A stretch of 64,000 nucleotides of DNA from Acidobacteria bacterium RIFCSPLOWO2_02_FULL_67_21 (GTDB taxonomy: Bacteria; Acidobacteriota; Vicinamibacteria; Vicinamibacterales; UBA2999): contig MEKU01000007.1 in assembly GCA_001767195.1 (NCBI GenBank), forward strand, positions 53,488-117,487. The letters run 5' to 3'. The position numbers and the translations under genes are program-made. The notes under the pieces are model-generated. The model was not told the DNA's origin and ran no database searches. It worked only from the letters and a program-made list of their open reading frames with translations. Below, one piece after another: positions 1-64,000 of the stretch (its first letter is position 1; every line of letters begins with the position of its first letter).

Positions 1-566
1 TCAAGCCGCACAAGAACCTCGTGCGGCTCATCGAGGCCTTCGATGTGCTGCGGCTGCGCGGGTTCGTCGATCTCAAGCTGCTCATCATCGGCGACGAGAT
101 CTCCAGGCTGCCGGCGCTGCGCCGGGCGGTGCACAGCCACAAGCTCCACAAGCACGTCCGGTTTCTCGGCTACCTGCCCGACGAGACGCTGGCCGTGCTC
201 TACCGGCTGGCGGCCGTCTTCGTCTTCCCGTCGCTCTACGAGGGGTTCGGCCTGCCTCCGCTGGAGGCGATGGCGTGCGGGGCGCCGGTGGTGACGTCGA
301 ACGTGTCGTCGCTCCCCGAGGTCACGGGCGATGCCGCCGTGCTCGTCGACCCCTACGACGTCGAGTCGATCGTGGATGGCGTGCAGCGGGTGCTGACCGA
401 TCCGGCGCTGGCGGCCGACCTGCGCGCGAAGGGAATCGCGCGGTCGCGCCAGTTCTCGTGGGCGCAGTCGGTGGCGCGGACGAGAGAGGTGTATCAGGAG
501 GTCGCGGGCAAGGGGGCACGGGGGCACAGGGGCACGGGGGCGAGGGGGCAAGGGGGCGGACACTGA
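1..566 (+). CDS. Glycosyltransferase family 4 (group 1), C-terminal part; the 5' end lies upstream of the window
   Basis: Frame is open from nt 3. [29 protein letters not shown] is the typical GT4 C-terminal core. The last ~19 aa ([19 protein letters not shown]) are encoded by a G-rich repeat. Confidence 0.8.
506..556 (+). repeat. G-rich GGGGCA(A/C)-type repeat tract with seven G3-5 runs and G-quadruplex potential
   Basis: Direct reading: gggcaagggggcacgggggcacaggggcacgggggcgagggggcaagggggcgg. Related copies at 33821-33841, 37226-37246, 38342-38397 and 39363-39382. Confidence 0.7.
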
Positions 567-1675
567 GGACGGCGCTCGTCCATGACTGGCTGACGGGGAT
601 GCGGGGCGGTGAGCGGGTGCTCGAGGCGCTCTGCGAGCTCTGCCCCGGCGCCGATATCTTCACCCTGTACCACCGCCGCGGCGCCGTGTCGCCGATCATC
701 GAGCGCCACCGCATCATCACGTCGTTCGTGCAGCGGCTCCCGTGGGCGGGCGCCTACTACCGCCAGTATCTGCCCGTCTTTCCGCTGGCCGTCGAGCAAT
801 TCAATCTGGACGCGTACGACCTGGTGATCAGCTCGAGCCACTGTGCCGCGAAGGCGGCCATCCCGGCCGGCCGCGCCCGGCATCTCTGCTACTGCCACTC
901 GCCGATGCGCTATGCCTGGGATCAGTTCGACGCGTACTTCGGGCCCGCCCGGGTCGGGCGACTGGCGAGCCGGTGGATGTACCGGCCCATCATGGCGCGC
1001 ATGGCCCGGTGGGACGGGTCCACGGCGTCGCGCGTGCACCGCTTCGTCGCCAACTCCGCGCACGTTGCGGCCCGGATCCGCCGATACTATAATCGCGGAG
1101 CGACGATCGTGTATCCGCCGGTCGACACGGTCTTCTACCATCCCGCCGACGTTCCACCCGACAGCCGATTCTTCATCGTGTCGGCGCTCGTTCCGTACAA
1201 GCGGATCGATCTGGCGATTGCCGCCTGCAACCGCCTGGGTGCGCGGCTGCGGGTCGCAGGAGACGGCCCCGACCGCGCGCGGCTCGAGGCGGCGGCGGGG
1301 CCGACCGTCGAGTTCCTGGGCCGGGTGAGCGACGAGCAGCTGCGGGACGAGTACCGGCGCGCGCTGGCCGTCATCTTGCCCGGCGAGGAAGACTTCGGTA
1401 TCGTGCCAGTCGAGGCGCATGCCTGCGGCCGGCCCGTGGTCGCGCTCGCCCGCGGCGGCGCGCGTGAGACGGTCATCGACGGCGAGAACGGCGTGCTCTT
1501 CGACGATCCGGGCGCGGGGGCGCTGGCCGCGGCGCTCGAACGGGCCGCGCGCGAGCGGTTCGATCCGGCGCGCATCCGCGCGACGGCCGAACGATTTGCG
1601 CGCGACCGCCACGTGCAGCGTATGCGCGACATCATCGACGACACGCTCGCCGCGCCGGACGGAACACGATGGTAA
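563..1675 (+). CDS. Glycosyltransferase family 4 (group 1); start uncertain
   Basis: The conserved family N-terminus ALVHDWLTGMRGGERVLE begins right after nt 563. The only start-like in-frame codon there is CTG 563; alternatives are GTG ~458 or ATG 599. C-terminal EDFGIVPVEAHACGRPVV motif. Confidence 0.75.
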   Translation: MRTALVHDWLTGMRGGERVLEALCELCPGADIFTLYHRRGAVSPIIERHRIITSFVQRLPWAGAYYRQYLPVFPLAVEQFNLDAYDLVISSSHCAAKAAIPAGRARHLCYCHSPMRYAWDQFDAYFGPARVGRLASRWMYRPIMARMARWDGSTASRVHRFVANSAHVAARIRRYYNRGATIVYPPVDTVFYHPADVPPDSRFFIVSALVPYKRIDLAIAACNRLGARLRVAGDGPDRARLEAAAGPTVEFLGRVSDEQLRDEYRRALAVILPGEEDFGIVPVEAHACGRPVVALARGGARETVIDGENGVLFDDPGAGALAAALERAARERFDPARIRATAERFARDRHVQRMRDIIDDTLAAPDGTRW

Positions 1676-3111
1676 GACGCTATAACCGCCTCCTCGTCGC
1701 TCTGCACATCTGCGCGGACATCGTGCTCGCGGCGTGGGCGTTCGTGCTCGCGTACGGCATCCGCTTCGAAAGCGGCCTCATTCCCGTCACCCGGGGCTAC
1801 CCGCCGTTCGAGCAGTACGTCAACGTCCTGCCGTTCGTGGCGCTCCTGACGCCGCTCGCCTTCCAGCTGCAGGGCGTCTATCGGCTGCGGCGCGGCCGCT
1901 CGCGCGTCGACGACTTCTTCGCCGTGCTCGTCGGCTCGATTCTCGCGGTCGTCCTCGGCGTCATCTCCACGTTGTACGTTCAGGCGTACTTTGCCTCCGA
2001 GGAGGCCAAGGCGCGCGGCGCCTACGAAGTCTCCCAGCTGGTCTGGGCGCTCTTCCTCGTCCTCAACGTCGTCTTCACGTACAGCCTCCGCGAGGGGATC
2101 CGCGAGCTGCTCGAGCGCCGGTGGCGGGCCGGCAAGGGCCTCAAGCGGATCCTGATTGCCGGCACCGGAGACCTCGGCCGCATGGTCGCCGACCGGATCC
2201 TCCTGCACCGCGAGCTCGGGTACCAGGTCATCGGCTTCGTCGACGATCGGGCCGGCGGCGACCACATCGGCTACCGGGGCCTGCCGCTGCTCGGGACGCT
2301 GGCCGAAGTCGGCGACATCGCCCAGCGCGACCGGGTCGACCATCTCTACGTCGCGCTTCCGCTCGAGGAGCACGCCAAGCTGCTCGACCTGATCGAGCTG
2401 ACCAGCCGCGAGTGCATCGATGTCAAGGTCGTGCCGGATCTGCTCCAGTTCATCGCCCTGCGCGCCCGCCTGGAGGATCTCGACGGCCTGCCGATTATCA
2501 ACGTCAACGACGTGCCGCTGCAGGGCATCAACACCTGGATCAAGCGCGCGATCGACATGGCCGTCTCGTCGGTCGCGGTGGTCGCCCTCGCGATCCCGTT
2601 CGCGCTGATTGCCGCGCTCATCAAGCTCACCTCGCGCGGGCCCATCTTCTACCGCCAGGAGCGCATGGGCCTCGACGGCAAGGCGTTCACCGTCTACAAG
2701 TTCCGATCGATGGAAGAGGGCGCCGAAGACTCCACCGGCCCCATCTGGGCTCGCGACGACGACCCGCGCGCGACGGCGGTGGGCCGATGGCTGCGGCGTC
2801 TGGATCTGGATGAGCTCCCGCAGCTCTGGAACGTGCTCCGCGGCGACATGTCGGTCGTCGGCCCGCGTCCGGAGCGGCCGTATTTCGTCGAGCAGTTCAA
2901 GCACCGGATTCCGTCGTACATGCTCCGCCACAAGGTCAAGGCGGGCATCACCGGCTGGGCGCAGGTGAACGGCTGGCGAGGCAACACGTCGCTCGAGAAG
3001 CGCATCGAGTACGACCTCTACTACATCGAAAACTGGTCGGTGACGCTCGACCTCAAGATCATGTGGCTCACGCTGGTGCGCGGTCTCTTCCAGCGAAGCC
3101 CCGCCATGTAG
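1669..3111 (+). CDS. Exopolysaccharide polyprenyl glycosylphosphotransferase (WbaP/bacterial sugar transferase family)
   Basis: N-terminal TM segments and a C-terminal sugar-transferase domain (PRPERPYFV...[15 protein letters not shown]...DLYYIENWS). The ATG overlaps the upstream stop. Confidence 0.85.
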
Positions 3112-3116
3112 GCGAT

Positions 3117-4049
3117 ATGAGAGCCGTCGTGACCGGCGCCGCCGGCTTCATCGGGTCGCATCTCTGCGACGCGCTCCTCGCCCGCGGGTTCACCGTGGTC
3201 GGCCTCGACAATCTGATCACGGGCGACCTCACCAACGTCGCCCATCTCACCGGACGCGGCTTCGAGCTCGTCCGGCACGACGTCACGCGTCAGATCGCCG
3301 TGGACGGCCCGGTGGACGTCGTGCTGCACTGGGCAAGCCCCGCCAGCCCGATCGACTATCTGGAGCTGCCGATTCAGACGCTGAAGGTCGGGTCGCTCGG
3401 CACCCACAACGCGCTCGGCCTTGCGCTCGCGAAGGGTGCGCGGTTCGTGCTGGCTTCCACCTCGGAGGTGTACGGCGACCCGCTCGAGCACCCGCAGAAG
3501 GAGACGTACTGGGGGAACGTCAATCCGATCGGGCCGCGGGGCGTCTATGACGAGGCGAAGCGGTTTGCGGAGGCGATGACGCTCGCGTACCACCGGTCCC
3601 ACGGCGTCGACACCAGGATCGTGCGCATCTTCAACACGTACGGGCCGCGGATGCGCCTCCGGGACGGCCGGGCCGTGCCCGCCTTCATGTCGCAGGCGCT
3701 TCGGGGCGAGGACGTCACCGTGTTCGGCGACGGCACGCAGACGCGCAGCTTCTGCTACGTGAGCGACCTGGTCGACGGGGTGCTGCGGCTCATGGATGCG
3801 TCGACCCACGAGCCGGTCAACATCGGCAACCCGCACGAGATCACGATCGAAGAGATCGCCCGCACCATCATCCGTCTCGTCGGCTCCCGCAGCCGCATCG
3901 TCTATCGGCCGCTGCCGGTCGACGACCCGCGGCAGCGCCGCCCCGATATCACCCGGGCGCGCACGCTCCTCGGATGGGAGCCCACCGTGGGGCTCGACAC
4001 GGGACTGCTGCAGACCGTGGACTACTTCAAAGCCAAGCTCGGCGTGTGA
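3117..4049 (+). CDS. UDP-glucuronate decarboxylase-like NAD-dependent epimerase/dehydratase (extended SDR)
   Basis: [15 protein letters not shown] Rossmann motif, [15 protein letters not shown] (YxxxK), [10 protein letters not shown]. Start moved to the internal ATG 3117 of ORF 3063..4049. Confidence 0.85.
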
Positions 4050-4060
4050 GATGACCTCCG

Positions 4061-4618
4061 TCAACTCGGCTCGTTGATCAGCTTCCGCAGCTTGAAGAAA
4101 TAGTCGATCCCCGAGATCAGCGTGAGCGCGAGCGACAGCCAGATGACGGCGCCGATGATCGGGCTCTGCTCGCGCCGCACGTTGTAGTACATCACCACGA
4201 GCGCCGTCACGATGTACGTGGCGGTGGCCAGCTTGCCCCAGATGGACGGCGTGAACCGCCGCGGCCCGATCGCGACGCTGACGATCGCCACCACCCCCAC
4301 GATGACGATGTCGCGGCTGATGACGAAGACGGTCAGCCAGAGCGGAAGGTGGTGGGTCAGCGGCACCCCGGGCAACGTGAGGACGACGAATGTCGTCACC
4401 AGGAGCAGCTTGTCGGCCATCGGATCGAGCCAGGCGCCAAGAGCCGTCCGCTGCCCGGCGCGCCTGGCGATGAGCCCGTCGAGCGCGTCGGTGGATCCCG
4501 CAACGAGAAACGTGCCGAGCGCCCAGCCAAGGTGGCCGTAGACCACCAGCAGCACGAAGACGGGGACCAGCATCACCCGCAGAATCGTCAGCTGGTTGGC
4601 GAACGTCAGATTGCCCAC
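4061..4618 (-). CDS. pgsA: CDP-diacylglycerol--glycerol-3-phosphate 3-phosphatidyltransferase
   Basis: CDP-alcohol phosphatidyltransferase motif DALDGLIARRAGQRTALGAWLDPMADK and multiple TM segments. Confidence 0.8.
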   Translation of the reverse strand: MGNLTFANQLTILRVMLVPVFVLLVVYGHLGWALGTFLVAGSTDALDGLIARRAGQRTALGAWLDPMADKLLLVTTFVVLTLPGVPLTHHLPLWLTVFVISRDIVIVGVVAIVSVAIGPRRFTPSIWGKLATATYIVTALVVMYYNVRREQSPIIGAVIWLSLALTLISGIDYFFKLRKLINEPS

Positions 4619-4625
4619 GGGTGAT

Positions 4626-5969
4626 TCAGCGCGAGCCGGCGGCCAGCGCGCGGAGACGGCCGACAGCCTCGACAGCCTCGGCCCCCGATACCGGGCGTCC
4701 CACGGAGAAGCGCCCGCCCTCGAGCAGCGGCATGACGCCGGCGGCGACGGCGGCAGCGGCCGCCGGATAGCTCAGGTGACTGGCCGTCATGTCGGCGATC
4801 GCCGGCTGTTCCGTCAGCGCCGGGCGGAGCCCGGGACGGTCGCTGGCGAGCCGTGCCACGATCTGCCGCACCGCGCCCGCGAGATCGCCGCGCGTCACGC
4901 CGCTCTCCGGCTGGAATGTATGGTTCGCAAAGGGCTCGATGATGCCCGCCCTCGCCACGAGCGCAATCCAGGAGGCGGCCCAGTGGCCGGCGGCGTCGGT
5001 GACCACGATTTCACGGGGCGGCGCCGTCCGCAGGACTCCTTCGAGGCGCACGCCGATGAGCGCGGCCAGTTCGCCCCGCGTCATCTGCGTGCTGGCAGGG
5101 ATCGCCCGGAAGGGCTCCGGCAGCCTCGCTTCACTGGCGCGCTCCAGCACGGCGGCAAGCCGGGCCGATGCCCGCGACCCAGGCTCGAGCGCCGCCGCAC
5201 GACGGTACGCGGCTTCGGCGCCCGAGAGGTCCTGGCGCGCCTCGAGCAGCTCTCCAACGTCGATCAGCGCGGCCGCATCGGAGGGGTCCAGCTCCGCCGC
5301 GCGTCGGAAATGTCCGAGGGCCGCGTCGGTATGCCCCTGACGGCGCTCGAGGATGCCGAGCTCGCGATGCAGAAAGGCGCTCTCGGGCGACGCCGCGACC
5401 GCCTGTTCGTAGGCGCGCACCGCCTCGTCCGGACGTCCGGCCGCGGCGGCGGAGCGGGCGCGCTCGATCAGATCCTGCAGGCCGCGGAACCGCAGCACGT
5501 CGACGCGCTGCCGCACGCCCGCCAGCGTGGCATCGACAGCCAGGGCGGCCTCGAAAGCGTCGAGCGCTTCCTGATCGCGATTGAGCTCCAGAAGCGCCTG
5601 GCCGTGCCCGACGAGCGCGGGCAGGTAGGCCGGCGCCGCCTTGAGCGCCGACCCGAACGCCTCCGTCGCAGCCGCAAAGTCCTTTCGCGCGAGCGCGACG
5701 TAGCCAATCCCGGTGCGGGCCGGGTAGAACCCCGCGCGCCCCAGCGCGGCCGAAAACTCGCGGTCCGCGGCTTGAAGGTTGTCGTTCTGCAGAAATCGCC
5801 AGCCACGTTCGATCGACTCGCTCGGCCCGCTGCCCGCGGCGCCGGGAACCGCCGGATACATGAAGTCGGGGTACGCCGGGACCGCCGGCAGCGGCGGCGC
5901 CGGGTTGGCGGCGCAGCCGGCACACACCACGAGCAGGGCCAGCGCCGCGAATCGGCGCACATCACTCAT
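4626..5969 (-). CDS. Lipoprotein with TPR repeats and C-terminal SLH domains
   Basis: Signal and lipobox (LLVVCAGC), several TPR-like repeats, and SLH-like segments (DAAGHWAASWIALVARAGIIEPF..FQPESGVTRGDLA). Confidence 0.6.
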   Translation of the reverse strand: MSDVRRFAALALLVVCAGCAANPAPPLPAVPAYPDFMYPAVPGAAGSGPSESIERGWRFLQNDNLQAADREFSAALGRAGFYPARTGIGYVALARKDFAAATEAFGSALKAAPAYLPALVGHGQALLELNRDQEALDAFEAALAVDATLAGVRQRVDVLRFRGLQDLIERARSAAAAGRPDEAVRAYEQAVAASPESAFLHRELGILERRQGHTDAALGHFRRAAELDPSDAAALIDVGELLEARQDLSGAEAAYRRAAALEPGSRASARLAAVLERASEARLPEPFRAIPASTQMTRGELAALIGVRLEGVLRTAPPREIVVTDAAGHWAASWIALVARAGIIEPFANHTFQPESGVTRGDLAGAVRQIVARLASDRPGLRPALTEQPAIADMTASHLSYPAAAAAVAAGVMPLLEGGRFSVGRPVSGAEAVEAVGRLRALAAGSR

Positions 5970-7260
5970 TCGCGTCCGCTCCTTCGGCGGGGGTCGTCAG
6001 CCGGGCGATGTACCGGCGTGGCACGTCAGCCTCGATCAGGACGCGCCCGTTGGTCGCCACATGGCTGACCACGCGGGCCACCCTGTACAAGCGCGCAATC
6101 TGGGCGCGATCGAACTCCTTGCCGCTGTCGAAGGCGATCGTAATACGCCGGGTGTCGAGCGCCAGCCGCGCCGCAATCATCTGCACCAGCTCGTTCAGCC
6201 CTTCCCCCGACCGGGCCGAAATCAGGGCGGCCGCCGGGTCGCGGTCGGTGATCCGGCGCCGCTCGTCGGCCGATATCAGATCGATCTTGTTGTAGACGTC
6301 GACCACCGGCACGCCGGTGGCGCCCAGCTCTTCGAGCACGCGGCGCACCGCCGCCATCCGCTGATCGCGCTCCGGATCGGCCGCGTCGATGACATGGAGC
6401 GCCAGGCTGGCCTCGGCGACCTCCTCGAGCGTGGCCCGGAACGCGGCGACGAGCGCGTGCGGCAGCCGGTCGATGAAGCCGACCGTGTCCGACACGAGGA
6501 GCTCGCGCCGGTCGGGCAGTCGCACGCGCCGCACGAGCGGATCGAGCGTCACGAACAGCGCGTCGGAGGCGGCTGCCCGCTCGTTGGTCAGCCGGTTGAA
6601 CAGGCTCGTCTTGCCGGCATTCGTATAGCCGACGAGCGCGACCGTCGGGACCAGCTGCTTCTGCCGCCGCTCGCGCAGCTGGGCCCGGCGCTGCCGCACG
6701 CGATCGATCTCACGCTGGATGGCCTGAATGCGCATGCGGATGCGGCGGCGGTCGGTCTCGAGCTTCGTCTCGCCGGGCCCCCGGGTCCCGATGCCGCCGC
6801 CCAGCCGCGACAGGGCCGCGCCGGCACCCACCAGTCTCGGGAGCAGATACTGGAGCTGTGCGAGCTCGACCTGCCACTTCCCTTCGCGCGTGCGCGCCCG
6901 CTTCGCAAAGATGTCGAGGATGAGCTGGGTGCGGTCCAGCACCTTCCGCTGGAGCACCTCCTCGAGCTGGCGGAGCTGTGCCGGCGTCAGCTCGTTGTCG
7001 AACACGACAAGGTCGACACCGGCGCCGGCACAGGCAGTCGCCAGCGACGCCGCCTTGCCGCTGCCGATGAAGGTTTTCGAGTCGGGCTTCGGCCTTTCCT
7101 GGAGCACCCGCAGAACGACCGACGCGCCGGCCGCCTCGGCTAGGCCGTGCAGCTCGTCGAGAGAACGATCGGCGTCGGCGCGCCGCATCGAGCCGGTGAC
7201 CAGGCCCACCAGCGCAGCGCGTTCGGTTCCGGGAGGAAACGACGTACGACGGTCCGTCAT
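5962..7260 (-). CDS. hflX: GTPase HflX
   Basis: HflX N-terminal domain plus G-domain (GYTNAGKTSLFNRLT, DTVGFI, NKIDL). Confidence 0.9.
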   Translation of the reverse strand: MTDRRTSFPPGTERAALVGLVTGSMRRADADRSLDELHGLAEAAGASVVLRVLQERPKPDSKTFIGSGKAASLATACAGAGVDLVVFDNELTPAQLRQLEEVLQRKVLDRTQLILDIFAKRARTREGKWQVELAQLQYLLPRLVGAGAALSRLGGGIGTRGPGETKLETDRRRIRMRIQAIQREIDRVRQRRAQLRERRQKQLVPTVALVGYTNAGKTSLFNRLTNERAAASDALFVTLDPLVRRVRLPDRRELLVSDTVGFIDRLPHALVAAFRATLEEVAEASLALHVIDAADPERDQRMAAVRRVLEELGATGVPVVDVYNKIDLISADERRRITDRDPAAALISARSGEGLNELVQMIAARLALDTRRITIAFDSGKEFDRAQIARLYRVARVVSHVATNGRVLIEADVPRRYIARLTTPAEGADANE

Positions 7261-7312
7261 CGAAAGCCGCAGCGGGTACTACAATAGCACCCGATCTCAC
7301 GCCTGAACCCGG

Positions 7313-8527
7313 TCAGCTCTCCTCGATCGCGGGCGCCGACTCCGCCGGCGGATTCCGCTCGACCATCAGCCGGCGCACGATCACCGCCAGCACGACCAGC
7401 AGCACCAGGCCGGCGACGAAGACGGCGCGGATGCTGCGCGCGCCGACCAGGCCGCTCAGCACGGGGCTGATCGCTACGCCGATGAGCGAGGCGCCGGTCA
7501 GAAACCCGAATGCGGTGGCGTGCACCTCCTGTGGAATCACGGCCCCGCCGGCCGTATAGGCCGTCGTGATCGACGTGCCGATGCACAGCCCGGCCACGGC
7601 CATCGCACACGCCATCAACCACATCGCCGACGCCATGGTCAGGACGCCCAGCGCGCCGGCCGCCACCAGTACCGCCCACGCGATGATCGCGCGGGGCGAG
7701 TGCCGCCTGAGCAGTCGGTTGGACAGCTGGTTGCCAAGCGCGCCGGTGAACGCGAGCACGGAGAACAGGATGCCTGCCACCAGCGGTACGTCTTCCTGCG
7801 CGTAGCCGATCTCGCCGAGGTGCAGCGGCAGGATCGGGCCGAAGCTGCGGTCGACCAGCTGCAGCGCAAACAGCAGCACCATGATGAGCAGAAAGTTCTC
7901 GAACGCCAGGATCGACGCGAACGGCAGCCGGCGCCGGCCGCCGGGCGCCTGGGGCTGCCGCGGCGGCTCCCTGTAGAGGACGGTCACGAGCACGAAGGCC
8001 GCCGCGTAAAAGCCGGCCGCCACGAAGAAGGCATTGCGGAGGCCCACAGCCGGCGCCAGCACGCCGCCGATCACCGGGCCGAGTGCCGGCCCCATGCGCT
8101 GAGCGGTCTGCACCGTCCCGATGGCCGCCGCCATCTTGTCGCGCGGCGCCGACCGGGCGGCCATCGACAGCGTCAGCGGCCCGTACCCGGCGAAAAACCC
8201 CTGGATGGCACGGAGCGCGAACAGGTGCCAGGCCTTCGTGACGTAGGCCATGGCGGTCATGACGACGATGAAGCTGATGAGCGAGCGCTGGACGAGCAGC
8301 TTGCTGCCGAAGCGGTCCCCCACCCGCCCCCAGAGCGGCGCCGTCAGCGCGGCAATGGCCGGCGACACGCCGAGCGTGGCGCCCGTCCAGAGCGCGATCT
8401 CACCGATATCGCTGACGCCCAGCTGCCGGATGTAGAGCGGAAGAAACGGCATCACGAGCGTGAAGCCGGTAAAGCCGACGAAGGCGGCCGCCGTGATGGC
8501 TGCCTGATTGCGCTTCCAGGAATGCAC
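7313..8527 (-). CDS. MFS transporter
   Basis: 12-TM-like hydrophobic profile with MFS motifs (GRVGDRFGSK). Start set to GTG 8527 because the longer ORF would overlap glpX. Confidence 0.8.
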   Translation of the reverse strand: MHSWKRNQAAITAAAFVGFTGFTLVMPFLPLYIRQLGVSDIGEIALWTGATLGVSPAIAALTAPLWGRVGDRFGSKLLVQRSLISFIVVMTAMAYVTKAWHLFALRAIQGFFAGYGPLTLSMAARSAPRDKMAAAIGTVQTAQRMGPALGPVIGGVLAPAVGLRNAFFVAAGFYAAAFVLVTVLYREPPRQPQAPGGRRRLPFASILAFENFLLIMVLLFALQLVDRSFGPILPLHLGEIGYAQEDVPLVAGILFSVLAFTGALGNQLSNRLLRRHSPRAIIAWAVLVAAGALGVLTMASAMWLMACAMAVAGLCIGTSITTAYTAGGAVIPQEVHATAFGFLTGASLIGVAISPVLSGLVGARSIRAVFVAGLVLLVVLAVIVRRLMVERNPPAESAPAIEES

Positions 8528-8535
8528 CCGCGAGT

Positions 8536-9585
8536 TCAGAACCTGATCTTGACGTCCTTGGACGGATTGACCTGAATGCTGTCGATGAACCGGATCTGGT
8601 GCGGGTAGGTCTGCATGATGAGCGACGTGGTCCGCGTTCCTTCGCCGAAGAACCGCACCCCTCTCATGAGCGTTCCATCCGTCACGCCTGTGGCGGCAAA
8701 GATGATCCGCTCCCCCGACGCCAGATCCCGGGACCGGTAGACCTTCTTGATGTCCGTGATCCCCATCGCCCGGCACCGCTCTTCGTCCTCGGGCTTCCTG
8801 ATGACCAGCCTGGCGAAGATCTCGCCGTTCAGGCAGCGCATGGCCGCCGCCGTCAGCACGCCCTCGGGAGCGCCGCCGATGCCCATGACCGCATGCACCC
8901 CGCTGCCGACGACCGCGGCCGCAATCCCCGCCGAGAGATCGCCGTCGCTGATGAGCCGGATGCGGGCGCCCGTCGCACGGATCTCGTCGATGAGCGCCTC
9001 ATGCCGCGGCCGGTCGAGCACGATGACCACGAGGTCCTCGACCCTCCGGCCGAGCGCCTGGGCAATCGCGCGCAGGTTGAATCGGACGGGGGCGTCGAGG
9101 TCGACCACATCCTTCGAGCTCGGCCCGACCACGAGCTTCTCCATGTACAGGTCGGGCGCGTGCAGCAGGCCTCCTCGCTCCGACGCCGCAAGCACCGCGA
9201 TCGCGTTGGCGGCGCCGGTCGCGCACAGGTTCGTGCCCTCGAGCGGGTCGACCGCAATGTCGACCTGGGGAAACGAACGGCCGTTCGGCGCGCGGTGCGC
9301 CATGCCGACCTTCTCACCGATGTAGAGCATCGGCGCCTCGTCACGCTCACCCTCGCCGATCACAATCGTGCCGTCGATCGGCACGGAATCCATGACGCTC
9401 CGCATCGCCTCGACGGCCACCTGATCGGACTTGTGCCGATCGCCCTGTCCCATCGTCTGGGCGCAGGCGATCGCCGCCTGCTCGACGACCCGCAGGAAAT
9501 CGAGCGACAGATCGGAGTCCATGAACTTTTCGCTCGTCACGTCAGTCCCGGCGCCCGGCGAACCCGCCGTCCGCGTCAGCGTCAT
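8536..9585 (-). CDS. glpX: Class II fructose-1,6-bisphosphatase GlpX
   Basis: Strong GlpX similarity ([35 protein letters not shown]). Alternative start ATG 9522 (MDSDLSLDF). Confidence 0.9.
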
Positions 9586-9634
9586 TCCATCCTCCCTGGC
9601 AGGTCACAAGGCACAAGGCTCAACGTCGCGGCAC

Positions 9635-10873
9635 CTATTGTGACTTGGATCCTGGATCTTGTGCCTTGTCATGATCTGTCCATGCGGGCAGGTTGCACCG
9701 GATGGGGCGATCGACCCGGTACCCGAGCGCGTAGTCCGCCTGCATCAGCTTGTGAATCTCCCGTGTGCCCTCGTAGATGACGGCGCCCTTGCAGTTCCGG
9801 TAGAACCGGCCGACCGGGTACTCGTCGGAGTAGCCGTTGGCGCCGTGGATCTGCACCGCGTCGCTGGCAGCCCGTTCGGAGGCCACCGTGGCAAACCACT
9901 TCGCAAGCCCGGTCTCCCTGGTGTTCCGGCGCCCGCCGTTCTTGAGCCAGCCGGCGCGCAGCCAGAGCAGCCGCGAGGCCTCGTAGTCGGACTCCATCTG
10001 CGCGATCATCTCTTTGACGAGCTGATGGGAACCGATCTCGACGCCGAAGGTCCGGCGCTCGCGCGCGTACTTCACGCTCGCATCACGGCAGGCGCGGATC
10101 AATCCGGTGGCGCCGGCCGCGACCGTGTATCGCCCCTGGTCGAGCGCGAACATCGCAATCTTGAACCCCTCGCCCTCCTCGCCGACGAGGTTCTCGCGCG
10201 GCACCTCCACGTCCTCCATCTTGAAGAACCCGGTGTTGCCCGCCAGAATGCCCCACTTCTCGGTCAGCGTGCCGCTCGAGAAGCCCTTGAACGCGCGCTC
10301 GACGATGAACGTGCTGAGGCCGGACGGATCGCGCCGTTTCTTCTTGTCGAGGTTGGTCCAGGCGAAGACAAGGAAGGTGTCGGCCACGTCGGCCAGCGAG
10401 ATCCACATCTTTTCGCCGGTCAACAGGTAACGGTCGCCTCGCCTGACCGCCACCGACTGGATGCCGCGCGCGTCGCTGCCCGCCGACGGCTCGGTCAGGC
10501 CGTAGCTGGCGATCGTCGTCCCCTGCGCCTGCGGCACCAGATACCGGCGCTTCTGGTCCTCGGTGCCCCATGAGAGGAGCGTCAGCGAGTTGAGGCCGGT
10601 ATGGACGGACAGAATGACGCGGAGCGAGGTGTCCACGTACTCGAGCTCTTCGCTGGCCAGCCCGAGGGCGATGTAGTCCATGCCGGCGCCCCCGTACTCG
10701 GACGGCACCGAGATGCCCAGCAGGCCGAGCGACGCCATCTGCGGCAGGATGCCGCGATCGAACCGGTGCGCGCGGTCGAGATCGTGAATCCGCGGGCTGA
10801 CTTCCCTGCCCGTCCACTCGCGGATGGACTGCTCCAGCAGCCGATGGTCCTCGGCCAGATCGAAATTGACCAT
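9635..10873 (-). CDS. Acyl-CoA dehydrogenase family protein
   Basis: GLTEPSAGSD, GEKMWIS and C-terminal YEGTREIH motifs. Start at ATG 10873 (MVNFDLAEDH); the upstream part of the ORF translates repeat DNA. Confidence 0.85.
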   Translation of the reverse strand: MVNFDLAEDHRLLEQSIREWTGREVSPRIHDLDRAHRFDRGILPQMASLGLLGISVPSEYGGAGMDYIALGLASEELEYVDTSLRVILSVHTGLNSLTLLSWGTEDQKRRYLVPQAQGTTIASYGLTEPSAGSDARGIQSVAVRRGDRYLLTGEKMWISLADVADTFLVFAWTNLDKKKRRDPSGLSTFIVERAFKGFSSGTLTEKWGILAGNTGFFKMEDVEVPRENLVGEEGEGFKIAMFALDQGRYTVAAGATGLIRACRDASVKYARERRTFGVEIGSHQLVKEMIAQMESDYEASRLLWLRAGWLKNGGRRNTRETGLAKWFATVASERAASDAVQIHGANGYSDEYPVGRFYRNCKGAVIYEGTREIHKLMQADYALGYRVDRPIRCNLPAWTDHDKAQDPGSKSQ

Positions 10874-10897
10874 CCCGCACAACGTACCACAGGTAAA

Positions 10898-10927
10898 GTG
10901 CCTGGGGTGCCTGAAGTGCCTGAAGGG
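10898..10927. repeat. Tandem 9-mer GTGCCTGRR x3, upstream of the acyl-CoA dehydrogenase start
   Basis: Direct reading: gtgcctggg gtgcctgaa gtgcctgaa ggg. Confidence 0.6.
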
Positions 10928-10972
10928 CCTAGAGCCGGTCTCATAACCGACCACGGGCGCCCAATTCCGTAC

Positions 10973-11011
10973 GTAGTGCCGGGCTTCAGCCCGGCTAACG
11001 CCGGGCACTAC
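10973..11011. repeat. REP-like palindromic element, family A, copy 1
   Basis: GTAGT-GCCGGGC-TTCA-GCCCGGC-TAAC-GCCGGGC-ACTAC. Near-identical copies at 30893-30931 (inverted) and 48907-48945. Confidence 0.8.
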
Positions 11012-11030
11012 GTCGGTCATGAAACCGCTT

Positions 11031-11828
11031 CTAAGGTGCGGGGACTCTCGTGACCGTTACGCGCGCGCCGCGGCCGAGCCCGAAACGCTCGGCGGCGCTC
11101 CCGCCGTTCACCGCGACCTCGAGATGCCCAGAGCTGCCGAACAGCGCGCAGATCGAGCCGGAGGGCGCGTCGGCGTAGGTCGCCACGACCCTGCCGACAG
11201 CCTCGGTCCCGGCCACGATCTCGAGGCCGCCTGCCTCCGCGAAGCGCTCGAACATCGGCCGATCGATGTTCGTGACGAGATTGCCGAAGCGATCGACGCG
11301 CAGCACCTCGCCGGTAATCCCATCCTCCCCCAGCAGCGGCGCCGGCACGTGCAGCGTCTGCCACGACGTCAGCGGCCGCCCGAGCGCGCTGAGATCGATC
11401 CCCTTGGCCAGCCAGGCGGCGGCCGGCGCAAACCGATCGCGCCCCTCGAACGTGCGGCTGACCGTGGGCCGGGCGTATCGGCGCTCGGTCAGCTCGACAA
11501 CCCGCCTGGGCGGTGACTCCTGCAGCACGACCGTCAGTACGCCGTTGTCGGGCGCCACGAAGCGGTACCCGCCCGCCTCCGCGGCCAGCCCCCGGCGTGC
11601 GGATCCGACACCCGGATCGACGACCACCAGGAAGACCGTTCCGGGCGGAAAGTACCGGTACGAGGCGGCGAGCTCCAGCGCGCCCGCCAGGATATCGTGC
11701 GGCGGAATGTCGTGGGTGATATCCACGCAGGTCGCGTCCGGGCAGATCCCCAGCGCCACGCCCTTCATCGTCCCGGCGTAGTGATCCTTGGTCCCGAAAT
11801 CGGTCAGAAGAGCGATGACCGGCCGCAT
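11031..11828 (-). CDS. SAM hydrolase / SAM hydroxide adenosyltransferase family (DUF62, fluorinase-chlorinase-like)
   Basis: LLTDFGTKDHYAGTMKGV...VVVDPGVGS are hallmark motifs. Confidence 0.8.
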   Translation of the reverse strand: MRPVIALLTDFGTKDHYAGTMKGVALGICPDATCVDITHDIPPHDILAGALELAASYRYFPPGTVFLVVVDPGVGSARRGLAAEAGGYRFVAPDNGVLTVVLQESPPRRVVELTERRYARPTVSRTFEGRDRFAPAAAWLAKGIDLSALGRPLTSWQTLHVPAPLLGEDGITGEVLRVDRFGNLVTNIDRPMFERFAEAGGLEIVAGTEAVGRVVATYADAPSGSICALFGSSGHLEVAVNGGSAAERFGLGRGARVTVTRVPAP

Positions 11829-11840
11829 TTTATGCGCGCG

Positions 11841-12512
11841 TCAGCTGCCCGCGGCGGCCGGCTTGGCCTGAGCGGCGGCAGCCGGCTTGCGGAACAGGAC
11901 CTCGCGCAGGTTGGTCTTGAGTAGGAAATTCTCGGTGATCCGCAGCGGCTCGAAGAGCCGCTGGATGTCCCGGTTGAGCAGCGGCCGCTGCTTGGCGCGG
12001 GCCGCCGCGTACGGCCGGTACTGCAGGTGCGACCGGTCTACGACCACATGCTTGGTATACATCGGATGGATCGTCGATCGCGGATCCGTCGTGCTGAAGA
12101 ACGCGAGCAGTACGCCGTCGGGACGCAGCACCCGCTTCAGCTGCCGGGCGAGCCGCTCGCCCGCCGGCCGGTCCAGATAGTCGAACACGTCCCAGCAGAG
12201 AATGCCGTCGATCGTCTCGGACTCCTGCGGAAACCGCGTGTCGAAAAACAGGGACAGCTCCTCGAGCTTCCCCTGCGACACGTGACGGTCGATATCCTTG
12301 GACAGATCCTCGACGATGATCTTGCAGCCGACCTGCTCGCCGAAGAAGGTGACGTTCGAGCCGACCACCGGGCCGAGATCGAGCAGCACCGGCTGCGGCC
12401 GGCCGCTCAGGCCGGCGAGAAACCGATCGAGAACCATGGTGGGGTGGACGGGGCCGTCCGCGGCGTCGTGCCCATCCTTGCGGCGGCGGGCGAACAGGTC
12501 AGAAAAAGCCAC
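11841..12512 (-). CDS. Putative class I SAM-dependent methyltransferase
   Basis: Motif-I-like VLLDLGPVVGSN and post-I/III-like segments (ILCWDVFDYL, LRPDGVLLAFF). Confidence 0.5.
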   Translation of the reverse strand: MAFSDLFARRRKDGHDAADGPVHPTMVLDRFLAGLSGRPQPVLLDLGPVVGSNVTFFGEQVGCKIIVEDLSKDIDRHVSQGKLEELSLFFDTRFPQESETIDGILCWDVFDYLDRPAGERLARQLKRVLRPDGVLLAFFSTTDPRSTIHPMYTKHVVVDRSHLQYRPYAAARAKQRPLLNRDIQRLFEPLRITENFLLKTNLREVLFRKPAAAAQAKPAAAGS

Positions 12513-12603
12513 GGGCGGGGTACTGGTGACGGATGACGCGTGGCTGGTGCCCTGAGGGGCTCAAGTCACCAACCACGGTTCGCCAGACTGGGTCACGCAG
12601 CCC

Positions 12604-13152
12604 TTAACGCGCTGCGGGCTGCGCCACCTGGGAGGCCGCCGGCGCGGGCTGTGCCGCCGGCTGGGCGGCCTGACGCGGCTGCGCGGGCTGCGGCTGCGCC
12701 GCCGCGGGCTGTCCGCTCTTCCGCTGCATGTCGACGCTGCCGCGGAAGTGCGCGCCGTCGGCAATCGCCACACGCGGCGCCACGATGTCGCCGTCGACCG
12801 ACCCGCCGTCGCGAATCTCCACCTTCTCGGCGGCGGTCACGTTGCCGTGCACTTCGCCGAGCACGATGAGCGCCTTCGTGAACACCTGCGCCCGGATCTT
12901 GCCGTTGGGGCCGATCGTCAGGATGTGGTCCTTCAGCTCGATCTTGCCCTCGACCTGTCCCTCGATGGTGAGATCCTCGCTGCCGTTCAGCTCGCCCTTG
13001 ATGACCACCGATTTTCCGATGTTCACGATGTCTCTCCCTGCTGACTTCGGCTCGGGCTGCGAGGCCGACGAACCGGACGGGGTACTCTGGACGGCCGGTC
13101 CCGGGGTTCCCTGACCGCTCGTCGGCTTCACCGCTTCATCACGTTTCCACAT
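12604..13152 (-). CDS. Bactofilin (polymer-forming cytoskeletal protein) with a Q/P/A-rich C-terminal tail
   Basis: Bactofilin beta-helix repeats (IKGELNGSEDLTIEGQVEGKIEL...VLGEVHGNV...VDGDIVAPRVAIADGAHFRGSV). Confidence 0.85.
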   Translation of the reverse strand: MWKRDEAVKPTSGQGTPGPAVQSTPSGSSASQPEPKSAGRDIVNIGKSVVIKGELNGSEDLTIEGQVEGKIELKDHILTIGPNGKIRAQVFTKALIVLGEVHGNVTAAEKVEIRDGGSVDGDIVAPRVAIADGAHFRGSVDMQRKSGQPAAAQPQPAQPRQAAQPAAQPAPAASQVAQPAAR

Positions 13153-13328
13153 AGTGCGTCCTCCACCCCAGAGGGGCTCCTCAGCGGCCTCTCAAGGCCC
13201 CGACATGACCAGAGCCTGGGCGGCCCGACCCAGAGTCCTCAGAGTATATCGGCGCGGGAAAAGTATTGTCTAGTCACTATTTTGCCGGGACTTCGCGCGA
13301 ATGCTACGATGCCCGGAGAGCCTCGTCC

Positions 13329-14430
<1,102 letters not shown>

Positions 14431-14431
<1 letters not shown>

Positions 14432-15489
14432 TGCGCATCGTCGTTGCCATGTCGGGCGGCGTCGATTCGTCGGTGGCCGCGGCGCTGCTGGCCGCCCAGG
14501 GCCACGACGTCATCGGCCTGTCGATGCAGCTCTACCCCGCCGGCGATCACCGGTTCGGAGGATGCTGCACGCTGGAGGACCTGCACGACGCGCGGCGGGT
14601 GGCCGCGGCGCTCGGCATTCCGCATTACATCCTCAATTTCGAGCAGCGGTTTCACGACACGGTGATCTCGGACTTCGTCCGGCAGTATGCGTCGGGGCGC
14701 ACGCCGCTCCCCTGCGCCCACTGCAACAGCGATCTGAAATTCTCGTCCCTGCTCGAGCGCGCGCGCGGCCTCGGCGCCGAGCAGCTGGCCACCGGCCATT
14801 ACGCGCGGGTCGAGTCGTCCCCGGCCGGGCGAAGGCTCCTCATGCGGAGCGCCGACCGCGAGAAGGACCAGTCGTATTTCCTGTTTTCGCTGACGCAGGA
14901 CCAGCTCGCGCGCGCCTGCTTCCCGGTCGGGTCGCTCACCAAGCCGGAGGTCCGGGCCGAGGCGCGACGAATCGGCCTCAACGTCGCCGACAAGCCCGAC
15001 AGCCAGGAGATCTGTTTCGTGCCCGGCGGGGACTACGCCGCTTTCGTCGCCGGTGAGGATCCTCGTGTCTCCCGCCAGGGCATCATCGCCGACGAGCAGG
15101 GCCGGGCGCTGCGTCAGCATGACGGCGTGCACCGGTTTACCGTCGGACAGCGGAAGGGGGTGGGGGTGCCGGGGCCGATCCCGCTGTACGTGTCCCGGAT
15201 CGACGCCTCGACGGGAACGGTCACCGTCGGCCCGCGAACGTCCCTCGAGCGGAGCACCCTGACGGCGTCCGGTGTGAACTGGATCGTGCCGGCGGCTCCA
15301 CCCGCCACGTGGCTGCCCGCCGCCGCCCAAATCCGGCACCGGCACCGCGCCGCCGCCGGGCGTGTTCGCGCGATCGATCCAGACCGGGCCGAGTTCGTCT
15401 TCGACGAGCCGCAGACGGCCGTCACGCCCGGCCAGGCGGTCGTCTTCTACGACGGCGATGTCGTTGTCGGAGGCGGCTGGATCGACTGA
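14431..15489 (+). CDS. mnmA: tRNA 2-thiouridine(34) synthase MnmA
   Basis: [17 protein letters not shown]-loop, CAHCN, ATGHYAR. The ATG overlaps the upstream stop (TGATG). Confidence 0.9.
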
Positions 15490-15494
15490 GTCCA

Positions 15495-15513
15495 GGCGGG
15501 CTTCAGCCCGGCC
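15495..15513. terminator. GC hairpin between convergent mnmA and trxB (GGCGGGC-TTCA-GCCCGGCC)
   Basis: Stem-loop read directly. No U-tract. Resembles the family-B hairpins. Confidence 0.4.
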
Positions 15514-15526
15514 TACGATGGAAATG

Positions 15527-16525
15527 CTACAGCGGCGCGGAGGGATTGACCGCAACCGGTTCGACCGCGCGCGGAGCGCCGACCGACTCGGCGTGCTCGG
15601 CCATGCCTTCGAGGAACCGCTCGGCATCGATGGCCGCCATGCACCCGGACCCCGCCGCCGTGATCGCCTGGCGGTAGACATGATCCTGGACGTCGCCGGC
15701 GGCGAAGACGCCCGGCACGCTCGTCCTGGTCCCGTGGCGCGTCACGACATAGCCGCTGGCGTCGAGCTCGAGCTGGCCTGCAAAGAGCGCCGTGTTCGGC
15801 GTGTGCCCGATGGCAATGAAGACGCCGTCGAGCGGCACGTCCCGAAGCTGGCCGGTCTTGAGGTTGCGGGTCACGACGCCCGTCACCTCGCCTTTGGCCA
15901 GGTCCTTGATGTCGGCCACCTCGGAATCCCAGATGAACTCGATTTTGGGGTTCGCAAACGCCTTGTCCTGCATGATCTTCGACGCGCGCAGCGAATCGCG
16001 CCGGTGGATCACGGTCACTTTCGAGGCGAACTTGGTCAGGTAGATCGCCTCTTCCATCGCCGAGTCGCCGCCGCCCACGACGGCAATCGGCCGGCCGCGG
16101 TAGAAATATCCGTCGCAGGTGGCGCAGGTGGACACGCCATGGCCCGAGAGCTTGCGATCGACGCCGATCTCGAGCCAGCGGGCCGAGGCGCCCGTGGCGA
16201 TGATGAGCGCGTCGCTCGTGATTGGATCCCGTCCGCTGACGACGGTCGTGAACGGGCGGCGCCGCAGATCGACGGAGGCGACGTTCCCTTCGATGAACTC
16301 GGTGCCGAACCGTTCGGCCTGTGCCCGCATCTCGACCATGAGATCCGGACCCATGATGCCGTCCCGGTATCCCGGCCAGTTCTCGACCATGGTCGTCAGC
16401 GTCAGCTGGCCGCCGGCCTCGAGACCTTCAATGAGCAGGGGCTTCAGATTGGCGCGGGCCGCGTAGAGCGCCGCCGTCAGACCGGCGGGCCCCGACCCGA
16501 TGATGACGACCTGTCGATCGGCCAT
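15527..16525 (-). CDS. trxB: Thioredoxin-disulfide reductase
   Basis: [19 protein letters not shown], the redox CATCDG motif and [10 protein letters not shown]. Confidence 0.9.
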
Positions 16526-16848
16526 CAGAGGTGCTTCTCCACCATGCGCTTGATGTCTTCCTTGGGCGCCAGCCCGACCAGCGTGTCGGCGAGCTGGCCG
16601 TTCTTGAAGACCAGCAGCGTCGGAATGCCGCGAATCATGAAGCGGCCCGGCACGCTGGGGTTCTCGTCGACGTTGAGCTTGGCCACCGTGGCGCGGCCGT
16701 CGAGCTCACCGGCCAGCTCCTCCACGATTGGGCCAATCCGCCGGCACGGGCCGCACCATTCGGCCCAGAAGTCCACCAGCGTGACGCCGGCCTTGATTTC
16801 CTGCTCGAAATTGCTGTCGGTGAGGGTCTTCAGTTTGTCGGATGCCAT
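16525..16848 (-). CDS. trxA: Thioredoxin
   Basis: The WCGPC active site. Start at ATG 16848 (MASDKLKTL). The stop overlaps the trxB start. Confidence 0.9.
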
Positions 16849-16894
16849 ACGTCCTTCCTTGGGTTGCTGCGCGGCCCGGTAGCCACCCAGCTGT

Positions 16895-18331
16895 CTATAT
16901 TGTCGCGCGTTTGTAGGTTTCGGCATACTGCCGTGCCGACCGGTCCCAGGAGAAGTCCTGCTGCATCCCGGCCAGCTGGATCCTGCGCCAAACGGAGCGG
17001 TTCTGGAAGGTATGCAGGGCGCGCCGCAGCGCCGCGAGCAGTGCTTCGGGCGAGTACGGCTCGAAGACAACCCCCGTCCCGCCGCTCTTCCCGCGTTCGA
17101 CGTTGCGGACCGTGTCAGACAGGCCGCCGGTCGCGCGGACGACCGGCACGGTACCGTAACGGAGGCTGTACATCTGGTTCAGCCCGCAGGGCTCGAATCG
17201 GGACGGCATCAGGAAGATGTCGGCGCCGGCCTCGATGCGATGCGCCAGCGCCTCGTCAAAGCCGAACCGCGTGCCGATCCGGTCCGGATGGCGCGCCGCG
17301 AGCGCGCGCCACAGATCCTCGTACCGCGGCTCGCCGCTCCCGAGCAGCACGAACGAGGCGTCGAGCGCCGACAGCTCCGGCGCGATGGCGGCAATCAGGT
17401 CGAACCCCTTCTGATCCACGAGCCGCGAAATCAACCCGACGAGAGGGCGGCGCCGAGCCTCCGCGCCGGCCGCGAGGCCGAATACCTCCAGCACGAGCCG
17501 TTTTGACGCCGCCTTTCCGCGCAGGTTCGACGTGTCGTACGGTGCCGGCAGGTTGGGATCGCGCGCCGGGTCCCACTGGTCCGTGTCGATGCCGTTGAGG
17601 ATGCCGACGAGGTCGGCCGAACGGTGTCGCAGAATGCCGTCGAAGCCACATCCGAGTTCCGGTGACTGGATCTCCACCGCATACCTGGGGCTCACCGTGG
17701 TGATCGTCCGGCTGAAGACGATGCCGGCCTTCAGGAAGCTGATGCGGCCGAAGTACTCCAGTGCGTCGGTCCGCATGAGATCCCATCCCAGACCAAGGCG
17801 CGGCAGCCACGCAGCATCGAACAGGCCCTGGAAGGCGAGGTTGTGAATCGTCAACACGGCTGGAGCGCCGCGAAACGCCGGCGCAGACCCATACTCGCGC
17901 TGCAGCAGGAGCGGCACCAGGCCGCCCTGCCAGTCGTGCGCATGCACAACGTCGTACGCAGTCCCCGACGAGGCGCCCCATTCCAGGGCCGACCGGGCCA
18001 GGAACGCAAACCGCTCCGCATTGTCGCGGTAATCGTCGTTGCCCGTGCCGTAGAGGTACTCGCGGTCGAAATAGTCGGGCTGGTGGACGAACAGGGTGCG
18101 GACGCCGTCAGCGACGGTCGCGTACACGTCTGCGGATCGAGCCGTACCGGCCATCCGGACCTGCACTCGCGCCACCGGCTCCCCGCCAGCCACGGAGCGG
18201 TAGCGCGGCATCACCACATCGACGGCATGGCCCAGCCGCACGAGCGCCCGCGGGAGCGCGCCGATCACGTCCGCCAGACCGCCGGTCTTCGCAAAGGGAA
18301 CCGACTCGGACGCCACCATCAGGACGCGCAT
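16895..18331 (-). CDS. glgA: Glycogen synthase (ADP-glucose type)
   Basis: MRVLMVASESVPFAKTGGLADV N-terminus and GT5 core. Start at internal ATG 18331. Confidence 0.9.
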   Translation of the reverse strand: MRVLMVASESVPFAKTGGLADVIGALPRALVRLGHAVDVVMPRYRSVAGGEPVARVQVRMAGTARSADVYATVADGVRTLFVHQPDYFDREYLYGTGNDDYRDNAERFAFLARSALEWGASSGTAYDVVHAHDWQGGLVPLLLQREYGSAPAFRGAPAVLTIHNLAFQGLFDAAWLPRLGLGWDLMRTDALEYFGRISFLKAGIVFSRTITTVSPRYAVEIQSPELGCGFDGILRHRSADLVGILNGIDTDQWDPARDPNLPAPYDTSNLRGKAASKRLVLEVFGLAAGAEARRRPLVGLISRLVDQKGFDLIAAIAPELSALDASFVLLGSGEPRYEDLWRALAARHPDRIGTRFGFDEALAHRIEAGADIFLMPSRFEPCGLNQMYSLRYGTVPVVRATGGLSDTVRNVERGKSGGTGVVFEPYSPEALLAALRRALHTFQNRSVWRRIQLAGMQQDFSWDRSARQYAETYKRATI

Positions 18332-18397
18332 CAGCTCTAACCTATCAGGTCGTGGAGTCCTTGGGTCCGGACCCGCCACCCGCTATGATGGGCTCAA

Positions 18398-19279
18398 GTG
18401 GCCGATCGAGCAGCTCGTCCGTCGGGTCCCGGCCGCGCCGAATCGCGGGAATCGGCTGAACTCAAGGCGCTGAAGGAGCATCATCCCGAACTGGGCGAAG
18501 CGATCGACATGCATCTCGAGCTGCTCGGGATGGAGCGGCGCATCCGGGGCCGGGTGCCACTGCCCTCCTTCGCGCTGAACGCCCAGGTCTTTGCACATCA
18601 CCGCGCGGACGGCCGTCCGCTGCTTCGGTTCGAGGATATCCCGCTCGACCCGACCGATCTGCGCCTCGCCGTTCGTCAGACGGCGGAGATTCTCCGCCGG
18701 TTCGGCGCGCTCGACGAGCCCGAGTTTCAGCAGGCCCTCGGGCTTGGCCGTGAGATGGCGCTGCCGTCCCTGGTGGCCGCCTGGTACCGCGCCATCGCGG
18801 AGCGGCACGAGGCGGCGGCCGTCGGACGGGGCTCGTCGACGGCGCCCGCCCTGGACGGCCGCTTCGACCAGATCTTCACGCTGGCCATGCGGCCCTTCCT
18901 GTCGCGATGCGCAGAGGTCGTGCAACAGCGCCCCGAGCTTGCCGCCTGGCAGCACCCGCACTGCGCCGTCTGCGGCGGCGAGCCCGACTTCGCGACCATC
19001 ACGCCGGCCGCCGAACGGCACCTGATCTGCGGCCGGTGCGGCCTCCGATGGAAGTTCGAGCCGCTGACCTGTCCGTACTGCCGGAACAGCGACCGATCGC
19101 AGATCACGTCGTTTGCGACGCCCGACGGGCGCTACCGCGTCTATGCCTGCGATGTGTGCACGCGGTATCTCAAGGCGTACGACGGCCGGCACGCTGCGCG
19201 TCCCGTCATGCCGGTTGTGGATATGGTGGCGACGCTGCCGCTCGACGCGGCGGCGATGCAGCGGGGCTATACAGGATAG
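18398..19279 (+). CDS. fdhE: FdhE-like formate dehydrogenase accessory protein
   Basis: Paired CxxC motifs (CAVCGG, CGRCG, CPYCRN, CDVCTRYLK) and the FdhE C-terminal pattern. GTG start. Confidence 0.65.
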   Translation: MADRAARPSGPGRAESRESAELKALKEHHPELGEAIDMHLELLGMERRIRGRVPLPSFALNAQVFAHHRADGRPLLRFEDIPLDPTDLRLAVRQTAEILRRFGALDEPEFQQALGLGREMALPSLVAAWYRAIAERHEAAAVGRGSSTAPALDGRFDQIFTLAMRPFLSRCAEVVQQRPELAAWQHPHCAVCGGEPDFATITPAAERHLICGRCGLRWKFEPLTCPYCRNSDRSQITSFATPDGRYRVYACDVCTRYLKAYDGRHAARPVMPVVDMVATLPLDAAAMQRGYTG

Positions 19280-19359
19280 GCTTCGGGCTTCGGGCTCTGG
19301 GCTTCAGGCGTGCCGTCCGCTGCGTCAGGCCGGAAGCCCGAAGTCTGAAGTCCGAAGCC
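19279..19359. repeat. Long imperfect hairpin built of CTTCGGG units and their complement; probable bidirectional terminator
   Basis: ggcttcgggcttcgggctctgggcttcagg ... ccggaagcccgaagtctgaagtccgaagcc, between convergent genes. Confidence 0.55.
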
Positions 19360-19365
19360 AGCCTG

Positions 19366-20574
19366 TCAGTTGACGGCCGCTTCGAGCGGCGTGCCGAAGA
19401 GATCCTGCGCCCGCGTCGAGAGCCAGTTGAAGAGGTGGCGCGTCTCCCAGAAGCGCCCGGCGTTCGACGTGGCGCCGAGCACGACGACAGCGACCTGCGG
19501 CCCGCCCTGCGGCAGCCGGAGCAGCGTCGCCAGGCAGTAGCCGGCCTTCCGGATGAATCCGGTCTTGCCCCCGAGCACGTCCACGTCACCCTTCATGACC
19601 AGCTGATTGGTGCTGTGGATGTTGATCTGGCGACGGCCGATCGCCACCGTGTAGTGCTGCTTCTGCATGATCGACCCGATCCGCTCGTCGCTGCCGGCCC
19701 GGGCGATCAGGCGCGCCATGTCGTAGGCGGTCGAGACGTTGTCGGCCAGGAGGCCCGAGGGGTCTGCGTAATGGGTGCTCGCCAGGCCGAGCTCCGCGGC
19801 CTTCTCGTTCATACGGACGACGAACCCTGCCGAGCCGTACGGCGAGATGCGCGCGAGGGCCCTCGCGGCCGCGTTGTCGGACGCAATCAGCAGCAGGTGC
19901 AGCAGGTCACCCGTTGAAACCTTATAGCCAGCCCGGAGGTACGTCGTCGACGCGCGATACACGTCGGAGCGCTGAACGACCACCTCGCTCGAGAGGTCGG
20001 GCTCGCTCTCGAGGAACACCGCGGCGGTCATCACCTTGGTGATGCTCGCAATCGATCGCTGATCCTGCGAGTTCTCTTCCCAGAGGATGGCTCCGGTGGC
20101 CGGGTTGTAGATGATGGCCGCCTCGGCGCGCAGATCGGGCACGAGCGCACCCGTCTCGTCCGTCTTGAAACGAGGCTCCTGCGCCTCCCGGAGCGCGCGG
20201 GCCTGCGCGGCAACGCGGGAGACCCGTGGAGCGCTGGCCGCACGCCGCGTCGTGTAGACCGTCAGCCGCTGCCCGGCCTGAATCGCAGTGCCGCTCAGCC
20301 CGTTCCACGCGCGGACCGACGCGACCGTGGCGCCGTAGCGGCGCGCAATCGCCGACAGCGTCTCACCGCGGCGCACGCGGTGCGTCACCTTGTGCGAGGC
20401 CGCGGAGGTCGACGGAGCAGACGAAGAGGCGGAGGTGGGAAGCGCCAGGGGGGCCTGCGCCTCGCTCGGGCCGCGGGGTGGTGTCTGGGCGAAAACGGCC
20501 GCCGACGCCATCAGCATGGCCGTCATGGCAGTGCCGATCAGGTAGCCACACTCACGCCGCCGAGATTGGATCAC
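19366..20574 (-). CDS. D-alanyl-D-alanine carboxypeptidase (peptidase S11) with an N-terminal LysM domain
   Basis: LysM (HRVRRGETLSAIARRYGATVASVRAWNGL) and the SxxK motif (SIASITKVMT). Start uncertain: GTG 20574 gives a good signal peptide; the ORF extends to 20697. Confidence 0.8.
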   Translation of the reverse strand: MIQSRRRECGYLIGTAMTAMLMASAAVFAQTPPRGPSEAQAPLALPTSASSSAPSTSAASHKVTHRVRRGETLSAIARRYGATVASVRAWNGLSGTAIQAGQRLTVYTTRRAASAPRVSRVAAQARALREAQEPRFKTDETGALVPDLRAEAAIIYNPATGAILWEENSQDQRSIASITKVMTAAVFLESEPDLSSEVVVQRSDVYRASTTYLRAGYKVSTGDLLHLLLIASDNAAARALARISPYGSAGFVVRMNEKAAELGLASTHYADPSGLLADNVSTAYDMARLIARAGSDERIGSIMQKQHYTVAIGRRQINIHSTNQLVMKGDVDVLGGKTGFIRKAGYCLATLLRLPQGGPQVAVVVLGATSNAGRFWETRHLFNWLSTRAQDLFGTPLEAAVN

Positions 20575-20738
20575 AGGCAACCCCTTACTCCACAGCTTGT
20601 TACGGATTGTGTCGGCATTGTAGCAAAGAAACTGTAGGCTGCAAGAGATTTTGACAGAACCGGGGGGTCGAAAGGTACCCTCTGCGTACATATTCACGTC
20701 ACCTCAACGGTGATCCGGGCTCAGCCAAACCAAATTCA

Positions 20739-21314
20739 GTGCCAGCAGAGATGGGAAACGCCGTGCAGACCGAAGCGGTCGAGCTGAGGGTCGCAGAGTT
20801 CGCGGCGCTGCGGCGGACCATTTCGGCACGCGGCACGGCCAGGATGGTCATCGCGCCGGTCACCACGGCCGTATGGGCGATCCTGACGCTCGTGCTGTTC
20901 CTGCTCGGGCAGCTCCCGCTGGCAACGCTCCTCCCGCTCACGGTGCTGGTGGGCGGGTTCGAGGCGATCCACGCCCTCCACGTGGGAGCCGAGCGGATCG
21001 GGCGCTACATTCAGGTGCACTACGAAGCCGCGGCGGACGGCCCGCGGTGGGAGACCGCAGCCATGACGGTGGGACCCTCCCTGCCCGGCGGCGGCATCGA
21101 TCCGCTCTTCTCGGCCGTGTTCATCGGCGCCGCGCTCATCAACGCGGCGACGGCCTTCGACCCGCCGCCGACCTGGCAGGAGCTGGCCATCGTCCTGGCG
21201 GCTCACGCCGCCTTTGTTGTGCGCGTCACGCGTGCGAGACGGGCCGCCTCGCGTCAGCGCGCCGTGGAGCTGGAGAGCTTCAAGGCGCTTCTCTCCCGCG
21301 ACGGTGAGCGGTAA
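20739..21314 (+). CDS. Hypothetical membrane protein
   Basis: Several hydrophobic helices. No family recognised. Confidence 0.45.
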   Translation: MPAEMGNAVQTEAVELRVAEFAALRRTISARGTARMVIAPVTTAVWAILTLVLFLLGQLPLATLLPLTVLVGGFEAIHALHVGAERIGRYIQVHYEAAADGPRWETAAMTVGPSLPGGGIDPLFSAVFIGAALINAATAFDPPPTWQELAIVLAAHAAFVVRVTRARRAASRQRAVELESFKALLSRDGER

Positions 21315-21545
21315 CGCTCACGAAGGCGTATCCAAACGGTTGAAACGACGATCCACAGCGCTGGTGCCGCAGCCACACCAGCGTGGCGCACGGGCCACAG
21401 ACCCCTGGTCCGACGGCATCCTCCGGGGCGACGTTCACGCTTACTTTGGGCCTGAATCTGCCCGATGAACCGCATCGGCACGCGCCGGGACGGCCGCTGC
21501 AACTCAGCGGTACAGAAGTTGCTCCCGTCGAGGTGGGAGCATGCA

Positions 21546-21752
21546 ATGAGTCTGGTGCGGTTGCTCGGGTTTCGTACGCTGCCTTGCGGGTGCGTCATCG
21601 GCCGCTATCGCGAAGTGGCGACCAGCCGCGAGGTTGCCTACGTCGAGGAGAAGGGCGCGAGCTGTGAGTTGCACAGCCACCGCCGCAACCACACCGTGAC
21701 CGCCGATCCGCCGCTCGGGACCATCACCCCCCTCGCCATCCGGGCGTCCTGA
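21546..21752 (+). CDS. Small hypothetical Cys/His-rich protein (68 aa)
   Basis: ATG preceded by GGGAG. MSLVRLLGFRTLPCGCVIGRYREVATSREVAYVEEKGASCELHSHRRNH. Confidence 0.4.
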   Translation: MSLVRLLGFRTLPCGCVIGRYREVATSREVAYVEEKGASCELHSHRRNHTVTADPPLGTITPLAIRAS

Positions 21753-21792
21753 CACACCGCGACGGCTGTACCCGCGCGGTACAATCGCCGTC

Positions 21793-22298
21793 GTGCCCCG
21801 TCTGTCCCCCCAGGTTTCGTTTCGAACCCGCGGCGCCGCCTATCGTTTCTACCTCGGCGACTGCTCTCGAGGTGCTCGACCGCCTGGAGCCGGGATCGGT
21901 CGACGTGATTGTCACCTCACCCCCCCTACAACCTCGGCGTGCAGTACCGAAGCTATGACGACACGATCCCGCGCGACCAGTACCTCGCCTGGACGGGCGC
22001 CTGGGTCCGCCGCGCTGCCGCGGTGCTGGCGCCCGGCGGCTCGCTGTTTCTGAACGTCGGCGCCAAGCCGACCGACCCCTGGACGGCGCTCGACGTGGCG
22101 CAGGCGGCCCGGCCGCACCTGCAGCTCCAGAACACCATCCACTGGATCAAGTCGATTGCGATCGAAAAGGCGCTCGCCGGCAGCCGCGCCGGCCTCGAAG
22201 AGGACCTGGCCGTCGGGCACTACAAGCCGATCAACAGCCGGCGCTACCTGCGCGAAGCGGTCGCGCGCACGCGCGACGCCATCAGAGCGACGGCCTGA
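21793..22298 (+). pseudogene. Decayed N4/N6 DNA methyltransferase (two +1 frameshifts, 3' truncation)
   Basis: Three frames spliced by eye give YLGDC|LEVLDRLEPGSVDVIVTSPP|YNLGVQY... (the SPPY motif IV). An extra T lies at ~21865 and a C7 run at 21920-21926. The sequence ends soon after GHYKPINS. Confidence 0.7.
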
Positions 22299-22350
22299 TC
22301 AGCTCATCGATCGAGTTGCACCCATGCGCTGAGCGCATGTAAGCTGGGCC

Positions 22351-23292
22351 GTGGACCTGCGGCAGCTCGAGATCATCCGCGCCATCGCCGACACCGGGTC
22401 GTTCACGGCGGCCGGCGAGAAGCTGCGCGTGTCGCAGTCGGCGATCAGCCGCCAGATCCTCCTGCTCGAGGCCGAGCTCGGCGAGCCGGCCTTTCACCGG
22501 ATCGGACGGCGCATCCGCATTACGCCGGCCGGCGAGGCACTCGTGCGCCTGAGCCATCGCGTGTTCCAGGATCTGCAGGAGACGGTCTCCGCCATCACCG
22601 AGACGCAGGAATCGATGCGTGGAACGCTGCGGCTCGTCGGCAGCATGACGGTGTGTCTCTACGTCTTTCCATCGCTGCTGGCGGAGGTGCGGCGGGCGCA
22701 TCCGAACCTCGATCTCAAGATCACCGTGGGCAGCGGCGACCGGTCGCTGGCGCTCCTGCGATCGGGCTCCGCGGATCTCGGCCTCGTCACGCTGCCGGTC
22801 GATGCCGCCGATCTCGAGGCGGTGGCCGTGCTCGAGGAAGAGCTGCTGCTGATTACCTACCCCACGCATCCGCTCGCCGCCAGGCAGCGGATCCGTCCCG
22901 CCGACCTCACCCGCCAGCCGTTCATCCTGTTCGAGGCCGGCTCGATCACCCGGCGGCTGGTCGAGGAGTTTCTGGCCCGCGAGCACATCGAGCCGCAGAT
23001 CGTCATGGAGACCGAGAACGTCGAGATCATCAAGGCGATGGTGCGGCACGGGCTCGGGATCAGCATCATCCCGTGGCAGGCGGCGGCCGCCGACGTCCGG
23101 ACCACGCAGCTGCACTGCAGCCGCATTGCCGGCCACGCGCTGCACCGCGATACAGGCTGGCTCTATCCGAAGATGCGCCGCCTGCCGCGCGCCGTGTCGG
23201 AAGTGATGCGCGTGTTCGAACAGATCCAGCCGAAGTTCGAAGCGGCCGTCAAGGCCCCGCCGCGCCTCTCGACCGTGCTCGGGGCGCCCTGA
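22351..23292 (+). CDS. LysR family transcriptional regulator
   Basis: N-terminal wHTH (LRQLEIIRAIADTGSFTAAGEKLRVSQSAISRQI) and a LysR substrate-binding domain. Confidence 0.9.
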   Translation: MDLRQLEIIRAIADTGSFTAAGEKLRVSQSAISRQILLLEAELGEPAFHRIGRRIRITPAGEALVRLSHRVFQDLQETVSAITETQESMRGTLRLVGSMTVCLYVFPSLLAEVRRAHPNLDLKITVGSGDRSLALLRSGSADLGLVTLPVDAADLEAVAVLEEELLLITYPTHPLAARQRIRPADLTRQPFILFEAGSITRRLVEEFLAREHIEPQIVMETENVEIIKAMVRHGLGISIIPWQAAAADVRTTQLHCSRIAGHALHRDTGWLYPKMRRLPRAVSEVMRVFEQIQPKFEAAVKAPPRLSTVLGAP

Positions 23293-23311
23293 GCGGCGTC
23301 GAAGGGCGCAA

Positions 23312-24598
23312 CTACTGAGCCGGCGGGGGGCGGAGCGAATACGACGTCCGGGACCACACCTCGACGCCGCTGCGCCTGGCCTTGACCTCGATGCGGCGCG
23401 TGCGTTTCAGCGGATCGGGATTGCTGGAGTAGTACCCGAGCACGTAGTAGTCGCTGGTCTCGGCGTCGATCCGCTTGAGCGCGCGGTCGAAGTCGTTCTG
23501 ATTGACGACCGCAATCCCGCCGGTCTGCTCCGCCAGCACCCGCAGGCTGTCCTGCGTCTCCCGGACGTGCTCGTTCCACTCGGCGGTCTCGACCTCCTGA
23601 TCGAGGTCAGGCCCGGCCACCAGCCCGCGCGGGTCGATCGTGTAGAACGTGGCGTTCGCCCGGTTGGCGGCGCGCGTCAGCTCCGCCAGCTCGCGCACCA
23701 GATCGGCCTCGAGGAACTGCGTCCCCTGGAGGCGCGGATTGTTGAACGGGTTCATCGCCGTGGAATCGGCCTCGTAGCCCGACAACTCGGCCTCGTACTT
23801 CAGCCGCGACGTGGCGAACGGATTGAAATCGTAGCCGCTGCTGATGTAGATGACCGCCTTGCGCCGGTTGCGAAGGTTCTCCAGGTTGCGCATCAACTGG
23901 TAGGCGGTCGAGAACGCGACGTGGGCCCGGTAGCGCAGCTCGGCAGGGCCCTGCGGGCTCTGCGGCACCTTGATCAGGTCCTCGGGCCGCAGGCCGCTGC
24001 CCGTCACCTTCTTGATCGACGCCTCCAGGACCTGACGATCGTAGGTGAGCTGCTCGGAGATCGAGGAGGTGCCGGTCGACACGATGCCGAACATGTCGCC
24101 CTCGTGAATGAGATTGCGCAGCATCCGCTGCATGAGGTCGCGCGTCCGCGGCGTCAGGCGGAAGTCGAGGTGCAGGTCGTCGATGAAGATCAGGAACACG
24201 CGCCCGGCGGCGTCGTTGGTCGGCCGCGCGGCCGGCAGGATGATGCCTTCCTGCACCGGCGCAGGGGGCGGCGCCTGCACGTTGAAGACCCGGCCGCCGT
24301 GGGTGAGGACGAGCGACACGATACTCTGCGGCACGCCGTCCTCGAGCACCTCGAACTCGTCCAGCCTGAGATCCGAGACGAACTGCCCGTTGCCGTCCCG
24401 AACAATGACGTCGGTCGTGACCAGGTCGACCTGCACGCGGAACGTCGGCTGCTGGGGAGCGGCGGGCGCCGTGGATTGGGCCAGGCGGCCGGGCGCGCCG
24501 CCGGCCGCCACGGCCGCAAGAGGGCCCGCGGAGCCGGACACCGTCAGGATGCCGGCCATCAACGCCGCTGCAGTCAGCCATTTAGCCATGGTGCGCAT
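23312..24598 (-). CDS. VWA domain protein (VWFA-related acidobacterial type, TIGR03436-like)
   Basis: Signal peptide, FRVQVDLVTTDVIVRDGNGQFV..DEFEVLEDGVPQ, and VFLIFIDDLH. Confidence 0.75.
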   Translation of the reverse strand: MRTMAKWLTAAALMAGILTVSGSAGPLAAVAAGGAPGRLAQSTAPAAPQQPTFRVQVDLVTTDVIVRDGNGQFVSDLRLDEFEVLEDGVPQSIVSLVLTHGGRVFNVQAPPPAPVQEGIILPAARPTNDAAGRVFLIFIDDLHLDFRLTPRTRDLMQRMLRNLIHEGDMFGIVSTGTSSISEQLTYDRQVLEASIKKVTGSGLRPEDLIKVPQSPQGPAELRYRAHVAFSTAYQLMRNLENLRNRRKAVIYISSGYDFNPFATSRLKYEAELSGYEADSTAMNPFNNPRLQGTQFLEADLVRELAELTRAANRANATFYTIDPRGLVAGPDLDQEVETAEWNEHVRETQDSLRVLAEQTGGIAVVNQNDFDRALKRIDAETSDYYVLGYYSSNPDPLKRTRRIEVKARRSGVEVWSRTSYSLRPPPAQ

Positions 24599-24630
24599 AG
24601 CGCGAATTATACCAAGCTAACATATGCCCC
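24599..24630. promoter_or_regulatory. 32-bp divergent promoter region with -10 boxes placed for leaderless transcripts on both strands
   Basis: On the minus strand, TGGTATAAT lies 7 nt before ATG 24598. On the plus strand, TAACAT lies 7 nt before ATG 24631. Confidence 0.5.
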
Positions 24631-25086
24631 ATGCGGATCGCGCTGGCCGCCGACCACGCCGGCTTCGAGATGAAGCAGGACCTCGCCGAGGTGCTGCGCG
24701 CCCAGGGCCACGAGGTGCAGGACCTCGGCACCCATTCCACCGCCGCCGTCGATTATCCGGACTGCGCCGAATCGGTGGCCCGGGCGCTGCACGAGCACCG
24801 CGCCGACCGGGGGATTATCGTGTGCGGAAGCGGCGCGGGGGTCTCCATTGCGGCCAACAAGTTTCCCGGCGTCAGAGCCGCGGTCTGCCACGACTGTTAT
24901 TCGGCGCGTCAGGCTGTCGAGCACGACGACATGAACGTGCTGTGTCTCGGCGCCCGCGTGATTGGCGCGGCGGTCGCGCGGGACCTGGTCGAGGCGTTCC
25001 TCGGCGCCGCCTTCTCGCGTGAGGACCGCCACGAGCGCCGGCTGAACAAGATTCTCGCCATCGAGCGCCGCTTCACGCGCTCCTGA
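24631..25086 (+). CDS. rpiB: Ribose-5-phosphate isomerase B
   Basis: [32 protein letters not shown] and NVLCLGARV. Confidence 0.9.
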
Positions 25087-25130
25087 GCCGCTCCCGTCAC
25101 GCGGCGTCAGACCACCGCTGCCGGGACTGC

Positions 25131-25742
25131 TTACAGCGGCTGCTGCCGCTCGATGGCGCGGCGCGACGCCTTCGTGATCATCATCGTCGACACGACGATC
25201 GCCCCGACGCCCGCCACCAGCAGCAGGTAGTATTCGGGGGCCCGCGGCGGCGAGACGCCGGCCGCGAGCGCCGCGACGTCGCCGACCACCTTGCCGTAAT
25301 ACGTGTACATGAGGATGGCGGGGATCATGCCGACGAGGGCCACGAGGAAGTCGCGATATCGGACGCCGCTGAGCGCCAGCGCGTAGTTGAGCGGCGTGTA
25401 CGGGATGAGGGGCGAGAGGCGCAGCAGGAACATGACCCACGCACCCTGCCCGACAATGGCCGTGCGCACCGCCGCGACGCGGGGATACCGCGTGACGCGT
25501 GCCATCACGCGCGACCGCGCCAGCGGCGAGACCAGCGCGTACACGATCGATGCCCCGAGTGACGCCGCCACGAACACGATCAGGCTGCCGCGCCAGACGC
25601 CGAACATCGCGCCGGCGGCCACGGTGAGGAAGAACGCCGGAGCGAGCGTGACGGCCGCCGCGACATAGAGCAGCACGAAGAGCACCGGCGCCCACGGCCC
25701 CACGTGCGTGAGCTGCAGCACCGCCGGCGCGAGCCAGTCCAT
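25131..25742 (-). CDS. TVP38/TMEM64 (DedA-related) family membrane protein
   Basis: Typical hydrophobic pattern plus LRLSPLIPYTPLNYALALSGV. Confidence 0.8.
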   Translation of the reverse strand: MDWLAPAVLQLTHVGPWAPVLFVLLYVAAAVTLAPAFFLTVAAGAMFGVWRGSLIVFVAASLGASIVYALVSPLARSRVMARVTRYPRVAAVRTAIVGQGAWVMFLLRLSPLIPYTPLNYALALSGVRYRDFLVALVGMIPAILMYTYYGKVVGDVAALAAGVSPPRAPEYYLLLVAGVGAIVVSTMMITKASRRAIERQQPL

Positions 25743-26428
25743 TACGAGTCGGGGGTGGAAGCCGGCGGAGGCGCCGCCGTCTGGCGGCTCGATTCACGGT
25801 GCGATCGGCGGCGCCGCCTCGAGAAGACGTGCGACAGCCGCTCGAGCGCTTCCCCGGCCCGCTGCAGGCCGGCCGTCATCTCGTCGGCGTCGGTCCACGC
25901 CGCCGGATTGAGTCGCTCGGCCAGCGCGAGCAGCGCCTCCCGCCGTGCCGGATCGCTCGTCCGCTGCGGAACCCGGTCGCGGATGATCGGATACCAGTGG
26001 CGCAGAAACGCGATCTGTTCGTCAGGTGTGGCGCCCTGCAGGCCGGACGGCAGCGGCGCCCGCACCGGCTGGGCCTGCTGGCCCTCCGGCGGCGGCGCGG
26101 AGCGGTCGGGTTCGGCGGCCGCCGGCGCGGCAGTCTCCGCCTCGCCTTCGGTCCGCTTCCGCTTCCGGAGCCGCCTCGGCTCGGGCGCCGTCTCGATGAC
26201 CTGCCGGTTGCCGAGGACGGCTTTCCAGTCGAAGGCGATATCGGGATGCTGCGACTCGATGTCCCGCAGCACGTCGGGCTCGAGCGACTCGCGGCCGACG
26301 CGGACGCCGCCAGGTGTTCGGAAGACGTAGAGAATCCTCGAGCGCTGGCGCGCGCCGTCGCGATACCAGTGCATCAGGTACGTCGTCTCGTACCCGCGCT
26401 TGTCGCGAATCACGCGCAGGAACGGCAC
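25742..26428 (-). CDS. Hypothetical protein (228 aa) with a central Pro/Ala/Glu-rich linker
   Basis: ORF with GC-typical codon usage. The stop overlaps the TVP38 start (TAATG). No family recognised. Confidence 0.5.
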   Translation of the reverse strand: MPFLRVIRDKRGYETTYLMHWYRDGARQRSRILYVFRTPGGVRVGRESLEPDVLRDIESQHPDIAFDWKAVLGNRQVIETAPEPRRLRKRKRTEGEAETAAPAAAEPDRSAPPPEGQQAQPVRAPLPSGLQGATPDEQIAFLRHWYPIIRDRVPQRTSDPARREALLALAERLNPAAWTDADEMTAGLQRAGEALERLSHVFSRRRRRSHRESSRQTAAPPPASTPDS

Positions 26429-26431
26429 CGA

Positions 26432-26971
26432 CTACTTCCGCTTCTGCGCGCGGGAGGGACGGGAGCTCTTCTTGCGCGCCGGCGCACCACGAGTGCCGGC
26501 CTTGGCAGCTTTGCGGCGCACGGCGGAGGTTGCCGCGCCCCGTCGTGCAGGGCGGGCGGCGGCGGACCGCTGGACGAGCGCAAACCGCATCTGGTCGCCG
26601 ACGTTCGTGAACGCCCAGACCTCGGTGACCGGAATCTGGAGGTCGCCGCAGATCTGCCGCGCCACGTCAACCATCGACTGCGGAACGTAGAGGTGAAAGG
26701 CGCCCCGGATCCGCGAAAAGGCCGCCCACTGCGACATCGCCTCCACGCGGTTGACCGATTCGGAGGTCTCAACCTCGACCACGCCCATCACCTTGCGGCC
26801 GCGGCCGGGCGCCTGGAGGATCAGATCCGGGTACCAGGGCGATTGCCCTATCGGTACCGAGACGCTCTGCTGTCCCCCAAGATTAACGGCAACTTCAAAT
26901 TTTCTGCGATATTTCGCCTGCAACAGGCGAATCACCCGGTCGTGCTCGAGCTGCTCGCGAACGGGCCGCAT
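26432..26971 (-). CDS. Hypothetical protein with a possible PD-(D/E)xK-like core and a Lys/Arg/Ala-rich histone-H1-like tail
   Basis: Start at ATG 26971. PDLILQAPGRGRKVMGVVEVETSES, then the tail ARPARRGAATSAVRRKAAKAGTRGAPARKKSSRPSRAQKRK. Confidence 0.5.
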   Translation of the reverse strand: MRPVREQLEHDRVIRLLQAKYRRKFEVAVNLGGQQSVSVPIGQSPWYPDLILQAPGRGRKVMGVVEVETSESVNRVEAMSQWAAFSRIRGAFHLYVPQSMVDVARQICGDLQIPVTEVWAFTNVGDQMRFALVQRSAAARPARRGAATSAVRRKAAKAGTRGAPARKKSSRPSRAQKRK

Positions 26972-27077
26972 GAGGATCGGGCTCAAGAAGACCTCCGGAG
27001 GCGGCGCAAATCGGCTGAATATAGCATGAGATGTCGCTCTGCCTTGACGCCAGATCGCCTGCGTCCCACAATGGGTC

Positions 27078-27482
27078 GTGTTCTCCCCGCCCGGCGCGGC
27101 CGCACCTCGTGTTCTCATTGTTGACGATGATGTGAGCGTGGCGGATACGTTTTCGCGGACGCTTCGCCTGGAAGGATACGAAGTCTGGTCCGCGCTCTCG
27201 GCCGACGAGGGCCTCACGCTCGCCCAGACGCATCGCCCGCAGGCCGTGATTCTCGACCTGCGCATGCCACTCACGAGCGGGCTGCAGTTTCTGCGCGCCA
27301 TTCGCGCCATCCCCGGGCTGACCAACACGCCGGTGGCGATCGTGACCGGCGACTACTACCTGGACGACGCGCAGGCCGACGAGATCCACGCGCTCGGCGC
27401 CGAGCTCCGGTACAAGCCGCTCTGGCTCGAGGAGCTGGTCACGCTGGCGCGAGACCTCCTGGCCACGCCTGTCCGGGACTGA
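27078..27482 (+). CDS. Single-domain response regulator (CheY-like receiver)
   Basis: VLIVDDD...VILDLRMP...KP receiver motifs. No output domain. Confidence 0.8.
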   Translation: MFSPPGAAAPRVLIVDDDVSVADTFSRTLRLEGYEVWSALSADEGLTLAQTHRPQAVILDLRMPLTSGLQFLRAIRAIPGLTNTPVAIVTGDYYLDDAQADEIHALGAELRYKPLWLEELVTLARDLLATPVRD

Positions 27483-27488
27483 CGGGGC

Positions 27489-28523
27489 GTGGCCACGTCC
27501 CGGTTTCTGAGGGCCTGTCGGCGCGAGCCGGTCGATGTCACGCCGGTCTGGTTCATGCGCCAGGCCGGCCGGTACATGGCCGAGTACCGCGCCCTCCGCG
27601 AGCGGCATTCGCTGCTCGACATCTGCCGGGCGCCGGATCTCGCCACCGAAGTCACCCTCCAGCCGGTGCACCGGATCGAGGTCGACGCCGCCATCCTCTT
27701 CTCGGATCTGCTGCTGCCGCTCGAGCCGATGGGGCTGCCGTTCGATTTCATCAAGGGCGAAGGGCCGCAGATCGAATCGCCGATCACGTCGCCGGCCGAC
27801 ATCGAGCGGCTCAAGACGTTCGAGCCGCGCGAGGCCCTCGGTCACGTCCTCGACGCGATCGGGATGATCCAGCGCGAGCTCGCCGGCCGCGTCCCCTTGA
27901 TCGGGTTTGCCGGCGCGCCGTTCACGCTGGCGTCGTACGCCATCGAAGGCGGGCACTCGAACAACTTCGCGCGCACCAAGGCGCTGATGTACGGGCACCC
28001 GGGCGCATGGCATCGTCTGGCCGACCAGCTCGCGGCGCTCGTGGCCGACTACCTCGTGGCGCAGATCGAGGCGGGCGTCGATGCCGTGCAGGTGTTCGAC
28101 TCGTGGGTCGGCGTGCTGAGCCCGGCCGACTACCGTGAGTTCGCACTCCCCCACACCAGGCGCATCTTCGATACGATCGGGGGGCGCGTCCCCACGATCC
28201 ATTTCGGCACCGGCACGGCGGCGATCCTCCACGAGCTGCGCGAAGCGGGGGGCGACGTCATCGGCGTCGACTGGCGCATCCCGATCGACACGGCGTGGGA
28301 GCGCATCGGCGCCGACCGGGCCGTGCAGGGGAACCTCGACCCGACGCTGCTGCTCGGACCGACCGATCGGATGTTCACGCAGACCGACGACATTCTGCAG
28401 CGCGTGGGCGGCCGGGCGGGACACATCTTCAATCTGGGGCACGGCATCCTGCCGTCGACGCCGGTCGAGCACGTGCAGATGCTCGCGCAGTACGTGCACA
28501 GCGCGTCGCGACGGATGCGATGA
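27489..28523 (+). CDS. hemE: Uroporphyrinogen decarboxylase
   Basis: TPVWFMRQAGRYMAEYR signature and full-length similarity. Confidence 0.9.
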   Translation: MATSRFLRACRREPVDVTPVWFMRQAGRYMAEYRALRERHSLLDICRAPDLATEVTLQPVHRIEVDAAILFSDLLLPLEPMGLPFDFIKGEGPQIESPITSPADIERLKTFEPREALGHVLDAIGMIQRELAGRVPLIGFAGAPFTLASYAIEGGHSNNFARTKALMYGHPGAWHRLADQLAALVADYLVAQIEAGVDAVQVFDSWVGVLSPADYREFALPHTRRIFDTIGGRVPTIHFGTGTAAILHELREAGGDVIGVDWRIPIDTAWERIGADRAVQGNLDPTLLLGPTDRMFTQTDDILQRVGGRAGHIFNLGHGILPSTPVEHVQMLAQYVHSASRRMR

Positions 28524-28529
28524 GAGCGC

Positions 28530-29918
28530 ATGAACGACAGCGTCGTTGACGTCGTCGTCGTCGGCGGCGGCATCACGGGCCTCTCGGCCGCCTACGACCT
28601 GCAGCGCCGGGACCTCAGCGTCCGGCTGCTCGAGGCGGCGCCACGCCCGGGCGGCGTCATCCGCACCGAGCGTCTGGACGGCTGGATCATCGATGCCGGC
28701 CCGGATGCGCTGCTCGTGCACAAGCCGGCCGCCGTCGCCCTCTGCCGCGAGCTCGGACTCGGCGATCGGCTGATGCCGACGCTGACGCCACGCACCGCCT
28801 ACATCCTTCGCGACGGCCGGCTGTGGCCGATTGCCGAAGGGTCTCTTCTTGGCTTCCCGGTCAGCCTGGCCGCGCTGGCGCGCTCTCCGCTGTTCACGTG
28901 GGCCGGCAAGCTCCGCATGGCGGCGGAAGTCTTCATCCCCCGTACCGATGTCGAGGACGAGTCGATTGCATCGTTCGTGGAACGGCGCTTCGGCCGCGAG
29001 GCGCTCGACTATCTGGGCGAACCGCTCCTGGCCGGGATTCATGCGGGCGACGCCGATCGCCTCTCCGTCCGCGCGCTGTTTCCCAGGCTCGTCGAGGCGG
29101 AGCGGCAGGCCGGCAGCGTGCTTCGATCGATCCGCGCGATGCGCATCGCGCCCTCGCCTTCAGGCGCGTTCGTCTCGCTTCCCGGCGGCGTAGGAGAGCT
29201 CGTCGACGCCGTCAGCGCCGCGCTGGCGCCGGGAACGGTGCGGGGCTCCACCCGTGTGACCGGTCTGCGGCGCGCGGGCCTTTTCACCGTCGATACAGAG
29301 ACGGGATCGATCGCAGCGCGGACGGTGATCCTCAGCCTGCCGGCCTACGCCGCAGCCGCTCTGCTGCGCGCGCTCGACGCTCCGCTGGCCGACCTCTGCG
29401 ACGACGTCCCCTACGCCTCCACCGCGACGGTGGCGCTCGGCTACCGCCGCGATCAGATCCGGCACCCGTTGTCGGGCACGGGGTTCGTCGTCCCCCGCGT
29501 CGAGGGCGGCCCGCTGCTGGCCGGCACGTGGGTGACCTCCAAGTGGCCCGGGCGGGCGCCCGCAGGCTGCGCGCTCGTCCGCGGGTTTCTTGGAGGGGGG
29601 CGCGATCCTCACCGGCTCGATCAGAGCGACGAGGGGTTGATGGCCGCCGCGCGGGAGGCGTTGAGCGAGTTGCTGCAGATCGACGGCGCGCCGATGGTCG
29701 AGCGGCTGTACCGTTTTCCGCGCCAGAGCCCGCAGCATGAGGTGGGGCATCTCGCCCGCGTGGCGTCGATCGAGCGGCGAGCCGGGCAGATCGGCGGTCT
29801 GTTCCTTGCCGGCAGCGGGTTCCGCGCGATCGGCATTCCCGACTGCGTGGCCGACGGCCGCCAGGCGGCCGGTCGAGCTGCCGCGTACGTCACGGAATGT
29901 AAAATGCCGAATGCCTAA
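28530..29918 (+). CDS. hemY: Protoporphyrinogen/coproporphyrinogen III oxidase (HemY type, FAD)
   Basis: VVVVGGGITGLSAAYDL dinucleotide motif and HemY-like length and C-terminus. Confidence 0.85.
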   Translation: MNDSVVDVVVVGGGITGLSAAYDLQRRDLSVRLLEAAPRPGGVIRTERLDGWIIDAGPDALLVHKPAAVALCRELGLGDRLMPTLTPRTAYILRDGRLWPIAEGSLLGFPVSLAALARSPLFTWAGKLRMAAEVFIPRTDVEDESIASFVERRFGREALDYLGEPLLAGIHAGDADRLSVRALFPRLVEAERQAGSVLRSIRAMRIAPSPSGAFVSLPGGVGELVDAVSAALAPGTVRGSTRVTGLRRAGLFTVDTETGSIAARTVILSLPAYAAAALLRALDAPLADLCDDVPYASTATVALGYRRDQIRHPLSGTGFVVPRVEGGPLLAGTWVTSKWPGRAPAGCALVRGFLGGGRDPHRLDQSDEGLMAAAREALSELLQIDGAPMVERLYRFPRQSPQHEVGHLARVASIERRAGQIGGLFLAGSGFRAIGIPDCVADGRQAAGRAAAYVTECKMPNA

Positions 29919-29977
29919 TGCCCAATGACCAACGCAGGCCATCGTCTTTGGACATTGGGCATTGAGCATTTTGCATT
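29896..29977. repeat. AT-rich long hairpin built of AATGCC-type units, spanning the hemY stop and ending 5 nt before the arginase ATG
   Basis: aatgtaaaatgccgaatgcctaatgcccaatg ...25 nt... cattgggcattgagcattttgcatt. Confidence 0.6.
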
Positions 29978-29981
29978 TGCC

Positions 29982-30890
29982 ATGAAGCCGGTCCACATCA
30001 TCGGCGTGCCGCTCGATCTGGGCGCCGGCCGCCGCGGCGTCGACATGGGCCCCTCCGCCTTCAGGATTGCCGCCATCCGCAATCAGATCGCAGCGCTCGG
30101 CCGTCCGGTCGTCGACAAGGGGGACGTTCCGGCGCCGATTCCCGAGACCCATCGGCCGGCGGACGAGCGGAAGAAGTACATCCGCGAAATCGCCAAAGTC
30201 TGCCAGCGGCTTCACGAGGTGGTGCTCAGGTCGTTCGACGCCGGCGCGCTGCCGGTGGTGCTCGGCGGCGACCACAGCCTGGCGGCCGGCTCCGTGGCGG
30301 CCAGCGCCGCGTGGGTGCAGCGGTCGGCGGAGCGCCCCATCGGCGTCCTCTGGGTCGATGCCCACGGCGACATGAACACGCCCGAGACGACGACGAGCGG
30401 GAACGTGCATGGGATGCCGCTGGCCGCGCTCCTCGGCGGCGGGCCGGAGGAGCTCGCGGCGATCGGCGGCCGGACGAGCGCGCGGCCGGAGCACACGGTG
30501 CTCGTCGGCATCCGGAACCTGGACGAACAGGAAAAGGATCGGATCCGGGACGCCGGCGTCCATGTCTTCACGATGAAGGACATCGACCGCGACGGCATCG
30601 CCAGCGTGGCCGAGCGCGCCATCGCGCTCGCCTCCGCCGGCACGGGCGGCATCCACGTGTCGTTCGACATGGATGTCTGCGATCCGTCGATTGCGCCGGG
30701 CGTGGGCACGCCGGTCAAAGGCGGGCTGGACTACCGCGAGGCGCACATGGTGATGGAGCTGGTCGCCGACTCGCGGATGCTCGTGGCGCTCGACCTGGTG
30801 GAAGTCAACCCGACGCTCGACATCCGCAACACGACCGCGGAGTTTGCGACCGAGCTCGCGCTGTCGGCCTTGGGGAAACGAATCTTGTAG
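29982..30890 (+). CDS. rocF: Arginase
   Basis: GGDHS, WVDAHGDMNTPETTTSGNVHGMPL and SFDMDVCDP are ureohydrolase Mn-binding motifs of the arginase type. Start at internal ATG 29982. Confidence 0.85.
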   Translation: MKPVHIIGVPLDLGAGRRGVDMGPSAFRIAAIRNQIAALGRPVVDKGDVPAPIPETHRPADERKKYIREIAKVCQRLHEVVLRSFDAGALPVVLGGDHSLAAGSVAASAAWVQRSAERPIGVLWVDAHGDMNTPETTTSGNVHGMPLAALLGGGPEELAAIGGRTSARPEHTVLVGIRNLDEQEKDRIRDAGVHVFTMKDIDRDGIASVAERAIALASAGTGGIHVSFDMDVCDPSIAPGVGTPVKGGLDYREAHMVMELVADSRMLVALDLVEVNPTLDIRNTTAEFATELALSALGKRIL

Positions 30891-30892
30891 AC

Positions 30893-30931
30893 GTAGTGCC
30901 CGGCTTTAGCCGGGCTGAAGCCCGGCACTAC
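30893..30931. repeat. REP-like palindromic element, family A, copy 2 (inverted orientation)
   Basis: gtagtgcccggctttagccgggctgaagcccggcactac differs by 1 nt from the reverse complement of copy 1. Confidence 0.8.
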
Positions 30932-30943
30932 GTACACAATCAC

Positions 30944-32770
30944 CTACGATCCCAACATCGCCTCAATCTCGTCCATGATGCGGTTCATCGTCCGCATCGT
31001 GACATCGAGCGGCTCATCGCTCGTCATGTCGACCCCGGCTTCCCTGAGCAGATCGATCGGGTAGTTCGACCCTCCCGAACTGATGAACGCCAGATACCGG
31101 CGCGTCGTCTCGGTATCACCGGCGAGCACCCGCGCGGCCAGCATTTCCGCCGCCGTGAACGACGTGGCGTACTGGAACACGTAGAAGTCGCTGTAGAAGT
31201 GCGGGATGTAGCTCCATTCGTGGGCGACGTCCTCGTCCACGACGAGCACGCCCTGCTCCTGCCCGTAGTAGCGCCGGGTGATGTCGACATAGAGCGCTGC
31301 GAGCGCCTCGCCCGTAATCGGCTGCCCCTGGAACGCGGTCTCGTGCATCCGCAGCTCGAACTCCGCGAACTGCGTCTGCCGGAACACCGTCGCCTTGATG
31401 CTTTCGAGGTGGTTGCCGAGCAGCGACAGCCGGGTCGGGCCGTCGGTGATGGTCCTCAGCATGTAGTCGATCAGGAGCGCCTCGTTGAAGATCGACGCGA
31501 CCTCGGCCACGAAGATCGGGTAGTCGGCCGTCGCGTACGGCTGCGTCCGGTTCGAATAGTAGCTGTGCATCGTGTGCCCCAGCTCGTGCGCCAGCGTGCT
31601 GACGTCGTTGTACTGCCCGAGGTAGTTCAGCAGGATGTAGGGATGCACGTCGTACGCGGCGCCGTTGGAGTAGGCGCCCGATCGCTTGCCCTCCACCGGA
31701 TACCAGTCGAGCCAGCGCTCGGCGAACGCCCGGCGCAGCACCGACACGTACTCCGCGCCGAGCGGCGCCGACGCGGACGCGACGAGCTGCTGCGCCTCCT
31801 CGGGCGTGTAGCGGAGGTTCACCGACGCCACGAGCGGCGCGTAGAGGTCGTAGTAATGCAGGTCGCCCGCGATCCCCATCATCCGCCGGCGCAGGCGGAG
31901 ATAGCGATGGAAGGTCGGCAGGTTGCGGTTCACGCCGTCGATGAGGCGCGTGTACACGGACACCGGGATGTGCGGCCGATCCAGCGCCGCCTCGAGCGTC
32001 GACGCGTACTTCCGGGCCCGTGCATAGAACATCGACTTCTGCACGTTGGCGTTCATCGTCGTGCCGAACGTGCGGCCGAACGCGCCGAGCGCGCCGAAGA
32101 AGGCCGACATCGCCGCGCGCCGGTCTTCGCGCTGCGGGACCGTGCGCAGATCCGCGTAGCCGGCCTGGTCCACCTTGCGCGTGCGCCCGTCGCTCAGCGT
32201 GATGGCGGGGTACGGGAAGTCGGCATTGGCAAGAATGCCGTAGATGTTGCCGGCCGCGGCGGAGAGCGGCATGGCGTCGGCGAGCAGCTTCTCCTCGGCG
32301 TCCGAGAGCGTGTGCGCGGCGCGGCGCGCGATGTCGCGCAGCATGAACGCGTACACCTCCAACCGCGGCTCCGCCGCCAGAAACCGCTCGATTGTCGCGC
32401 TGCCCACGCGCAGGATCTCGGGCTGCGCGTACGAGGCCTCGGCGCTGAAATCCGCGTGAAGCTGCTGCATCTCCTGCTGCATGCCGAGCGGTCCGCTCAG
32501 GCGCGTGTCCTCATCCGACAGCATGCTCGCGTAGGTGTACAGGCGGGACAGGTCCCTGTCGAGGCGCATCATCAGGTCGAGCGCGTCGGCCAGTGTCTGG
32601 GCCGACGATCCGAGGCGGCCGGCGTAGGCCCGCAGCTTCGGCAGGTCGGCGGTCAACCGGGCCTTCTCGGCGCGCCAGGCCGCCGCGTCCGGATAGATCT
32701 CGGCGAGATTCCACCGGTATTTTTCGTCCACCCGCGCGCGATCGCGCTCCTGCGCCGCCAGTACGGTCAT
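30944..32770 (-). CDS. pepF: Oligoendopeptidase F (M3B)
   Basis: HELGHTMH zinc motif and PepF-like length and architecture. Confidence 0.9.
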   Translation of the reverse strand: MTVLAAQERDRARVDEKYRWNLAEIYPDAAAWRAEKARLTADLPKLRAYAGRLGSSAQTLADALDLMMRLDRDLSRLYTYASMLSDEDTRLSGPLGMQQEMQQLHADFSAEASYAQPEILRVGSATIERFLAAEPRLEVYAFMLRDIARRAAHTLSDAEEKLLADAMPLSAAAGNIYGILANADFPYPAITLSDGRTRKVDQAGYADLRTVPQREDRRAAMSAFFGALGAFGRTFGTTMNANVQKSMFYARARKYASTLEAALDRPHIPVSVYTRLIDGVNRNLPTFHRYLRLRRRMMGIAGDLHYYDLYAPLVASVNLRYTPEEAQQLVASASAPLGAEYVSVLRRAFAERWLDWYPVEGKRSGAYSNGAAYDVHPYILLNYLGQYNDVSTLAHELGHTMHSYYSNRTQPYATADYPIFVAEVASIFNEALLIDYMLRTITDGPTRLSLLGNHLESIKATVFRQTQFAEFELRMHETAFQGQPITGEALAALYVDITRRYYGQEQGVLVVDEDVAHEWSYIPHFYSDFYVFQYATSFTAAEMLAARVLAGDTETTRRYLAFISSGGSNYPIDLLREAGVDMTSDEPLDVTMRTMNRIMDEIEAMLGS

Positions 32771-32795
32771 GACCCCTAGTTTATGATGCCGTCAC

Positions 32796-33821
32796 ATGCG
32801 CCGTCTGCCGCTTCGCACCGACTGGGTCGACCTCGACGACGAGGCGCTGCTCGACGTCCGGATGGCCGACCTCCCGCTCGAGATCGAGGGGACGCTGGCG
32901 GCACGGCTGAATCAGCTGCGCAGCGAGCTCGACGCCGGCGGCATTGCGTTTCCCGTGCACTTCTACCTCTCGGACGAGTGGTTCACGCCTGATGGATCCA
33001 CGGCCGTGGCCGTGCCCTTCTATCTCGCGCACCCGCGGCTGGCCCGGCTCGAGGAGGCCCAGATGCTCGAAGTCGAAGGGGGAGAGCACGAGTGGTGCAT
33101 GCGGATTCTCCGCCATGAGTCCGGCCACGCCGTCGATCACGCGTACCGGCTGCGGCTCCGGCAGCAGCGGCGGCGCATCTTCGGCTCGCCGGCCAGGCCG
33201 TACCCGGAGTTCTACACGCCCAAGCCCTACAGCAAGCGATACGTGCTGCACCTCGACGCCTGGTACGCGCAGAGCCATCCGGACGAGGATTTCGCCGAGA
33301 CCTTTGCCGTGTGGCTCACGCCGACCAGCGAATGGCGCCAGCGGTACGCCGGGTGGCCCGCGCTGAAGAAGCTCGAGTACATGGACGCGCTGATGCGATC
33401 GATCCGCGGCAAGCCCCCGCGCGTGCTCAACGCGGCTGACGTGGACCCGCTGAGAAGGCTGCGCAAGACGTTGCGCCAGCACTATCGGAACAAGCGGCGT
33501 TATTACGGTCTCGATCATCCGGGCTTCTACGATCGCGACCTCCGGCGGCTGTTCTCCGAGTCGCCCGAGTATGCCGGCAACATCACCGCGGCCCAGTTCC
33601 TCTCCCGCATCCGGCGCCCGATGCGCAGGCTCGTCTCCGGCTGGACCGGGATTTATCAGTACACGATCGATCAGGTGCTCGAGGACATGATCGCCCGCAG
33701 CCGCGAGCTCCGGCTCCGCCTGGCCGTGCCGGAGGAGCAGGCGCGGCAGGAGTTTGCGGTGCTGCTGACGGTCCAGGCGATGAATTACCTCCACAGCGGC
33801 GGCCACAGGGTCTTTCTCTGA
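32796..33821 (+). CDS. Putative zinc-binding metallopeptidase (HExxH)
   Basis: ILRHESGHAVDH plus downstream HPDEDFAETFAVW. Resembles the 'putative zinc-binding metallo-peptidase' family. Confidence 0.55.
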   Translation: MRRLPLRTDWVDLDDEALLDVRMADLPLEIEGTLAARLNQLRSELDAGGIAFPVHFYLSDEWFTPDGSTAVAVPFYLAHPRLARLEEAQMLEVEGGEHEWCMRILRHESGHAVDHAYRLRLRQQRRRIFGSPARPYPEFYTPKPYSKRYVLHLDAWYAQSHPDEDFAETFAVWLTPTSEWRQRYAGWPALKKLEYMDALMRSIRGKPPRVLNAADVDPLRRLRKTLRQHYRNKRRYYGLDHPGFYDRDLRRLFSESPEYAGNITAAQFLSRIRRPMRRLVSGWTGIYQYTIDQVLEDMIARSRELRLRLAVPEEQARQEFAVLLTVQAMNYLHSGGHRVFL

Positions 33822-33841
33822 GGGGGCAAGGGAGCAAGGGG
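33821..33841 (+). repeat. G-rich repeat copy (GGGGGCAAGGGAGCAAGGGG)
   Basis: The same 20-mer occurs on the opposite strand at 39363-39382. Confidence 0.75.
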
Positions 33842-33845
33842 TTAG

Positions 33846-34865
33846 GTGAAGAAGCTGCGTATCTTGGCGCTGGTTCACGAGCATCTCGTGCCCCCCGCCG
33901 ACACGTCGGGGATCGATGTGCGCGAGGCCGAGTGGAAGATGGAGTACGACGTCATCGAGACGCTCAAGGAGATGGGGCACAGCCTGCGCGTGCTCGGCCT
34001 TCACGACGACCTCGGTGGCATCCGCGCGACCGTCGGGCTCTTCAAGCCGCACATTGTCTTCAACCTGATGGAAGCGTTCGCGGGGATTACGACGTACGAC
34101 CAGAACGTCGTGAGCTATCTCGAGCTGCTCCAGCTGCCGTACACCGGCTGCAACCCCCGCGGCCTCATCCTTGCGCGCGACAAGGCGCTCTCGAAGAAGC
34201 TGCTCGCCTATCACCGCATCGCCGTCCCCGACTTCACCGTCGTCCGGCACGGCCGCCGCGCGCGGCTCTCGAAGCGGATGCGCTTTCCGCTGATTGTGAA
34301 GTCGCTCTTCTTCGAAGCGTCGGCCGGCATCTCGCAGGCCTCGGTCGTGGAGAACGAGGACCAGCTGGAGCGCCGCGTCCAGTTCATCCACGACAGCCTC
34401 GGCACCGCCGCCATCGTCGAGCAGTTCGTCGACGGCCGCGAGCTGTACGTTGGCGTCCTCGGCAACGAACGGCTCGAGGTCTTTCCGGTGTGGGAGATGT
34501 CGTTCGACCAGATGCCGGAGAACCGGTGGCGAATCGCCACCGAGCGCGTCAAGTGGAGCACGAAATACCAGAAACGCCACGGCATCATGACCGATGCCGC
34601 CGCGCTCCCCCACGACGTCGCGGACCGCATCCAGCGCATCGCCAGGCGCACGTACAGGGCGCTCGATTTGAGCGGGTACGCCCGCATCGACCTCCGCATG
34701 AACGAGGACGGCCGCGTGTTCGTGCTCGAGGCCAACCCGAATCCGAACCTCGCCTACGGTGAAGATTTTGCGGAGTCGGCCGAGGTCAGGGGCGTCTCCT
34801 ACGAGCGGCTGCTCGAACGCATCCTTGCGCTGGGCCTCCGCTGGGAACCTGCCAGAACCGGATAA
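33846..34865 (+). CDS. ATP-grasp protein of the D-alanine--D-alanine ligase family
   Basis: ATP-grasp fold motifs (FPLIVKS, VEQFVDGRELYVGVLG, ARIDLRMNEDGRVFVLEANPNP). GTG start. Confidence 0.75.
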   Translation: MKKLRILALVHEHLVPPADTSGIDVREAEWKMEYDVIETLKEMGHSLRVLGLHDDLGGIRATVGLFKPHIVFNLMEAFAGITTYDQNVVSYLELLQLPYTGCNPRGLILARDKALSKKLLAYHRIAVPDFTVVRHGRRARLSKRMRFPLIVKSLFFEASAGISQASVVENEDQLERRVQFIHDSLGTAAIVEQFVDGRELYVGVLGNERLEVFPVWEMSFDQMPENRWRIATERVKWSTKYQKRHGIMTDAAALPHDVADRIQRIARRTYRALDLSGYARIDLRMNEDGRVFVLEANPNPNLAYGEDFAESAEVRGVSYERLLERILALGLRWEPARTG

Positions 34866-34949
34866 CCACGAAGTTCACGAAGACCGCGAAGGCCACGAAG
34901 CCCCGATTGATTCTTTCGTGTTCTTCGAGACCTTCGTGCCTTCGTGGTT
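34864..34949. repeat. Long imperfect hairpin built of CACGAAG units and their complement; terminator-like
   Basis: aaccacgaagttcacgaagaccgcgaaggccacgaag ...loop... ctttcgtgttcttcgagaccttcgtgccttcgtggtt. Confidence 0.55.
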
Positions 34950-35011
34950 CTGAGGTTTTGAGGCATAATTCCGGGCCTCGGTGCTCATATTCACTGCGCA
35001 GGAGGAAGACG

Positions 35012-35848
35012 ATGATCCGGTTGTGTTGGAGCCGCGCGGGAGCGGCAATCGGCCTGCTGATGCTGCTGGCGGCCCCGGGGGCCGCGCAGGCGCCGGCCCA
35101 GGCAGACGAGTTCGTCCCGCAGGTCGGCCAGGCGGGCAAGGACGTGGTCTGGGTGCCGACACCGCCCGAACTGGTCGAGGCGATGCTCGACCTCGCCAAG
35201 GTCACGCCGCAGGACTACGTGATGGACCTCGGCTCCGGCGACGGCCGCAACGTCATTGCGGCGGCCAGGCGCGGCGCGCGGGCGCTCGGCGTCGAGTTCA
35301 ACCCGAAGATGGTGGCGCTCTCGCTGCGCAACGCGGCCGCGGCCGGCGTCGCCGCGCGGGCGACGTTCGTCGAGGGCGACATGTACAAGGCCGACATCTC
35401 GCAGGCCTCGGTGATGGCGCTCTTTCTGCTGCCGAGCAACATGCTCGAGCTGCGGTCGAGGTTCCTCGACCTGAAGCCGGGGAGCCGCATCGTGGCGAAC
35501 ACCTTCGGGATCGAAGGCTGGACGCCCGACGAAACCGTCAGCATCTCGGACAAGGGCTGCTCGGCCTGGTGCACGGCCCTGCTCTGGATCGTGCCCGCGA
35601 GGGTGGCAGGCAACTGGCGTCTCGGCAACCAGCCGCTCGTGCTCAGCCAGGAATACCAGATGGTCAGCGGGATGCTCGACGGCGCGCCGATTGCCGACGG
35701 CAAGCTGCGCGGCGATCGGATCCGCTTCACCGTGGGGACGACCGAATACACCGGGCGCGTCAGCGGCAATCGCATGGAAGGCACCGCACGGGCCGCCGGC
35801 ACGGGCACCCCGTGGACGGCCACGCGCGGCAATCTGGACGCGAGATGA
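35012..35848 (+). CDS. Class I SAM-dependent methyltransferase with an N-terminal signal peptide
   Basis: GGAGGA SD before ATG 35012. Signal MIRLCWSRAGAAIGLLMLLAAPGAAQA. MTase motif VMDLGSGDGRNV...ALGVEFNP...FVEGDM. Confidence 0.65.
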   Translation: MIRLCWSRAGAAIGLLMLLAAPGAAQAPAQADEFVPQVGQAGKDVVWVPTPPELVEAMLDLAKVTPQDYVMDLGSGDGRNVIAAARRGARALGVEFNPKMVALSLRNAAAAGVAARATFVEGDMYKADISQASVMALFLLPSNMLELRSRFLDLKPGSRIVANTFGIEGWTPDETVSISDKGCSAWCTALLWIVPARVAGNWRLGNQPLVLSQEYQMVSGMLDGAPIADGKLRGDRIRFTVGTTEYTGRVSGNRMEGTARAAGTGTPWTATRGNLDAR

Positions 35849-35850
35849 GC

Positions 35851-35919
35851 AGGCGGGGCTGCAGCCCCGCCTCGACGACGGCAGGTTGTACTCGTAGAGG
35901 CGGACCTTCAGGTCCGCCT
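35851..35919. repeat. Family-B double hairpin, copy 1
   Basis: aggcggggctgcagccccgcct (35851-35872) and aggcggaccttcaggtccgcct (35898-35919). The same pair occurs at 47353-47431. Confidence 0.75.
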
Positions 35920-36112
35920 ATCCTTGAGTTTCGTCTTCGTTGGCGCCCAGCACGTCCTCGGCGTAGGTCGCCCTCCATGCAGTCGCAATGCCAGAGCCCG
36001 CCCGGGCTCCCTGGCTCCTTCGGCGCGGCTATTCTACCGCTTGTCCCTCCCCAACGCGGGTGGTAGGCTTCCCCACCATCACGCCCTCCGGACGCCGCAG
36101 AGGAGAGATCGC

Positions 36113-37222
36113 ATGCGCGCTCGACTGCTCGTCACGATCGCCGTTCTGGCGGCGGCCGGCACGCTGCCGGCCGCGCAGGGACGCACGACGCTCGACATCT
36201 ACGTCGTCGACGTGGAAGGGGGGAACGCCACCCTGTTCGTCACGCCGGCCGGCGAGTCGGTGCTGATTGACGCCGGCAACGGCGGCCCTGCCGCCGCCCG
36301 CGACGCGGGACGCATTCTGGATGCCGCCCGCGACGCCGGGCTGACCCGGATCGACCATCACATCACCACGCACTGGCATGGCGATCACTTCGGCGCCCTC
36401 GAAGCGCTCGCCAGGCAGATCCCAATCGGCGCCTACTACGATCACGGGCCGACGATCCAGCCACAGCCGGCATCGACCGAGTTTCTCGACACGGTCTACC
36501 CGGCGCTCGTGGCCAGGGCCAGGCGCGTCATCGTCAAACCGGGCGATCGCCTGCCCCTCAAGGGGGTTGAGTGGCGTGTCGTGACATCGGGCGGGCAGGT
36601 GATCCCGTCGAACCTGCCCGGCGGTGGAGCCTCGAATCCCTACTGCGCGGCGTTCACACCGCAGGCGGTCGATACGAGCGAGAACGCGCAGTCGGTCGGA
36701 AGCCATGTCATGTTCGGGAAGTTCCGGGCGGTCCATCCGGGCGACCTGACGTGGAACAAGGAAGCCGAGCTCATGTGTCCGGCCAACCGGCTCGGAACCG
36801 CCGACCTGCTGATTGTCGGCCATCACGGCCAGGCGGTCTCGAACTCCGAGGTGCTCGTCCACGCGCTGCAGCCGCGCGTATCGATCATCAACAACGGAAC
36901 GCGCAAGGGCGGGCAGCCCGACGCGATGCGCATCATCCTCAATTCCCCCGGCCTCGAGGACGTCTGGCAGGCGCACTTCTCGCTCCTCAGCGGCCAGGAG
37001 TACACCGTGCCGGGGCTGTTCATCGCCAACCCCTTCGACGAACAGCCGGACGCGCTGCCGATCGGCGCGTGGACGCCGCCGCCCCAGGGGCAGCAGCCGC
37101 CGGCGCCACCGGTGCACAACGGGAAGGCGTTCTGGTTCAAGGTCCGCGCGCAGGCCGACGGCACGTTTACGGTCACCAACGCGCGCAACGGGTTCACCAG
37201 GACGTATCGGGCGGGGATGTAG
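36113..37222 (+). CDS. MBL-fold metallo-hydrolase (ComEC/Rec2-related lactamase_B type), secreted
   Basis: AGGAGA SD, a signal peptide and the THWHGDH motif. Confidence 0.7.
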   Translation: MRARLLVTIAVLAAAGTLPAAQGRTTLDIYVVDVEGGNATLFVTPAGESVLIDAGNGGPAAARDAGRILDAARDAGLTRIDHHITTHWHGDHFGALEALARQIPIGAYYDHGPTIQPQPASTEFLDTVYPALVARARRVIVKPGDRLPLKGVEWRVVTSGGQVIPSNLPGGGASNPYCAAFTPQAVDTSENAQSVGSHVMFGKFRAVHPGDLTWNKEAELMCPANRLGTADLLIVGHHGQAVSNSEVLVHALQPRVSIINNGTRKGGQPDAMRIILNSPGLEDVWQAHFSLLSGQEYTVPGLFIANPFDEQPDALPIGAWTPPPQGQQPPAPPVHNGKAFWFKVRAQADGTFTVTNARNGFTRTYRAGM

Positions 37223-37225
37223 GAC

Positions 37226-37246
37226 GAGGGGCAAGGGGGCAAGGGA
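37226..37246 (+). repeat. G-rich repeat copy (GAGGGGCAAGGGGGCAAGGGA)
   Basis: Direct reading, immediately after the stop of the upstream gene. Confidence 0.7.
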
Positions 37247-37272
37247 ATCGTGTCCGCATGAAGGAGGACGAG

Positions 37273-38328
37273 ATGAGCAGGACTCTTGGTGCGCTGCTGG
37301 CGATCGCCGCCGTCGTGCTCGGTGCGTCGATCGGCGCACAGCAGCCGCAACAGCCGCAGCGGCCGCCACAGGCCGCAGCCGCGCCGCCGGCGCCGATTCC
37401 GGCCGGCCTGCCGGAGTGGGCGTACGCACCCCCGGTGCCGGGCGCCCCGCCGCCCACGTCGGCGCTGCCGGCCGACGACAGCGTCGTGTTGAAGATTCCC
37501 GGCAGCCTCGTCGCGCTCACCCGCGGGCAGGTCCGCGGCCTGCTCGAGATCCCCGACTGGTTTCCAAACGAGCACGGCCCGATGCCCACGATCGTCCGAT
37601 ACGGCCGCAGCACCGAAGACGCGCGGGCCTGCGGGTTCTGCCACCTCGCAGACGGCGGCGGCCGTCCTGAGAACGCTCCCGTGAGCGGGCTGCACCCGGC
37701 CTACTTCCTCCAGCAGATGGAGGACTTCAAGAACGGGCTTCGACGCAGCGCGGACCCTCGGAAGGCCAACACGAACAACATGATCCGGTTTGCCACCAAC
37801 CTCAGGCCGGACGAGGCACGGTCGGCCGCCGAGTATTTCGCGCAGCAGCCGCACCCCAGGCAGATCACCGTCATCGAGCGCACTGAGGTCCCGAAGACGC
37901 GCCTCCAGGGCGGCATGCACATGGCCATACAGGGTGAAGGCGCCGGCACCGAACCGATCGGCGAGCGGATCGTCGAAGTGCCGGATGACGCGTTCAGGGC
38001 GGAAGCGCGGGATACCCACATCAGCTACACCGCGTATGTTCCCGCCGGCAGCCTGGCCGCCGGCAGAGCCCTCGTCGAGAAATACAGCTGCGCCGTGTGC
38101 CACGGGCGGGCGCTCGAAGGCAACGGCCCGATCCCGCCGATCGCGGGACGCTCCCCGAGCTACACGATGCGCCAGTTGTTCGACATGAAGGCCGGCACGC
38201 GCAAGGGGCCCTGGTCCGAGGTGATGAAGCCGGTCGTCCAGGCGATGTCGGTGAAGGATCTGATGAACGTCTCGGCTTATGCGGCGTCGCTCGATCCCGG
38301 CGGCAGAGGCGCCGCGGGCACTCGCTGA
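37273..38328 (+). CDS. Dihaem c-type cytochrome, secreted
   Basis: AAGGAGGA SD, a signal peptide and two CxxCH motifs (CGFCH, CAVCH). Confidence 0.75.
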   Translation: MSRTLGALLAIAAVVLGASIGAQQPQQPQRPPQAAAAPPAPIPAGLPEWAYAPPVPGAPPPTSALPADDSVVLKIPGSLVALTRGQVRGLLEIPDWFPNEHGPMPTIVRYGRSTEDARACGFCHLADGGGRPENAPVSGLHPAYFLQQMEDFKNGLRRSADPRKANTNNMIRFATNLRPDEARSAAEYFAQQPHPRQITVIERTEVPKTRLQGGMHMAIQGEGAGTEPIGERIVEVPDDAFRAEARDTHISYTAYVPAGSLAAGRALVEKYSCAVCHGRALEGNGPIPPIAGRSPSYTMRQLFDMKAGTRKGPWSEVMKPVVQAMSVKDLMNVSAYAASLDPGGRGAAGTR

Positions 38329-38341
38329 GCTGACGCCCGAA

Positions 38342-38397
38342 GGGGGTCGTCAGGGGGCCAGGGATTAGGGTCGCTTGCCCCCTGACCCCTCGCCCCC
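38342..38397. repeat. G-rich/C-rich inverted repeat hairpin between convergent genes
   Basis: gggggtcgtcagggggc ...18 nt... gccccctgacccctcgccccc. Confidence 0.6.
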
Positions 38398-38406
38398 TAC
38401 TCTGCT

Positions 38407-39246
38407 CTACTTCGCAGCTTCCCCTTCGAACGGCAAATCGAACGAGACGTGCACGGCCTTGTTGCCCTCGCACACCGCGCTCTCCCACTGCTCCTGCGGC
38501 TTGTTCCGGCGAATCGCCATCGCAAGCTTCCACGGCCGTGCGTACACCTTCGGGTCCTCGATCGTGGCGACATAGTCGATCTGATCCGGCTGAGCGAACG
38601 TATACCGCTCGGTCACGCGCAGGGCGTCGCTGTGAAAACTGCCGACGATGTCGAACCAGGTCTCGGCGTTGTTGTTGGTGACCTCGACGACCAGCGTATT
38701 GCCCTCCCAGCGGCCGCGTGAGTAGCCCATCCACAGCTTGAGCGATTCGCTCGGCACGGGCTGGCCGTCCAGGTGGATGACGCGGTAATGGTGGCCGTAC
38801 TCCCAGAGCTGCACGATGTAGCCCGGCTTCTGGACGATCCGCATCCCGGACTGATAGAGGATGCGCGGCATCCCCTGCATGAAGCAGCGCACCACCGGGT
38901 CGAGATTCTCCAGTTTCTGCGGAGCCCGGTGCTCCTGATTGAGGTACTTCGCGCGCTCCAGCGTCGCCGGGGCGTACGGAATCATGCCGTCCGGAGGGTC
39001 GACGATCGGACGGCCGAACTGGGTCGCCTGACCGCCGAGCCGCGTGTGCTCTTCCCGGTCGATGGCGCCCGCCTGAATGCTGTAGGTCGTGATGTCGCTC
39101 TGCTCGCTCCAGAAGCCTTCGATGTTCGGCTGGCCGTCCGCCGTCCGCGGCGGGCTCCACGGAGCGGCCGTCTGGGCGAACGCACGCGGGGTGAGGACGA
39201 ACGACACGGCTACGAGTACAACGCTGAATCCAAGGAAACGTTTCAC
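38407..39246 (-). CDS. Secreted hypothetical protein, paralog 1 of a 3-member family
   Basis: AGGAG SD before a GTG start, and a signal peptide. Long identity blocks with 39913-40758 (TTYSIQAGAIDREEHTR, SRGRWEGNTLVV, WFDIVGSFHSDA, IDYVATIEDPKVY, AVCEGNKAVHV). Confidence 0.7.
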   Translation of the reverse strand: MKRFLGFSVVLVAVSFVLTPRAFAQTAAPWSPPRTADGQPNIEGFWSEQSDITTYSIQAGAIDREEHTRLGGQATQFGRPIVDPPDGMIPYAPATLERAKYLNQEHRAPQKLENLDPVVRCFMQGMPRILYQSGMRIVQKPGYIVQLWEYGHHYRVIHLDGQPVPSESLKLWMGYSRGRWEGNTLVVEVTNNNAETWFDIVGSFHSDALRVTERYTFAQPDQIDYVATIEDPKVYARPWKLAMAIRRNKPQEQWESAVCEGNKAVHVSFDLPFEGEAAK

Positions 39247-39290
39247 GCGGCGTGCTCCTGAAAGAAGGGAAGGTCTGGTGGGTATTGTAC

Positions 39291-39390
39291 TCAGGGATCA
39301 GGGAGCGGGGAACAGGGATCAGGAAATCAGGGATCGGGGGGTCAGGGGGCTAGGGGAAAAATCCCCTTGCTCCCTTGCCCCCTTCTAGAC
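39291..39390. repeat. Degenerate tandem heptamer array (TCAGGGA x ~9) ending in a G-rich/C-rich hairpin with an A5 loop
   Basis: tcaggga tcaggga gcgggga acaggga tcaggaa atcaggga tcgggggg tcaggggg ctagggg aaaaa tcccct tgctccc ttgccccc. Confidence 0.7.
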
Positions 39391-39890
39391 GGTGCCGCTG
39401 GTCGCCCGCGCCGAGCGAGTAATCCTCGCCGAGCGGCGGCGGAACGTCGAAGGTGACCTGGTCCAGGCCGCTTCTCGGATTCGGCTGGCCGTCGTAGTAC
39501 CACCCGAGGCCGTAGGTCGCCGACGCCTGCCACCGATCGCTGAAGCGCTTGGTGACCGACATGTCGGCCGCATGCCGGTTGTTCCAGCCCTCGAACACGT
39601 CCATCGGCACGGCCGCCCAGTTCGGGAACGGACGCCGTGAGATGTCGGTCGAGAGCACCCGCTGGACGTTCGCGAACCGAATCGGTGCGCCACCTGGTTG
39701 ATCAGCCAGGAGTAGTACTTCCCGACGCCGCCGCGGACGACCGTCCGGTCGTTCACGCTGTACGCAAAGCCGAAGCGCGGCTGGATGTTGTCGGTGTCGA
39801 GCGGCCGATCCGCCTCGAGGAACGGCTCGACAGCCAGCTCGTCGGCGAACGTGTCGGTCTCGACGTCTGGACGCGACTGATTTGATTCAG
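39350..39890 (-). pseudogene. Relic of a second CarboxypepD_reg/TonB-dependent receptor paralog
   Basis: RPDVETDTFADELAVEPFLEADRPLDTDNIQPRFGFAYSVNDRTVVRGGVGKYYSWLINQVAH, then after a frameshift and deletion, TDISRRPFPNWAAVPMDVFEGWNN..RWQASATY..PLGEDYSLGAGDQRHR. These align to the intact receptor 40919-43840. The relic is truncated at both ends. Confidence 0.75.
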
Positions 39891-39912
39891 GAGCGGAGTA
39901 TCTGGAAGTCTG

Positions 39913-40758
39913 CTACCGGTCGAATGGCAGGTCGAACGCCACGTGCACGGCTTTGTTCCCTTCGCACACCGCGTTCTCCCAGTGCTCTTCCGCCTCGTTG
40001 CGCCCGAGCTCCACGTACAGCTTCCAGGGCTGCGTGTAGACCTTCGGATCCTCAATCGTGGCCACGTAGTCGATGCGGCTCTTGTCCACGAACGTCCATC
40101 GCTCGGTGACCTTCATCGCGTCGCTGTGGAAGCTGCCGACGATGTCGAACCAGCTCTTGTCGTTCTGGTTGGTGACATCGACGACCAGCGTGTTCCCCTC
40201 CCAGCGGCCGCGGGAATCGCCCATCCAGAGCTTCAGGCCGTCGCCGACCGCGGGACGCCCGTCCAGGTACACGACGCGGTAGTGATGGCCGTACTCGTGC
40301 AGCATGACGATCTGATCGGGGAACTGCAGAATGCGCACCTCGCCCTGATACACGATCCGGGGAACGCCTTCCTGCAAGCACCGCGAGACCGGGTCCAGGT
40401 TTTCGGGCTTTGACGGTCCGCGGTGCTGCAGGTTGAGATACTTGGCCCGCTCCTGCGCCCACGGCTGGTACGGAATCATGCCGTCCTTCGGATCGATGAT
40501 CGGCCGCCCGAAGGCCGTCGCCTGGCCGCCGATCCGCGTGTGCTCTTCGCGATCGATGGCGCCGGCCTGGATGCTGTACGTGGTGATGTTGCTGCGCTGG
40601 CTCCAGGAGCCCTGGATGTCAGGCTGGCCGTTCGCCGTCCGTGGTGGATCCCACGGCTTGACCGGGGCCGGCATCGCCTGTCCCGATACGGCGGGTGCCG
40701 TCGCCCAAGCTCCGGCAATTGCGAGCGCAAGAACTGACCCGAGGCAACGGTATCCCAC
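39913..40758 (-). CDS. Secreted hypothetical protein, paralog 2
   Basis: AAGGAG SD before GTG 40758, and a signal peptide. See paralog 1. Confidence 0.7.
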   Translation of the reverse strand: MGYRCLGSVLALAIAGAWATAPAVSGQAMPAPVKPWDPPRTANGQPDIQGSWSQRSNITTYSIQAGAIDREEHTRIGGQATAFGRPIIDPKDGMIPYQPWAQERAKYLNLQHRGPSKPENLDPVSRCLQEGVPRIVYQGEVRILQFPDQIVMLHEYGHHYRVVYLDGRPAVGDGLKLWMGDSRGRWEGNTLVVDVTNQNDKSWFDIVGSFHSDAMKVTERWTFVDKSRIDYVATIEDPKVYTQPWKLYVELGRNEAEEHWENAVCEGNKAVHVAFDLPFDR

Positions 40759-40918
40759 ACCGGCTCCTTTCTGCAGTCGCCTGCACCACCTGTGCTTTCG
40801 CGAGATTTTAGGAGCGCGCCGCAAGGCTGTCAAGCAAGCAGGCCGCCGCCCCGCCGCCTGGTGGGTGGGCGGGTCCGCCGGAGACTCGGTCGCAACGACC
40901 GGCGGACCCGCCGAGGAT

Positions 40919-43840
40919 CTAGAACGCGAAGCGGAGCCCCACCTGCATCATGCGCGGCTGGTAGGCCACGTTCGGGTTGTACGTCGGCCGGCCGTAGTTC
41001 CGGTTGCTTTCCGCCGTGGTGTACGACCCGAAGTTTTCGTGATTGAAGATGTTGAACACCTCGATCATGCCGTCGATGGTCGCACGGCCGACGAGCCTGG
41101 TGCGCTTCATCAACCGCAGGTCCACGCGCTGCAGCGGGTCGCCCACGAGGTTGTTGCGCGGCGTCACGCCGCCGCCGGCGCTCGCCGGCCTGGCGCGGGT
41201 GCTCCCGGTCGTGGTCCCGGTGTTCAACGCATCGCCGCCGTACGTGGTGGCGAACCGCTGGCCGGAGCCGAAGAAGTAGAGTCCGCTCAGCTGGAGTCCG
41301 TACGGCAGCTGCCAGATGCCGTTGAAGACCGCCCGGTGCCGCTGATCGGACGCCGCCAGGCCGTACTGCTCACCCAGTGGATCCGCAACGGCAAACGGGA
41401 TGGTCCCCATGACGCCGCTCCACGGCTCCGGGGTGCCGTCCCGGAATGCCGAGATCGTGTACGTCGCCGACGCCTGCCAGTTGCTGCTCATCCGCTTCGT
41501 CAGCGCGACATCGACCCCGTGGAAATTGCTCCATCCGTCGAATCGGTCCATCGGCACCTGGCCCCACGCCGGGTAAGGGCGCCGGCTGATGTCCGCGAAG
41601 CGGTAGTTCAGCTGCGTCTCTGGGTTGAAACTCAGATTGATGTTGTAGCCGGTGACGCGCGTCTGGCGCTCGCCGGTGTACGCATAGTCCACCGACACGC
41701 CGAGCGTCTCGCCGAGCTGCCGCTGCATACCGATCGACGCCTGGTAACTGTAGGGCGTCTCGGCGTCGGGCGGCACGATCGTCTGGCCGAGGGCCCGCCG
41801 GATGCAGCCGGGCACGAAGTTGACGTTGCAGAACGCCTGCTCGAGGTCCTCAGCCTTGGGCAGCGGGCCGTTCCAGGGGTTCACGGCAAAGTCGGCCCGG
41901 CCATCGTTGAACACCGAGAGCACGCGCTGCACGTTGGCGAACCGCACCGGGTGCGCCGTCTGGTTCAGGAGCCACGCGTAGTACTTGCCGGCGCCGCCGC
42001 GAATCACCGTCCGGTCGTTGAGGCTGTAGGCAAACCCGAGCCGCGGCACGAAGTTGTCGGTGTCGTTCGGCCGACCCGCCGGCAGGAACTCCGCCACGCC
42101 CAGCTCGTTCGCGAAGACGTCGGTCTCGAAGTCGTACCGCAGGCCGATGTTGACCGTCAGGCGCGACCCGATGCGCCAGTCGTCCTGGAACCAGCCGCCA
42201 AAGATGTTCCGCGGGCTGTGAATGATGCAGTTGCCGAACGAGGCGCGGTACTCGCGGGCAATCGGCGAGAGGGCCGCGATGTTGAAGGTGCTCGGATCGT
42301 TCCACACCGGGAAGAGCTGCTCGATGTTGGCGGGAATCGGCCCCGCATCGACGAACAGATTTCCGCGCAGCGTATTGCACCAGTCGTGCCACGTCAGGTA
42401 CTTGAGGTATTCGCCGCCGAACCGGAGGTCGTGCCGCCCACCGGCATCCATGGCGAACGTGAAGTCGTCGCGCAGCGTGTACACGTCCTGGCCGATGTTC
42501 TGCGGGAAGTTGGCCCCGCCGCCGATGTTGAAGCCCCGGAAGGTGAAGACCGGCATGTACTGGCTCTGATTAGCCACCGGATTCCGCGCGCCGTTGAGCG
42601 GCAGACTGCTTCCCCACGCCTTGATGTTGGGATCCTGCAGCCACCGGTTCGCCGCCCAGCCGACCTTGATCTCGTTGAACGCACGATTGCTGAGGATCTG
42701 GGTGAACGTGCCTTGCACCGCCTCGGCGTACTTGTCGTTCGAGATCTGGTTGATCGGATGGTTGGACGATCCGCCGATCGTCCCCTGCGTGCTGTCAATC
42801 GGCGTGAAGTCGCGCCACAGCCAGCTCGAGACGCTCATGCGCAACGCCGAGGACAGCTGCGCGTCGAGGCGCAACGTCGGTTTGTGCTGCTTGCGGTTGT
42901 TCGGCAGGTCGATGTTGAAGCTCGGGTACGGGGTGTCGTGTGTCACCGTGGCCGGCTCGCGCTCGTACTCGTAGTTGAAGAAGAAATGCATCCGATCGCG
43001 GCGGATCGGCCCGCCCGCGGTCGTGCTGATCTGCTGGTTCGAGTACGGCAGCACCCGCTGCTGAATGAAATCCTCGGCGTTCATGCTGTCGTTCCGGAAG
43101 TATCCCGACAGCGTCCCGGACGGCGTATTCGTCCCGGACTTGGTGATCACATTCACCTGCACGCCCGACGAACGCCCCTGCGTGGCGTCGAAGCGATTGG
43201 AGATGAACTGGAACTCCGCGATCGCGTCGCGACTGAAGCCCGGCTGGCGCCCCTCGGTGCCGCAGCAATTGTTGGTGACCTGCAGGCCGTCGATGTTCAA
43301 CTGCACCGTGCCGAGCCCTGTCGTCACGGGCAGCCCGCCGGCGTTCGAATGGTTCGCACGCGAGCCGGGCGCCATCAGCGTCAGGTCCAGAAAGTTGCGC
43401 CCGTTCACCGGCAGCTCCGAGAGCTGCCGCGAGTCGATGTTGCCGCCGAGCTGTGAGGAGGTCACATTGACGAGCGGTGCCTCGCCGGTCACCGTCACCG
43501 TCTCCTGCACCGTCGACGGCGCCAGTTGCAGGTTGACCAGCGCCTGCTGGCCGACAAGCACGGTGAGCCCGCTCCGTACGACGTTCGCAAAGCCTGGAAG
43601 CTGCGCCGTCATCCGGTACACGCCGACGCGCACCGGAATGCGATAGAGGCCGCGCTCGTCAGTGATGCCTTCGAAGGTGTTGCCGGTTGCCTCGTGTACC
43701 GCCACGATGGTCACGCCGGGCAGCACGGCGCCCGTGGAGTCGGTCACCGTCCCGCCGATCGTCGCCTCCTGCGCGTAGCCGGCTGCCGGCAGCACCGCGA
43801 CGGCCGCGACCGCGAATATCCACCGAAATGCACGTCCCAT
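40919..43840 (-). CDS. TonB-dependent receptor-like outer-membrane protein with an N-terminal carboxypeptidase-regulatory-like domain
   Basis: AAGGAG SD before ATG 43840, and a signal peptide. GTVTDSTGAVLPGVTIVAVHEATG...RGLYRIP (CarboxypepD_reg), a plug-like region (LPVNGRNFLDL) and a C-terminal beta-barrel ending in F. Confidence 0.8.
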   Translation of the reverse strand: MGRAFRWIFAVAAVAVLPAAGYAQEATIGGTVTDSTGAVLPGVTIVAVHEATGNTFEGITDERGLYRIPVRVGVYRMTAQLPGFANVVRSGLTVLVGQQALVNLQLAPSTVQETVTVTGEAPLVNVTSSQLGGNIDSRQLSELPVNGRNFLDLTLMAPGSRANHSNAGGLPVTTGLGTVQLNIDGLQVTNNCCGTEGRQPGFSRDAIAEFQFISNRFDATQGRSSGVQVNVITKSGTNTPSGTLSGYFRNDSMNAEDFIQQRVLPYSNQQISTTAGGPIRRDRMHFFFNYEYEREPATVTHDTPYPSFNIDLPNNRKQHKPTLRLDAQLSSALRMSVSSWLWRDFTPIDSTQGTIGGSSNHPINQISNDKYAEAVQGTFTQILSNRAFNEIKVGWAANRWLQDPNIKAWGSSLPLNGARNPVANQSQYMPVFTFRGFNIGGGANFPQNIGQDVYTLRDDFTFAMDAGGRHDLRFGGEYLKYLTWHDWCNTLRGNLFVDAGPIPANIEQLFPVWNDPSTFNIAALSPIAREYRASFGNCIIHSPRNIFGGWFQDDWRIGSRLTVNIGLRYDFETDVFANELGVAEFLPAGRPNDTDNFVPRLGFAYSLNDRTVIRGGAGKYYAWLLNQTAHPVRFANVQRVLSVFNDGRADFAVNPWNGPLPKAEDLEQAFCNVNFVPGCIRRALGQTIVPPDAETPYSYQASIGMQRQLGETLGVSVDYAYTGERQTRVTGYNINLSFNPETQLNYRFADISRRPYPAWGQVPMDRFDGWSNFHGVDVALTKRMSSNWQASATYTISAFRDGTPEPWSGVMGTIPFAVADPLGEQYGLAASDQRHRAVFNGIWQLPYGLQLSGLYFFGSGQRFATTYGGDALNTGTTTGSTRARPASAGGGVTPRNNLVGDPLQRVDLRLMKRTRLVGRATIDGMIEVFNIFNHENFGSYTTAESNRNYGRPTYNPNVAYQPRMMQVGLRFAF

Positions 43841-44088
43841 TCTGGCGCTCCTTCCGTAGGCCTTTCGTTGTGAGCCAGCCGACGTTCCATGACGAATCCG
43901 GGGCGAATGATGGCGCTGCGGTCGAGACAGCGTCTGTTTACGCCTCTGGGAGGGCGCGCGCAATACAGTTGTTCTTCAGCGGAAACTCAGGGTTCTGACT
44001 GTGCGGAATTACCGGATGCGTGGCGGGGTGACTCCGGTCAGGACCGGAGACTCATGGGCGGCGGAGGGGAGAGCGAGTCTGGGCCGGG

Positions 44089-44937
44089 CTATCTGGCCTG
44101 CTTGGCAGCCTGGCTCTCGAGCCAGAGCTCCATCGACTTGTTCCCCTCGACGCAGGCGTCCTCCCACTGTTCGTACCCGCGCTCCGCACGGGCAAACCCG
44201 CGGATCCTGATCGTCCACGGACGCGTGAACGCCTTCGGGTCCGTCATCGTCGCCTCGTAGCCAATCGTCTTGGGGTCGTTGAACGTCCACCGCTCAACCA
44301 CCCGCATCGCGTCGCTATGGATGCCGCCGACGATGTCGAACCAGGTCCTGTCGTTGAGGTTCGTCACGTCCACCACGAGCGTGTTGCCGTCCCACCGCCC
44401 CCGGGAATCGCCCATGAAGAGCTTGACCGTTTCCGGAAGCCTCGGCCGGGTATCGAGCGGGATCACGCGGTACACGTGCTGGAACTCGTGAATCATGACG
44501 ACGTAGCCCGGCGGCTGGACGATCCGGATCACGTTGCCCCCCTGGTAGTTGACACGGGGCACACCCGAGGGGAAGCAGCCGCGCGTCATCGGATCGATGT
44601 AGTCGACGCTCGGCGCGTCGGTGTGCTTCTCGAAGATGTCCTGGCGCCGGGCCGCGGCCCACGGCTGATACGGAATCTTGCCGTCAGGCGGGTCGACGAC
44701 GAGGCCTTTCGCGTCGGTAATCTGGCCGGTGATCTGGAGGTGCACGCGGCGATGGTCGTCGCCCCCCTCAATGCTGTACGTGGTCGCGCCGCCGCGGCCC
44801 GTGTAGACGCCTTCGACGTCCGGTTGTCCGTCGGCCCGGCGCGGCGGATCCCACGACGTCGCCTGCGTCTGCGCCGCGGCCAGTCCGGGCGCGCCCAGCG
44901 CAATCACGACCGTGAGCACAGCGAACAACCGACCCAT
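44089..44937 (-). CDS. Secreted hypothetical protein, paralog 3 (more divergent)
   Basis: AAGGAGG SD before ATG 44937, and a signal peptide. Retains DSRGRWDGNTLVVDVTNLNDRTWFDIVGGIHSDAMRVVERWTF. Confidence 0.7.
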   Translation of the reverse strand: MGRLFAVLTVVIALGAPGLAAAQTQATSWDPPRRADGQPDVEGVYTGRGGATTYSIEGGDDHRRVHLQITGQITDAKGLVVDPPDGKIPYQPWAAARRQDIFEKHTDAPSVDYIDPMTRGCFPSGVPRVNYQGGNVIRIVQPPGYVVMIHEFQHVYRVIPLDTRPRLPETVKLFMGDSRGRWDGNTLVVDVTNLNDRTWFDIVGGIHSDAMRVVERWTFNDPKTIGYEATMTDPKAFTRPWTIRIRGFARAERGYEQWEDACVEGNKSMELWLESQAAKQAR

Positions 44938-45062
44938 CACCTGACCTCCTTCGTGCGGCCCGGCTGCGCGGGGGAATGAAATGCCGGGAGCCTGCTTCGC
45001 GTATACGAATAGTACAATAGGGCTCCGCTCCAGCAAGGACATATCTCCGGATCTCAACCAGC

Positions 45063-47351
45063 ATGCATCGATGCCCCGGCCGAGTGCGCCTGACCTGTAC
45101 GACTGTCCTGCTGACGGCGGTTGCTGCCGCCGCGGCGGCACAGGGCCCGCAGATCGCTGGCATCGAAGGTCCGCCGCCTCCTGCCCCGCCCGACACGATC
45201 GCCCGCGACGAACAGGGCCGTGCCACCGTCCGGGCGACGCGGCTGACGGCGCCGCTCCGCCTCGACGGACGCCTCGACGATGAAATCTATGGAGTGGTGC
45301 GGGGCGCCGGCGGCTTCATCCAGCAGGAACCGCGCGAGGGGCAGCCGGCCACGGAGCAGACCGAGATCTGGATCTTCTTCGACGACAGGAACGTCTATGT
45401 CGCCGCGCGCTGCTGGGACAGCGGCGACCCCGCGCAGTGGGTGGTCAACGAGCTGCAGCGCGACGGCGACGTGACGCAGAACGAAAGCCTCTCGATTCAG
45501 TTCGACACGTTCTACGACCGCCGGAACGGCGTCTTCTTCCAGTCTTCGCCCGCCGGCGCGCTGCGCGATCAGGCGTTCACCGACGAGGGGAACCAGAACC
45601 TCAGCTGGAACGCCGTCTGGGACGTCCGCGCGGCGCGGTTCGACGGCGGGTGGTCGTACGAAATGGTCATCCCGTTCAAGTCGCTGCGCTATGCGGAATC
45701 GGGACCACAGGTCTGGGGCGTGCAACTGCGCCGCATCGTCAAATGGAAGAACGAGGTCTCGTTTCTGACGCGGGTACCGAATGCGTACGGCATGCAGGGG
45801 CCGTTCTATGCCTCGGTCTTCGGCACGCTGGTCGGCCTGGAGACGCCCGCCCGGTCCGTGAACCTCGACGTCAAGCCGTATCTGGCCTCGGCGCTCACGA
45901 CGGATCGCGCGGCGGCTGCACCCTACAGCAATGACTTCTCGCCGAACGCCGGATTCGATATCAAGTACGGCCTCTCCCGCAGCCTGACGGCCGATGTCAC
46001 CTACAACACGGACTTCGCGCAGGTCGAAGAGGACGTACAGCAGGTGAACCTCACGCGCTTCAGCCTGTTCTTTCCAGAAAAGCGCGAGTTCTTCCTCGAG
46101 GGGCAGGGCATCTTCGCGTTCGGGGGCGCCAGCGTGACCGGGTTTGGCGGCGGGACCGCGGCCAACGACGTGCCGATCCTCTTCTTCAGCCGCCGCATCG
46201 GGCTCAGCCAGGGGCAGGCGGTGCCGGTCGTCGCCGGCGGGCGCGTCACGGGCAAGGCGGGCGCCTTCAGCCTCGGCGCGCTCAACATCTCCACCGACGA
46301 CAAGCCGTCGGCCCGCGCGCTGGCCACCAGCTTCAGCGTGCTCCGGCTGAAGCGCGACGTGCTGCGGCGGAGCGCCGTCGGCCTGATCGCCGCGCACCGG
46401 TCCCGCACCATGGCCGACACCGGGTCGAACCTGACGCTCGGCGTGGACGCGAACCTGCAGTTCTTCCGGAACGTGTCCGTCACGAGCTACGTCGCACGGA
46501 CCGACACAGCGGGGCTCCGCGGCGACGACACGAGCTACCGCGCGCAGTTCGACTACGCCGCCGATCGGTACGGCGTGATGGCGGAGCGGGTGATGGTCGG
46601 CGAGCACTTCAATCCGGAAGTCGGGTTCACGCGGCGCACCGATTTCAGGCGCGACAGCGCGCTGCTGCGGTTCAGCCCGCGGCCGGGCGGGAGCCGCGCG
46701 GTCCGCAAGTACACCTGGCAGGCCACCTATGACTACGTCACCGACGCCGCGGGGGCGAGCCTCGAGAACCGGGATATCAAGGGAACGTTCCGGACCGACT
46801 TCAACAGCAGCGACAGCTGGTCGGTCGACTACACGCGCTCGCTGGAACAGCTCCCGACGCCGTTCGAGATTTCGCCAGGCGTCAGGCTGCCCGCAGGCGC
46901 CTATCGGTACCAGTTTGCCCGCACGCAGTACGGCTTCGGGCAGCAGCGGATCCTGTCGGGCCGCCTGTCGGCCTCCCGCGGGTCGTTCTACAACGGGGAC
47001 CGGACGGAGTTCGGCATCGGCGCCGGCCGCGTCAACCTGTCGCCGCATTTCTCGGTGGAGCCCAGCCTCACGCTGAACTGGGTCGATCTGCCGCAGGGCC
47101 GCTTCACACAGCGCCTGATCACCGCGCGAACCATCATCATGCCATCGCCGCGTATGGCGATCAGCAGCCTCGTCCAGTACAACGCCACGAACAGCACGCT
47201 GAGCTCGAGCGCGCGCCTCCGCTGGGAGTACACGCCGGGCAGCGAGCTGTTCGTCGTGTACAGCGAAGGGCGCGACACGCTCACGCGCGGCACGCCCGAG
47301 CTGCTGAATCGATCGTTTATCGTGAAGATCACCCGCCTGCTGCGGTTCTAG
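45063..47351 (+). CDS. CBM9-like / DUF5916 family outer-membrane-associated protein
   Basis: Signal peptide. The N-terminal region (FIQQEPREGQPATEQTEIWIFFDDRNVYVAARCWD...) and the long beta-rich C-terminus are as remembered for DUF5916 proteins. Confidence 0.6.
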   Translation: MHRCPGRVRLTCTTVLLTAVAAAAAAQGPQIAGIEGPPPPAPPDTIARDEQGRATVRATRLTAPLRLDGRLDDEIYGVVRGAGGFIQQEPREGQPATEQTEIWIFFDDRNVYVAARCWDSGDPAQWVVNELQRDGDVTQNESLSIQFDTFYDRRNGVFFQSSPAGALRDQAFTDEGNQNLSWNAVWDVRAARFDGGWSYEMVIPFKSLRYAESGPQVWGVQLRRIVKWKNEVSFLTRVPNAYGMQGPFYASVFGTLVGLETPARSVNLDVKPYLASALTTDRAAAAPYSNDFSPNAGFDIKYGLSRSLTADVTYNTDFAQVEEDVQQVNLTRFSLFFPEKREFFLEGQGIFAFGGASVTGFGGGTAANDVPILFFSRRIGLSQGQAVPVVAGGRVTGKAGAFSLGALNISTDDKPSARALATSFSVLRLKRDVLRRSAVGLIAAHRSRTMADTGSNLTLGVDANLQFFRNVSVTSYVARTDTAGLRGDDTSYRAQFDYAADRYGVMAERVMVGEHFNPEVGFTRRTDFRRDSALLRFSPRPGGSRAVRKYTWQATYDYVTDAAGASLENRDIKGTFRTDFNSSDSWSVDYTRSLEQLPTPFEISPGVRLPAGAYRYQFARTQYGFGQQRILSGRLSASRGSFYNGDRTEFGIGAGRVNLSPHFSVEPSLTLNWVDLPQGRFTQRLITARTIIMPSPRMAISSLVQYNATNSTLSSSARLRWEYTPGSELFVVYSEGRDTLTRGTPELLNRSFIVKITRLLRF

Positions 47352-47352
47352 A

Positions 47353-47431
47353 AGGCGGGGCTGAAGCCCCGCCTCTACGGCACCTCTACGGCATATTCCT
47401 CTTTCGGAGAGGCGGACCTTCAGGTCCGCCT
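47353..47431. repeat. Family-B double hairpin, copy 2
   Basis: aggcggggctgaagccccgcct (47353-47374) and aggcggaccttcaggtccgcct (47410-47431). Confidence 0.75.
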
Positions 47432-47579
47432 GAACCGGGGAATAGCTCTTGCGTTTCTCCATGCGCTGGCCATGACGGATCCCTCGACGATCGTCGAGTA
47501 CGGCGCGCCGATCGACCCGAAGGTCATGATCGAGCCGCCCGATCCCGACACGTAATTCCCGTGCTATAACCGCCGCACG

Positions 47580-48857
47580 GTGAGCAACGCGCGGCGCGTC
47601 GCGCTGGCCAGCGCGGTCGGCACGACGATCGAGTGGTACGACTTCTTCATCTACGGTACGGCGGCGGCGGTCGTCTTCGCGCCGCAGTTCTTTCCCCAGA
47701 TCTCGCCGCTCGCCGGCACGCTCGCCTCCTTCGCCACCTTCGCCATCGGGTTCGTCGCGCGGCCGCTCGGCGGCATCGTCATGGGCCATCTGGGCGATCG
47801 CGTGGGACGGCGCTCGACGCTCGTCTGGTGCCTGATGCTGATGGGAGGCTCGACGCTGGCCATCGGGCTGCTGCCGAACTACGCCACGATCGGCCTCTGG
47901 GCCCCGATCCTGCTGGTGGCGTGCCGCTTCGTTCAGGGGTTCGCGCTCGGCGGTGAATGGGGCGGCGCAGTGCTGATGTCGGTCGAGCACGCCCCGCGCC
48001 ATCGCCGCGGCTATTACGGCAGCTTCGTCGCCCTGGGGCTGCCGGCGGGGATCATCCTCTCGAATCTCGTCTTCCTGCTCGCCTCGACGCTGGTGACGCC
48101 CGCCGAGTTTGCGGCGTGGGCGTGGCGCGTGCCGTTCCTCGCCAGCGTGGTCCTCGTGGCGGTCGGGCTGTACGTCCGGCTCGGGCTCGCGGAAAGTCCG
48201 GTCTTCGAGGCGGCGCTCCGTGCCGGCGCCCCCCGGCGCCTTCCCGTCGTCGACGTCCTGCGGACCAACGGGCACACGGTGCTGCTGGCGGCCGGCAGCT
48301 ATCTCGCCATCAGCGCACTCGGCTACCTGGTCATCGTCTACTTCGTCTCGTACGCGACCGGCGAGCTCGGGTTCCCGCTGACCACGACGCTCGGGCTGCT
48401 GCTCGTGGCGGCGGTGGCGTTTGCCTGCTCGATTCTCGCCTTTGCGGTCTGGTCCGACCGGCTCGGCCGGCAGCGCATCATGCGGTGGAGCAACGCCGCG
48501 CTCATCCTCTGGGCGCTCCTGTTCTTTCCGCTGATCGACACGCGCTCGGTGCTGCTCGCCGGCGTGGCCGTGTGCGGGATGCTGCTCGCCCAGGGCGCCT
48601 ACATCGGGCCGCAGGCGGCGGTCTTCGCGGAGCTCTTTCCGACGGCCGTGCGCTATAGCGGCGTGTCGCTGAGCCTGACGCTCGGCACCATCTTCGGGGG
48701 CGCAATTGCCCCGTTCGTGGCCACCGCGCTCTTCAGCGCAACGGGCCGGTCGACGCTCGTGACGATCTACGGCGCGACGCTCGCGGTCATCTCGTGGTTG
48801 TGCGTGCGCGGGCTCACCGAAACGTATCGGCGGGATCTGACCGAAGCGCAGTCCTAA
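47580..48857 (+). CDS. MFS transporter, metabolite:H+ symporter (MHS) type
   Basis: GTTIEWYDFFIYGTAA and GHLGDRVGRR are motifs typical of ProP/KgtP-like MHS carriers. GTG start. Confidence 0.8.
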   Translation: MSNARRVALASAVGTTIEWYDFFIYGTAAAVVFAPQFFPQISPLAGTLASFATFAIGFVARPLGGIVMGHLGDRVGRRSTLVWCLMLMGGSTLAIGLLPNYATIGLWAPILLVACRFVQGFALGGEWGGAVLMSVEHAPRHRRGYYGSFVALGLPAGIILSNLVFLLASTLVTPAEFAAWAWRVPFLASVVLVAVGLYVRLGLAESPVFEAALRAGAPRRLPVVDVLRTNGHTVLLAAGSYLAISALGYLVIVYFVSYATGELGFPLTTTLGLLLVAAVAFACSILAFAVWSDRLGRQRIMRWSNAALILWALLFFPLIDTRSVLLAGVAVCGMLLAQGAYIGPQAAVFAELFPTAVRYSGVSLSLTLGTIFGGAIAPFVATALFSATGRSTLVTIYGATLAVISWLCVRGLTETYRRDLTEAQS

Positions 48858-48906
48858 GATTGGATTAGAAGCGGTTTCATGACCCGGCGCCGGCACCAAA
48901 TCGTTC

Positions 48907-48945
48907 GTAGTGCCGGGCTTCAGCCCGGCTAAAGCCGGGCACTAC
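48907..48945. repeat. REP-like palindromic element, family A, copy 3
   Basis: gtagtgccgggcttcagcccggctaaagccgggcactac. Confidence 0.8.
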
Positions 48946-48964
48946 GTTGGTTCATGAATCCGGT

Positions 48965-49498
48965 CTAGACCCCGCCGTCGCACACGAGCGTGCCGCAGCT
49001 CTGCCTGTTGCACGGAAAGGACACCGCTCCCTCGTAGTGACAGCCGGGCGGCGGCGCGGCGCAGTCGATGACCGGACATTCAGCCTTGCCGGTTCCACAG
49101 GTCAGGTGGCCGCAGGACACCGCGCTACATGGGCCGACGAGCAGCCCGCCGCGGTAAACACATCCGTCGGGCGGATCGATACACCTGATCTCACATTGAT
49201 CGGGCGCGCCCTGACTCACCAGGTAGCGTGCGGAGATGCCCGATCCAGCCGAACCCGCCGCTCCGCCGCCCATCAGTCCCAACGGCACCGCACTCGGCGC
49301 CGCGGGCGCGCCATTCGACCCGAAATCCGAACAGGACACCAGAGCGAGCACGATGATGAGCAGCGACCCCGTGAGAGTGGAGCGCCGGAATTGATTGCAC
49401 AGTGCGCGTCCTCCGTCTTCAGCGAAGATGTCACGGCCGAGGATACACCCATCCCGGGCGGATCGGGATATCAGCGGTTCCACTGATCGCTGATCCAT
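48965..49498 (-). CDS. Cys-rich lipoprotein with an internally duplicated Cys module; start uncertain
   Basis: Lipobox LALVSC. C-terminal C..C..PPDGC......C....CG.L.C occurs twice. ATG 49498 overlaps the upstream gene. CTG 49402 is preceded by GGAGGA and would give a textbook lipoprotein signal. Confidence 0.55.
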   Translation of the reverse strand: MDQRSVEPLISRSARDGCILGRDIFAEDGGRALCNQFRRSTLTGSLLIIVLALVSCSDFGSNGAPAAPSAVPLGLMGGGAAGSAGSGISARYLVSQGAPDQCEIRCIDPPDGCVYRGGLLVGPCSAVSCGHLTCGTGKAECPVIDCAAPPPGCHYEGAVSFPCNRQSCGTLVCDGGV

Positions 49499-50169
49499 CG
49501 TCCACCGCGCGACAGGGCAGCCATGTAGCCGCCCATGGCGTAGTGGCTCGCGCCCATCAGCGCCTCGAAGCGGACCGGCCGGCCCATCCGCTCGAGCGCT
49601 GCCGCGCGCGCCTCCGCCTGCGCGAACGGCACCACCTCGTCGTCACGTCCGTGGATCACGTATGTCGGGATGCGCGCGAGCGTCTCGATCGGCTCGCCGG
49701 TCCGGCCGGCGATCACGATCGCACCCGCAAACCGGTCCTGATGGCGCGCCGAGAGGTACCAGGCGCCGGCTCCCCCCATGCTGTAGCCGGCGACGAGCGT
49801 GCGGCGGCTGTCGATGGAAAACTCGCGGCCGACGGCATCGATCAGCGCGAGCACCATCTGTTCCGCCTTCGGCTCCGTCCACGAGCCGAGGGGCGCGTCG
49901 GGCGCAATCATGATCGAGCCGAGCGCCGACAGCCCGGGCAGGAACACCGAGCGCATATACCGATCGCCGTAGAACAGCATGCCGGCGCCGCCGCCGGGAT
50001 GGAGCGCCACCACGAGCGGGCGCGGCGATGACGCGTCGTAGCTTCTCGGCACGGCCAGACCGTACCGGGCGATGGTGCCATCGGGCGTCTTGAACGTGCG
50101 CCGTTCGAGCCGTGGCTGCCCCGGCTGCGCCACGAGGGCCACGACCGAGAGGGCGAGCAGCAGTTTCAT
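49471..50169 (-). CDS. Secreted alpha/beta hydrolase (esterase family)
   Basis: Signal peptide MKLLLALSVVALVA and the GYSMGG nucleophile elbow. Conserved D and H are plausible (HGRDDEVV, SHY). Confidence 0.75.
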   Translation of the reverse strand: MKLLLALSVVALVAQPGQPRLERRTFKTPDGTIARYGLAVPRSYDASSPRPLVVALHPGGGAGMLFYGDRYMRSVFLPGLSALGSIMIAPDAPLGSWTEPKAEQMVLALIDAVGREFSIDSRRTLVAGYSMGGAGAWYLSARHQDRFAGAIVIAGRTGEPIETLARIPTYVIHGRDDEVVPFAQAEARAAALERMGRPVRFEALMGASHYAMGGYMAALSRGGRWISDQWNR

Positions 50170-50198
50170 GGTGCGCACAGTGTAGACTGCCGATCCAC

Positions 50199-51380
50199 AT
50201 GTCCTCAACGCTCACCCACCTGCAATGTTCCAGGCCGACATGCGGGAAGGTCCTCGATCACACGACTCCCAGAAACCTGTGCCCCGAGTGCCACGGGCCG
50301 CTCCTGGCGCGATACGACCTCGACGCCGCGCGCCGCACGCTCACCCGTGAGGCGCTGGCGACGCGGCCCGCGTCGATGTGGCGCTATCGGGAGGTCCTGC
50401 CGCCCGCGCCGCCCGTGTCGCTCGGCGAAGGGATGACGCCGCTCGTCCGGGCGAACCGTCTCGCCCACCAGATCGGCATCGACCGCCTCTATATCAAGGA
50501 CGAGGGGCAGAACCCGACCGCCTCCTTCAAGGCGCGCGGGCTTTCGGCCGCCGTGACCATGGCCAAGGCGCTCGGGATCGACACGATCGCGCTGCCGACG
50601 GCCGGCAACGCAGGGGGCGCGGCGGCGGCCTACGCGGCGCGGGCGGGCCTGCACTGCGTCGTCGCCATGCCGTCCGACACTCCGGGCGCGATCGTGCTCG
50701 AGTGCCGCGCGTTCGGCGCCGACGTGCGCCTGATCGACGGCCTGATCTCCGATTGCGGCGCGTTCATCGCGCAGCAGGCGCCGACGCACGGCTGGTACGA
50801 GGTGTCGACGCTCAAGGAGCCGTACCGCATCGAAGGCAAGAAGACGATGGGCTACGAGCTCTGGGAGGACTTCGAGGGCGCACTCCCCGACGTCATCGTC
50901 TATCCCACCGGCGGAGGCGTGGGCCTCATCGGCATGTGGAAAGCGTTCGAGGAGCTCGAGGCGATGGGGCTCACGGGCAGCAAGCGGCCGCGGATGATTG
51001 CCGCGCAGGCGGCCGGATGCGCCCCGATCGTGCGGGCGTTCGACCGGCGCGCGCCGGCCGCTGAGGCCTGGCCGGACGCGGCCACCGTGGCCGCCGGGCT
51101 GCGCGTGCCCAAGCCGCTCGGCGACTTTCTGATTCTCGCCGACCTCTACGCGAGCGGCGGCCAGGCCGTTGCCGTCGATGATGGGGCGCTGATGGCCGCA
51201 TGCCGCGAGATGGCGCGGCTCGAGGGCATCCTGGCCGCGCCCGAAGGAGGCGCGGGGCTCGCGGCCATTCAGCAGCTCGTCGCGCGCGGCCAGATCGGCC
51301 GCGGCGAGTCGGTCGTGCTGTTCAACACCGGCAGCGGCTACAAGTACCTCGAAGCATGGCAGGCGGCGCTCGCCGGGTAG
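50199..51380 (+). CDS. thrC: Threonine synthase
   Basis: Zn-ribbon-like N-terminus (C..C...C..C), the PLP lysine motif NPTASFKARG, and full-length similarity. Start at ATG 50199. Confidence 0.85.
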   Translation: MSSTLTHLQCSRPTCGKVLDHTTPRNLCPECHGPLLARYDLDAARRTLTREALATRPASMWRYREVLPPAPPVSLGEGMTPLVRANRLAHQIGIDRLYIKDEGQNPTASFKARGLSAAVTMAKALGIDTIALPTAGNAGGAAAAYAARAGLHCVVAMPSDTPGAIVLECRAFGADVRLIDGLISDCGAFIAQQAPTHGWYEVSTLKEPYRIEGKKTMGYELWEDFEGALPDVIVYPTGGGVGLIGMWKAFEELEAMGLTGSKRPRMIAAQAAGCAPIVRAFDRRAPAAEAWPDAATVAAGLRVPKPLGDFLILADLYASGGQAVAVDDGALMAACREMARLEGILAAPEGGAGLAAIQQLVARGQIGRGESVVLFNTGSGYKYLEAWQAALAG

Positions 51381-51381
51381 C

Positions 51382-52797
51382 GTGCTGACGCGGGCCGTGC
51401 ACACCGTCGGCGCGCCGGCCGTCTTTCTGGCGCTGCTGCTCGTCCCGCTGCCGGGTGTGCCCTACGAGGTCCGCGGCAGCCTCGGGCTGCTCGTCTGGAT
51501 GTCGTGGTGGTGGATCGCGATGCCGGTCGATCTCGCGGTCACGGCATTCCTGCCGCCGGTCGTCCTGGCAATCTTCAATTTCCTGCCGGTCACCGCGATC
51601 CTGCCGGCCTATTCCGAGCCGCTGGTGTTTCTCCTGCTCGGCGCCAACATCCTGTCGACGCTCTGGCGGCGCTGGGGGCTCGACCGGCGGATCGCGCTCG
51701 TGTCGCTGCTGGCGATCGGGACAGGCGCACGACAGCAGCTTATCGCATGGTTCGTGGTGGCGGCGGCGCTCAGCTCCATCCTGCCGAATGCGGTCGTCGC
51801 CGCGGCCATGATGCCCGTCGTCATCGCGATGCTCCGCTTCATCGGCATCGCGGACTTGCGCACGAGCGTGTTCGGGTCTGCCCTGATCATCGCGGTGGCC
51901 TGGGGCACCAGCGTGGGCGGCGCCGCCACGCCGCTCGGCGGGGCGCACAACCTGCTCACCGTCCAGTTCGTGGAGGAGCTGCTCGGCCGCGAGTTCCTGT
52001 TCACGACGTGGCTCGTCCGCCTGGCGCCGCTGACGGTGCTTGCCACCGCGGCTGCCGCCCTGTTCATGACGGCCGCGCTCAAACCCGAGCTCGATCGCGT
52101 GGAGGGGACTCGCGCGTACTTCTCACAGGAGCTGCACGGGCTCGGCCCGATGTCGGCGCCGGAGCGCATCGGCCTGGCGTTCTTTGCGGCGGCGACGCTG
52201 CTCTCCTTCACCAGGCAGCTCTATGCGCCGTGGCTCCCGGGCCTGACGCCGGCCTTCGCGTTCATCGCGTTCGGCATCCTGAGCTTCGTGGTGCGTCACA
52301 GGGGCGAGGCGCTGCTGGAGTGGAACTACGCCGAGAAGCAGATGACCTGGGGCCTCATCTTCCTGTTCGCCGGAGGCTCCGCTCTTGGACAGGTGCTCAG
52401 CGACACCGGCACGGCGAAGTTCCTGGCCGATCGCCTCATCCCGCTGGCGGGCGGCGGCCCGTTCGCCGCTATCGTGGTGTTCTCGCTGATCGCGGTCGTC
52501 CTGACGCAGATCACGAGCAACACGGCGGCCGCGGCGATCGTCATTCCGATCACGATCAGCACGTGCCAGGGGCTGGAGATCAACCCGATGCCCTATGTCT
52601 ACATCGCAGGCGCGGCGGTGAACTTCGGCATCATGCTGCCCTCCTCGTCGGCTGGGCCGGCCATCGCCGCCGGCTACGGCGCCGATGTGCGGACGATGTT
52701 CTGGCAGGGCGCGAAGCTGACGGCGCTCTTGTGGACGCTGCTCGTCGTCGCCGGCTACCTCCTGACACGCTTCTGGCCGGTCTTCGGGTCGGCGTAG
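51382..52797 (+). CDS. SLC13/DASS family anion permease
   Basis: About 12 TM segments with motifs as remembered for Na+/sulfate-dicarboxylate symporters (ITSNTAAAAIVIPI). GTG start 1 nt after the thrC stop. Confidence 0.7.
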   Translation: MLTRAVHTVGAPAVFLALLLVPLPGVPYEVRGSLGLLVWMSWWWIAMPVDLAVTAFLPPVVLAIFNFLPVTAILPAYSEPLVFLLLGANILSTLWRRWGLDRRIALVSLLAIGTGARQQLIAWFVVAAALSSILPNAVVAAAMMPVVIAMLRFIGIADLRTSVFGSALIIAVAWGTSVGGAATPLGGAHNLLTVQFVEELLGREFLFTTWLVRLAPLTVLATAAAALFMTAALKPELDRVEGTRAYFSQELHGLGPMSAPERIGLAFFAAATLLSFTRQLYAPWLPGLTPAFAFIAFGILSFVVRHRGEALLEWNYAEKQMTWGLIFLFAGGSALGQVLSDTGTAKFLADRLIPLAGGGPFAAIVVFSLIAVVLTQITSNTAAAAIVIPITISTCQGLEINPMPYVYIAGAAVNFGIMLPSSSAGPAIAAGYGADVRTMFWQGAKLTALLWTLLVVAGYLLTRFWPVFGSA

Positions 52798-52949
52798 CGC
52801 CCGGTACCGGGTCGGACGCCGCGGTTGGAGACGCAGGGCGGGTTCCGTGCCGGAGGTGCGATCGCATCGACCGGCGAACCCGCCAATCGCATATCATACG
52901 CACCGCGTCGCCGGCCTTTGTCTGTTCCGGCCCTGATCGAGGAGGAAGC

Positions 52950-55001
52950 ATGGCGAAACCGTTCCCATGGACGGCGCTCGTCGTGGCCGCCGCCCTGGCG
53001 GTGACGGCATCCCCAGCCGCCGCCCACATCACGCGGATCGTCATCGACCCGACACTGTCGGAGTCGCCCGCCTTCGAAGGGCGGGTGTTCGGGCCGGACG
53101 GCCGCGTCGGGCCCTACGAGAAGCTTCGCGGCAGGGCGTACGGAGAAGTCGACCCTGATGACCCGCGCAATGCCGTCATCACCGATCTGGCGGGGGCGCC
53201 GCGCAACGCGCGCGGCAACGTCGAGTACTCGATGGACATCGTGATCCTCAAACCGATGAATCCGGGCACGGGCAACCGGCGGCTGATCCTTGATTTCAAC
53301 AACCGCGGCGACCTGCGGACCGCGGCGCTGAACGATGCCGGGCTGACGAACAACCCGATGAAGGCCGCCGACGCGGGCAACGGATTCCTCATGGACCTCG
53401 GCTATGCGATCGCCGGCAACGGATGGGACTTCGGTGCGTCGGCCGAGGCCGGCGGACTCACGATCTCGGTTCCGGTCGCCAGGAATGCGGGCGGCTCGAG
53501 CGTCACGGGCCCCTCGTACGAGTACATCGTCTTCGACAATCCGAAGAGCCTGCGCTCCACGCTCACCTACCCTGCCGCGACACTCGACCGGATGAAGGCG
53601 AGACTGACGGTGCGCGCAAGGCTCGACGACCAGCCGGTGGAAGTGCCCGCGGACGGGTGGGAATACGTCGACGCCCGCACGATCCGGCTGCGTCCGGCGG
53701 GCACGCCGTTCAGGCAGAGCGACATCTACGAGTTCACGTACACGGCGAAGGATCCGGTGGTGGCGGCCGTGGGGCTCGCCGCCACGCGCGATTTCGTCTC
53801 GTTCCTCCGGCACGAGGCGAAGGACGCCGCAGGCGCGGCAAACCCGCTTGCCGGCGCCGTGCGGCACACGCTCAGCTTTTCCATCTCACAGCCGTCGCGG
53901 ACGCTGAACGACTTCCTCGCGCTCGGCTTCAACCAGGACGAACGCGGCCGGCGTGTCGTCGACGGCATGCTCAAGTGGACCGGCGGCGGAAGTGGCGTGC
54001 AGATCAACTACCGGTTCGCGCAACCGGGCCGGACCGAACGCAATCGCCAGAACCACCTTTATCCCGAGGGTGTCTTCCCGTTCGCGTATCCGGTCATGAC
54101 GGATCACCTCAGCGGCCGGGCCGCTGGACGGGGCGCCCGCTGCGAGGCGAGCGGCACGTGTCCCCGGATCTTCGACGCCAACTCCGCCAATGAGTACTGG
54201 GTCAAGGCCGGCTCGCTGCTGCACACCGACACGAAGGGCGACGATCTCGCCGATCCGGCGTACGTGCGCTTCTATCTGATCTCGGGACTCTCGCACGGCG
54301 TCGGCGCGCCGAACAACCGCAGCATCTGCCAGCAGCTCCTGAACCCGACCAGCCCGTTCCCGGCGCTCCGCGCGCTGCTCGTCGCGCTGGATCGGTGGGT
54401 CAGCGACGGCACCGCGCCGCCGCCCAGTCAGGTGCCGCGGCGCGCCGATGGCACCGCCGTGATGGCCGTCCCCAGGCCCGGACGCCAGACCGGCGTCGTC
54501 CCGCGGGAGCTGCTCGGCTGGCCGGCCATCCCAGGCGTGACCTACACGGGCCTGATTACGAACCGCTACCATCTCGATTTCGGACCGCTGCTCGACAAGG
54601 GCCTCGTCTCGAAGATTCCACCATCGCTCGCCGATCGTCGTTCGTATCCGATTTTCGTATCGCGGGTCGATCAGGATGGCAACGAAGTGGCCGGCATCCG
54701 GCTTCCACCCGTCGCGGCGCCGCTGGCGACCACGACCGGCTGGGCGCTGCGGCGCGAGGGCTTCGGGGAGAACGACGGGTGCGAGGCAAACGGTCAGTCC
54801 GTGCCGCTCAGGAGAACGCGGGCCGAGCGCCAGGCTGCCGGCGATCCGCGCCTCTCGCTCGAGGAACGCTACGCGAATCACGCCGGATATGTGGCGGGGG
54901 TCGGCGCGGCGGCGCGCCGGCTGGAGACGCAGCGGCTTCTGCTGCCGGCGGACGTGCGCCGGTACATCGAAGAGGCGGAGGCGAGCGAGGTGCTTCGATG
55001 A
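52950..55001 (+). CDS. Secreted hypothetical protein (~683 aa), possibly of the 'alpha/beta hydrolase domain-containing' uncharacterised family
   Basis: GGAGGA SD before ATG 52950, and a signal peptide. VEYSMDIVILKP...NRRLILDFNNRG resembles that family from memory only. Confidence 0.55.
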   Translation: MAKPFPWTALVVAAALAVTASPAAAHITRIVIDPTLSESPAFEGRVFGPDGRVGPYEKLRGRAYGEVDPDDPRNAVITDLAGAPRNARGNVEYSMDIVILKPMNPGTGNRRLILDFNNRGDLRTAALNDAGLTNNPMKAADAGNGFLMDLGYAIAGNGWDFGASAEAGGLTISVPVARNAGGSSVTGPSYEYIVFDNPKSLRSTLTYPAATLDRMKARLTVRARLDDQPVEVPADGWEYVDARTIRLRPAGTPFRQSDIYEFTYTAKDPVVAAVGLAATRDFVSFLRHEAKDAAGAANPLAGAVRHTLSFSISQPSRTLNDFLALGFNQDERGRRVVDGMLKWTGGGSGVQINYRFAQPGRTERNRQNHLYPEGVFPFAYPVMTDHLSGRAAGRGARCEASGTCPRIFDANSANEYWVKAGSLLHTDTKGDDLADPAYVRFYLISGLSHGVGAPNNRSICQQLLNPTSPFPALRALLVALDRWVSDGTAPPPSQVPRRADGTAVMAVPRPGRQTGVVPRELLGWPAIPGVTYTGLITNRYHLDFGPLLDKGLVSKIPPSLADRRSYPIFVSRVDQDGNEVAGIRLPPVAAPLATTTGWALRREGFGENDGCEANGQSVPLRRTRAERQAAGDPRLSLEERYANHAGYVAGVGAAARRLETQRLLLPADVRRYIEEAEASEVLR

Positions 55002-55195
55002 CAACACGATGCCGAGTGTCCTCGGCCACGATCACGGAATACGAGTGGAACTTCGGCGACGGGAGCAGCCGCACCCGGCCCGTCGCCAATGTGAATCACG
55101 TGTACAACGAGAAAGGCATCTTCAGAGTGCGGCTCGTCGCGGTCAAGTCGGGAGGCGGCACGATCGAAACGGAGAGCGACGTCAGGGTTGAATAG
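54998..55195 (+). CDS. Stand-alone partial PKD domain (65 aa), ATGA-coupled to the upstream gene
   Basis: YEWNFGDGS...NHVYNEKGIFRVRLVAV PKD core. No signal peptide, and the first strands of the domain are absent. Confidence 0.45.
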   Translation: MTTRCRVSSATITEYEWNFGDGSSRTRPVANVNHVYNEKGIFRVRLVAVKSGGGTIETESDVRVE

Positions 55196-56282
55196 GCCAT
55201 CGGGGAGCCTGTATCATCTGCCGGTGAGACCGCGGACGCTTCTGACCCGCGTCTGGAATCGACTCGGCCTTGCGACGGCGCATGACACGGCGCGTGCGGC
55301 CGAGCGGATCGGCAAGCGGCTGGACCGCTGGGAGAAGCGCGCCGAACGGGCTGCCGAGTCGCGCAATGAGCAGGCGACGCAGGCGGCCGCGATCGCCGGG
55401 ACGCTCGAGGAGCTGAAGGCGTCGGTCGGCAAGCTCCAGGGGGCGCTCGATACCACCAGCGACCAGCTGCAGCGGCTGGCCGTCGCGCGAAAAGGGGATC
55501 TCCAGGCGGTCGAGGACCTGCCTCGCTTTGCCGCCACCCTCGAGCAGATGGCCGGCGCCGTCGACGCGCACCTCGAACGCACGATGGCGCGCGCCCAGGT
55601 GGCCCGCGACCCCTTCCCTCATATCATCATCGACGAGTTCCTGCCGCCGGCGCTCTACCGCACGATGCTCGAAACGCTTCCCCCGGCCGACTTCTGGAGT
55701 TCGAGCGGCTACAGCCGCGACTACTGGGAGATCGAGAGCCACGTCGGCCCATGGCGCACCGAGCTGGTCTGGCGCTTCGTCGATCGCCGCGTCGTCGATG
55801 GCATGCTGCGCCCGCGGCTCGAGCAGGCCTTCAGCGACGACCTCGCCCCCTTGTGGCGCGAGAGCTACGGCGTGGATCCCGCGCGCGTGCGCTACCGGAT
55901 GGCCGAAGGGCGCCTGCAGCTCCGCCGCAAGGGCTACCGCCTGCGCCCGCACCTCGATCCGCCTCATGCCGCGTTGACCGGACTCATGTACCTGGCGCGG
56001 CCCGGCGACGATGCCCGGTACGGAACGGCGCTGTACCGGCCGTTGAGCCCGATTCCCGTGAAACGGCAGGGCATCTACTATCCCGAGGACCACGGCATCG
56101 CCCTCGAGAACGTCGGCATGGTGCCGTTCAAGGCCAACTCGCTGCTGGTGTGGATGACCGCGCTCGGTCCGCACGGCGCCGATCTGACGGCGGACGACGT
56201 GCCGAAATCGCTCGAGCGTTACACGTATCACTTTCAGCTCCTGACCGACGACGAGACCAGGCGGCGTATCAAGGCGCGGTGA
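55188..56282 (+). CDS. Hypothetical protein with an N-terminal coiled coil and a putative 2OG-Fe(II)-oxygenase-like C-terminal domain
   Basis: PFPHIIIDEFLP and LRPHLDP (HxD-like) motifs. TTG start is uncertain (alternative GTG ~55221). Confidence 0.5.
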   Translation: MNRPSGSLYHLPVRPRTLLTRVWNRLGLATAHDTARAAERIGKRLDRWEKRAERAAESRNEQATQAAAIAGTLEELKASVGKLQGALDTTSDQLQRLAVARKGDLQAVEDLPRFAATLEQMAGAVDAHLERTMARAQVARDPFPHIIIDEFLPPALYRTMLETLPPADFWSSSGYSRDYWEIESHVGPWRTELVWRFVDRRVVDGMLRPRLEQAFSDDLAPLWRESYGVDPARVRYRMAEGRLQLRRKGYRLRPHLDPPHAALTGLMYLARPGDDARYGTALYRPLSPIPVKRQGIYYPEDHGIALENVGMVPFKANSLLVWMTALGPHGADLTADDVPKSLERYTYHFQLLTDDETRRRIKAR

Positions 56283-56388
56283 CCGCCGTCGCCGCACGAA
56301 ACCGGCGAATTCCGCACGCGGATCCGCCCCGCGTGCTACAGTACCTGCAGCTGTTCTGAGCCTCCCGCCGCTTCGCGGGTTCCTCACC

Positions 56389-56604
56389 ATGGCCTTTCCT
56401 GGGAGGAACCCCCTCGTCATGGTGACTCGCCCTATACATCTGAACGCCTACGAATTCGTCGCCGTTGCGGCACTTCGCGCCAAACAGCTCGTCGCCGGGT
56501 GCACGCCGCGTCTCGAGGGTGACCACAGCGCCGCAACCATGGCGCAGATGGAAGTGGCTGCCGGGCGCGTGGCGCGTCTCGTGGAGATCATCGAGCCTGC
56601 ATGA
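56389..56604 (+). CDS. rpoZ: RNA polymerase omega-subunit-like protein
   Basis: NAYEFVAVAALRAKQLVAGCTP....MAQMEVAAGRV matches the omega core pattern N.[FY]..V..A..RA[RK]QL..G..P. Alternative start 56419. Confidence 0.55.
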   Translation: MAFPGRNPLVMVTRPIHLNAYEFVAVAALRAKQLVAGCTPRLEGDHSAATMAQMEVAAGRVARLVEIIEPA

Positions 56605-56984
56605 CCCTGTGGCTCGCCGCTGTCGGCGGCCGGTTCGCCTATCTCGTGCACCGCGCCCGCGGTCATGCGATGGCGTGGAGGACCGCTCTGCCGGTGGAGG
56701 CGCCTCAGCCGCCGAGCTCGCTCTTCGAAAGCCTCCAGCAGGTGCTGCGGGTGGCGGGAGAATGCCCGGCGGGACCTGTGGGCGATGACATCCGTCGAGC
56801 CGCCTGCGAGCTCGTCGAGGCCAGCTCCTACGCTGCGCGGCATGCCGGCCGGCGGCGCATGCTGAAGGCGATCGCCCGCATCGAATGGCGGCACGCCTCC
56901 GGCCGCAGCCGAGAAGACGACCCGAGCCACTCGACGGCCCGGGATCTGGCCGCGGCACTCCAGTGCGAGCTCCGCGCGGAGTAG
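56601..56984 (+). CDS. Hypothetical protein (127 aa)
   Basis: ATGA overlap with the rpoZ-like gene. No family recognised. Confidence 0.35.
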   Translation: MTLWLAAVGGRFAYLVHRARGHAMAWRTALPVEAPQPPSSLFESLQQVLRVAGECPAGPVGDDIRRAACELVEASSYAARHAGRRRMLKAIARIEWRHASGRSREDDPSHSTARDLAAALQCELRAE

Positions 56985-57143
56985 CCGGGCGCCCGTAGCG
57001 AGCGTGTCGCGCCTGGCGTGCTATACTGGGCGGGTCACGTTGGATCCTGCCGCGTTTGTTCTGTTGCCTGCCCCGTTCCTTCAGTTGCACGCTCCAGAAG
57101 TCATCAAGCCAGCTGCCTCCAACACTTTCAATGGAAGTGTGCA

Positions 57144-57452
57144 ATGAGAATCTACGTAGGAAATCTGTCGTTCAATACCGAGGAGCAGCAGCTCGAGCAG
57201 CTGTTTGCCCCGATCGGTGATGTCGCCTCGGTCCGCCTGATCCGCGATCGCGACACCGGTCGCTCGCGCGGGTTCGGGTTCGTCGAGATGACGGACGACG
57301 CGGCGGGCCGCACCGCGTGCGAGACCCTCGATCAGCAGGAGTTCGAAGGGCGCCGGCTGACGGTCAACGAAGCGAAGCCGCAGGAGCGGCGAACCGGCGG
57401 CTACGCGGGCGGCGGCGGCGACAGCCGTCAGCGTCGCGACGCGCGCTGGTAA
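57144..57452 (+). CDS. RRM-type RNA-binding protein with a Gly-rich tail
   Basis: RNP-2 IYVGNL and RNP-1 RGFGFVEM. Start at ATG 57144. Confidence 0.9.
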   Translation: MRIYVGNLSFNTEEQQLEQLFAPIGDVASVRLIRDRDTGRSRGFGFVEMTDDAAGRTACETLDQQEFEGRRLTVNEAKPQERRTGGYAGGGGDSRQRRDARW

Positions 57453-57466
57453 ACACACCGGATGTC

Positions 57467-57493
57467 GAGGGCCTGGAGATGATCCAGGCCCTC
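57467..57493 (+). terminator. Perfect 11-bp stem hairpin after the RRM gene
   Basis: gagggcctgga-gatga-tccaggccctc followed by gccttgt (weak U-tract). Confidence 0.55.
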
Positions 57494-57548
57494 GCCTTGT
57501 ACGCAGGCAATTGATCTGCGTTCGGACTTCTGGCAGGATTGGCGCACC

Positions 57549-58466
57549 ATGAGATCCTCAAGCTCAGCTCTCACGGGTGGTGCGTGTGCCGTCGTCGCGA
57601 TCGCTGTTCTGGGGGGAGGCACGCTGTCAGCCCAGTTGCCGCCACTCTCGCCCGCGCACCTCAATCCTGCCGTTGAAAAGCTGGCCTCGGGAAGGCCGAT
57701 CTACGGTCTCCTGACGCAGGACCTGTCGCGGGAGAATGCCCGGACGGTCGGCCGCCGCGACACCGACTTCATCTTCATCGACATGGAGCACTCGCCGTTC
57801 AACCTGGAGGCGCTGGCCAACTTCGTGGCGGCGATGCAGGACAAGGCCTACACCGTCAGGAATGGCGTGCGGCCGCGATCGGCGCTCTTCGTGCGCATGC
57901 CTCCGTACGCGGCGGAGAACGCCACATGGGTGGTCAAGCAGGCACTCGACATTGGCGTGATGGGATTCGTGTTCAACACCGTCGAGACGAAGGAGCAGGC
58001 AGAAGCCGCAGTGAAGAGCATGCGGTACCCGCCGTGGAAGGCGTTTCCCAATACGCACAAGGGGCCGGTGGGCATCCGTGGCTGGTCGCCGGGCGGAGCC
58101 GTGTGGGCGTGGGGTGTCGAGACGGAGGAGTACCGCCGCCGCGCCGACGTCTGGCCGCTCAATCCTGAGGGCGACCTGATGGCGATCATGATCATCGAGA
58201 CGGCGGAGGGCGTGAAGAACGTCGACGCGATCGCGCAGGTGCCGGGCGTGACCGCGCTTAGCGCGGCCGCCGGCGGCGACCTGTCCTCGTCCTTCGGTGT
58301 GCCCGCGAACGCGCCCGAAGTGGAAGCCGCCCGGCAGTCCATTCTGCGAGCCTGCCTGAAGCACAACGTCGTGTGCTGGATTTCTCCGACCAACAAAGCC
58401 GATCTCGATCGCCGGATGAAGGAAGGGTGGCGGATGTTCCGGACGTCGAACGGGTTGCCGGAGTAG
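57549..58466 (+). CDS. HpcH/HpaI aldolase/citrate-lyase family protein with a signal-peptide-like N-terminus
   Basis: DFIFIDMEHSPF, VRMP, MAIMIIETAEGVKNVDAI and GGDLS motifs. Confidence 0.7.
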   Translation: MRSSSSALTGGACAVVAIAVLGGGTLSAQLPPLSPAHLNPAVEKLASGRPIYGLLTQDLSRENARTVGRRDTDFIFIDMEHSPFNLEALANFVAAMQDKAYTVRNGVRPRSALFVRMPPYAAENATWVVKQALDIGVMGFVFNTVETKEQAEAAVKSMRYPPWKAFPNTHKGPVGIRGWSPGGAVWAWGVETEEYRRRADVWPLNPEGDLMAIMIIETAEGVKNVDAIAQVPGVTALSAAAGGDLSSSFGVPANAPEVEAARQSILRACLKHNVVCWISPTNKADLDRRMKEGWRMFRTSNGLPE

Positions 58467-58470
58467 GCCG

Positions 58471-59757
58471 CTACGGCAACGGCACGAAGCCGACCCAGAA
58501 TAGCGACCGGTCGGGCTCTCCGGTGGGCACGTCGTACTTGCGCACGAACTGCAGCCTGCCGTCGGTGCCGATGCGGAAGACGCTCATGCCGGCAGGGACT
58601 GTCCGCACTTCCCGGGCCTTCTCGTCATAGACGTTGAACTCGTTCTGGTTGCCGACGACGAGCATTCGGCCGCTCGGATGGACGGCGAACGAGCGCGGCC
58701 GAATTCCGTGCGCATCGGCGTTCTGGATGAGCGTGGGCTCGCCGGTGCTCTGATCGATCGCAAAGACCGCGATATTGTTCTCTCCCCCGACGAGCACCGG
58801 CTGGCCATTCCTCTGCGTGACCGCCGTTGCGCGGTTGCCGACGTACGCGAACCTGCCGTTGGGATGCAGATGGACGGCAGATGCCGCCTGCATGGGGCGG
58901 ACGTTGGTGGGATCCGCCAATGTGTTCTTTCGGAAGAGCGCCGGCTCATCGACCGAACCGTTCCTGATCCTGTAGACCTCCAGCTGTCCCTGCCGCTCCA
59001 GCGTCAGGAAGAGCCATGGCTGGTCGCGATGGAACGCGACATCCCGCGGCTGGAAGTTGAAGCCCTGGTTCGGCGCGATCGACGTCAGATTCGACAGGAC
59101 ACCGTCTTTGTAGGCAAGAATCTTCAGCGCGCCCGGATCCTCCGGCCTGTCGGGCTGCGGACCGTTGCCGCGGGTGACCAGGGCCACGAACCGGCCCGAC
59201 GGATCCGTCTGCACGTGATGCGCATAGGTTCCCAGATCCAATCGCCCGGAGGCCGGCACTTCCCGGCCAACGGTTCCGTCAGGCTCGATTGTGTGCACCG
59301 TCACGCCGCTCGGGACGCTATAAGCGACCAGCACATGCCTGCCGCGAGGATCGACCGACAGCTGGATCGGGCGTGCGTTGAGCCCAACAGGCCGGCCGTG
59401 AGGCTCGAGGGCGCCCGAGGCACCCACACGGAACGCACTCAGGCCATGGCTGTCGCCCGACGGCCAGTTGCCCGTCCGCGTACCGACATAGCTCGCGCCG
59501 CCGTTGCTCCAGATGACATACAGGTACTTCCTGGACGGGTGAGGCCATGCGTACTGAGGGTTCGCCGGCAGCGTCACCGTGCCCCGCCGTGTCAACGTCA
59601 TGCTGTCCGTGTCCACGGCGTACTGGGTCAGCTCATTCCCAACAACGGCGTAGAGGGCCGAGCGGACCGGAGCCGGGACCGCAGCCCCCTCCTGCGCCAG
59701 CCCCGAGATGGCGGCGAGCATCCAGACCAGGAGCGCCAATGCCTTGGTTCTCATCAT
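58471..59757 (-). CDS. Lactonase-type 7-bladed beta-propeller protein, secreted
   Basis: Signal peptide MMRTKALALLVWMLAAISGLAQ and repeated propeller blades (HP.GR..YV.N, FAV.PSGR). Confidence 0.65.
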   Translation of the reverse strand: MMRTKALALLVWMLAAISGLAQEGAAVPAPVRSALYAVVGNELTQYAVDTDSMTLTRRGTVTLPANPQYAWPHPSRKYLYVIWSNGGASYVGTRTGNWPSGDSHGLSAFRVGASGALEPHGRPVGLNARPIQLSVDPRGRHVLVAYSVPSGVTVHTIEPDGTVGREVPASGRLDLGTYAHHVQTDPSGRFVALVTRGNGPQPDRPEDPGALKILAYKDGVLSNLTSIAPNQGFNFQPRDVAFHRDQPWLFLTLERQGQLEVYRIRNGSVDEPALFRKNTLADPTNVRPMQAASAVHLHPNGRFAYVGNRATAVTQRNGQPVLVGGENNIAVFAIDQSTGEPTLIQNADAHGIRPRSFAVHPSGRMLVVGNQNEFNVYDEKAREVRTVPAGMSVFRIGTDGRLQFVRKYDVPTGEPDRSLFWVGFVPLP

Positions 59758-59851
59758 CCCCTCCCACGGACCGAACGGTCCCCTGCGTACCTTACACTCG
59801 TAACCGCCTGCGGACCAGGGCCCCTCGATGCGCACACAGAGGAGAACGACC

Positions 59852-60808
59852 ATGCCACGACTGAATGTCGCCATTGTGACGCTGTTGCTTGTCGGCCTTG
59901 GCAGCGCGTCGGCCAGCGCCCAGAGCTGGCGACCGCCCGCTGATGCCGAACGCTGTCCCTCGCGATGGGGTCCAGCCGACGAGCGCGGAGCCGCGAATCT
60001 GATGACCGCCGAGGTCGTTCTGCGCGCCGCGCGGCTGATCGGGGCCGGCGAGGTGGTCGAGCTGGGCCATCCCCTCTTCGAGGGGATGCCATTCTATGGC
60101 GACCGCATCTTCAGCCAGCAGTTGAAGCGGACCACCTGGCCGCGCGGATCGAACAACCGCGGCTCGAACGAGGAGATGGTCACGACGGAGCTTGGCCAGG
60201 TCGGCACCCAGATTGACGGCTTCGGCCATCAATCGATTGGCAACGGTCTGTATAACTGCGTCCAGATGGACGCAGTCGCCACACGAACCGGTTTCTCCAG
60301 GCTGGGCATCGAGAAGGCGGGCGCCCTGATGACCCGCGGCGTGCTCATCGACGTCGCGGCGCTGCGCGGGGTCGAGATGCTGGGCGATCAGTACGAGATC
60401 ACGGCCCGGGATCTCGAGGACGCGCTCGATCGGCAGAAGCTCACGCTCCAGGCGGGCGACGCCGTCATCATCCACACCGGATTCGGCCGTCTGTGGGGAA
60501 CGGACAACGTCCGCTACTACCGGACGCAGCCCGGGCTCGGCATCGGAGCCGCCGAGTGGCTCGTGCGACAGAATCCGATGATCGTCGCTTCGGATACCTG
60601 CTGCGTCGAGGTCAATCCGAACCCCGAGCCGAACCTGAGCTCACCGGTCCACCAGATCCTGCTGGTGGCGAACGGCATCTACCTGATCGAGAGCCTCAAG
60701 CTCGATGAGCTCGTCCAGAAGCGCATCCACGAGTTCGCCTTCATCGTGCAGCCGCTCAAGCTCAGAGGAGCGACCGGCTCGACGGTGGCCCCCATCGCCG
60801 TGCGATAA
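59852..60808 (+). CDS. Cyclase family protein (kynurenine-formamidase-like fold), secreted
   Basis: AGGAGA SD, a signal peptide, GTQIDGFGH and a cyclase-like C-terminus. Confidence 0.7.
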   Translation: MPRLNVAIVTLLLVGLGSASASAQSWRPPADAERCPSRWGPADERGAANLMTAEVVLRAARLIGAGEVVELGHPLFEGMPFYGDRIFSQQLKRTTWPRGSNNRGSNEEMVTTELGQVGTQIDGFGHQSIGNGLYNCVQMDAVATRTGFSRLGIEKAGALMTRGVLIDVAALRGVEMLGDQYEITARDLEDALDRQKLTLQAGDAVIIHTGFGRLWGTDNVRYYRTQPGLGIGAAEWLVRQNPMIVASDTCCVEVNPNPEPNLSSPVHQILLVANGIYLIESLKLDELVQKRIHEFAFIVQPLKLRGATGSTVAPIAVR

Positions 60809-61051
60809 CCATTCGCCACGCGCCCCGACTCTCAGCGTCCGGGCGGATTCAATCGGAATCGAAGCCTGACAACCGTGTCGTCCCCGCACCTCATATTCAA
60901 GCCTCGTTGCACGGGCGTCACGGCGTCGCCGCCTGGCCGTCTGACTTTTCTGGCAGCTCCACGCCACGATCAAGAGGACAGCCACAGCGAACCTTGGAAC
61001 GGTGTGAGTCCCATGGTGCCGCATGGTCGTATCCTTTCCTGCAAAGCGCCG

Positions 61052-61798
61052 TCAGCGATCAGGGCTGGGACTTGCCCCGCGGATCCATGGCTTCAGCTCG
61101 AAGATCAGCTCGCGGACAAACGGTTCAATCGTGTCCTGAAGCTCAAGCCCGTAGCCGCGGTATTGCCGTTCCTGCATCCCTTGAGGGCTGGCGTTCCGGA
61201 AGTTGTCACCAGAGACCAGAAAATAGTTCTGCCTGGGGGCGATGTGGATCGTGTAAATGCCACCGATCTCTCCCGAGTCGACGAGGACCACCTTGCACTC
61301 GAACTGCCACCCACTGAGCGGGAATGCGCCGGACTCCAATCGACCGGTCACCTTATCCTTCACGCGCGAGTACTGGTCGGTGTTGTAGGAACGTTCGGAG
61401 ATAGAAACGATTTCCAGAATCAACTGCGCGTTGACTTTTTCTTGAATCAGGCGATAGTCGAGATCCTGATTTGACCGCAGCACGGCCTCCAAGAGACCGC
61501 GGTCGCGAACGGTGAAACCGGCTTTGACGAGCTCCCGTTCGATGAGGTTGTACGCCTGATTCATTGCCGTATCACCCTGCGCCTTCTGCGCCTCCGTCAC
61601 TTGACTCTGCGGCGTTGGCACTCGCAGGACGATCGTCGGCGTCCCCACCGATCGCATGAAGGTCTGAAGTGACGGCTGGCTGACCGGCTCAGGACCTGGG
61701 ATCTCAGGGGGCGCCACGACAAGAGCCCAGCATCCGGAAACGGCCACGGCCATGCCCAAGAGACACACCAACGCCGTTCGTTGACGCATGCGCGACAA
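61052..61798 (-). CDS. Hypothetical lipoprotein in a lower-GC segment
   Basis: Lipobox AVAVSGC. The segment LIERELVKAGFTVRDRGLLEAVLRSNQ is reminiscent of CsgG/LpoB-type lipoproteins (weak). Confidence 0.55.
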   Translation of the reverse strand: MSRMRQRTALVCLLGMAVAVSGCWALVVAPPEIPGPEPVSQPSLQTFMRSVGTPTIVLRVPTPQSQVTEAQKAQGDTAMNQAYNLIERELVKAGFTVRDRGLLEAVLRSNQDLDYRLIQEKVNAQLILEIVSISERSYNTDQYSRVKDKVTGRLESGAFPLSGWQFECKVVLVDSGEIGGIYTIHIAPRQNYFLVSGDNFRNASPQGMQERQYRGYGLELQDTIEPFVRELIFELKPWIRGASPSPDR

Positions 61799-61834
61799 AA
61801 TTGTAATAAGTATACCTCAGCCTATGGGGCGCTC

Positions 61835-62336
61835 ACCGCGTACTCACCATACGTGCGATCGGCTCTCTGCGAGATCTTCCCGGAGGGCCGGGGGTTATCT
61901 CGGCTCCCCTGTACCGTATTGAGCGTGACCCTGCCGCCCCCTGCCCCAGCTGCTCGCCCGGACACACTGCAAGCCGGCTGTTGTCCCTCTTCGACCAGGA
62001 GAACGTGCTTTTGCGGCGCTTGAAGCCACGCTGCGCCTGTACCGCGAGTCGGCCTGCATCGCGCAGGACGTTCCGGCGCTCAACGCCCCTCACGCGATCG
62101 CTGGCGGCGATCGAAGACACGGCTCTATACCAACCAGGATCCTCGTCGTCGACCACGACTTCATGGGGGCGCACCGCATTGCGATGCGCTTCAGGCAGGC
62201 ACGGCCGCCCATTATCGGCCGCATCAAGGACGATTGGTTCGTCCTTGACGCGCGCACGATTTTCGATCCTCTGGATCTGGCCCGAATTGGTCTGAAGTAT
62301 TCGACGGCCCCTCGCCGATACTGCCCTGTGCTCTAG
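61835..62336 (+). pseudogene. selA: Relic of selA (L-seryl-tRNA(Sec) selenium transferase), 3' third only, with a frameshift and an internal deletion
   Basis: Frame-0 translation ...[15 protein letters not shown]...[15 protein letters not shown]...[35 protein letters not shown] matches my recollection of the SelA C-terminus ([23 protein letters not shown].LDLR). Upstream, in another frame, is SLRDLPGGPGVI (compare SGDKLLGGPQAGII). Confidence 0.6.
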
Positions 62337-62707
62337 GGCGACGTGCCGTCGCAGGCCTCGTTCTCGGTGACGAAGTCATCCGCGTGCGATGCATGTGCCA
62401 TGCAGGCCCCGACGCTCAGGTGCAGCAGCACGTGGGGTTTCCGCGAAGACCCCGTTGCATGGCACACCGCGACCTTGTCGCCGCTGGCGAAATAGAGGCA
62501 CTGCTCATCCGCCAACGACTGGCTGCCGCCCTCTACCGCACTCGACGCCGGGCTCAGGAGTCCGGTTGTGGGCGAAGAGGCCCTGGGGCCGCCGGCCACC
62601 GGACCGGCTTGCAGGAGAACGGCGACGACCGACACGATCGCGGCCAGGCCCCAAGCGGTTTGTCTCATCATCCTTCCTTTCGCGCCCGCGCTCCGGCGCG
62701 GACTCAC
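62333..62707 (-). CDS. Small secreted protein with a C-terminal CH.TGS....H....V...A...H..H motif
   Basis: Signal peptide (likely start ATG 62671, MMRQTAWGLAAIV...). VAVCHATGSSRKPHVLLHLSVGACMAHASHADDF. Confidence 0.5.
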   Translation of the reverse strand: MSPRRSAGAKGRMMRQTAWGLAAIVSVVAVLLQAGPVAGGPRASSPTTGLLSPASSAVEGGSQSLADEQCLYFASGDKVAVCHATGSSRKPHVLLHLSVGACMAHASHADDFVTENEACDGTSP

Positions 62708-62738
62708 GTCGGTACCGTTACGGTGTCCTCTAATCTGA

Positions 62739-64000
62739 CTAATGGATCTGGATATTCCCGCTCCGGATTATCCCTCCATCGTTTGAAACGCCCGGAACGG
62801 AAATCGCCAAGGCGTCGGCTGTCCCCGATTCGCCCTCATCGGTCACGCTGACCGTGAACGTGCAGGGAGCGCCGTTGCTGGTGCAGGTGCCCTTGAAGGT
62901 GGCTGCGTTGCCGCTCACGGCCAGCGAGGCGAACGACACGCTGCTGACCCTCGCGCCGCTCGCGCGATCGACGTACTGCAGGTTTCCGCGGACCGGGCCG
63001 CTCGCTGATTCTGATTCGACGATGAACCCGAAGCTCGCGACGCCGCCGGCCGCGGTGCGAATCGTACCGCCGCCCGTGGTCTTGCCGGCGGTCGTCGACG
63101 GCGGCGCCGGGAGGTCGGCGATCTTCGCGACGAACGCGTCTCCGTCGCCCGCCGGCTCTGTCTGGAACGCGCCGGTGGTCGCCGGAAAATCCGGGCCGTT
63201 CGCGATGCCCACGACATACGCGTTCGGGCTTGGCAGGGCGTCCACCGCGATACCGTTGGCCTGCTCCACGTACGCGCCGCCCAGATACGTCGAGTACCCC
63301 AGCCCCGAGCCCGACGGACTCACCTTCGTCACAAACGCGTCGCCCGCACCGGCGTAGATCTCCTGAAAGCTCCCTGACGTCGTCGGGAAGTCCGCCGACC
63401 CTGTATAACCGGTCACGTATGCCTGACCGGCCGCGTCCACCGCAATGCCGAACCCGCTGTCCGTATCATTGCCGCCAAGATAGGTCGAGTAGAAGAGCAC
63501 GGGATCGATGATCAGCGGCCGCTGCGCATCGTACGCGGCGATCTGAAAGCCAACCTGATGGCCGTCCGCGAGCACATAGCCCCCGGCCACTTCCCTTCGA
63601 GCGCCATCCACCTCCTGATACACCGTCGGCTTCTGCATCCGGAGTGTGTCCCCGCCGATCAGGATGGCGAGATCGCCGTCCTGCTCCAGGTGCAGGCCGT
63701 CCGCTCCTTCGAACGCCAGCGCGATCCGCGTGGCGTCCGCGCCGGGCGCGACCACGAAGTCGTACTCGAGGTTGCGGCCATGTCCGTAGTAGACAAGATC
63801 GACCCCGGGATAGATGTCCTGATACTGGACGCTGGCAAACGTCCGCACGCCGGTGTGCCAGCGCGCCGGGTCGTTGCCGATGTAGTAATTCGCTCTCGCC
63901 GGCAGTTCTTCACGCCCGGCGCCGCGCGCCGCAGGATCGGCGCCGACGAACGCCATGCGCAGGACCGCGCCGGTGTAGCGCTGGTGCCCCCCTGCGTGAC
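62739..64000 (-). CDS. SBBP (beta-propeller) repeat protein, 5'-truncated by the window end
   Basis: FVGADP...NYYIGNDPARWHTGVRTFASVQYQDIYPGVDLVYYGHGRNLEYDFVVAPGAD followed by repeated STYLGG...A.GIAVD..G.AYVTG....DFPTT.G blocks. The frame stays open to nt 64000. Confidence 0.75.
   Translation of the reverse strand, partial: HAGGHQRYTGAVLRMAFVGADPAARGAGREELPARANYYIGNDPARWHTGVRTFASVQYQDIYPGVDLVYYGHGRNLEYDFVVAPGADATRIALAFEGADGLHLEQDGDLAILIGGDTLRMQKPTVYQEVDGARREVAGGYVLADGHQVGFQIAAYDAQRPLIIDPVLFYSTYLGGNDTDSGFGIAVDAAGQAYVTGYTGSADFPTTSGSFQEIYAGAGDAFVTKVSPSGSGLGYSTYLGGAYVEQANGIAVDALPSPNAYVVGIANGPDFPATTGAFQTEPAGDGDAFVAKIADLPAPPSTTAGKTTGGGTIRTAAGGVASFGFIVESESASGPVRGNLQYVDRASGARVSSVSFASLAVSGNAATFKGTCTSNGAPCTFTVSVTDEGESGTADALAISVPGVSNDGGIIRSGNIQIH

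Follow-up and report, generated by a model that had tools for sequence, protein, structure and literature searches.

TonB-dependent receptors (TBDRs) are among the most expanded gene families of soil Acidobacteriota, and for almost all of these receptors, we know of no identified substrates or helper proteins. Several described systems combine such receptors with accessory proteins. In the polysaccharide utilisation loci of Bacteroidota, SusC is paired with SusD, an all-alpha, TPR-like lipoprotein that to our knowledge is always encoded directly after SusC. The TbpB, LbpB, and HphA-type receptor partners are either lipoproteins or dependent on Slam. The ligand inside a calycin is typically small and either hydrophobic or a tetrapyrrole, and many calycins are exported. 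CusF binds copper or silver via Met, His, and Trp residues and not via an N-terminal His-His. PopC is a subtilisin-like protease. The secretion of PopC by Myxococcus xanthus requires Oar, and the Oar subclass of TonB-dependent transporters is defined by an N-terminal extension, PF13620 (PMC6434023).

We studied a locus within a 64-kb stretch of DNA (the window, by which we mean this stretch at its full length). The minus strand of the locus carries three intact paralogs of an exported protein (P1, P2, and P3), interleaved with one intact TBDR and the relic of another. We call the family of P1, P2, and P3 family F, and the window has no other member of it. The identical arrangement, including the relic, is found on four independent metagenome contigs, and the exact P1 protein (P0001) is present on 12 contigs. 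A preliminary description of this locus had reported the three paralogs, the intact receptor, and the relic, and we found each of them where it had placed them. Also, each of the identical blocks that it quoted for P1 and P2 shows up in our alignment of the paralogs.

Each of the three small proteins has its own Shine-Dalgarno sequence and a signal peptide, as had been reported. P1 (38407-39246, minus strand; 279 aa) has AGGAG and a signal peptide that ends in PRAFA, followed by QT. P3 (44089-44937, minus strand; 282 aa) has AAGGAGG and a signal peptide that ends in GLAAA, again followed by QT. For P2 (39913-40758, minus strand; 281 aa), the most likely start is the GTG at 40758, which is 5 nt past AAAGGAG and gives the signal peptide MGYRCLGSVLALAIAGAWATAPAVSGQA. 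The open reading frame spans 39913-40833, and we consider a longer form from the TTG at 40833 to be less likely, as is the public 253-aa call, which loses the signal peptide. The signal peptides are of the plain Sec (signal peptidase I) type, and a lipobox is absent from all three. The mature proteins have exactly two cysteines each, at the family-conserved positions C121 and C258/259. P1-P3 are Sec-exported, soluble proteins that are probably stabilised by a disulfide.

P1 and P2 are 66–70% identical to each other, and P3 is 48–51% identical to either. At the DNA level, P1 and P2 are 72% identical, P3 is 62% identical to either, and the longest identical run is 22 nt, so the duplications are old. 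The same values rule out recent duplication or gene conversion. As discussed below, most F genes occur alongside diverged paralogs, which we term F-A, F-B, and F-C. All three window proteins group with F-B (48–77% identity, versus 34–42% to F-A). P2 is the closest to the F-B proteins of a conserved gene cluster in related genomes (72–77% identity to those of loci L085-L091). P1 is 61–67% identical to the F-B proteins of this cluster and 37–41% identical to F-A, while P3 is a diverged, F-B-like member (34–37% identity to F-A) with its own orthologs at 65–91% identity. P3 orthologs have a glyoxalase-fold gene directly upstream, and among the loci that we looked up (65–79% identity), none has an adjacent receptor.

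The intact receptor (40919-43840, minus strand) has 973 aa from the ATG at 43840, in an open reading frame that reaches 43963. It has a Shine-Dalgarno sequence (GGAAGGAG) and a signal peptide. It matches the Pfam families CarboxypepD_reg (PF13620; 6.9e-17, residues 68-147), OMP_b-brl_4 (PF25183; 2.7e-91), and TonB_dep_Rec_b-barrel (PF00593; 4.9e-8). With its PF13620 extension and large barrel, this receptor is of the Oar type. We did not detect a Plug domain (PF07715), either in the whole protein or in residues 100-350 at E ≤ 10. A related receptor, from L085, has a weak match to Plug. The likeness to Oar is the receptor's alone; PopC is unrelated to family F.

The relic of a second CarboxypepD_reg-type receptor is a pseudogene fragment at about 39390-39867 (minus strand; placed by blastn), within the 666-bp spacer between P2 and P1. 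With the intact receptor as the query, tblastn finds residues 609-684 at 70% identity, with an internal frameshift, and residues 791-877 at 56% identity. Residues 1-608, 685-790, and approximately the last 137 have been lost. The DNA identity of the relic to the intact receptor is 79% and 65% (blastn), and its identities to the cluster receptors in related genomes are 73–84% and 55–61%.

Family F is large, with 15,440 cluster representatives at 50% identity. Nearly all of the F loci are from diderm phyla (Acidobacteriota, Gemmatimonadota, and Pseudomonadota), and there can be several per genome: one metagenome-assembled genome accounts for 5 of the 80 loci that we kept. The preliminary description could not place these proteins in any named domain, and our searches agree. 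P1, P2, P3, an F-A protein, and an F-C protein have no match in Pfam, even at E ≤ 10; there was no match to NCBIfam; and a sequence profile search of the PDB with F gave 0 matches at E ≤ 10. In RefSeq, one homolog is labelled “hypothetical protein”, and a plasmid collection contained only distant matches (25–29%), which are annotated as hypothetical. Two members of the family did have matches to Dioxygenase_C (9.1e-5, with no significant domain, and 0.15). We rejected these because they lie on a strand motif, G-x-L-V-V-x-V-T, and are below the gathering score (22.4 bits versus a cut-off of 27.3).

Conservation within the family is strong. Across the family as a whole, the conserved polar or charged residues are Q139, R155, E213, R214, D231, and E255, and the F-B clade adds invariant H152, H205, D199, N191, and N193. 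R155, E213, R214, D231, and E255 would suit catalysis as well as binding. Histidines vary across the family, and aside from the two cysteines, which presumably form a disulfide, there is no conserved cluster of His, Cys, or Met. The N-terminal ~100 residues bear the strongly conserved motifs DGxPDxxGxW, IPYxPWA, and C...GxPR.

AlphaFold2's model of P1 (pLDDT 81.5) consists largely of beta structure and has a helical or extended N-terminal part, followed by an eight-stranded, calycin-like beta-barrel in the C-terminal half. The core has pLDDT of ~86–98, while two blocks in residues 111-130 drop to 58–69. When this model was compared to the PDB with Foldseek, there were no matches at E ≤ 1e-3. 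Ligand-binding calycin barrels (SAHS, UnaG, FABP6, and nitrophorins) were the best matches, over ~125 residues with E from 3e-3 to 9e-2; these matches are weak (TM scores of 0.44–0.47 on the target and ~0.25 on the query). Other matches were to barrel enzymes, namely the spirocyclase OlmO and a de novo retro-aldolase scaffold. If the model is correct, then the one structural likeness of F, albeit a weak one, is to the eight-stranded antiparallel barrel of ~125 residues of the calycins (lipocalins, FABP/UnaG, SAHS, nitrophorins, and Blc), but F has no sequence similarity to them, and its ~100 N-terminal residues have no calycin counterpart. The predicted combination of a non-barrel N-terminal part with a small eight-stranded barrel, near a TBDR, also resembles the lobes of TbpB and LbpB and the HphA-type hemophores. 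However, no TbpB-, LbpB-, HphA-, HasA-, or HmuY-type structure was among the top 50 Foldseek matches, and Slam (DUF560) does not recur near F.

To describe the gene neighborhood of F in other genomes, we used the best-scoring 80 of at least 596 loci, and we counted the 79 that are from other genomes. The loci were found with peptide patterns derived from F-B, and genes were called with a purpose-made caller that uses GC3 over sliding windows; this reproduced most of the public gene calls in our window, with several starts placed too far downstream. Because of the choice of loci, the F-B-derived patterns, and the gene caller, the percentages that follow are approximate.

F genes usually come as two or three diverged paralogs (F-A, F-B, and F-C) that point in the same direction, often with a gene for DUF6152. 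A second, diverged paralog of F is present in 66% of the 79 loci and DUF6152 in 56%, and DUF6152 is the commonest neighbor (50/186 flanks). A TBDR adjoins the F module in 20 of the 79 loci (25%). TBDRs account for 22 of 191 genes at distance 1 from the module versus 16 of 539 genes (~3%) at distance 4 or more (odds ratio 4.3, p = 2.8e-5). This final count was made at the level of the module and includes classical receptors; a first count, which considered Oar-type receptors only and treated DUF6152 as an outside flank, was too low (15%, odds ratio 2.8). The association of F with receptors is thus about fourfold enriched, but F is not tied to them. The preliminary description had proposed an obligate-looking pairing of F with the receptor. 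Given the 25% adjacency and the P3 orthologs that lack a receptor, the pairing is not obligate, and the diverged paralog and DUF6152 are more constant partners. The proposed link to TBDRs itself held up, both from this enrichment and from synteny in close relatives. The preliminary description had named two outcomes that would refute it, a well-characterised domain in F or a lack of receptor enrichment, and we found neither.

The link covers two receptor architectures: Oar-type receptors in Acidobacteriota and classical receptors, with Plug and barrel, in five of nine proteobacterial loci (L034, L048, L058, L064, and L080). Other loci with an adjacent receptor have flanks and orientations that are unrelated (L004, L012, L015, L016, L024, L037-L039, L059, and L074). 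More broadly, F modules lie among genes for redox and hydrolytic proteins of the periplasm, namely c-type cytochromes, metallo-beta-lactamase (MBL)-fold proteins, NHL/SGL beta-propellers, PQQ dehydrogenases, and glyoxalase-fold proteins, as well as tannase-like DUF6351 proteins and alpha/beta hydrolases. In Proteobacteria, the modules further include a cytochrome c'-like protein and two membrane proteins of the DUF6644 family.

The closest relatives of P1 and P2 are in a conserved cluster of the Vicinamibacterales type, with F-A, F-B, a TBDR, a cytochrome c, a beta-propeller with CarboxypepD_reg, an MBL-fold protein, and a cytochrome. In five of eight close-relative loci, F-B is directly followed by the receptor gene, and two more have weaker evidence for this. 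In L087-L091, with relatives of P1 at only 60–66% identity, the receptor lies 29–141 bp past F-B, and the gene order is maintained at ~62% protein identity; because all five have flanking genes in common, we treat them as one evolutionary lineage. The window receptor is 71–74% identical to the receptor of this cluster and, by this measure, is its ortholog. The window has genes for an MBL-fold protein and a cytochrome c, but these lie on the opposite strand, convergent with P1; F-A is missing; and neither the gene order nor the full gene set is matched. Also, compared to the canonical module of DUF6152, F-A, F-B, and sometimes F-C, the window lacks DUF6152 and the F-A/F-B pair. We searched a six-frame translation of all 64 kb with the DUF6152 HMM and found no match; there is no DUF6644 in the window either, and no beta-propeller gene was called within 10 kb on either side of the locus. 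The window is a rearranged and duplicated version of the conserved cluster, in which an old duplication doubled the F-B/receptor unit and one copy of the receptor has since decayed.

The arrangement of F and its receptors is reminiscent of SusC/SusD. In both cases, the gene for an exported accessory protein adjoins a TonB-dependent transporter with a CarboxypepD_reg-like N-terminal extension, a single genome has many copies of both partners, and genes for processing glycans or other substrates are nearby. However, F is predicted to be a beta-barrel and lacks a lipobox, so it is not a SusD, and it has no match to SusD in Pfam; this agrees with the preliminary description, which had considered the two to be unrelated in sequence. 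Also, F is receptor-adjacent in only about a quarter of the loci, and its steadier partners are its own paralogs and DUF6152.

We propose, tentatively and with a probability of roughly 45%, that F proteins are an exported, ligand-handling (and possibly enzymatic) component of loci for TonB-dependent uptake and periplasmic oxidation. The receptor would bring a small molecule (or a metal complex of it) across the outer membrane, and the F barrel would bind this ligand and then hold or present it to the redox and hydrolytic enzymes of the periplasm. A diversification of ligand specificity would lie behind the multiplication of both the paralogs and the receptors. In favor of this proposal are the export signals and paired cysteines, the predicted calycin-like fold, the size and diderm distribution of the family, the link to receptors, the genes that the window shares with related loci, and the orthology of the window receptor. 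Several observations count against a ligand carrier: the conserved charged residues suit catalysis equally well; 75% of the loci have no adjacent receptor, and nor do the P3 orthologs; the genes in the window look separately transcribed (see below); and the calycin matches behind the idea are weak (E of at least 3e-3, TM of ~0.45 on the target).

The 75% of loci without an adjacent receptor could also be explained if F proteins were periplasmic enzymes (such as hydrolases, lyases, isomerases, or cyclases) that are built on a calycin barrel and catabolise imported organic compounds, with a link to receptors only at the level of the pathway or regulon and no physical partnership. This would account for the polar residues that are conserved across the family, the invariant residues of F-B, the predominance of enzymes among the neighbors, and the barrel enzymes among the Foldseek matches. 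But F has no sequence similarity to any enzyme family in our Pfam and PDB searches, other than the sub-threshold matches to Dioxygenase_C; its histidines are not conserved family-wide; and the obligate-looking sets of two or three paralogs fit hetero-oligomeric binding or structural proteins better than single-step enzymes. We consider this alternative somewhat unlikely. The abundance of TBDRs raises another question, which is whether receptor adjacency arises by chance in genomes where these genes make up ~3% of genes even far from F, with segmental duplication having copied both genes. The loci without adjacent receptors, the P3 orthologs, and the single lineage behind L087-L091 would be expected if so. 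The contrast between distance 1 and distance 4 or more was measured inside the same loci, however, and adjacency recurs with unrelated flanks and orientations and in another phylum with a different type of receptor, besides the gene order that is maintained at ~62% protein identity. Chance adjacency is therefore very unlikely.

With DUF6152 as the commonest neighbor, the module could conceivably serve the uptake or redox processing of a metal (copper, iron, or another) or a metallophore, with F and DUF6152 as periplasmic metal carriers. The mature N-terminus of DUF6152 is an invariant His-His, its NPH motif is invariant as well, and its predicted structure has an OB fold, for which one match among others is SilF (8bbz), an Ag/Cu chaperone of the periplasm, with a target TM score of 0.69, an rmsd of 3.6 Å, and 14% identity. 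The modelled likeness to CusF and SilF, as small periplasmic OB folds with invariant histidines, belongs to DUF6152 and not to F. Receptors and cytochromes would suit metal uptake and reduction, and the DUF6644 proteins and cytochrome c'-like protein of the proteobacterial modules fit with this. On the other hand, the OB-fold matches are unspecific (SilF ranks below the domains of tRNA synthetases and SSB), F itself has no His/Cys/Met cluster beyond its two cysteines, DUF6152 and DUF6644 are absent from the window, and no known metal-regulator or metal-transporter genes are among the recurrent neighbors. A metal-handling role for the module seems quite unlikely. We find it highly improbable that F acts at or beyond the outer membrane, whether as a surface scavenger that feeds the receptor, by the logic of hemophores, TbpB, or SusD, or as cargo that is exported by an Oar-type receptor, as for PopC. 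Hints in this direction are the PF13620 extension of the receptor, which defines the Oar subclass; the family members P0161 and P0186, which carry the same CarboxypepD_reg domain at their N-termini; a lipobox-like motif in ~13% of 226 members; a member (P0094) that is fused to an HbpS-like haem-degrading domain; and the predicted barrel with its N-terminal “handle”, which brings to mind the surface partners of receptors. But the module is equally linked to the classical receptors of Proteobacteria, which lack the extension; the signal peptides in the window are of the plain Sec type, with no lipobox; in three sets of neighbors, Slam (DUF560) is never among the 25 most frequent families, and no other export factor recurs; the Foldseek matches include no TbpB-, HasA-, or HmuY-type structures; and the HbpS-like fusion was seen only once, on a 1.7-kb contig, with no HbpS-like gene as a recurrent neighbor.

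We can speculate further that F-A, F-B, and sometimes F-C, together with DUF6152, the paired DUF6644 proteins, small c-type cytochromes, and the TBDR, might form a new envelope system of Acidobacteriota, Gemmatimonadota, and Pseudomonadota. At the outer membrane, this system would catch a substrate that is redox-active or carries a metal, and processing would follow in the periplasm, with a hetero-oligomer of F barrels as the core carrier; the window would be a lineage-specific variant without DUF6152 and F-A. We are doubtful of this broader proposal. Still, with over 15,000 clusters, no coverage by Pfam, NCBIfam, or the PDB, and a link to two receptor architectures in three phyla, F is a concrete and testable candidate for the missing accessory of these receptors. 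It also connects three more families of unknown function (DUF6152, DUF6644, and DUF5916). We found no paper that mentions DUF6152, DUF6644, PF19649, or PF20349, and none that joins “carboxypeptidase regulatory-like” with TonB-dependent and Acidobacteria. If the link is real, it would offer a way to predict what the receptors import and how the cytochromes, MBL-fold proteins, and propeller enzymes of the periplasm are supplied. Because the family is large and strongly conserved, it deserves a curated model even if the link fails.

The preliminary description had viewed the locus as a two-gene cassette, repeated in tandem. Just past the stop codon of the receptor, there is a perfect 14-bp GC stem-loop (40868-40912, minus strand; -35.5 kcal/mol, z = -2.96 versus shuffles), which is not followed by a run of T and is possibly a terminator or an RNA-stabilising element. 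Upstream of P2 is a sigma-70-like promoter match (40805-40833, minus strand; TTGACA-17-TAAAAT, 11/12), the only one in 7.4 kb, where 0.5 would be expected; this is a match to the consensus only, and the promoters of Acidobacteriota are poorly known. Because of this hairpin and promoter-like site, the genes look more like separate transcription units than one tight cassette. Another stem-loop (38349-38386; -39 kcal/mol, z = -2.57) lies between the stop codons of P1 and the convergent cytochrome c gene. Scans of the window for tRNAs and Rfam families found nothing.

Of the flanking genes in the window, those for MBL, cytochrome c, and DUF5916 are shared with related loci. The DUF5916 protein (45063-47351, plus strand; 762-aa open reading frame; Pfam 2.9e-18) is divergent from P3; a protein with CBM9_1 and DUF5916 adjoins the F pair in L086, and DUF5916 was seen twice among the flanks. 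Beyond it is an MFS transporter of the metabolite/H+ symporter family (47580-48857, plus strand; 425 aa; Pfam Sugar_tr/MFS_1; TIGR00883, 2.7e-124), which does not recur in other loci. On the other side of the locus, the cytochrome c (37273-38328, plus strand; 351 aa; Pfam Cytochrom_C/Cytochrome_CBB3) is dihaem, with two CXXCH motifs, and a sequence search of the PDB shows that it is cytochrome c4-like. These three neighbors had all been named in the preliminary description. Its list did not include the exported MBL-fold protein (36113-37222, plus strand; 369 aa; Pfam Lactamase_B). MBL genes are found in L086-L090 and L093, and they rank with the most common genes that flank F; in L089 and L090, the MBL gene is followed by the cytochrome.

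The three paralogs P1, P2 and P3 belong to a family of exported proteins, here called F, that is large and lacks annotation. The preliminary description could not place these proteins in any named domain, and our searches agree: P1, P2, P3 and members of other subfamilies match no Pfam model (E ≤ 10) and no NCBIfam model. The family profile had no match among PDB sequences, and the RefSeq label of one F homolog is "hypothetical protein." Word sharing with P1 reaches 5,349 clusters at 90% identity. At 50% identity, we counted 15,440 cluster representatives with E ≤ 1e-3, and 8,288 of these have E ≤ 1e-10. There are at least 596 F loci in species-representative genomes, with up to several in one genome. 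Among the best 80 loci, the hosts are Acidobacteriota (Vicinamibacterales, Bryobacterales, Terriglobia), Gemmatimonadaceae, and Pseudomonadota (Cellvibrio, Methylococcales, Derxia, Sphingobium).

The AlphaFold2 model (pLDDT 81.5, pTM 0.77) has short N-terminal helices and eight β-strands (residues 134–248). Foldseek found nothing in the PDB at E ≤ 1e-3. The top matches were ligand-binding calycin barrels (SAHS, UnaG, FABP6, and nitrophorins), with TM scores of ~0.45 by target and ~0.25 by query, and on this model it is plausible that F belongs to the calycin superfamily. These matches span only ~125 residues, so the N-terminal 100 residues are without a structural counterpart.

Across 226 diverse members, 90% or more share the following positions (numbered as in P1): G38, P40, and G44 in DGxPDxxGxW; P90 in IPYxPWA; C121, G125, Q139, and R155; G174 and G178 of GDSRG; W180, G182, T184, L185, and V186; and G202, E213, R214, Y225, D231, P238, E255, and C258. 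Mature P1, P2, and P3 have two cysteines each, both at family-conserved positions, which would fit an exported protein with a disulfide. The signal peptides of most members are plain, and a lipobox-like motif is seen in ~13%. Some members are larger: a subgroup of 456–494 aa (P0285–P0300, P0308, and P0336; 39–45% identity to P3) has ~200 additional residues without a precomputed Pfam domain, and P0122 (528 aa) appears to contain two F domains in tandem.

F genes typically come in groups of diverged paralogs, in the company of genes for periplasmic redox and hydrolytic proteins. We examined the 80 top-scoring loci retrieved with patterns derived from subfamily F-B, of which 79 were usable. Genes were identified with a home-made composition-based caller, which agreed with most public gene calls in the window but placed several starts too far downstream, and gene and receptor classes were assigned with custom-built HMMs. 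Runs of two to four F genes were present in 52/79 loci (66%). Clustering gave three subfamilies: F-A (~256–270 aa, usually the first of a pair), F-B (~280–290 aa, usually the second), and a third type (~320 aa). By far the commonest Pfam family flanking the runs was DUF6152 (50/186 flanks), and 44/79 loci (56%) had DUF6152 within the module, that is, together with the F genes. Further co-directional neighbours include NHL/SGL propellers, cytochromes c, MBL-fold proteins, PQQ dehydrogenases, alpha/beta hydrolases, tannase-like DUF6351, and glyoxalase-fold proteins.

The preliminary description proposed a dedicated, obligate-looking pairing of F with a TonB-dependent receptor (TBDR). Treating F and DUF6152 as one module, and scoring both Oar-type receptors (with an N-terminal CarboxypepD_reg extension, PF13620) and classical receptors (Plug and barrel), we found that receptors account for 22/191 genes at distance 1 versus 16/539 genes at distance 4 or more (odds ratio 4.3; Fisher p = 2.8e-5). 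The dedicated pairing is only partly borne out: a receptor immediately flanks the module in just 20/79 loci (25%) and lies within two genes in 25/79 (32%). F is thus enriched, and not obligatorily placed, next to TBDRs of two architectures in different phyla. The classical type adjoins the module in 5/9 proteobacterial loci, where the order is TBDR, DUF6152, F, F. In Derxia and Methylococcales, a pair of DUF6644 membrane proteins and a gene similar to cytochrome c' come next. A Novosphingobium plasmid carries the same set of DUFs; its counterpart of the cytochrome c'-like gene is annotated as hypothetical. Two adjacent DUF6644 genes with an F/DUF6152 module (L034:10823–12459, L069:10844–12384, and, on the plasmid, L092:4604–6097) are a second recurrent set of genes of unknown function. 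One locus with an F gene, DUF6152 genes, and an Oar-type TBDR is from a metagenome-assembled genome labelled Solirubrobacterales (Actinomycetota; L046, CAVSOA010000007.1). Because such genes are unexpected in a monoderm, this bin is likely to be contaminated or misclassified.

DUF6152 (PF19649) is represented by 62 genes across the 80 loci and by another at L093:10399–10794. Once the predicted signal peptide is removed, these proteins begin with an invariant His-His, followed by a conserved S/A-F; an NPH motif is invariant too. The model is an OB fold (pLDDT 79), and its Foldseek matches are generic OB folds, including the periplasmic Ag/Cu chaperone SilF (TMt 0.69, rmsd 3.6 Å). DUF6152 may be an unrecognised periplasmic metallochaperone. 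This is a lead to metal handling for the canonical module, with no direct bearing on the window locus.

We inspected the neighbourhoods of eight proteins from long metagenome contigs that are 60–66% identical to P1. Five of the contigs (L087–L091), which are syntenic and count as one lineage, share a cluster: an NmrA-like epimerase, F-A (~270 aa), F-B (~277 aa), a CarboxypepD_reg receptor (~975 aa), a cytochrome c (~120 aa), a CarboxypepD_reg protein with a Vgb_lyase/SGL propeller (~612 aa, sometimes fused to the cytochrome), and an MBL-fold protein (~357 aa; the L091 contig stops before it). L089 and L090 add a CytoC_RC-type cytochrome. In all five, the gap from F-B to the receptor is 29–141 bp. 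A sixth contig is cut off after F-A, F-B, and a truncated gene. The other two have the orders TBDR, F-A, F-B, glyoxalase, TBDR, cytochrome c, propeller (L085) and CBM9/DUF5916 protein, DUF1501, DUF1800, F-A, F-B, MBL (L086). The CarboxypepD_reg domain that heads the receptor and the propeller protein is also at the N-terminus of two F members (P0161 and P0186), which suggests a common docking or sorting role.

At the window locus, all the parts of the tandem that had been described were present on the minus strand at 38407–44937. In transcription order these are P3 (44089–44937), an intact TBDR of 973 aa (40919–43840), P2 (39913–40758), a receptor relic in the 666 bp that separate P2 from P1, and P1 (38407–39246). 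The receptor matches CarboxypepD_reg, OMP_b-brl_4, and TonB_dep_Rec_b-barrel. It has the N-terminal extension and barrel that define the Oar subclass, and Pfam identifies no Plug domain in it. AGGAG-type ribosome-binding sites precede P1, P3, and the receptor, each of which starts with a signal peptide. The best start for P2 is the GTG at 40758, 5 nt after AAAGGAG, which gives 281 aa including a signal peptide; the public gene call (253 aa) would cut off the signal peptide. The relic, a pseudogene, aligns to residues 609–684 of the intact receptor at 70% identity, with an internal frameshift, and to residues 791–877 at 56%; all other receptor sequence is deleted. The identical arrangement, relic included, is found on four independent metagenome contigs.

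Every identical block quoted in the preliminary description is seen in the alignment of P1, P2, and P3. Over the full length, P1 and P2 share 66–70% amino acid identity, and P3 is 48–51% identical to either. Because the copies are 62–72% identical at the DNA level, with identical runs of at most 22 nt, the duplications are old, with no recent gene conversion. The window receptor is 71–74% identical to the cluster receptors, and the relic is slightly nearer to these than to the intact receptor. P2 (72–77%) and P1 (61–67%) are orthologs or paralogs of the cluster F-B. P3 is F-B-like at a greater distance (~50% to F-B, 34–37% to F-A). Its own orthologs (65–91% identity), in two long contigs, come after a gene for a glyoxalase-fold protein; PQQ dehydrogenases, cytochromes, and more F or DUF6152 genes are nearby, and no receptor adjoins them.

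Given the relatedness of the receptor and F-B, and with no F-A, DUF6152, or further F member in the 64-kb window, the locus reads as a rearranged version of the Vicinamibacterales-type cluster. The MBL-fold gene (36113–37222) and a dihaem cytochrome c gene (37273–38328) are on the other strand and run toward P1. On the other side, a DUF5916 gene (45063–47351) is divergent from P3. DUF5916 is also beside F genes at L086:22–2247 (there with CBM9_1) and in two flanks among the 80 loci. In this reading, an F-B/receptor unit underwent an ancient duplication, after which one of the receptor copies decayed. The identities of P1/P2 (70%) and of relic/receptor (56–70%) would fit a unit of receptor then F; a unit of F-B then receptor would mirror the cluster order, with P2 before the relic.

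P3 is separated from the receptor by 248 bp, and the receptor from P2 by 160 bp. The receptor stop codon is followed at once by a 14-bp perfect GC stem-loop (40868–40912; −35.5 kcal/mol, z = −2.96), and a second GC-rich hairpin (38349–38386) sits where P1 and the cytochrome c gene converge. Both lack a T-run and may be terminators of the type that is common in high-GC genomes. The sole sigma-70-like match of the region, at consensus level (11/12 positions), is 47 nt upstream of the P2 start. At the level of consensus, the gaps, the hairpins, and this match suggest several transcription units instead of one operon, unlike the tight L087–L091 clusters.

What might F do? For a calycin-like barrel in a setting of receptor, redox, and hydrolytic genes, the most plausible role would be to bind the imported small molecule or metal complex and pass it to periplasmic enzymes, and the multiplication of paralogs would track ligand diversity. 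We give this a probability of roughly 45%. The logic would be similar to that of SusC/SusD and other receptor-accessory pairs. F had been considered unrelated to SusD, and indeed each SusD feature that we tested is missing from it: the lipobox, the fold, the Pfam domain, and an invariable place next to a receptor.

The conserved charged residues and the enzyme-rich neighbourhoods would also suit an enzymatic role for F itself, which we consider somewhat unlikely. Metal handling together with DUF6152 seems improbable. So, by a little more, does an adjacency to receptors that arose by chance, and a surface or secreted role tied to the Oar-type receptor is the hardest to credit. A broader and rather unlikely reading would make F part of a multi-DUF envelope system. 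The strongest new facts are the size of F, its organisation as paralog sets, and its links to DUF6152, DUF6644, cytochromes, and MBL-fold proteins. New too is the conserved Vicinamibacterales-type cluster, the apparent source of the window locus.

Elsewhere in the window, at 32796–35848, there are adjacent genes for Peptidase_Mx-like, ATP-grasp (D-Ala-D-Ala ligase C / RimK-like), and methyltransferase proteins, with an M3 peptidase, an arginase, and an amine oxidase alongside. These appear to be unrelated to F and the receptor.

Follow-up and report, generated by a model that had tools for sequence, protein, structure and literature searches.

A decayed SelA-like paralogue, very probably a pseudogene, in a Vicinamibacterales genome that encodes selenocysteine machinery

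Introduction

The question raised by this locus is whether an unannotated selA-like fragment records the loss of selenocysteine (Sec) decoding. The fragment lies in a 64,000-nucleotide stretch of DNA, referred to here as the window (contig C7:53488-117487), from a metagenome-assembled bin of 4.19 Mb in 107 contigs (99.5% complete, 2.56% contamination). The host organisms considered in this study are Vicinamibacterales (Acidobacteriota) by source names. A first-pass annotation, made from the sequence, had taken the fragment for the 3' end of a selA gene and saw in it a hint that the lineage had lost selenocysteine-dependent formate dehydrogenase. SelA homologues outside Sec decoding are known, such as Helicobacter pylori HP1513 and others; these H. 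pylori-type homologues are N-terminally truncated and retain PLP (Cravedi et al., 2015, PMC4607533).

Results

A startless open frame is homologous to SelA

Direct reading and three-frame translation showed a stop-free frame of 135 codons from position 61929 to a TAG codon at 62334-62336, and both the open frame and the translation quoted in the first-pass annotation proved exact on direct translation. The first ATG, GTG or TTG codon in this frame was found at 62163. The translated frame matched Pfam family PF03841 (SelA) with an E value of 2.8e-9 and 36.9 bits, passing the domain cut-off of 22.8 bits, and NCBIfam TIGR00474 with an E value of 2.1e-10 and 40 bits, missing by far the equivalog cut-off of 267.9. 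Passing the first cut-off and missing the second indicates a SelA homologue and not a functional equivalent. SelA chains of Aquifex and E. coli in the PDB (3w1i, 3w1h and 8uzw) were matched with E values of about 1e-7. When the window was searched with tblastn, the SelA of genome G014 and P0001, a metagenomic protein of 379 aa, gave E values of 2e-30 and 5e-39, respectively. Since the Pfam, TIGR00474 and PDB searches all matched SelA, the similarity that had been noticed in the letters is real homology, far beyond chance. P0001 was the closest relative in a library of 1.84 billion representative proteins, with 81% identity over the matched stretches.

Compared to bacterial SelA (L-seryl-tRNA(Sec) selenium transferase; E. 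coli 8UZW, A. aeolicus 3W1H), the relic is homologous in the C-terminal domain and in the first 28 codons, and it descends from this family. In contrast to bacterial SelA, it has no intact frame, core, PLP lysine or linkage to selB and selD. Approximately 400 bp are left, and an uninterrupted SelA frame of approximately 450-470 codons with a start codon is absent. Relatives carry selB, selD and tRNA-Sec in the neighbourhood; the neighbours of the relic are a lipoprotein gene and a gene for a 124-aa exported protein. The stretch from 61925 to 62326 is very probably a pseudogene, left by the decay of a paralogue that derived from SelA and stood alone, and not a remnant of the genome's working selenocysteine synthase.

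The relic keeps both ends of the gene around two internal deletions

Each piece of the relic was located by frame against P0001, and the DNA was compared with that of an independently assembled metagenome contig, Ga0209343_10016051 (L056). With P0001 as query, tblastn found three collinear pieces in three frames, in which residues 14-28, 241-363 and 365-379 corresponded to 61966-62010, 62013-62279 and 62282-62326, respectively. The frame map resolved these into seven pieces, all on the plus strand. The first (61925-61936) consists of a GTG start and the codons VTLP, opposite VNLP in P0001 (residues 1-4). It is followed by a +1 frameshift, one base too many in a run of C (61937-61940), which was recognized by the change of phase and has the same bases in L056. 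The second piece (61941-61961) was assigned by translation, frame map and comparison with P0001 and reads LPQLLAR, opposite LPQILAR (residues 6-12). After one further extra base at 61962, a second +1 frameshift seen as a change of phase, the third piece (61963-62010) reads HTASRLLSLFDQENVL (residues 13-28) and is identical to P0001 at 12 of 15 positions over residues 14-28 (61966-62010). Codons 1-28 of the gene thus survive at 61925-62010, and 21 of the 28 are identical to P0001.

The tblastn segments stop at 62010 and resume at 62013. At this junction (62011-62012) residues 29-240 of P0001, 212 codons, are gone in an out-of-frame deletion of net ~634 bp that removed the whole catalytic core, including the position of the PLP lysine (E. 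coli K295, motif FSGDK). The fourth piece (62013-62087; AALEATL...ALNA, residues 241-265) was located by tblastn with the G014 SelA and P0001 and by the frame map. It ends at an extra C at 62088, the third small frameshift, which is absent from L056 in the DNA alignment; at this site the frame of L056 reads ALNALTRSLAAIEDTA and P0001 reads ALKTLTRSMASIEETA. The fifth piece (62089-62124; LTRSLAAIEDTA, residues 266-277), placed by the frame map, is out of frame within the long open frame of the window. A second deletion follows at 62125-62126, in which tblastn and the frame map showed the loss of residues 278-312 (35 codons, net ~103 bp); the sizes of both deletions were inferred from the protein coordinates of P0001 and are not exact to the base. 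The sixth piece (62127-62279; IPTRIL...DPLDL, residues 313-363) is the C-terminal domain matched by Pfam, TIGR00474, PDB and tblastn. It is nearly identical to P0001, and the 40 residues just before DPLDL are identical. A 1-bp deletion at the Val codon of the relatives (62280-62281) forms the fourth small frameshift, seen as a change of frame in tblastn and in the DNA alignment, where CTGGTGCCGAAC of the G014 selA stands opposite CTGG-CCCGAAT of the window. The seventh piece, located by tblastn (62282-62326), is the original C-terminal tail, PNWSEVFDGPSPILP (residues 365-379, 13 of 15 identical). P0001 ends opposite 62326, and the frame of the window has no stop codon following there.

These findings show that the relic keeps both gene ends, from the GTG at 61925 to the last matching codon at 62326, with damage amounting to four small frameshifts and two internal deletions, and the proposal of an unannotated, non-functional SelA-family remnant is borne out by the lesions as mapped against P0001. 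The reading of the relic as a 3' fragment was rejected, as tblastn with P0001 showed the retained 5' end. The first-pass annotation had placed the lipoprotein gene where the 5' two-thirds should be. That gene is a neighbour and does not replace the 5' part: the first 28 codons are still there, and the 212 that are missing were deleted from within the gene. Its estimate of about 50 residues missing from the middle was about right in size, with 35 codons actually deleted and a further 12 (62089-62124) present out of frame. A single in-frame deletion of 34 codons was rejected as the explanation of this gap, since L056 shows a +1 insertion and an out-of-frame deletion. The shift due to the extra C at 62088 is offset by that of the second deletion, so that the open frame of 135 codons exists by accident. 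The stretch SLRDLPGGPGVI (61862-61897), which had been taken for a remnant of the PLP-lysine region, lies upstream of the GTG at 61925, was not matched in tblastn by either SelA query and belongs to sequence not common to L056; the resemblance is due to chance. The deletion between 62010 and 62013 is where the true lysine region would fall.

An ATG-initiated frame of 57 aa (62163-62336, plus strand) lies within the relic and has been called as a gene elsewhere (P0002). The bases 5' of its ATG are GACCACGACTTC, without a Shine-Dalgarno-like sequence, and scans of the relic region for Rfam families, promoters and terminators gave no match. This small frame is most probably spurious, a product of the decayed reading frame.

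The lesions are present in a sister strain

The relic is flanked by a divergent lipoprotein gene upstream (61052-61798, minus strand) and by a convergent gene for a 124-aa exported protein without a family match downstream (62333-62707, minus strand), which is identical in L056. The GC content of the lipoprotein gene was 0.56-0.58 compared to 0.67. It matched no Pfam family and had no homologue among 60 related genomes, so synteny could not be traced through it; it is probably a recent acquisition. P0001 was found on two short JGI metagenome contigs, where a minus-strand gene lies approximately 50 bp upstream of it and another minus-strand gene, of 118 aa, directly follows it, which is the arrangement seen in the window.

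L056 equals the window from 61928, inside the start codon, through the downstream genes. The two share, base for base, the pair of large deletions and all but one of the four small frameshifts, and the differences were the absence of the C at 62088 from L056 and one substitution. The finding of the same lesions in an independent assembly shows that they are not assembly errors. The assembly of the bin does contain 219 runs of N, one of them interrupting the resident selA described below, and such faults might have broken a gene that is really intact. In the relic there are no Ns, and with its lesions repeated in L056 an artefact of assembly or scaffolding is next to inconceivable. Because one frameshift differs between two near-identical strains, the relic is now evolving neutrally.

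The same comparison bears on whether the remnant still works, either as a small C-terminal-domain protein (the 57-aa frame, or one of 135 aa with a non-canonical start) or as a regulatory or antisense transcript. A stop-free frame of 135 codons is unusual at 65% GC, if far from impossible, the stretch that encodes the final 51 domain residues has hardly changed relative to P0001, and a gene caller did report the 57-aa frame (P0002). However, the long frame exists in the strain of the window only and is broken in L056 by the missing C; no start precedes 62163, and neither a Shine-Dalgarno-like sequence nor a promoter-like site was found. Moreover, the short relatives returned by the search of 1.84 billion proteins may be fragments encoded on short contigs, with no conserved mini-protein family demonstrated among them. 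A working remnant is thus judged very unlikely, and a pseudogene remains our reading of the locus.

The left flank of L056 differs from that of the window, and an IS21-family element ends a few bases before the identity begins. This difference marks the relic locus as a strain-variable breakpoint. The element (L056 775-3296) encodes IstA of 526 aa and IstB of 253 aa and has matching multi-repeat terminal inverted repeats; no matching target duplication was found in its flanks. Beyond it lies a glycosyltransferase gene that is absent from the bin of the window. An IS21 copy 76-96% related to this element is present in the same genome as the relic, at C3:58911-60635.

The closest relatives are orphan SelA-like proteins without the PLP lysine

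In P0001 the PLP lysine is replaced by leucine (SGDLLVGGPEAG), part of the core is gone, and the protein is approximately 80 residues shorter than full-length members of its group. A homology search seeded with a protein of genome G003 was followed by a tree of 131 SelA sequences (quick IQ-TREE search). The relic, for which only 28% of the columns were filled, and P0001 were recovered as sisters with an SH-aLRT value of 100. Both lay inside a clade of 19 rows (support 97) together with 16 orphans that lack the lysine, and the resident SelA of the bin branched elsewhere. The sequences treated here as Lys-less orphans are G003:C98:7932-9299, G066:C21, P0003, P0004, P0151-P0163, P0174 and P0001. 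Most of the orphan genes have uninterrupted open frames (P0004, at 363 aa, is a piece), and they stand alone, away from selB and selD. Two full-length members are annotated as selenocysteine synthase, one at 7932-9299 on the minus strand of L038 (G003:C98), with SGEAVVGG, and one at 4354-5730 of L044 (G066:C21), with SGDTVMGG.

The position aligned with E. coli K295 was found to be A, T, G or E in nine of 10 sequences of the clade, with Ala in the G003 orphan, and the PLP aspartate is also missing. The canonically invariant EDLGSG, HTSNY, SRGELIEIGGAFR and HTNLGR motifs and the second Arg of HRxxR are all degenerate. These degenerate motifs were seen in the clade and in P0001; in the relic the core itself is deleted. 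In contrast to the core, the ends of the protein are conserved, with values for the first 75 residues and for the C-terminal domain of 0.72 and 0.77 within the orphan clade compared to 0.70 and 0.77 within canonical SelA, respectively.

G003 and G066 are two species of one genus that have the orphan at the same locus. Between these two copies dS was 1.35 and dN/dS was 0.14 overall; for the terminal domains it was 0.05-0.08 and for the core 0.35-0.48. A dN/dS of 0.14 indicates that the orphan is a maintained gene in this genus and not a pseudogene. The relic has neither the intact frame nor the purifying selection of the G003 and G066 orphans; it is disrupted, and one of its frameshifts is polymorphic between strains. 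P0001 is a further step down from the full-length orphans, and the copy in the window is the end point.

Canonical selA was found in 85 of the 121 genomes of the family. G066 also has canonical selA, selB and tRNA-Sec. In G003 no canonical selA, selB or tRNA-Sec was found, an absence that is not secure in a genome 94% complete with clustered sel genes. The orphans of G003 and G066 scored 345-377 bits, above the TIGR00474 cut-off, and databases name the orphans 'L-seryl-tRNA(Sec) selenium transferase'. Because G003 has an orphan without selB and tRNA-Sec, selA hits overcount the Sec trait in Vicinamibacterales. A full-text literature search returned no description of the Lys-less orphan clade, which is weak evidence of novelty.

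Small exported proteins were observed beside several of these genes. A DUF6152-type protein (Pfam) is convergent to the orphan gene in the P0003 contigs (L058 3783-4163); a small exported protein that appears similar by eye is convergent to the G066 orphan (L044 5778-6158), and in G014 another one, also similar by eye, follows the canonical selA-selB-selD cluster at a distance of a few genes (L037 14717-15124). The occurrence of such a gene near both the orphan genes and the G014 sel cluster hints that the orphan loci may derive from a former sel locus.

Intact selenocysteine machinery is present in the same genome

The search for selB, selD and tRNA-Sec that the first-pass annotation had suggested was run, and it found an intact set in the bin, an outcome that the annotation itself had named as speaking against its reading. 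On contig C32, selA is directly followed by selB and then by selD. This resident selA scored 537.7 bits against TIGR00474 (cut-off 267.9), and its sole blemish is an assembly gap of 21 Ns. The selD gene (C32:49425-50447, minus strand) scored 376 bits and contains one in-frame TGA, in the N-terminal loop motif AG-U-AAK; SelD is thus itself a selenoprotein. A tRNA-Sec with anticodon TCA was found on C10 by both ARAGORN and Rfam (66.5 bits against RF01852). Strong tblastn matches of SelB and SelD queries occurred on C32 only. The composition of C7, C32 and C10 is typical of the bin, and it is on binning and composition that the placement of the relic and the selABD operon in one cell rests. To judge from these genes, the Sec machinery is complete and looks to be in working order, and the organism has not lost Sec decoding. 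Directly upstream of the C32 selA, reading of the sequence showed a small open reading frame that is putatively DUF3343-like.

The relic and the resident SelA were 50.5% identical over 91 shared C-terminal columns. Over the same columns, the relic was 68%, 65% and 64% identical to the SelA of G014, the SelA of G024 and the SelA-like protein of G003, respectively. The tail of the resident SelA reads VPHWPRDDDR, and that of the relic matches P0001 instead.

A reading of the relic as all that persists of the sole selA of the lineage, after the loss of Sec decoding and of Sec-dependent formate dehydrogenase, could appeal to the real SelA homology, to a genome without a match to FdnG-type Sec formate dehydrogenase and to an fdhE-like gene without an evident partner. 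Against this, selA-selB-selD and tRNA-Sec are intact, the SelD encoded there itself needs Sec, and the relic, at 50.5% identity to the resident SelA, groups with a separate paralogue clade. This account, the one drawn in the first-pass annotation, is highly improbable and is already refuted for the present bin, unless C32 and C10 come from another organism. A recent partial duplicate of the C32 selA, for example a by-product of recombination, had been offered as the alternative, and a full copy of the same gene family does exist in the same genome. However, the divergence is far too high (50.5%, compared to 81% for P0001 and 64-68% for the SelA of other genera), the relic has a start and a P0001-like tail of its own, and the tree places it elsewhere, all of which makes such a duplicate exceedingly unlikely.

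The suggested link to formate dehydrogenase was not established. The 'FdhE-like' protein with four CxxC motifs (18398-19279, plus strand) scored 32 bits against an FdhE cut-off of 187.65 and may be a different zinc-ribbon protein. The genome had no FdnG-type formate dehydrogenase above the cut-off, and an in-frame TGA was absent from all six of its molybdopterin-enzyme hits; by sequence, the two best of these hits are tentatively read as NapA-like and assimilatory-nitrate-reductase-like. The formate dehydrogenase result says nothing on Sec loss.

Other SelA variants in the family

A further group of SelA variants, core-deleted, formed a clade of its own (clade C) with 15 clusters (L047-L050 (P0237), proteins P0238-P0268). 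Most members keep the lysine (P0254 does not) and both Arg residues of HRxxR, with the second Arg changed to Gln in three; SRGELIEIGGAFR is replaced, and the region around HTSNY is shorter by approximately 10 residues. The monocistronic gene lies between TonB-receptor genes and a spermine-synthase/TPR gene. A non-catalytic role was considered for clade C as well; as the one SelA hit in some genomes of genus g26 scores approximately 495 bits, clade C might be the working enzyme of these genomes.

A second selA copy was observed in G062 (C18:33878-34971, minus strand; L045), in at least four frames and with one TGA, partly cut by the contig end. This copy lies upstream of the sole selB of G062, at a distance of approximately 3 kb, and the intact selA and tRNA-Sec of G062 were found at the end of another contig (C3). 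Part of this fragmented copy and a 'C-terminal fragment' in G008 were considered as relics and rejected, being cut by contig ends. A scan of the genome contigs with the relic's own peptide words gave nothing confirmable.

Discussion

The locus is an ordinary pseudogene that was spotted correctly and misread. The history that we infer, including a once-functional parent gene in the present lineage and the order of the lesions, would start from a gene of the P0001 type (379 aa) of the Vicinamibacterales orphan SelA-like clade, which would already have lost the PLP lysine and other core motifs and kept the N- and C-terminal domains. This paralogue would then have been inactivated by the two deletions (~634 and ~103 bp), the four single-base frameshifts and the loss of the stop codon. 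The relic now drifts neutrally, and the chance cancelling of the C at 62088 and the second deletion leaves the startless frame of 135 codons.

Among known SelA-like proteins, the relic is nearest to the Lys-less orphans by identity and by tree, and it has the same stand-alone context; the orphans are mostly intact, whereas the relic is dead. The H. pylori-type homologues and the Lys-less orphans are alike in that both have left the Sec pathway, lost the linkage to sel genes and evolved at an accelerated rate (PMC4607533). The orphan clade is the mirror image of the H. pylori type, with the N-terminal domain kept and the PLP site destroyed. Unlike the H. pylori type, an orphan can coexist with canonical SelA, as it does in G066 and formerly did in the genome of the window. 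The relic is not of the H. pylori type, since its first 28 N-terminal codons are kept and its lineage lost the lysine.

For annotation, the fragment should be entered as a pseudogene, with a SelA-like paralogue as its parent. What it records is that a spare, already non-catalytic paralogue was lost, and not selenocysteine use; for this genome, an inference that was tempting but wrong is thereby corrected. Of greater interest is a by-product of the analysis, the live family of Lys-less paralogues, a putative candidate for a tRNA-binding pseudoenzyme. It is possible, if doubtful, that these live relatives form a functional family of non-catalytic SelA pseudoenzymes. Such a protein could bind tRNA(Sec) or be a regulatory or scaffolding subunit co-assembled with canonical SelA decamers. 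Alternatively, as G003 appears to keep the orphan without selB and tRNA-Sec, its role may lie outside Sec decoding. If the pseudoenzyme reading is true, the window would show this family being discarded in one lineage.
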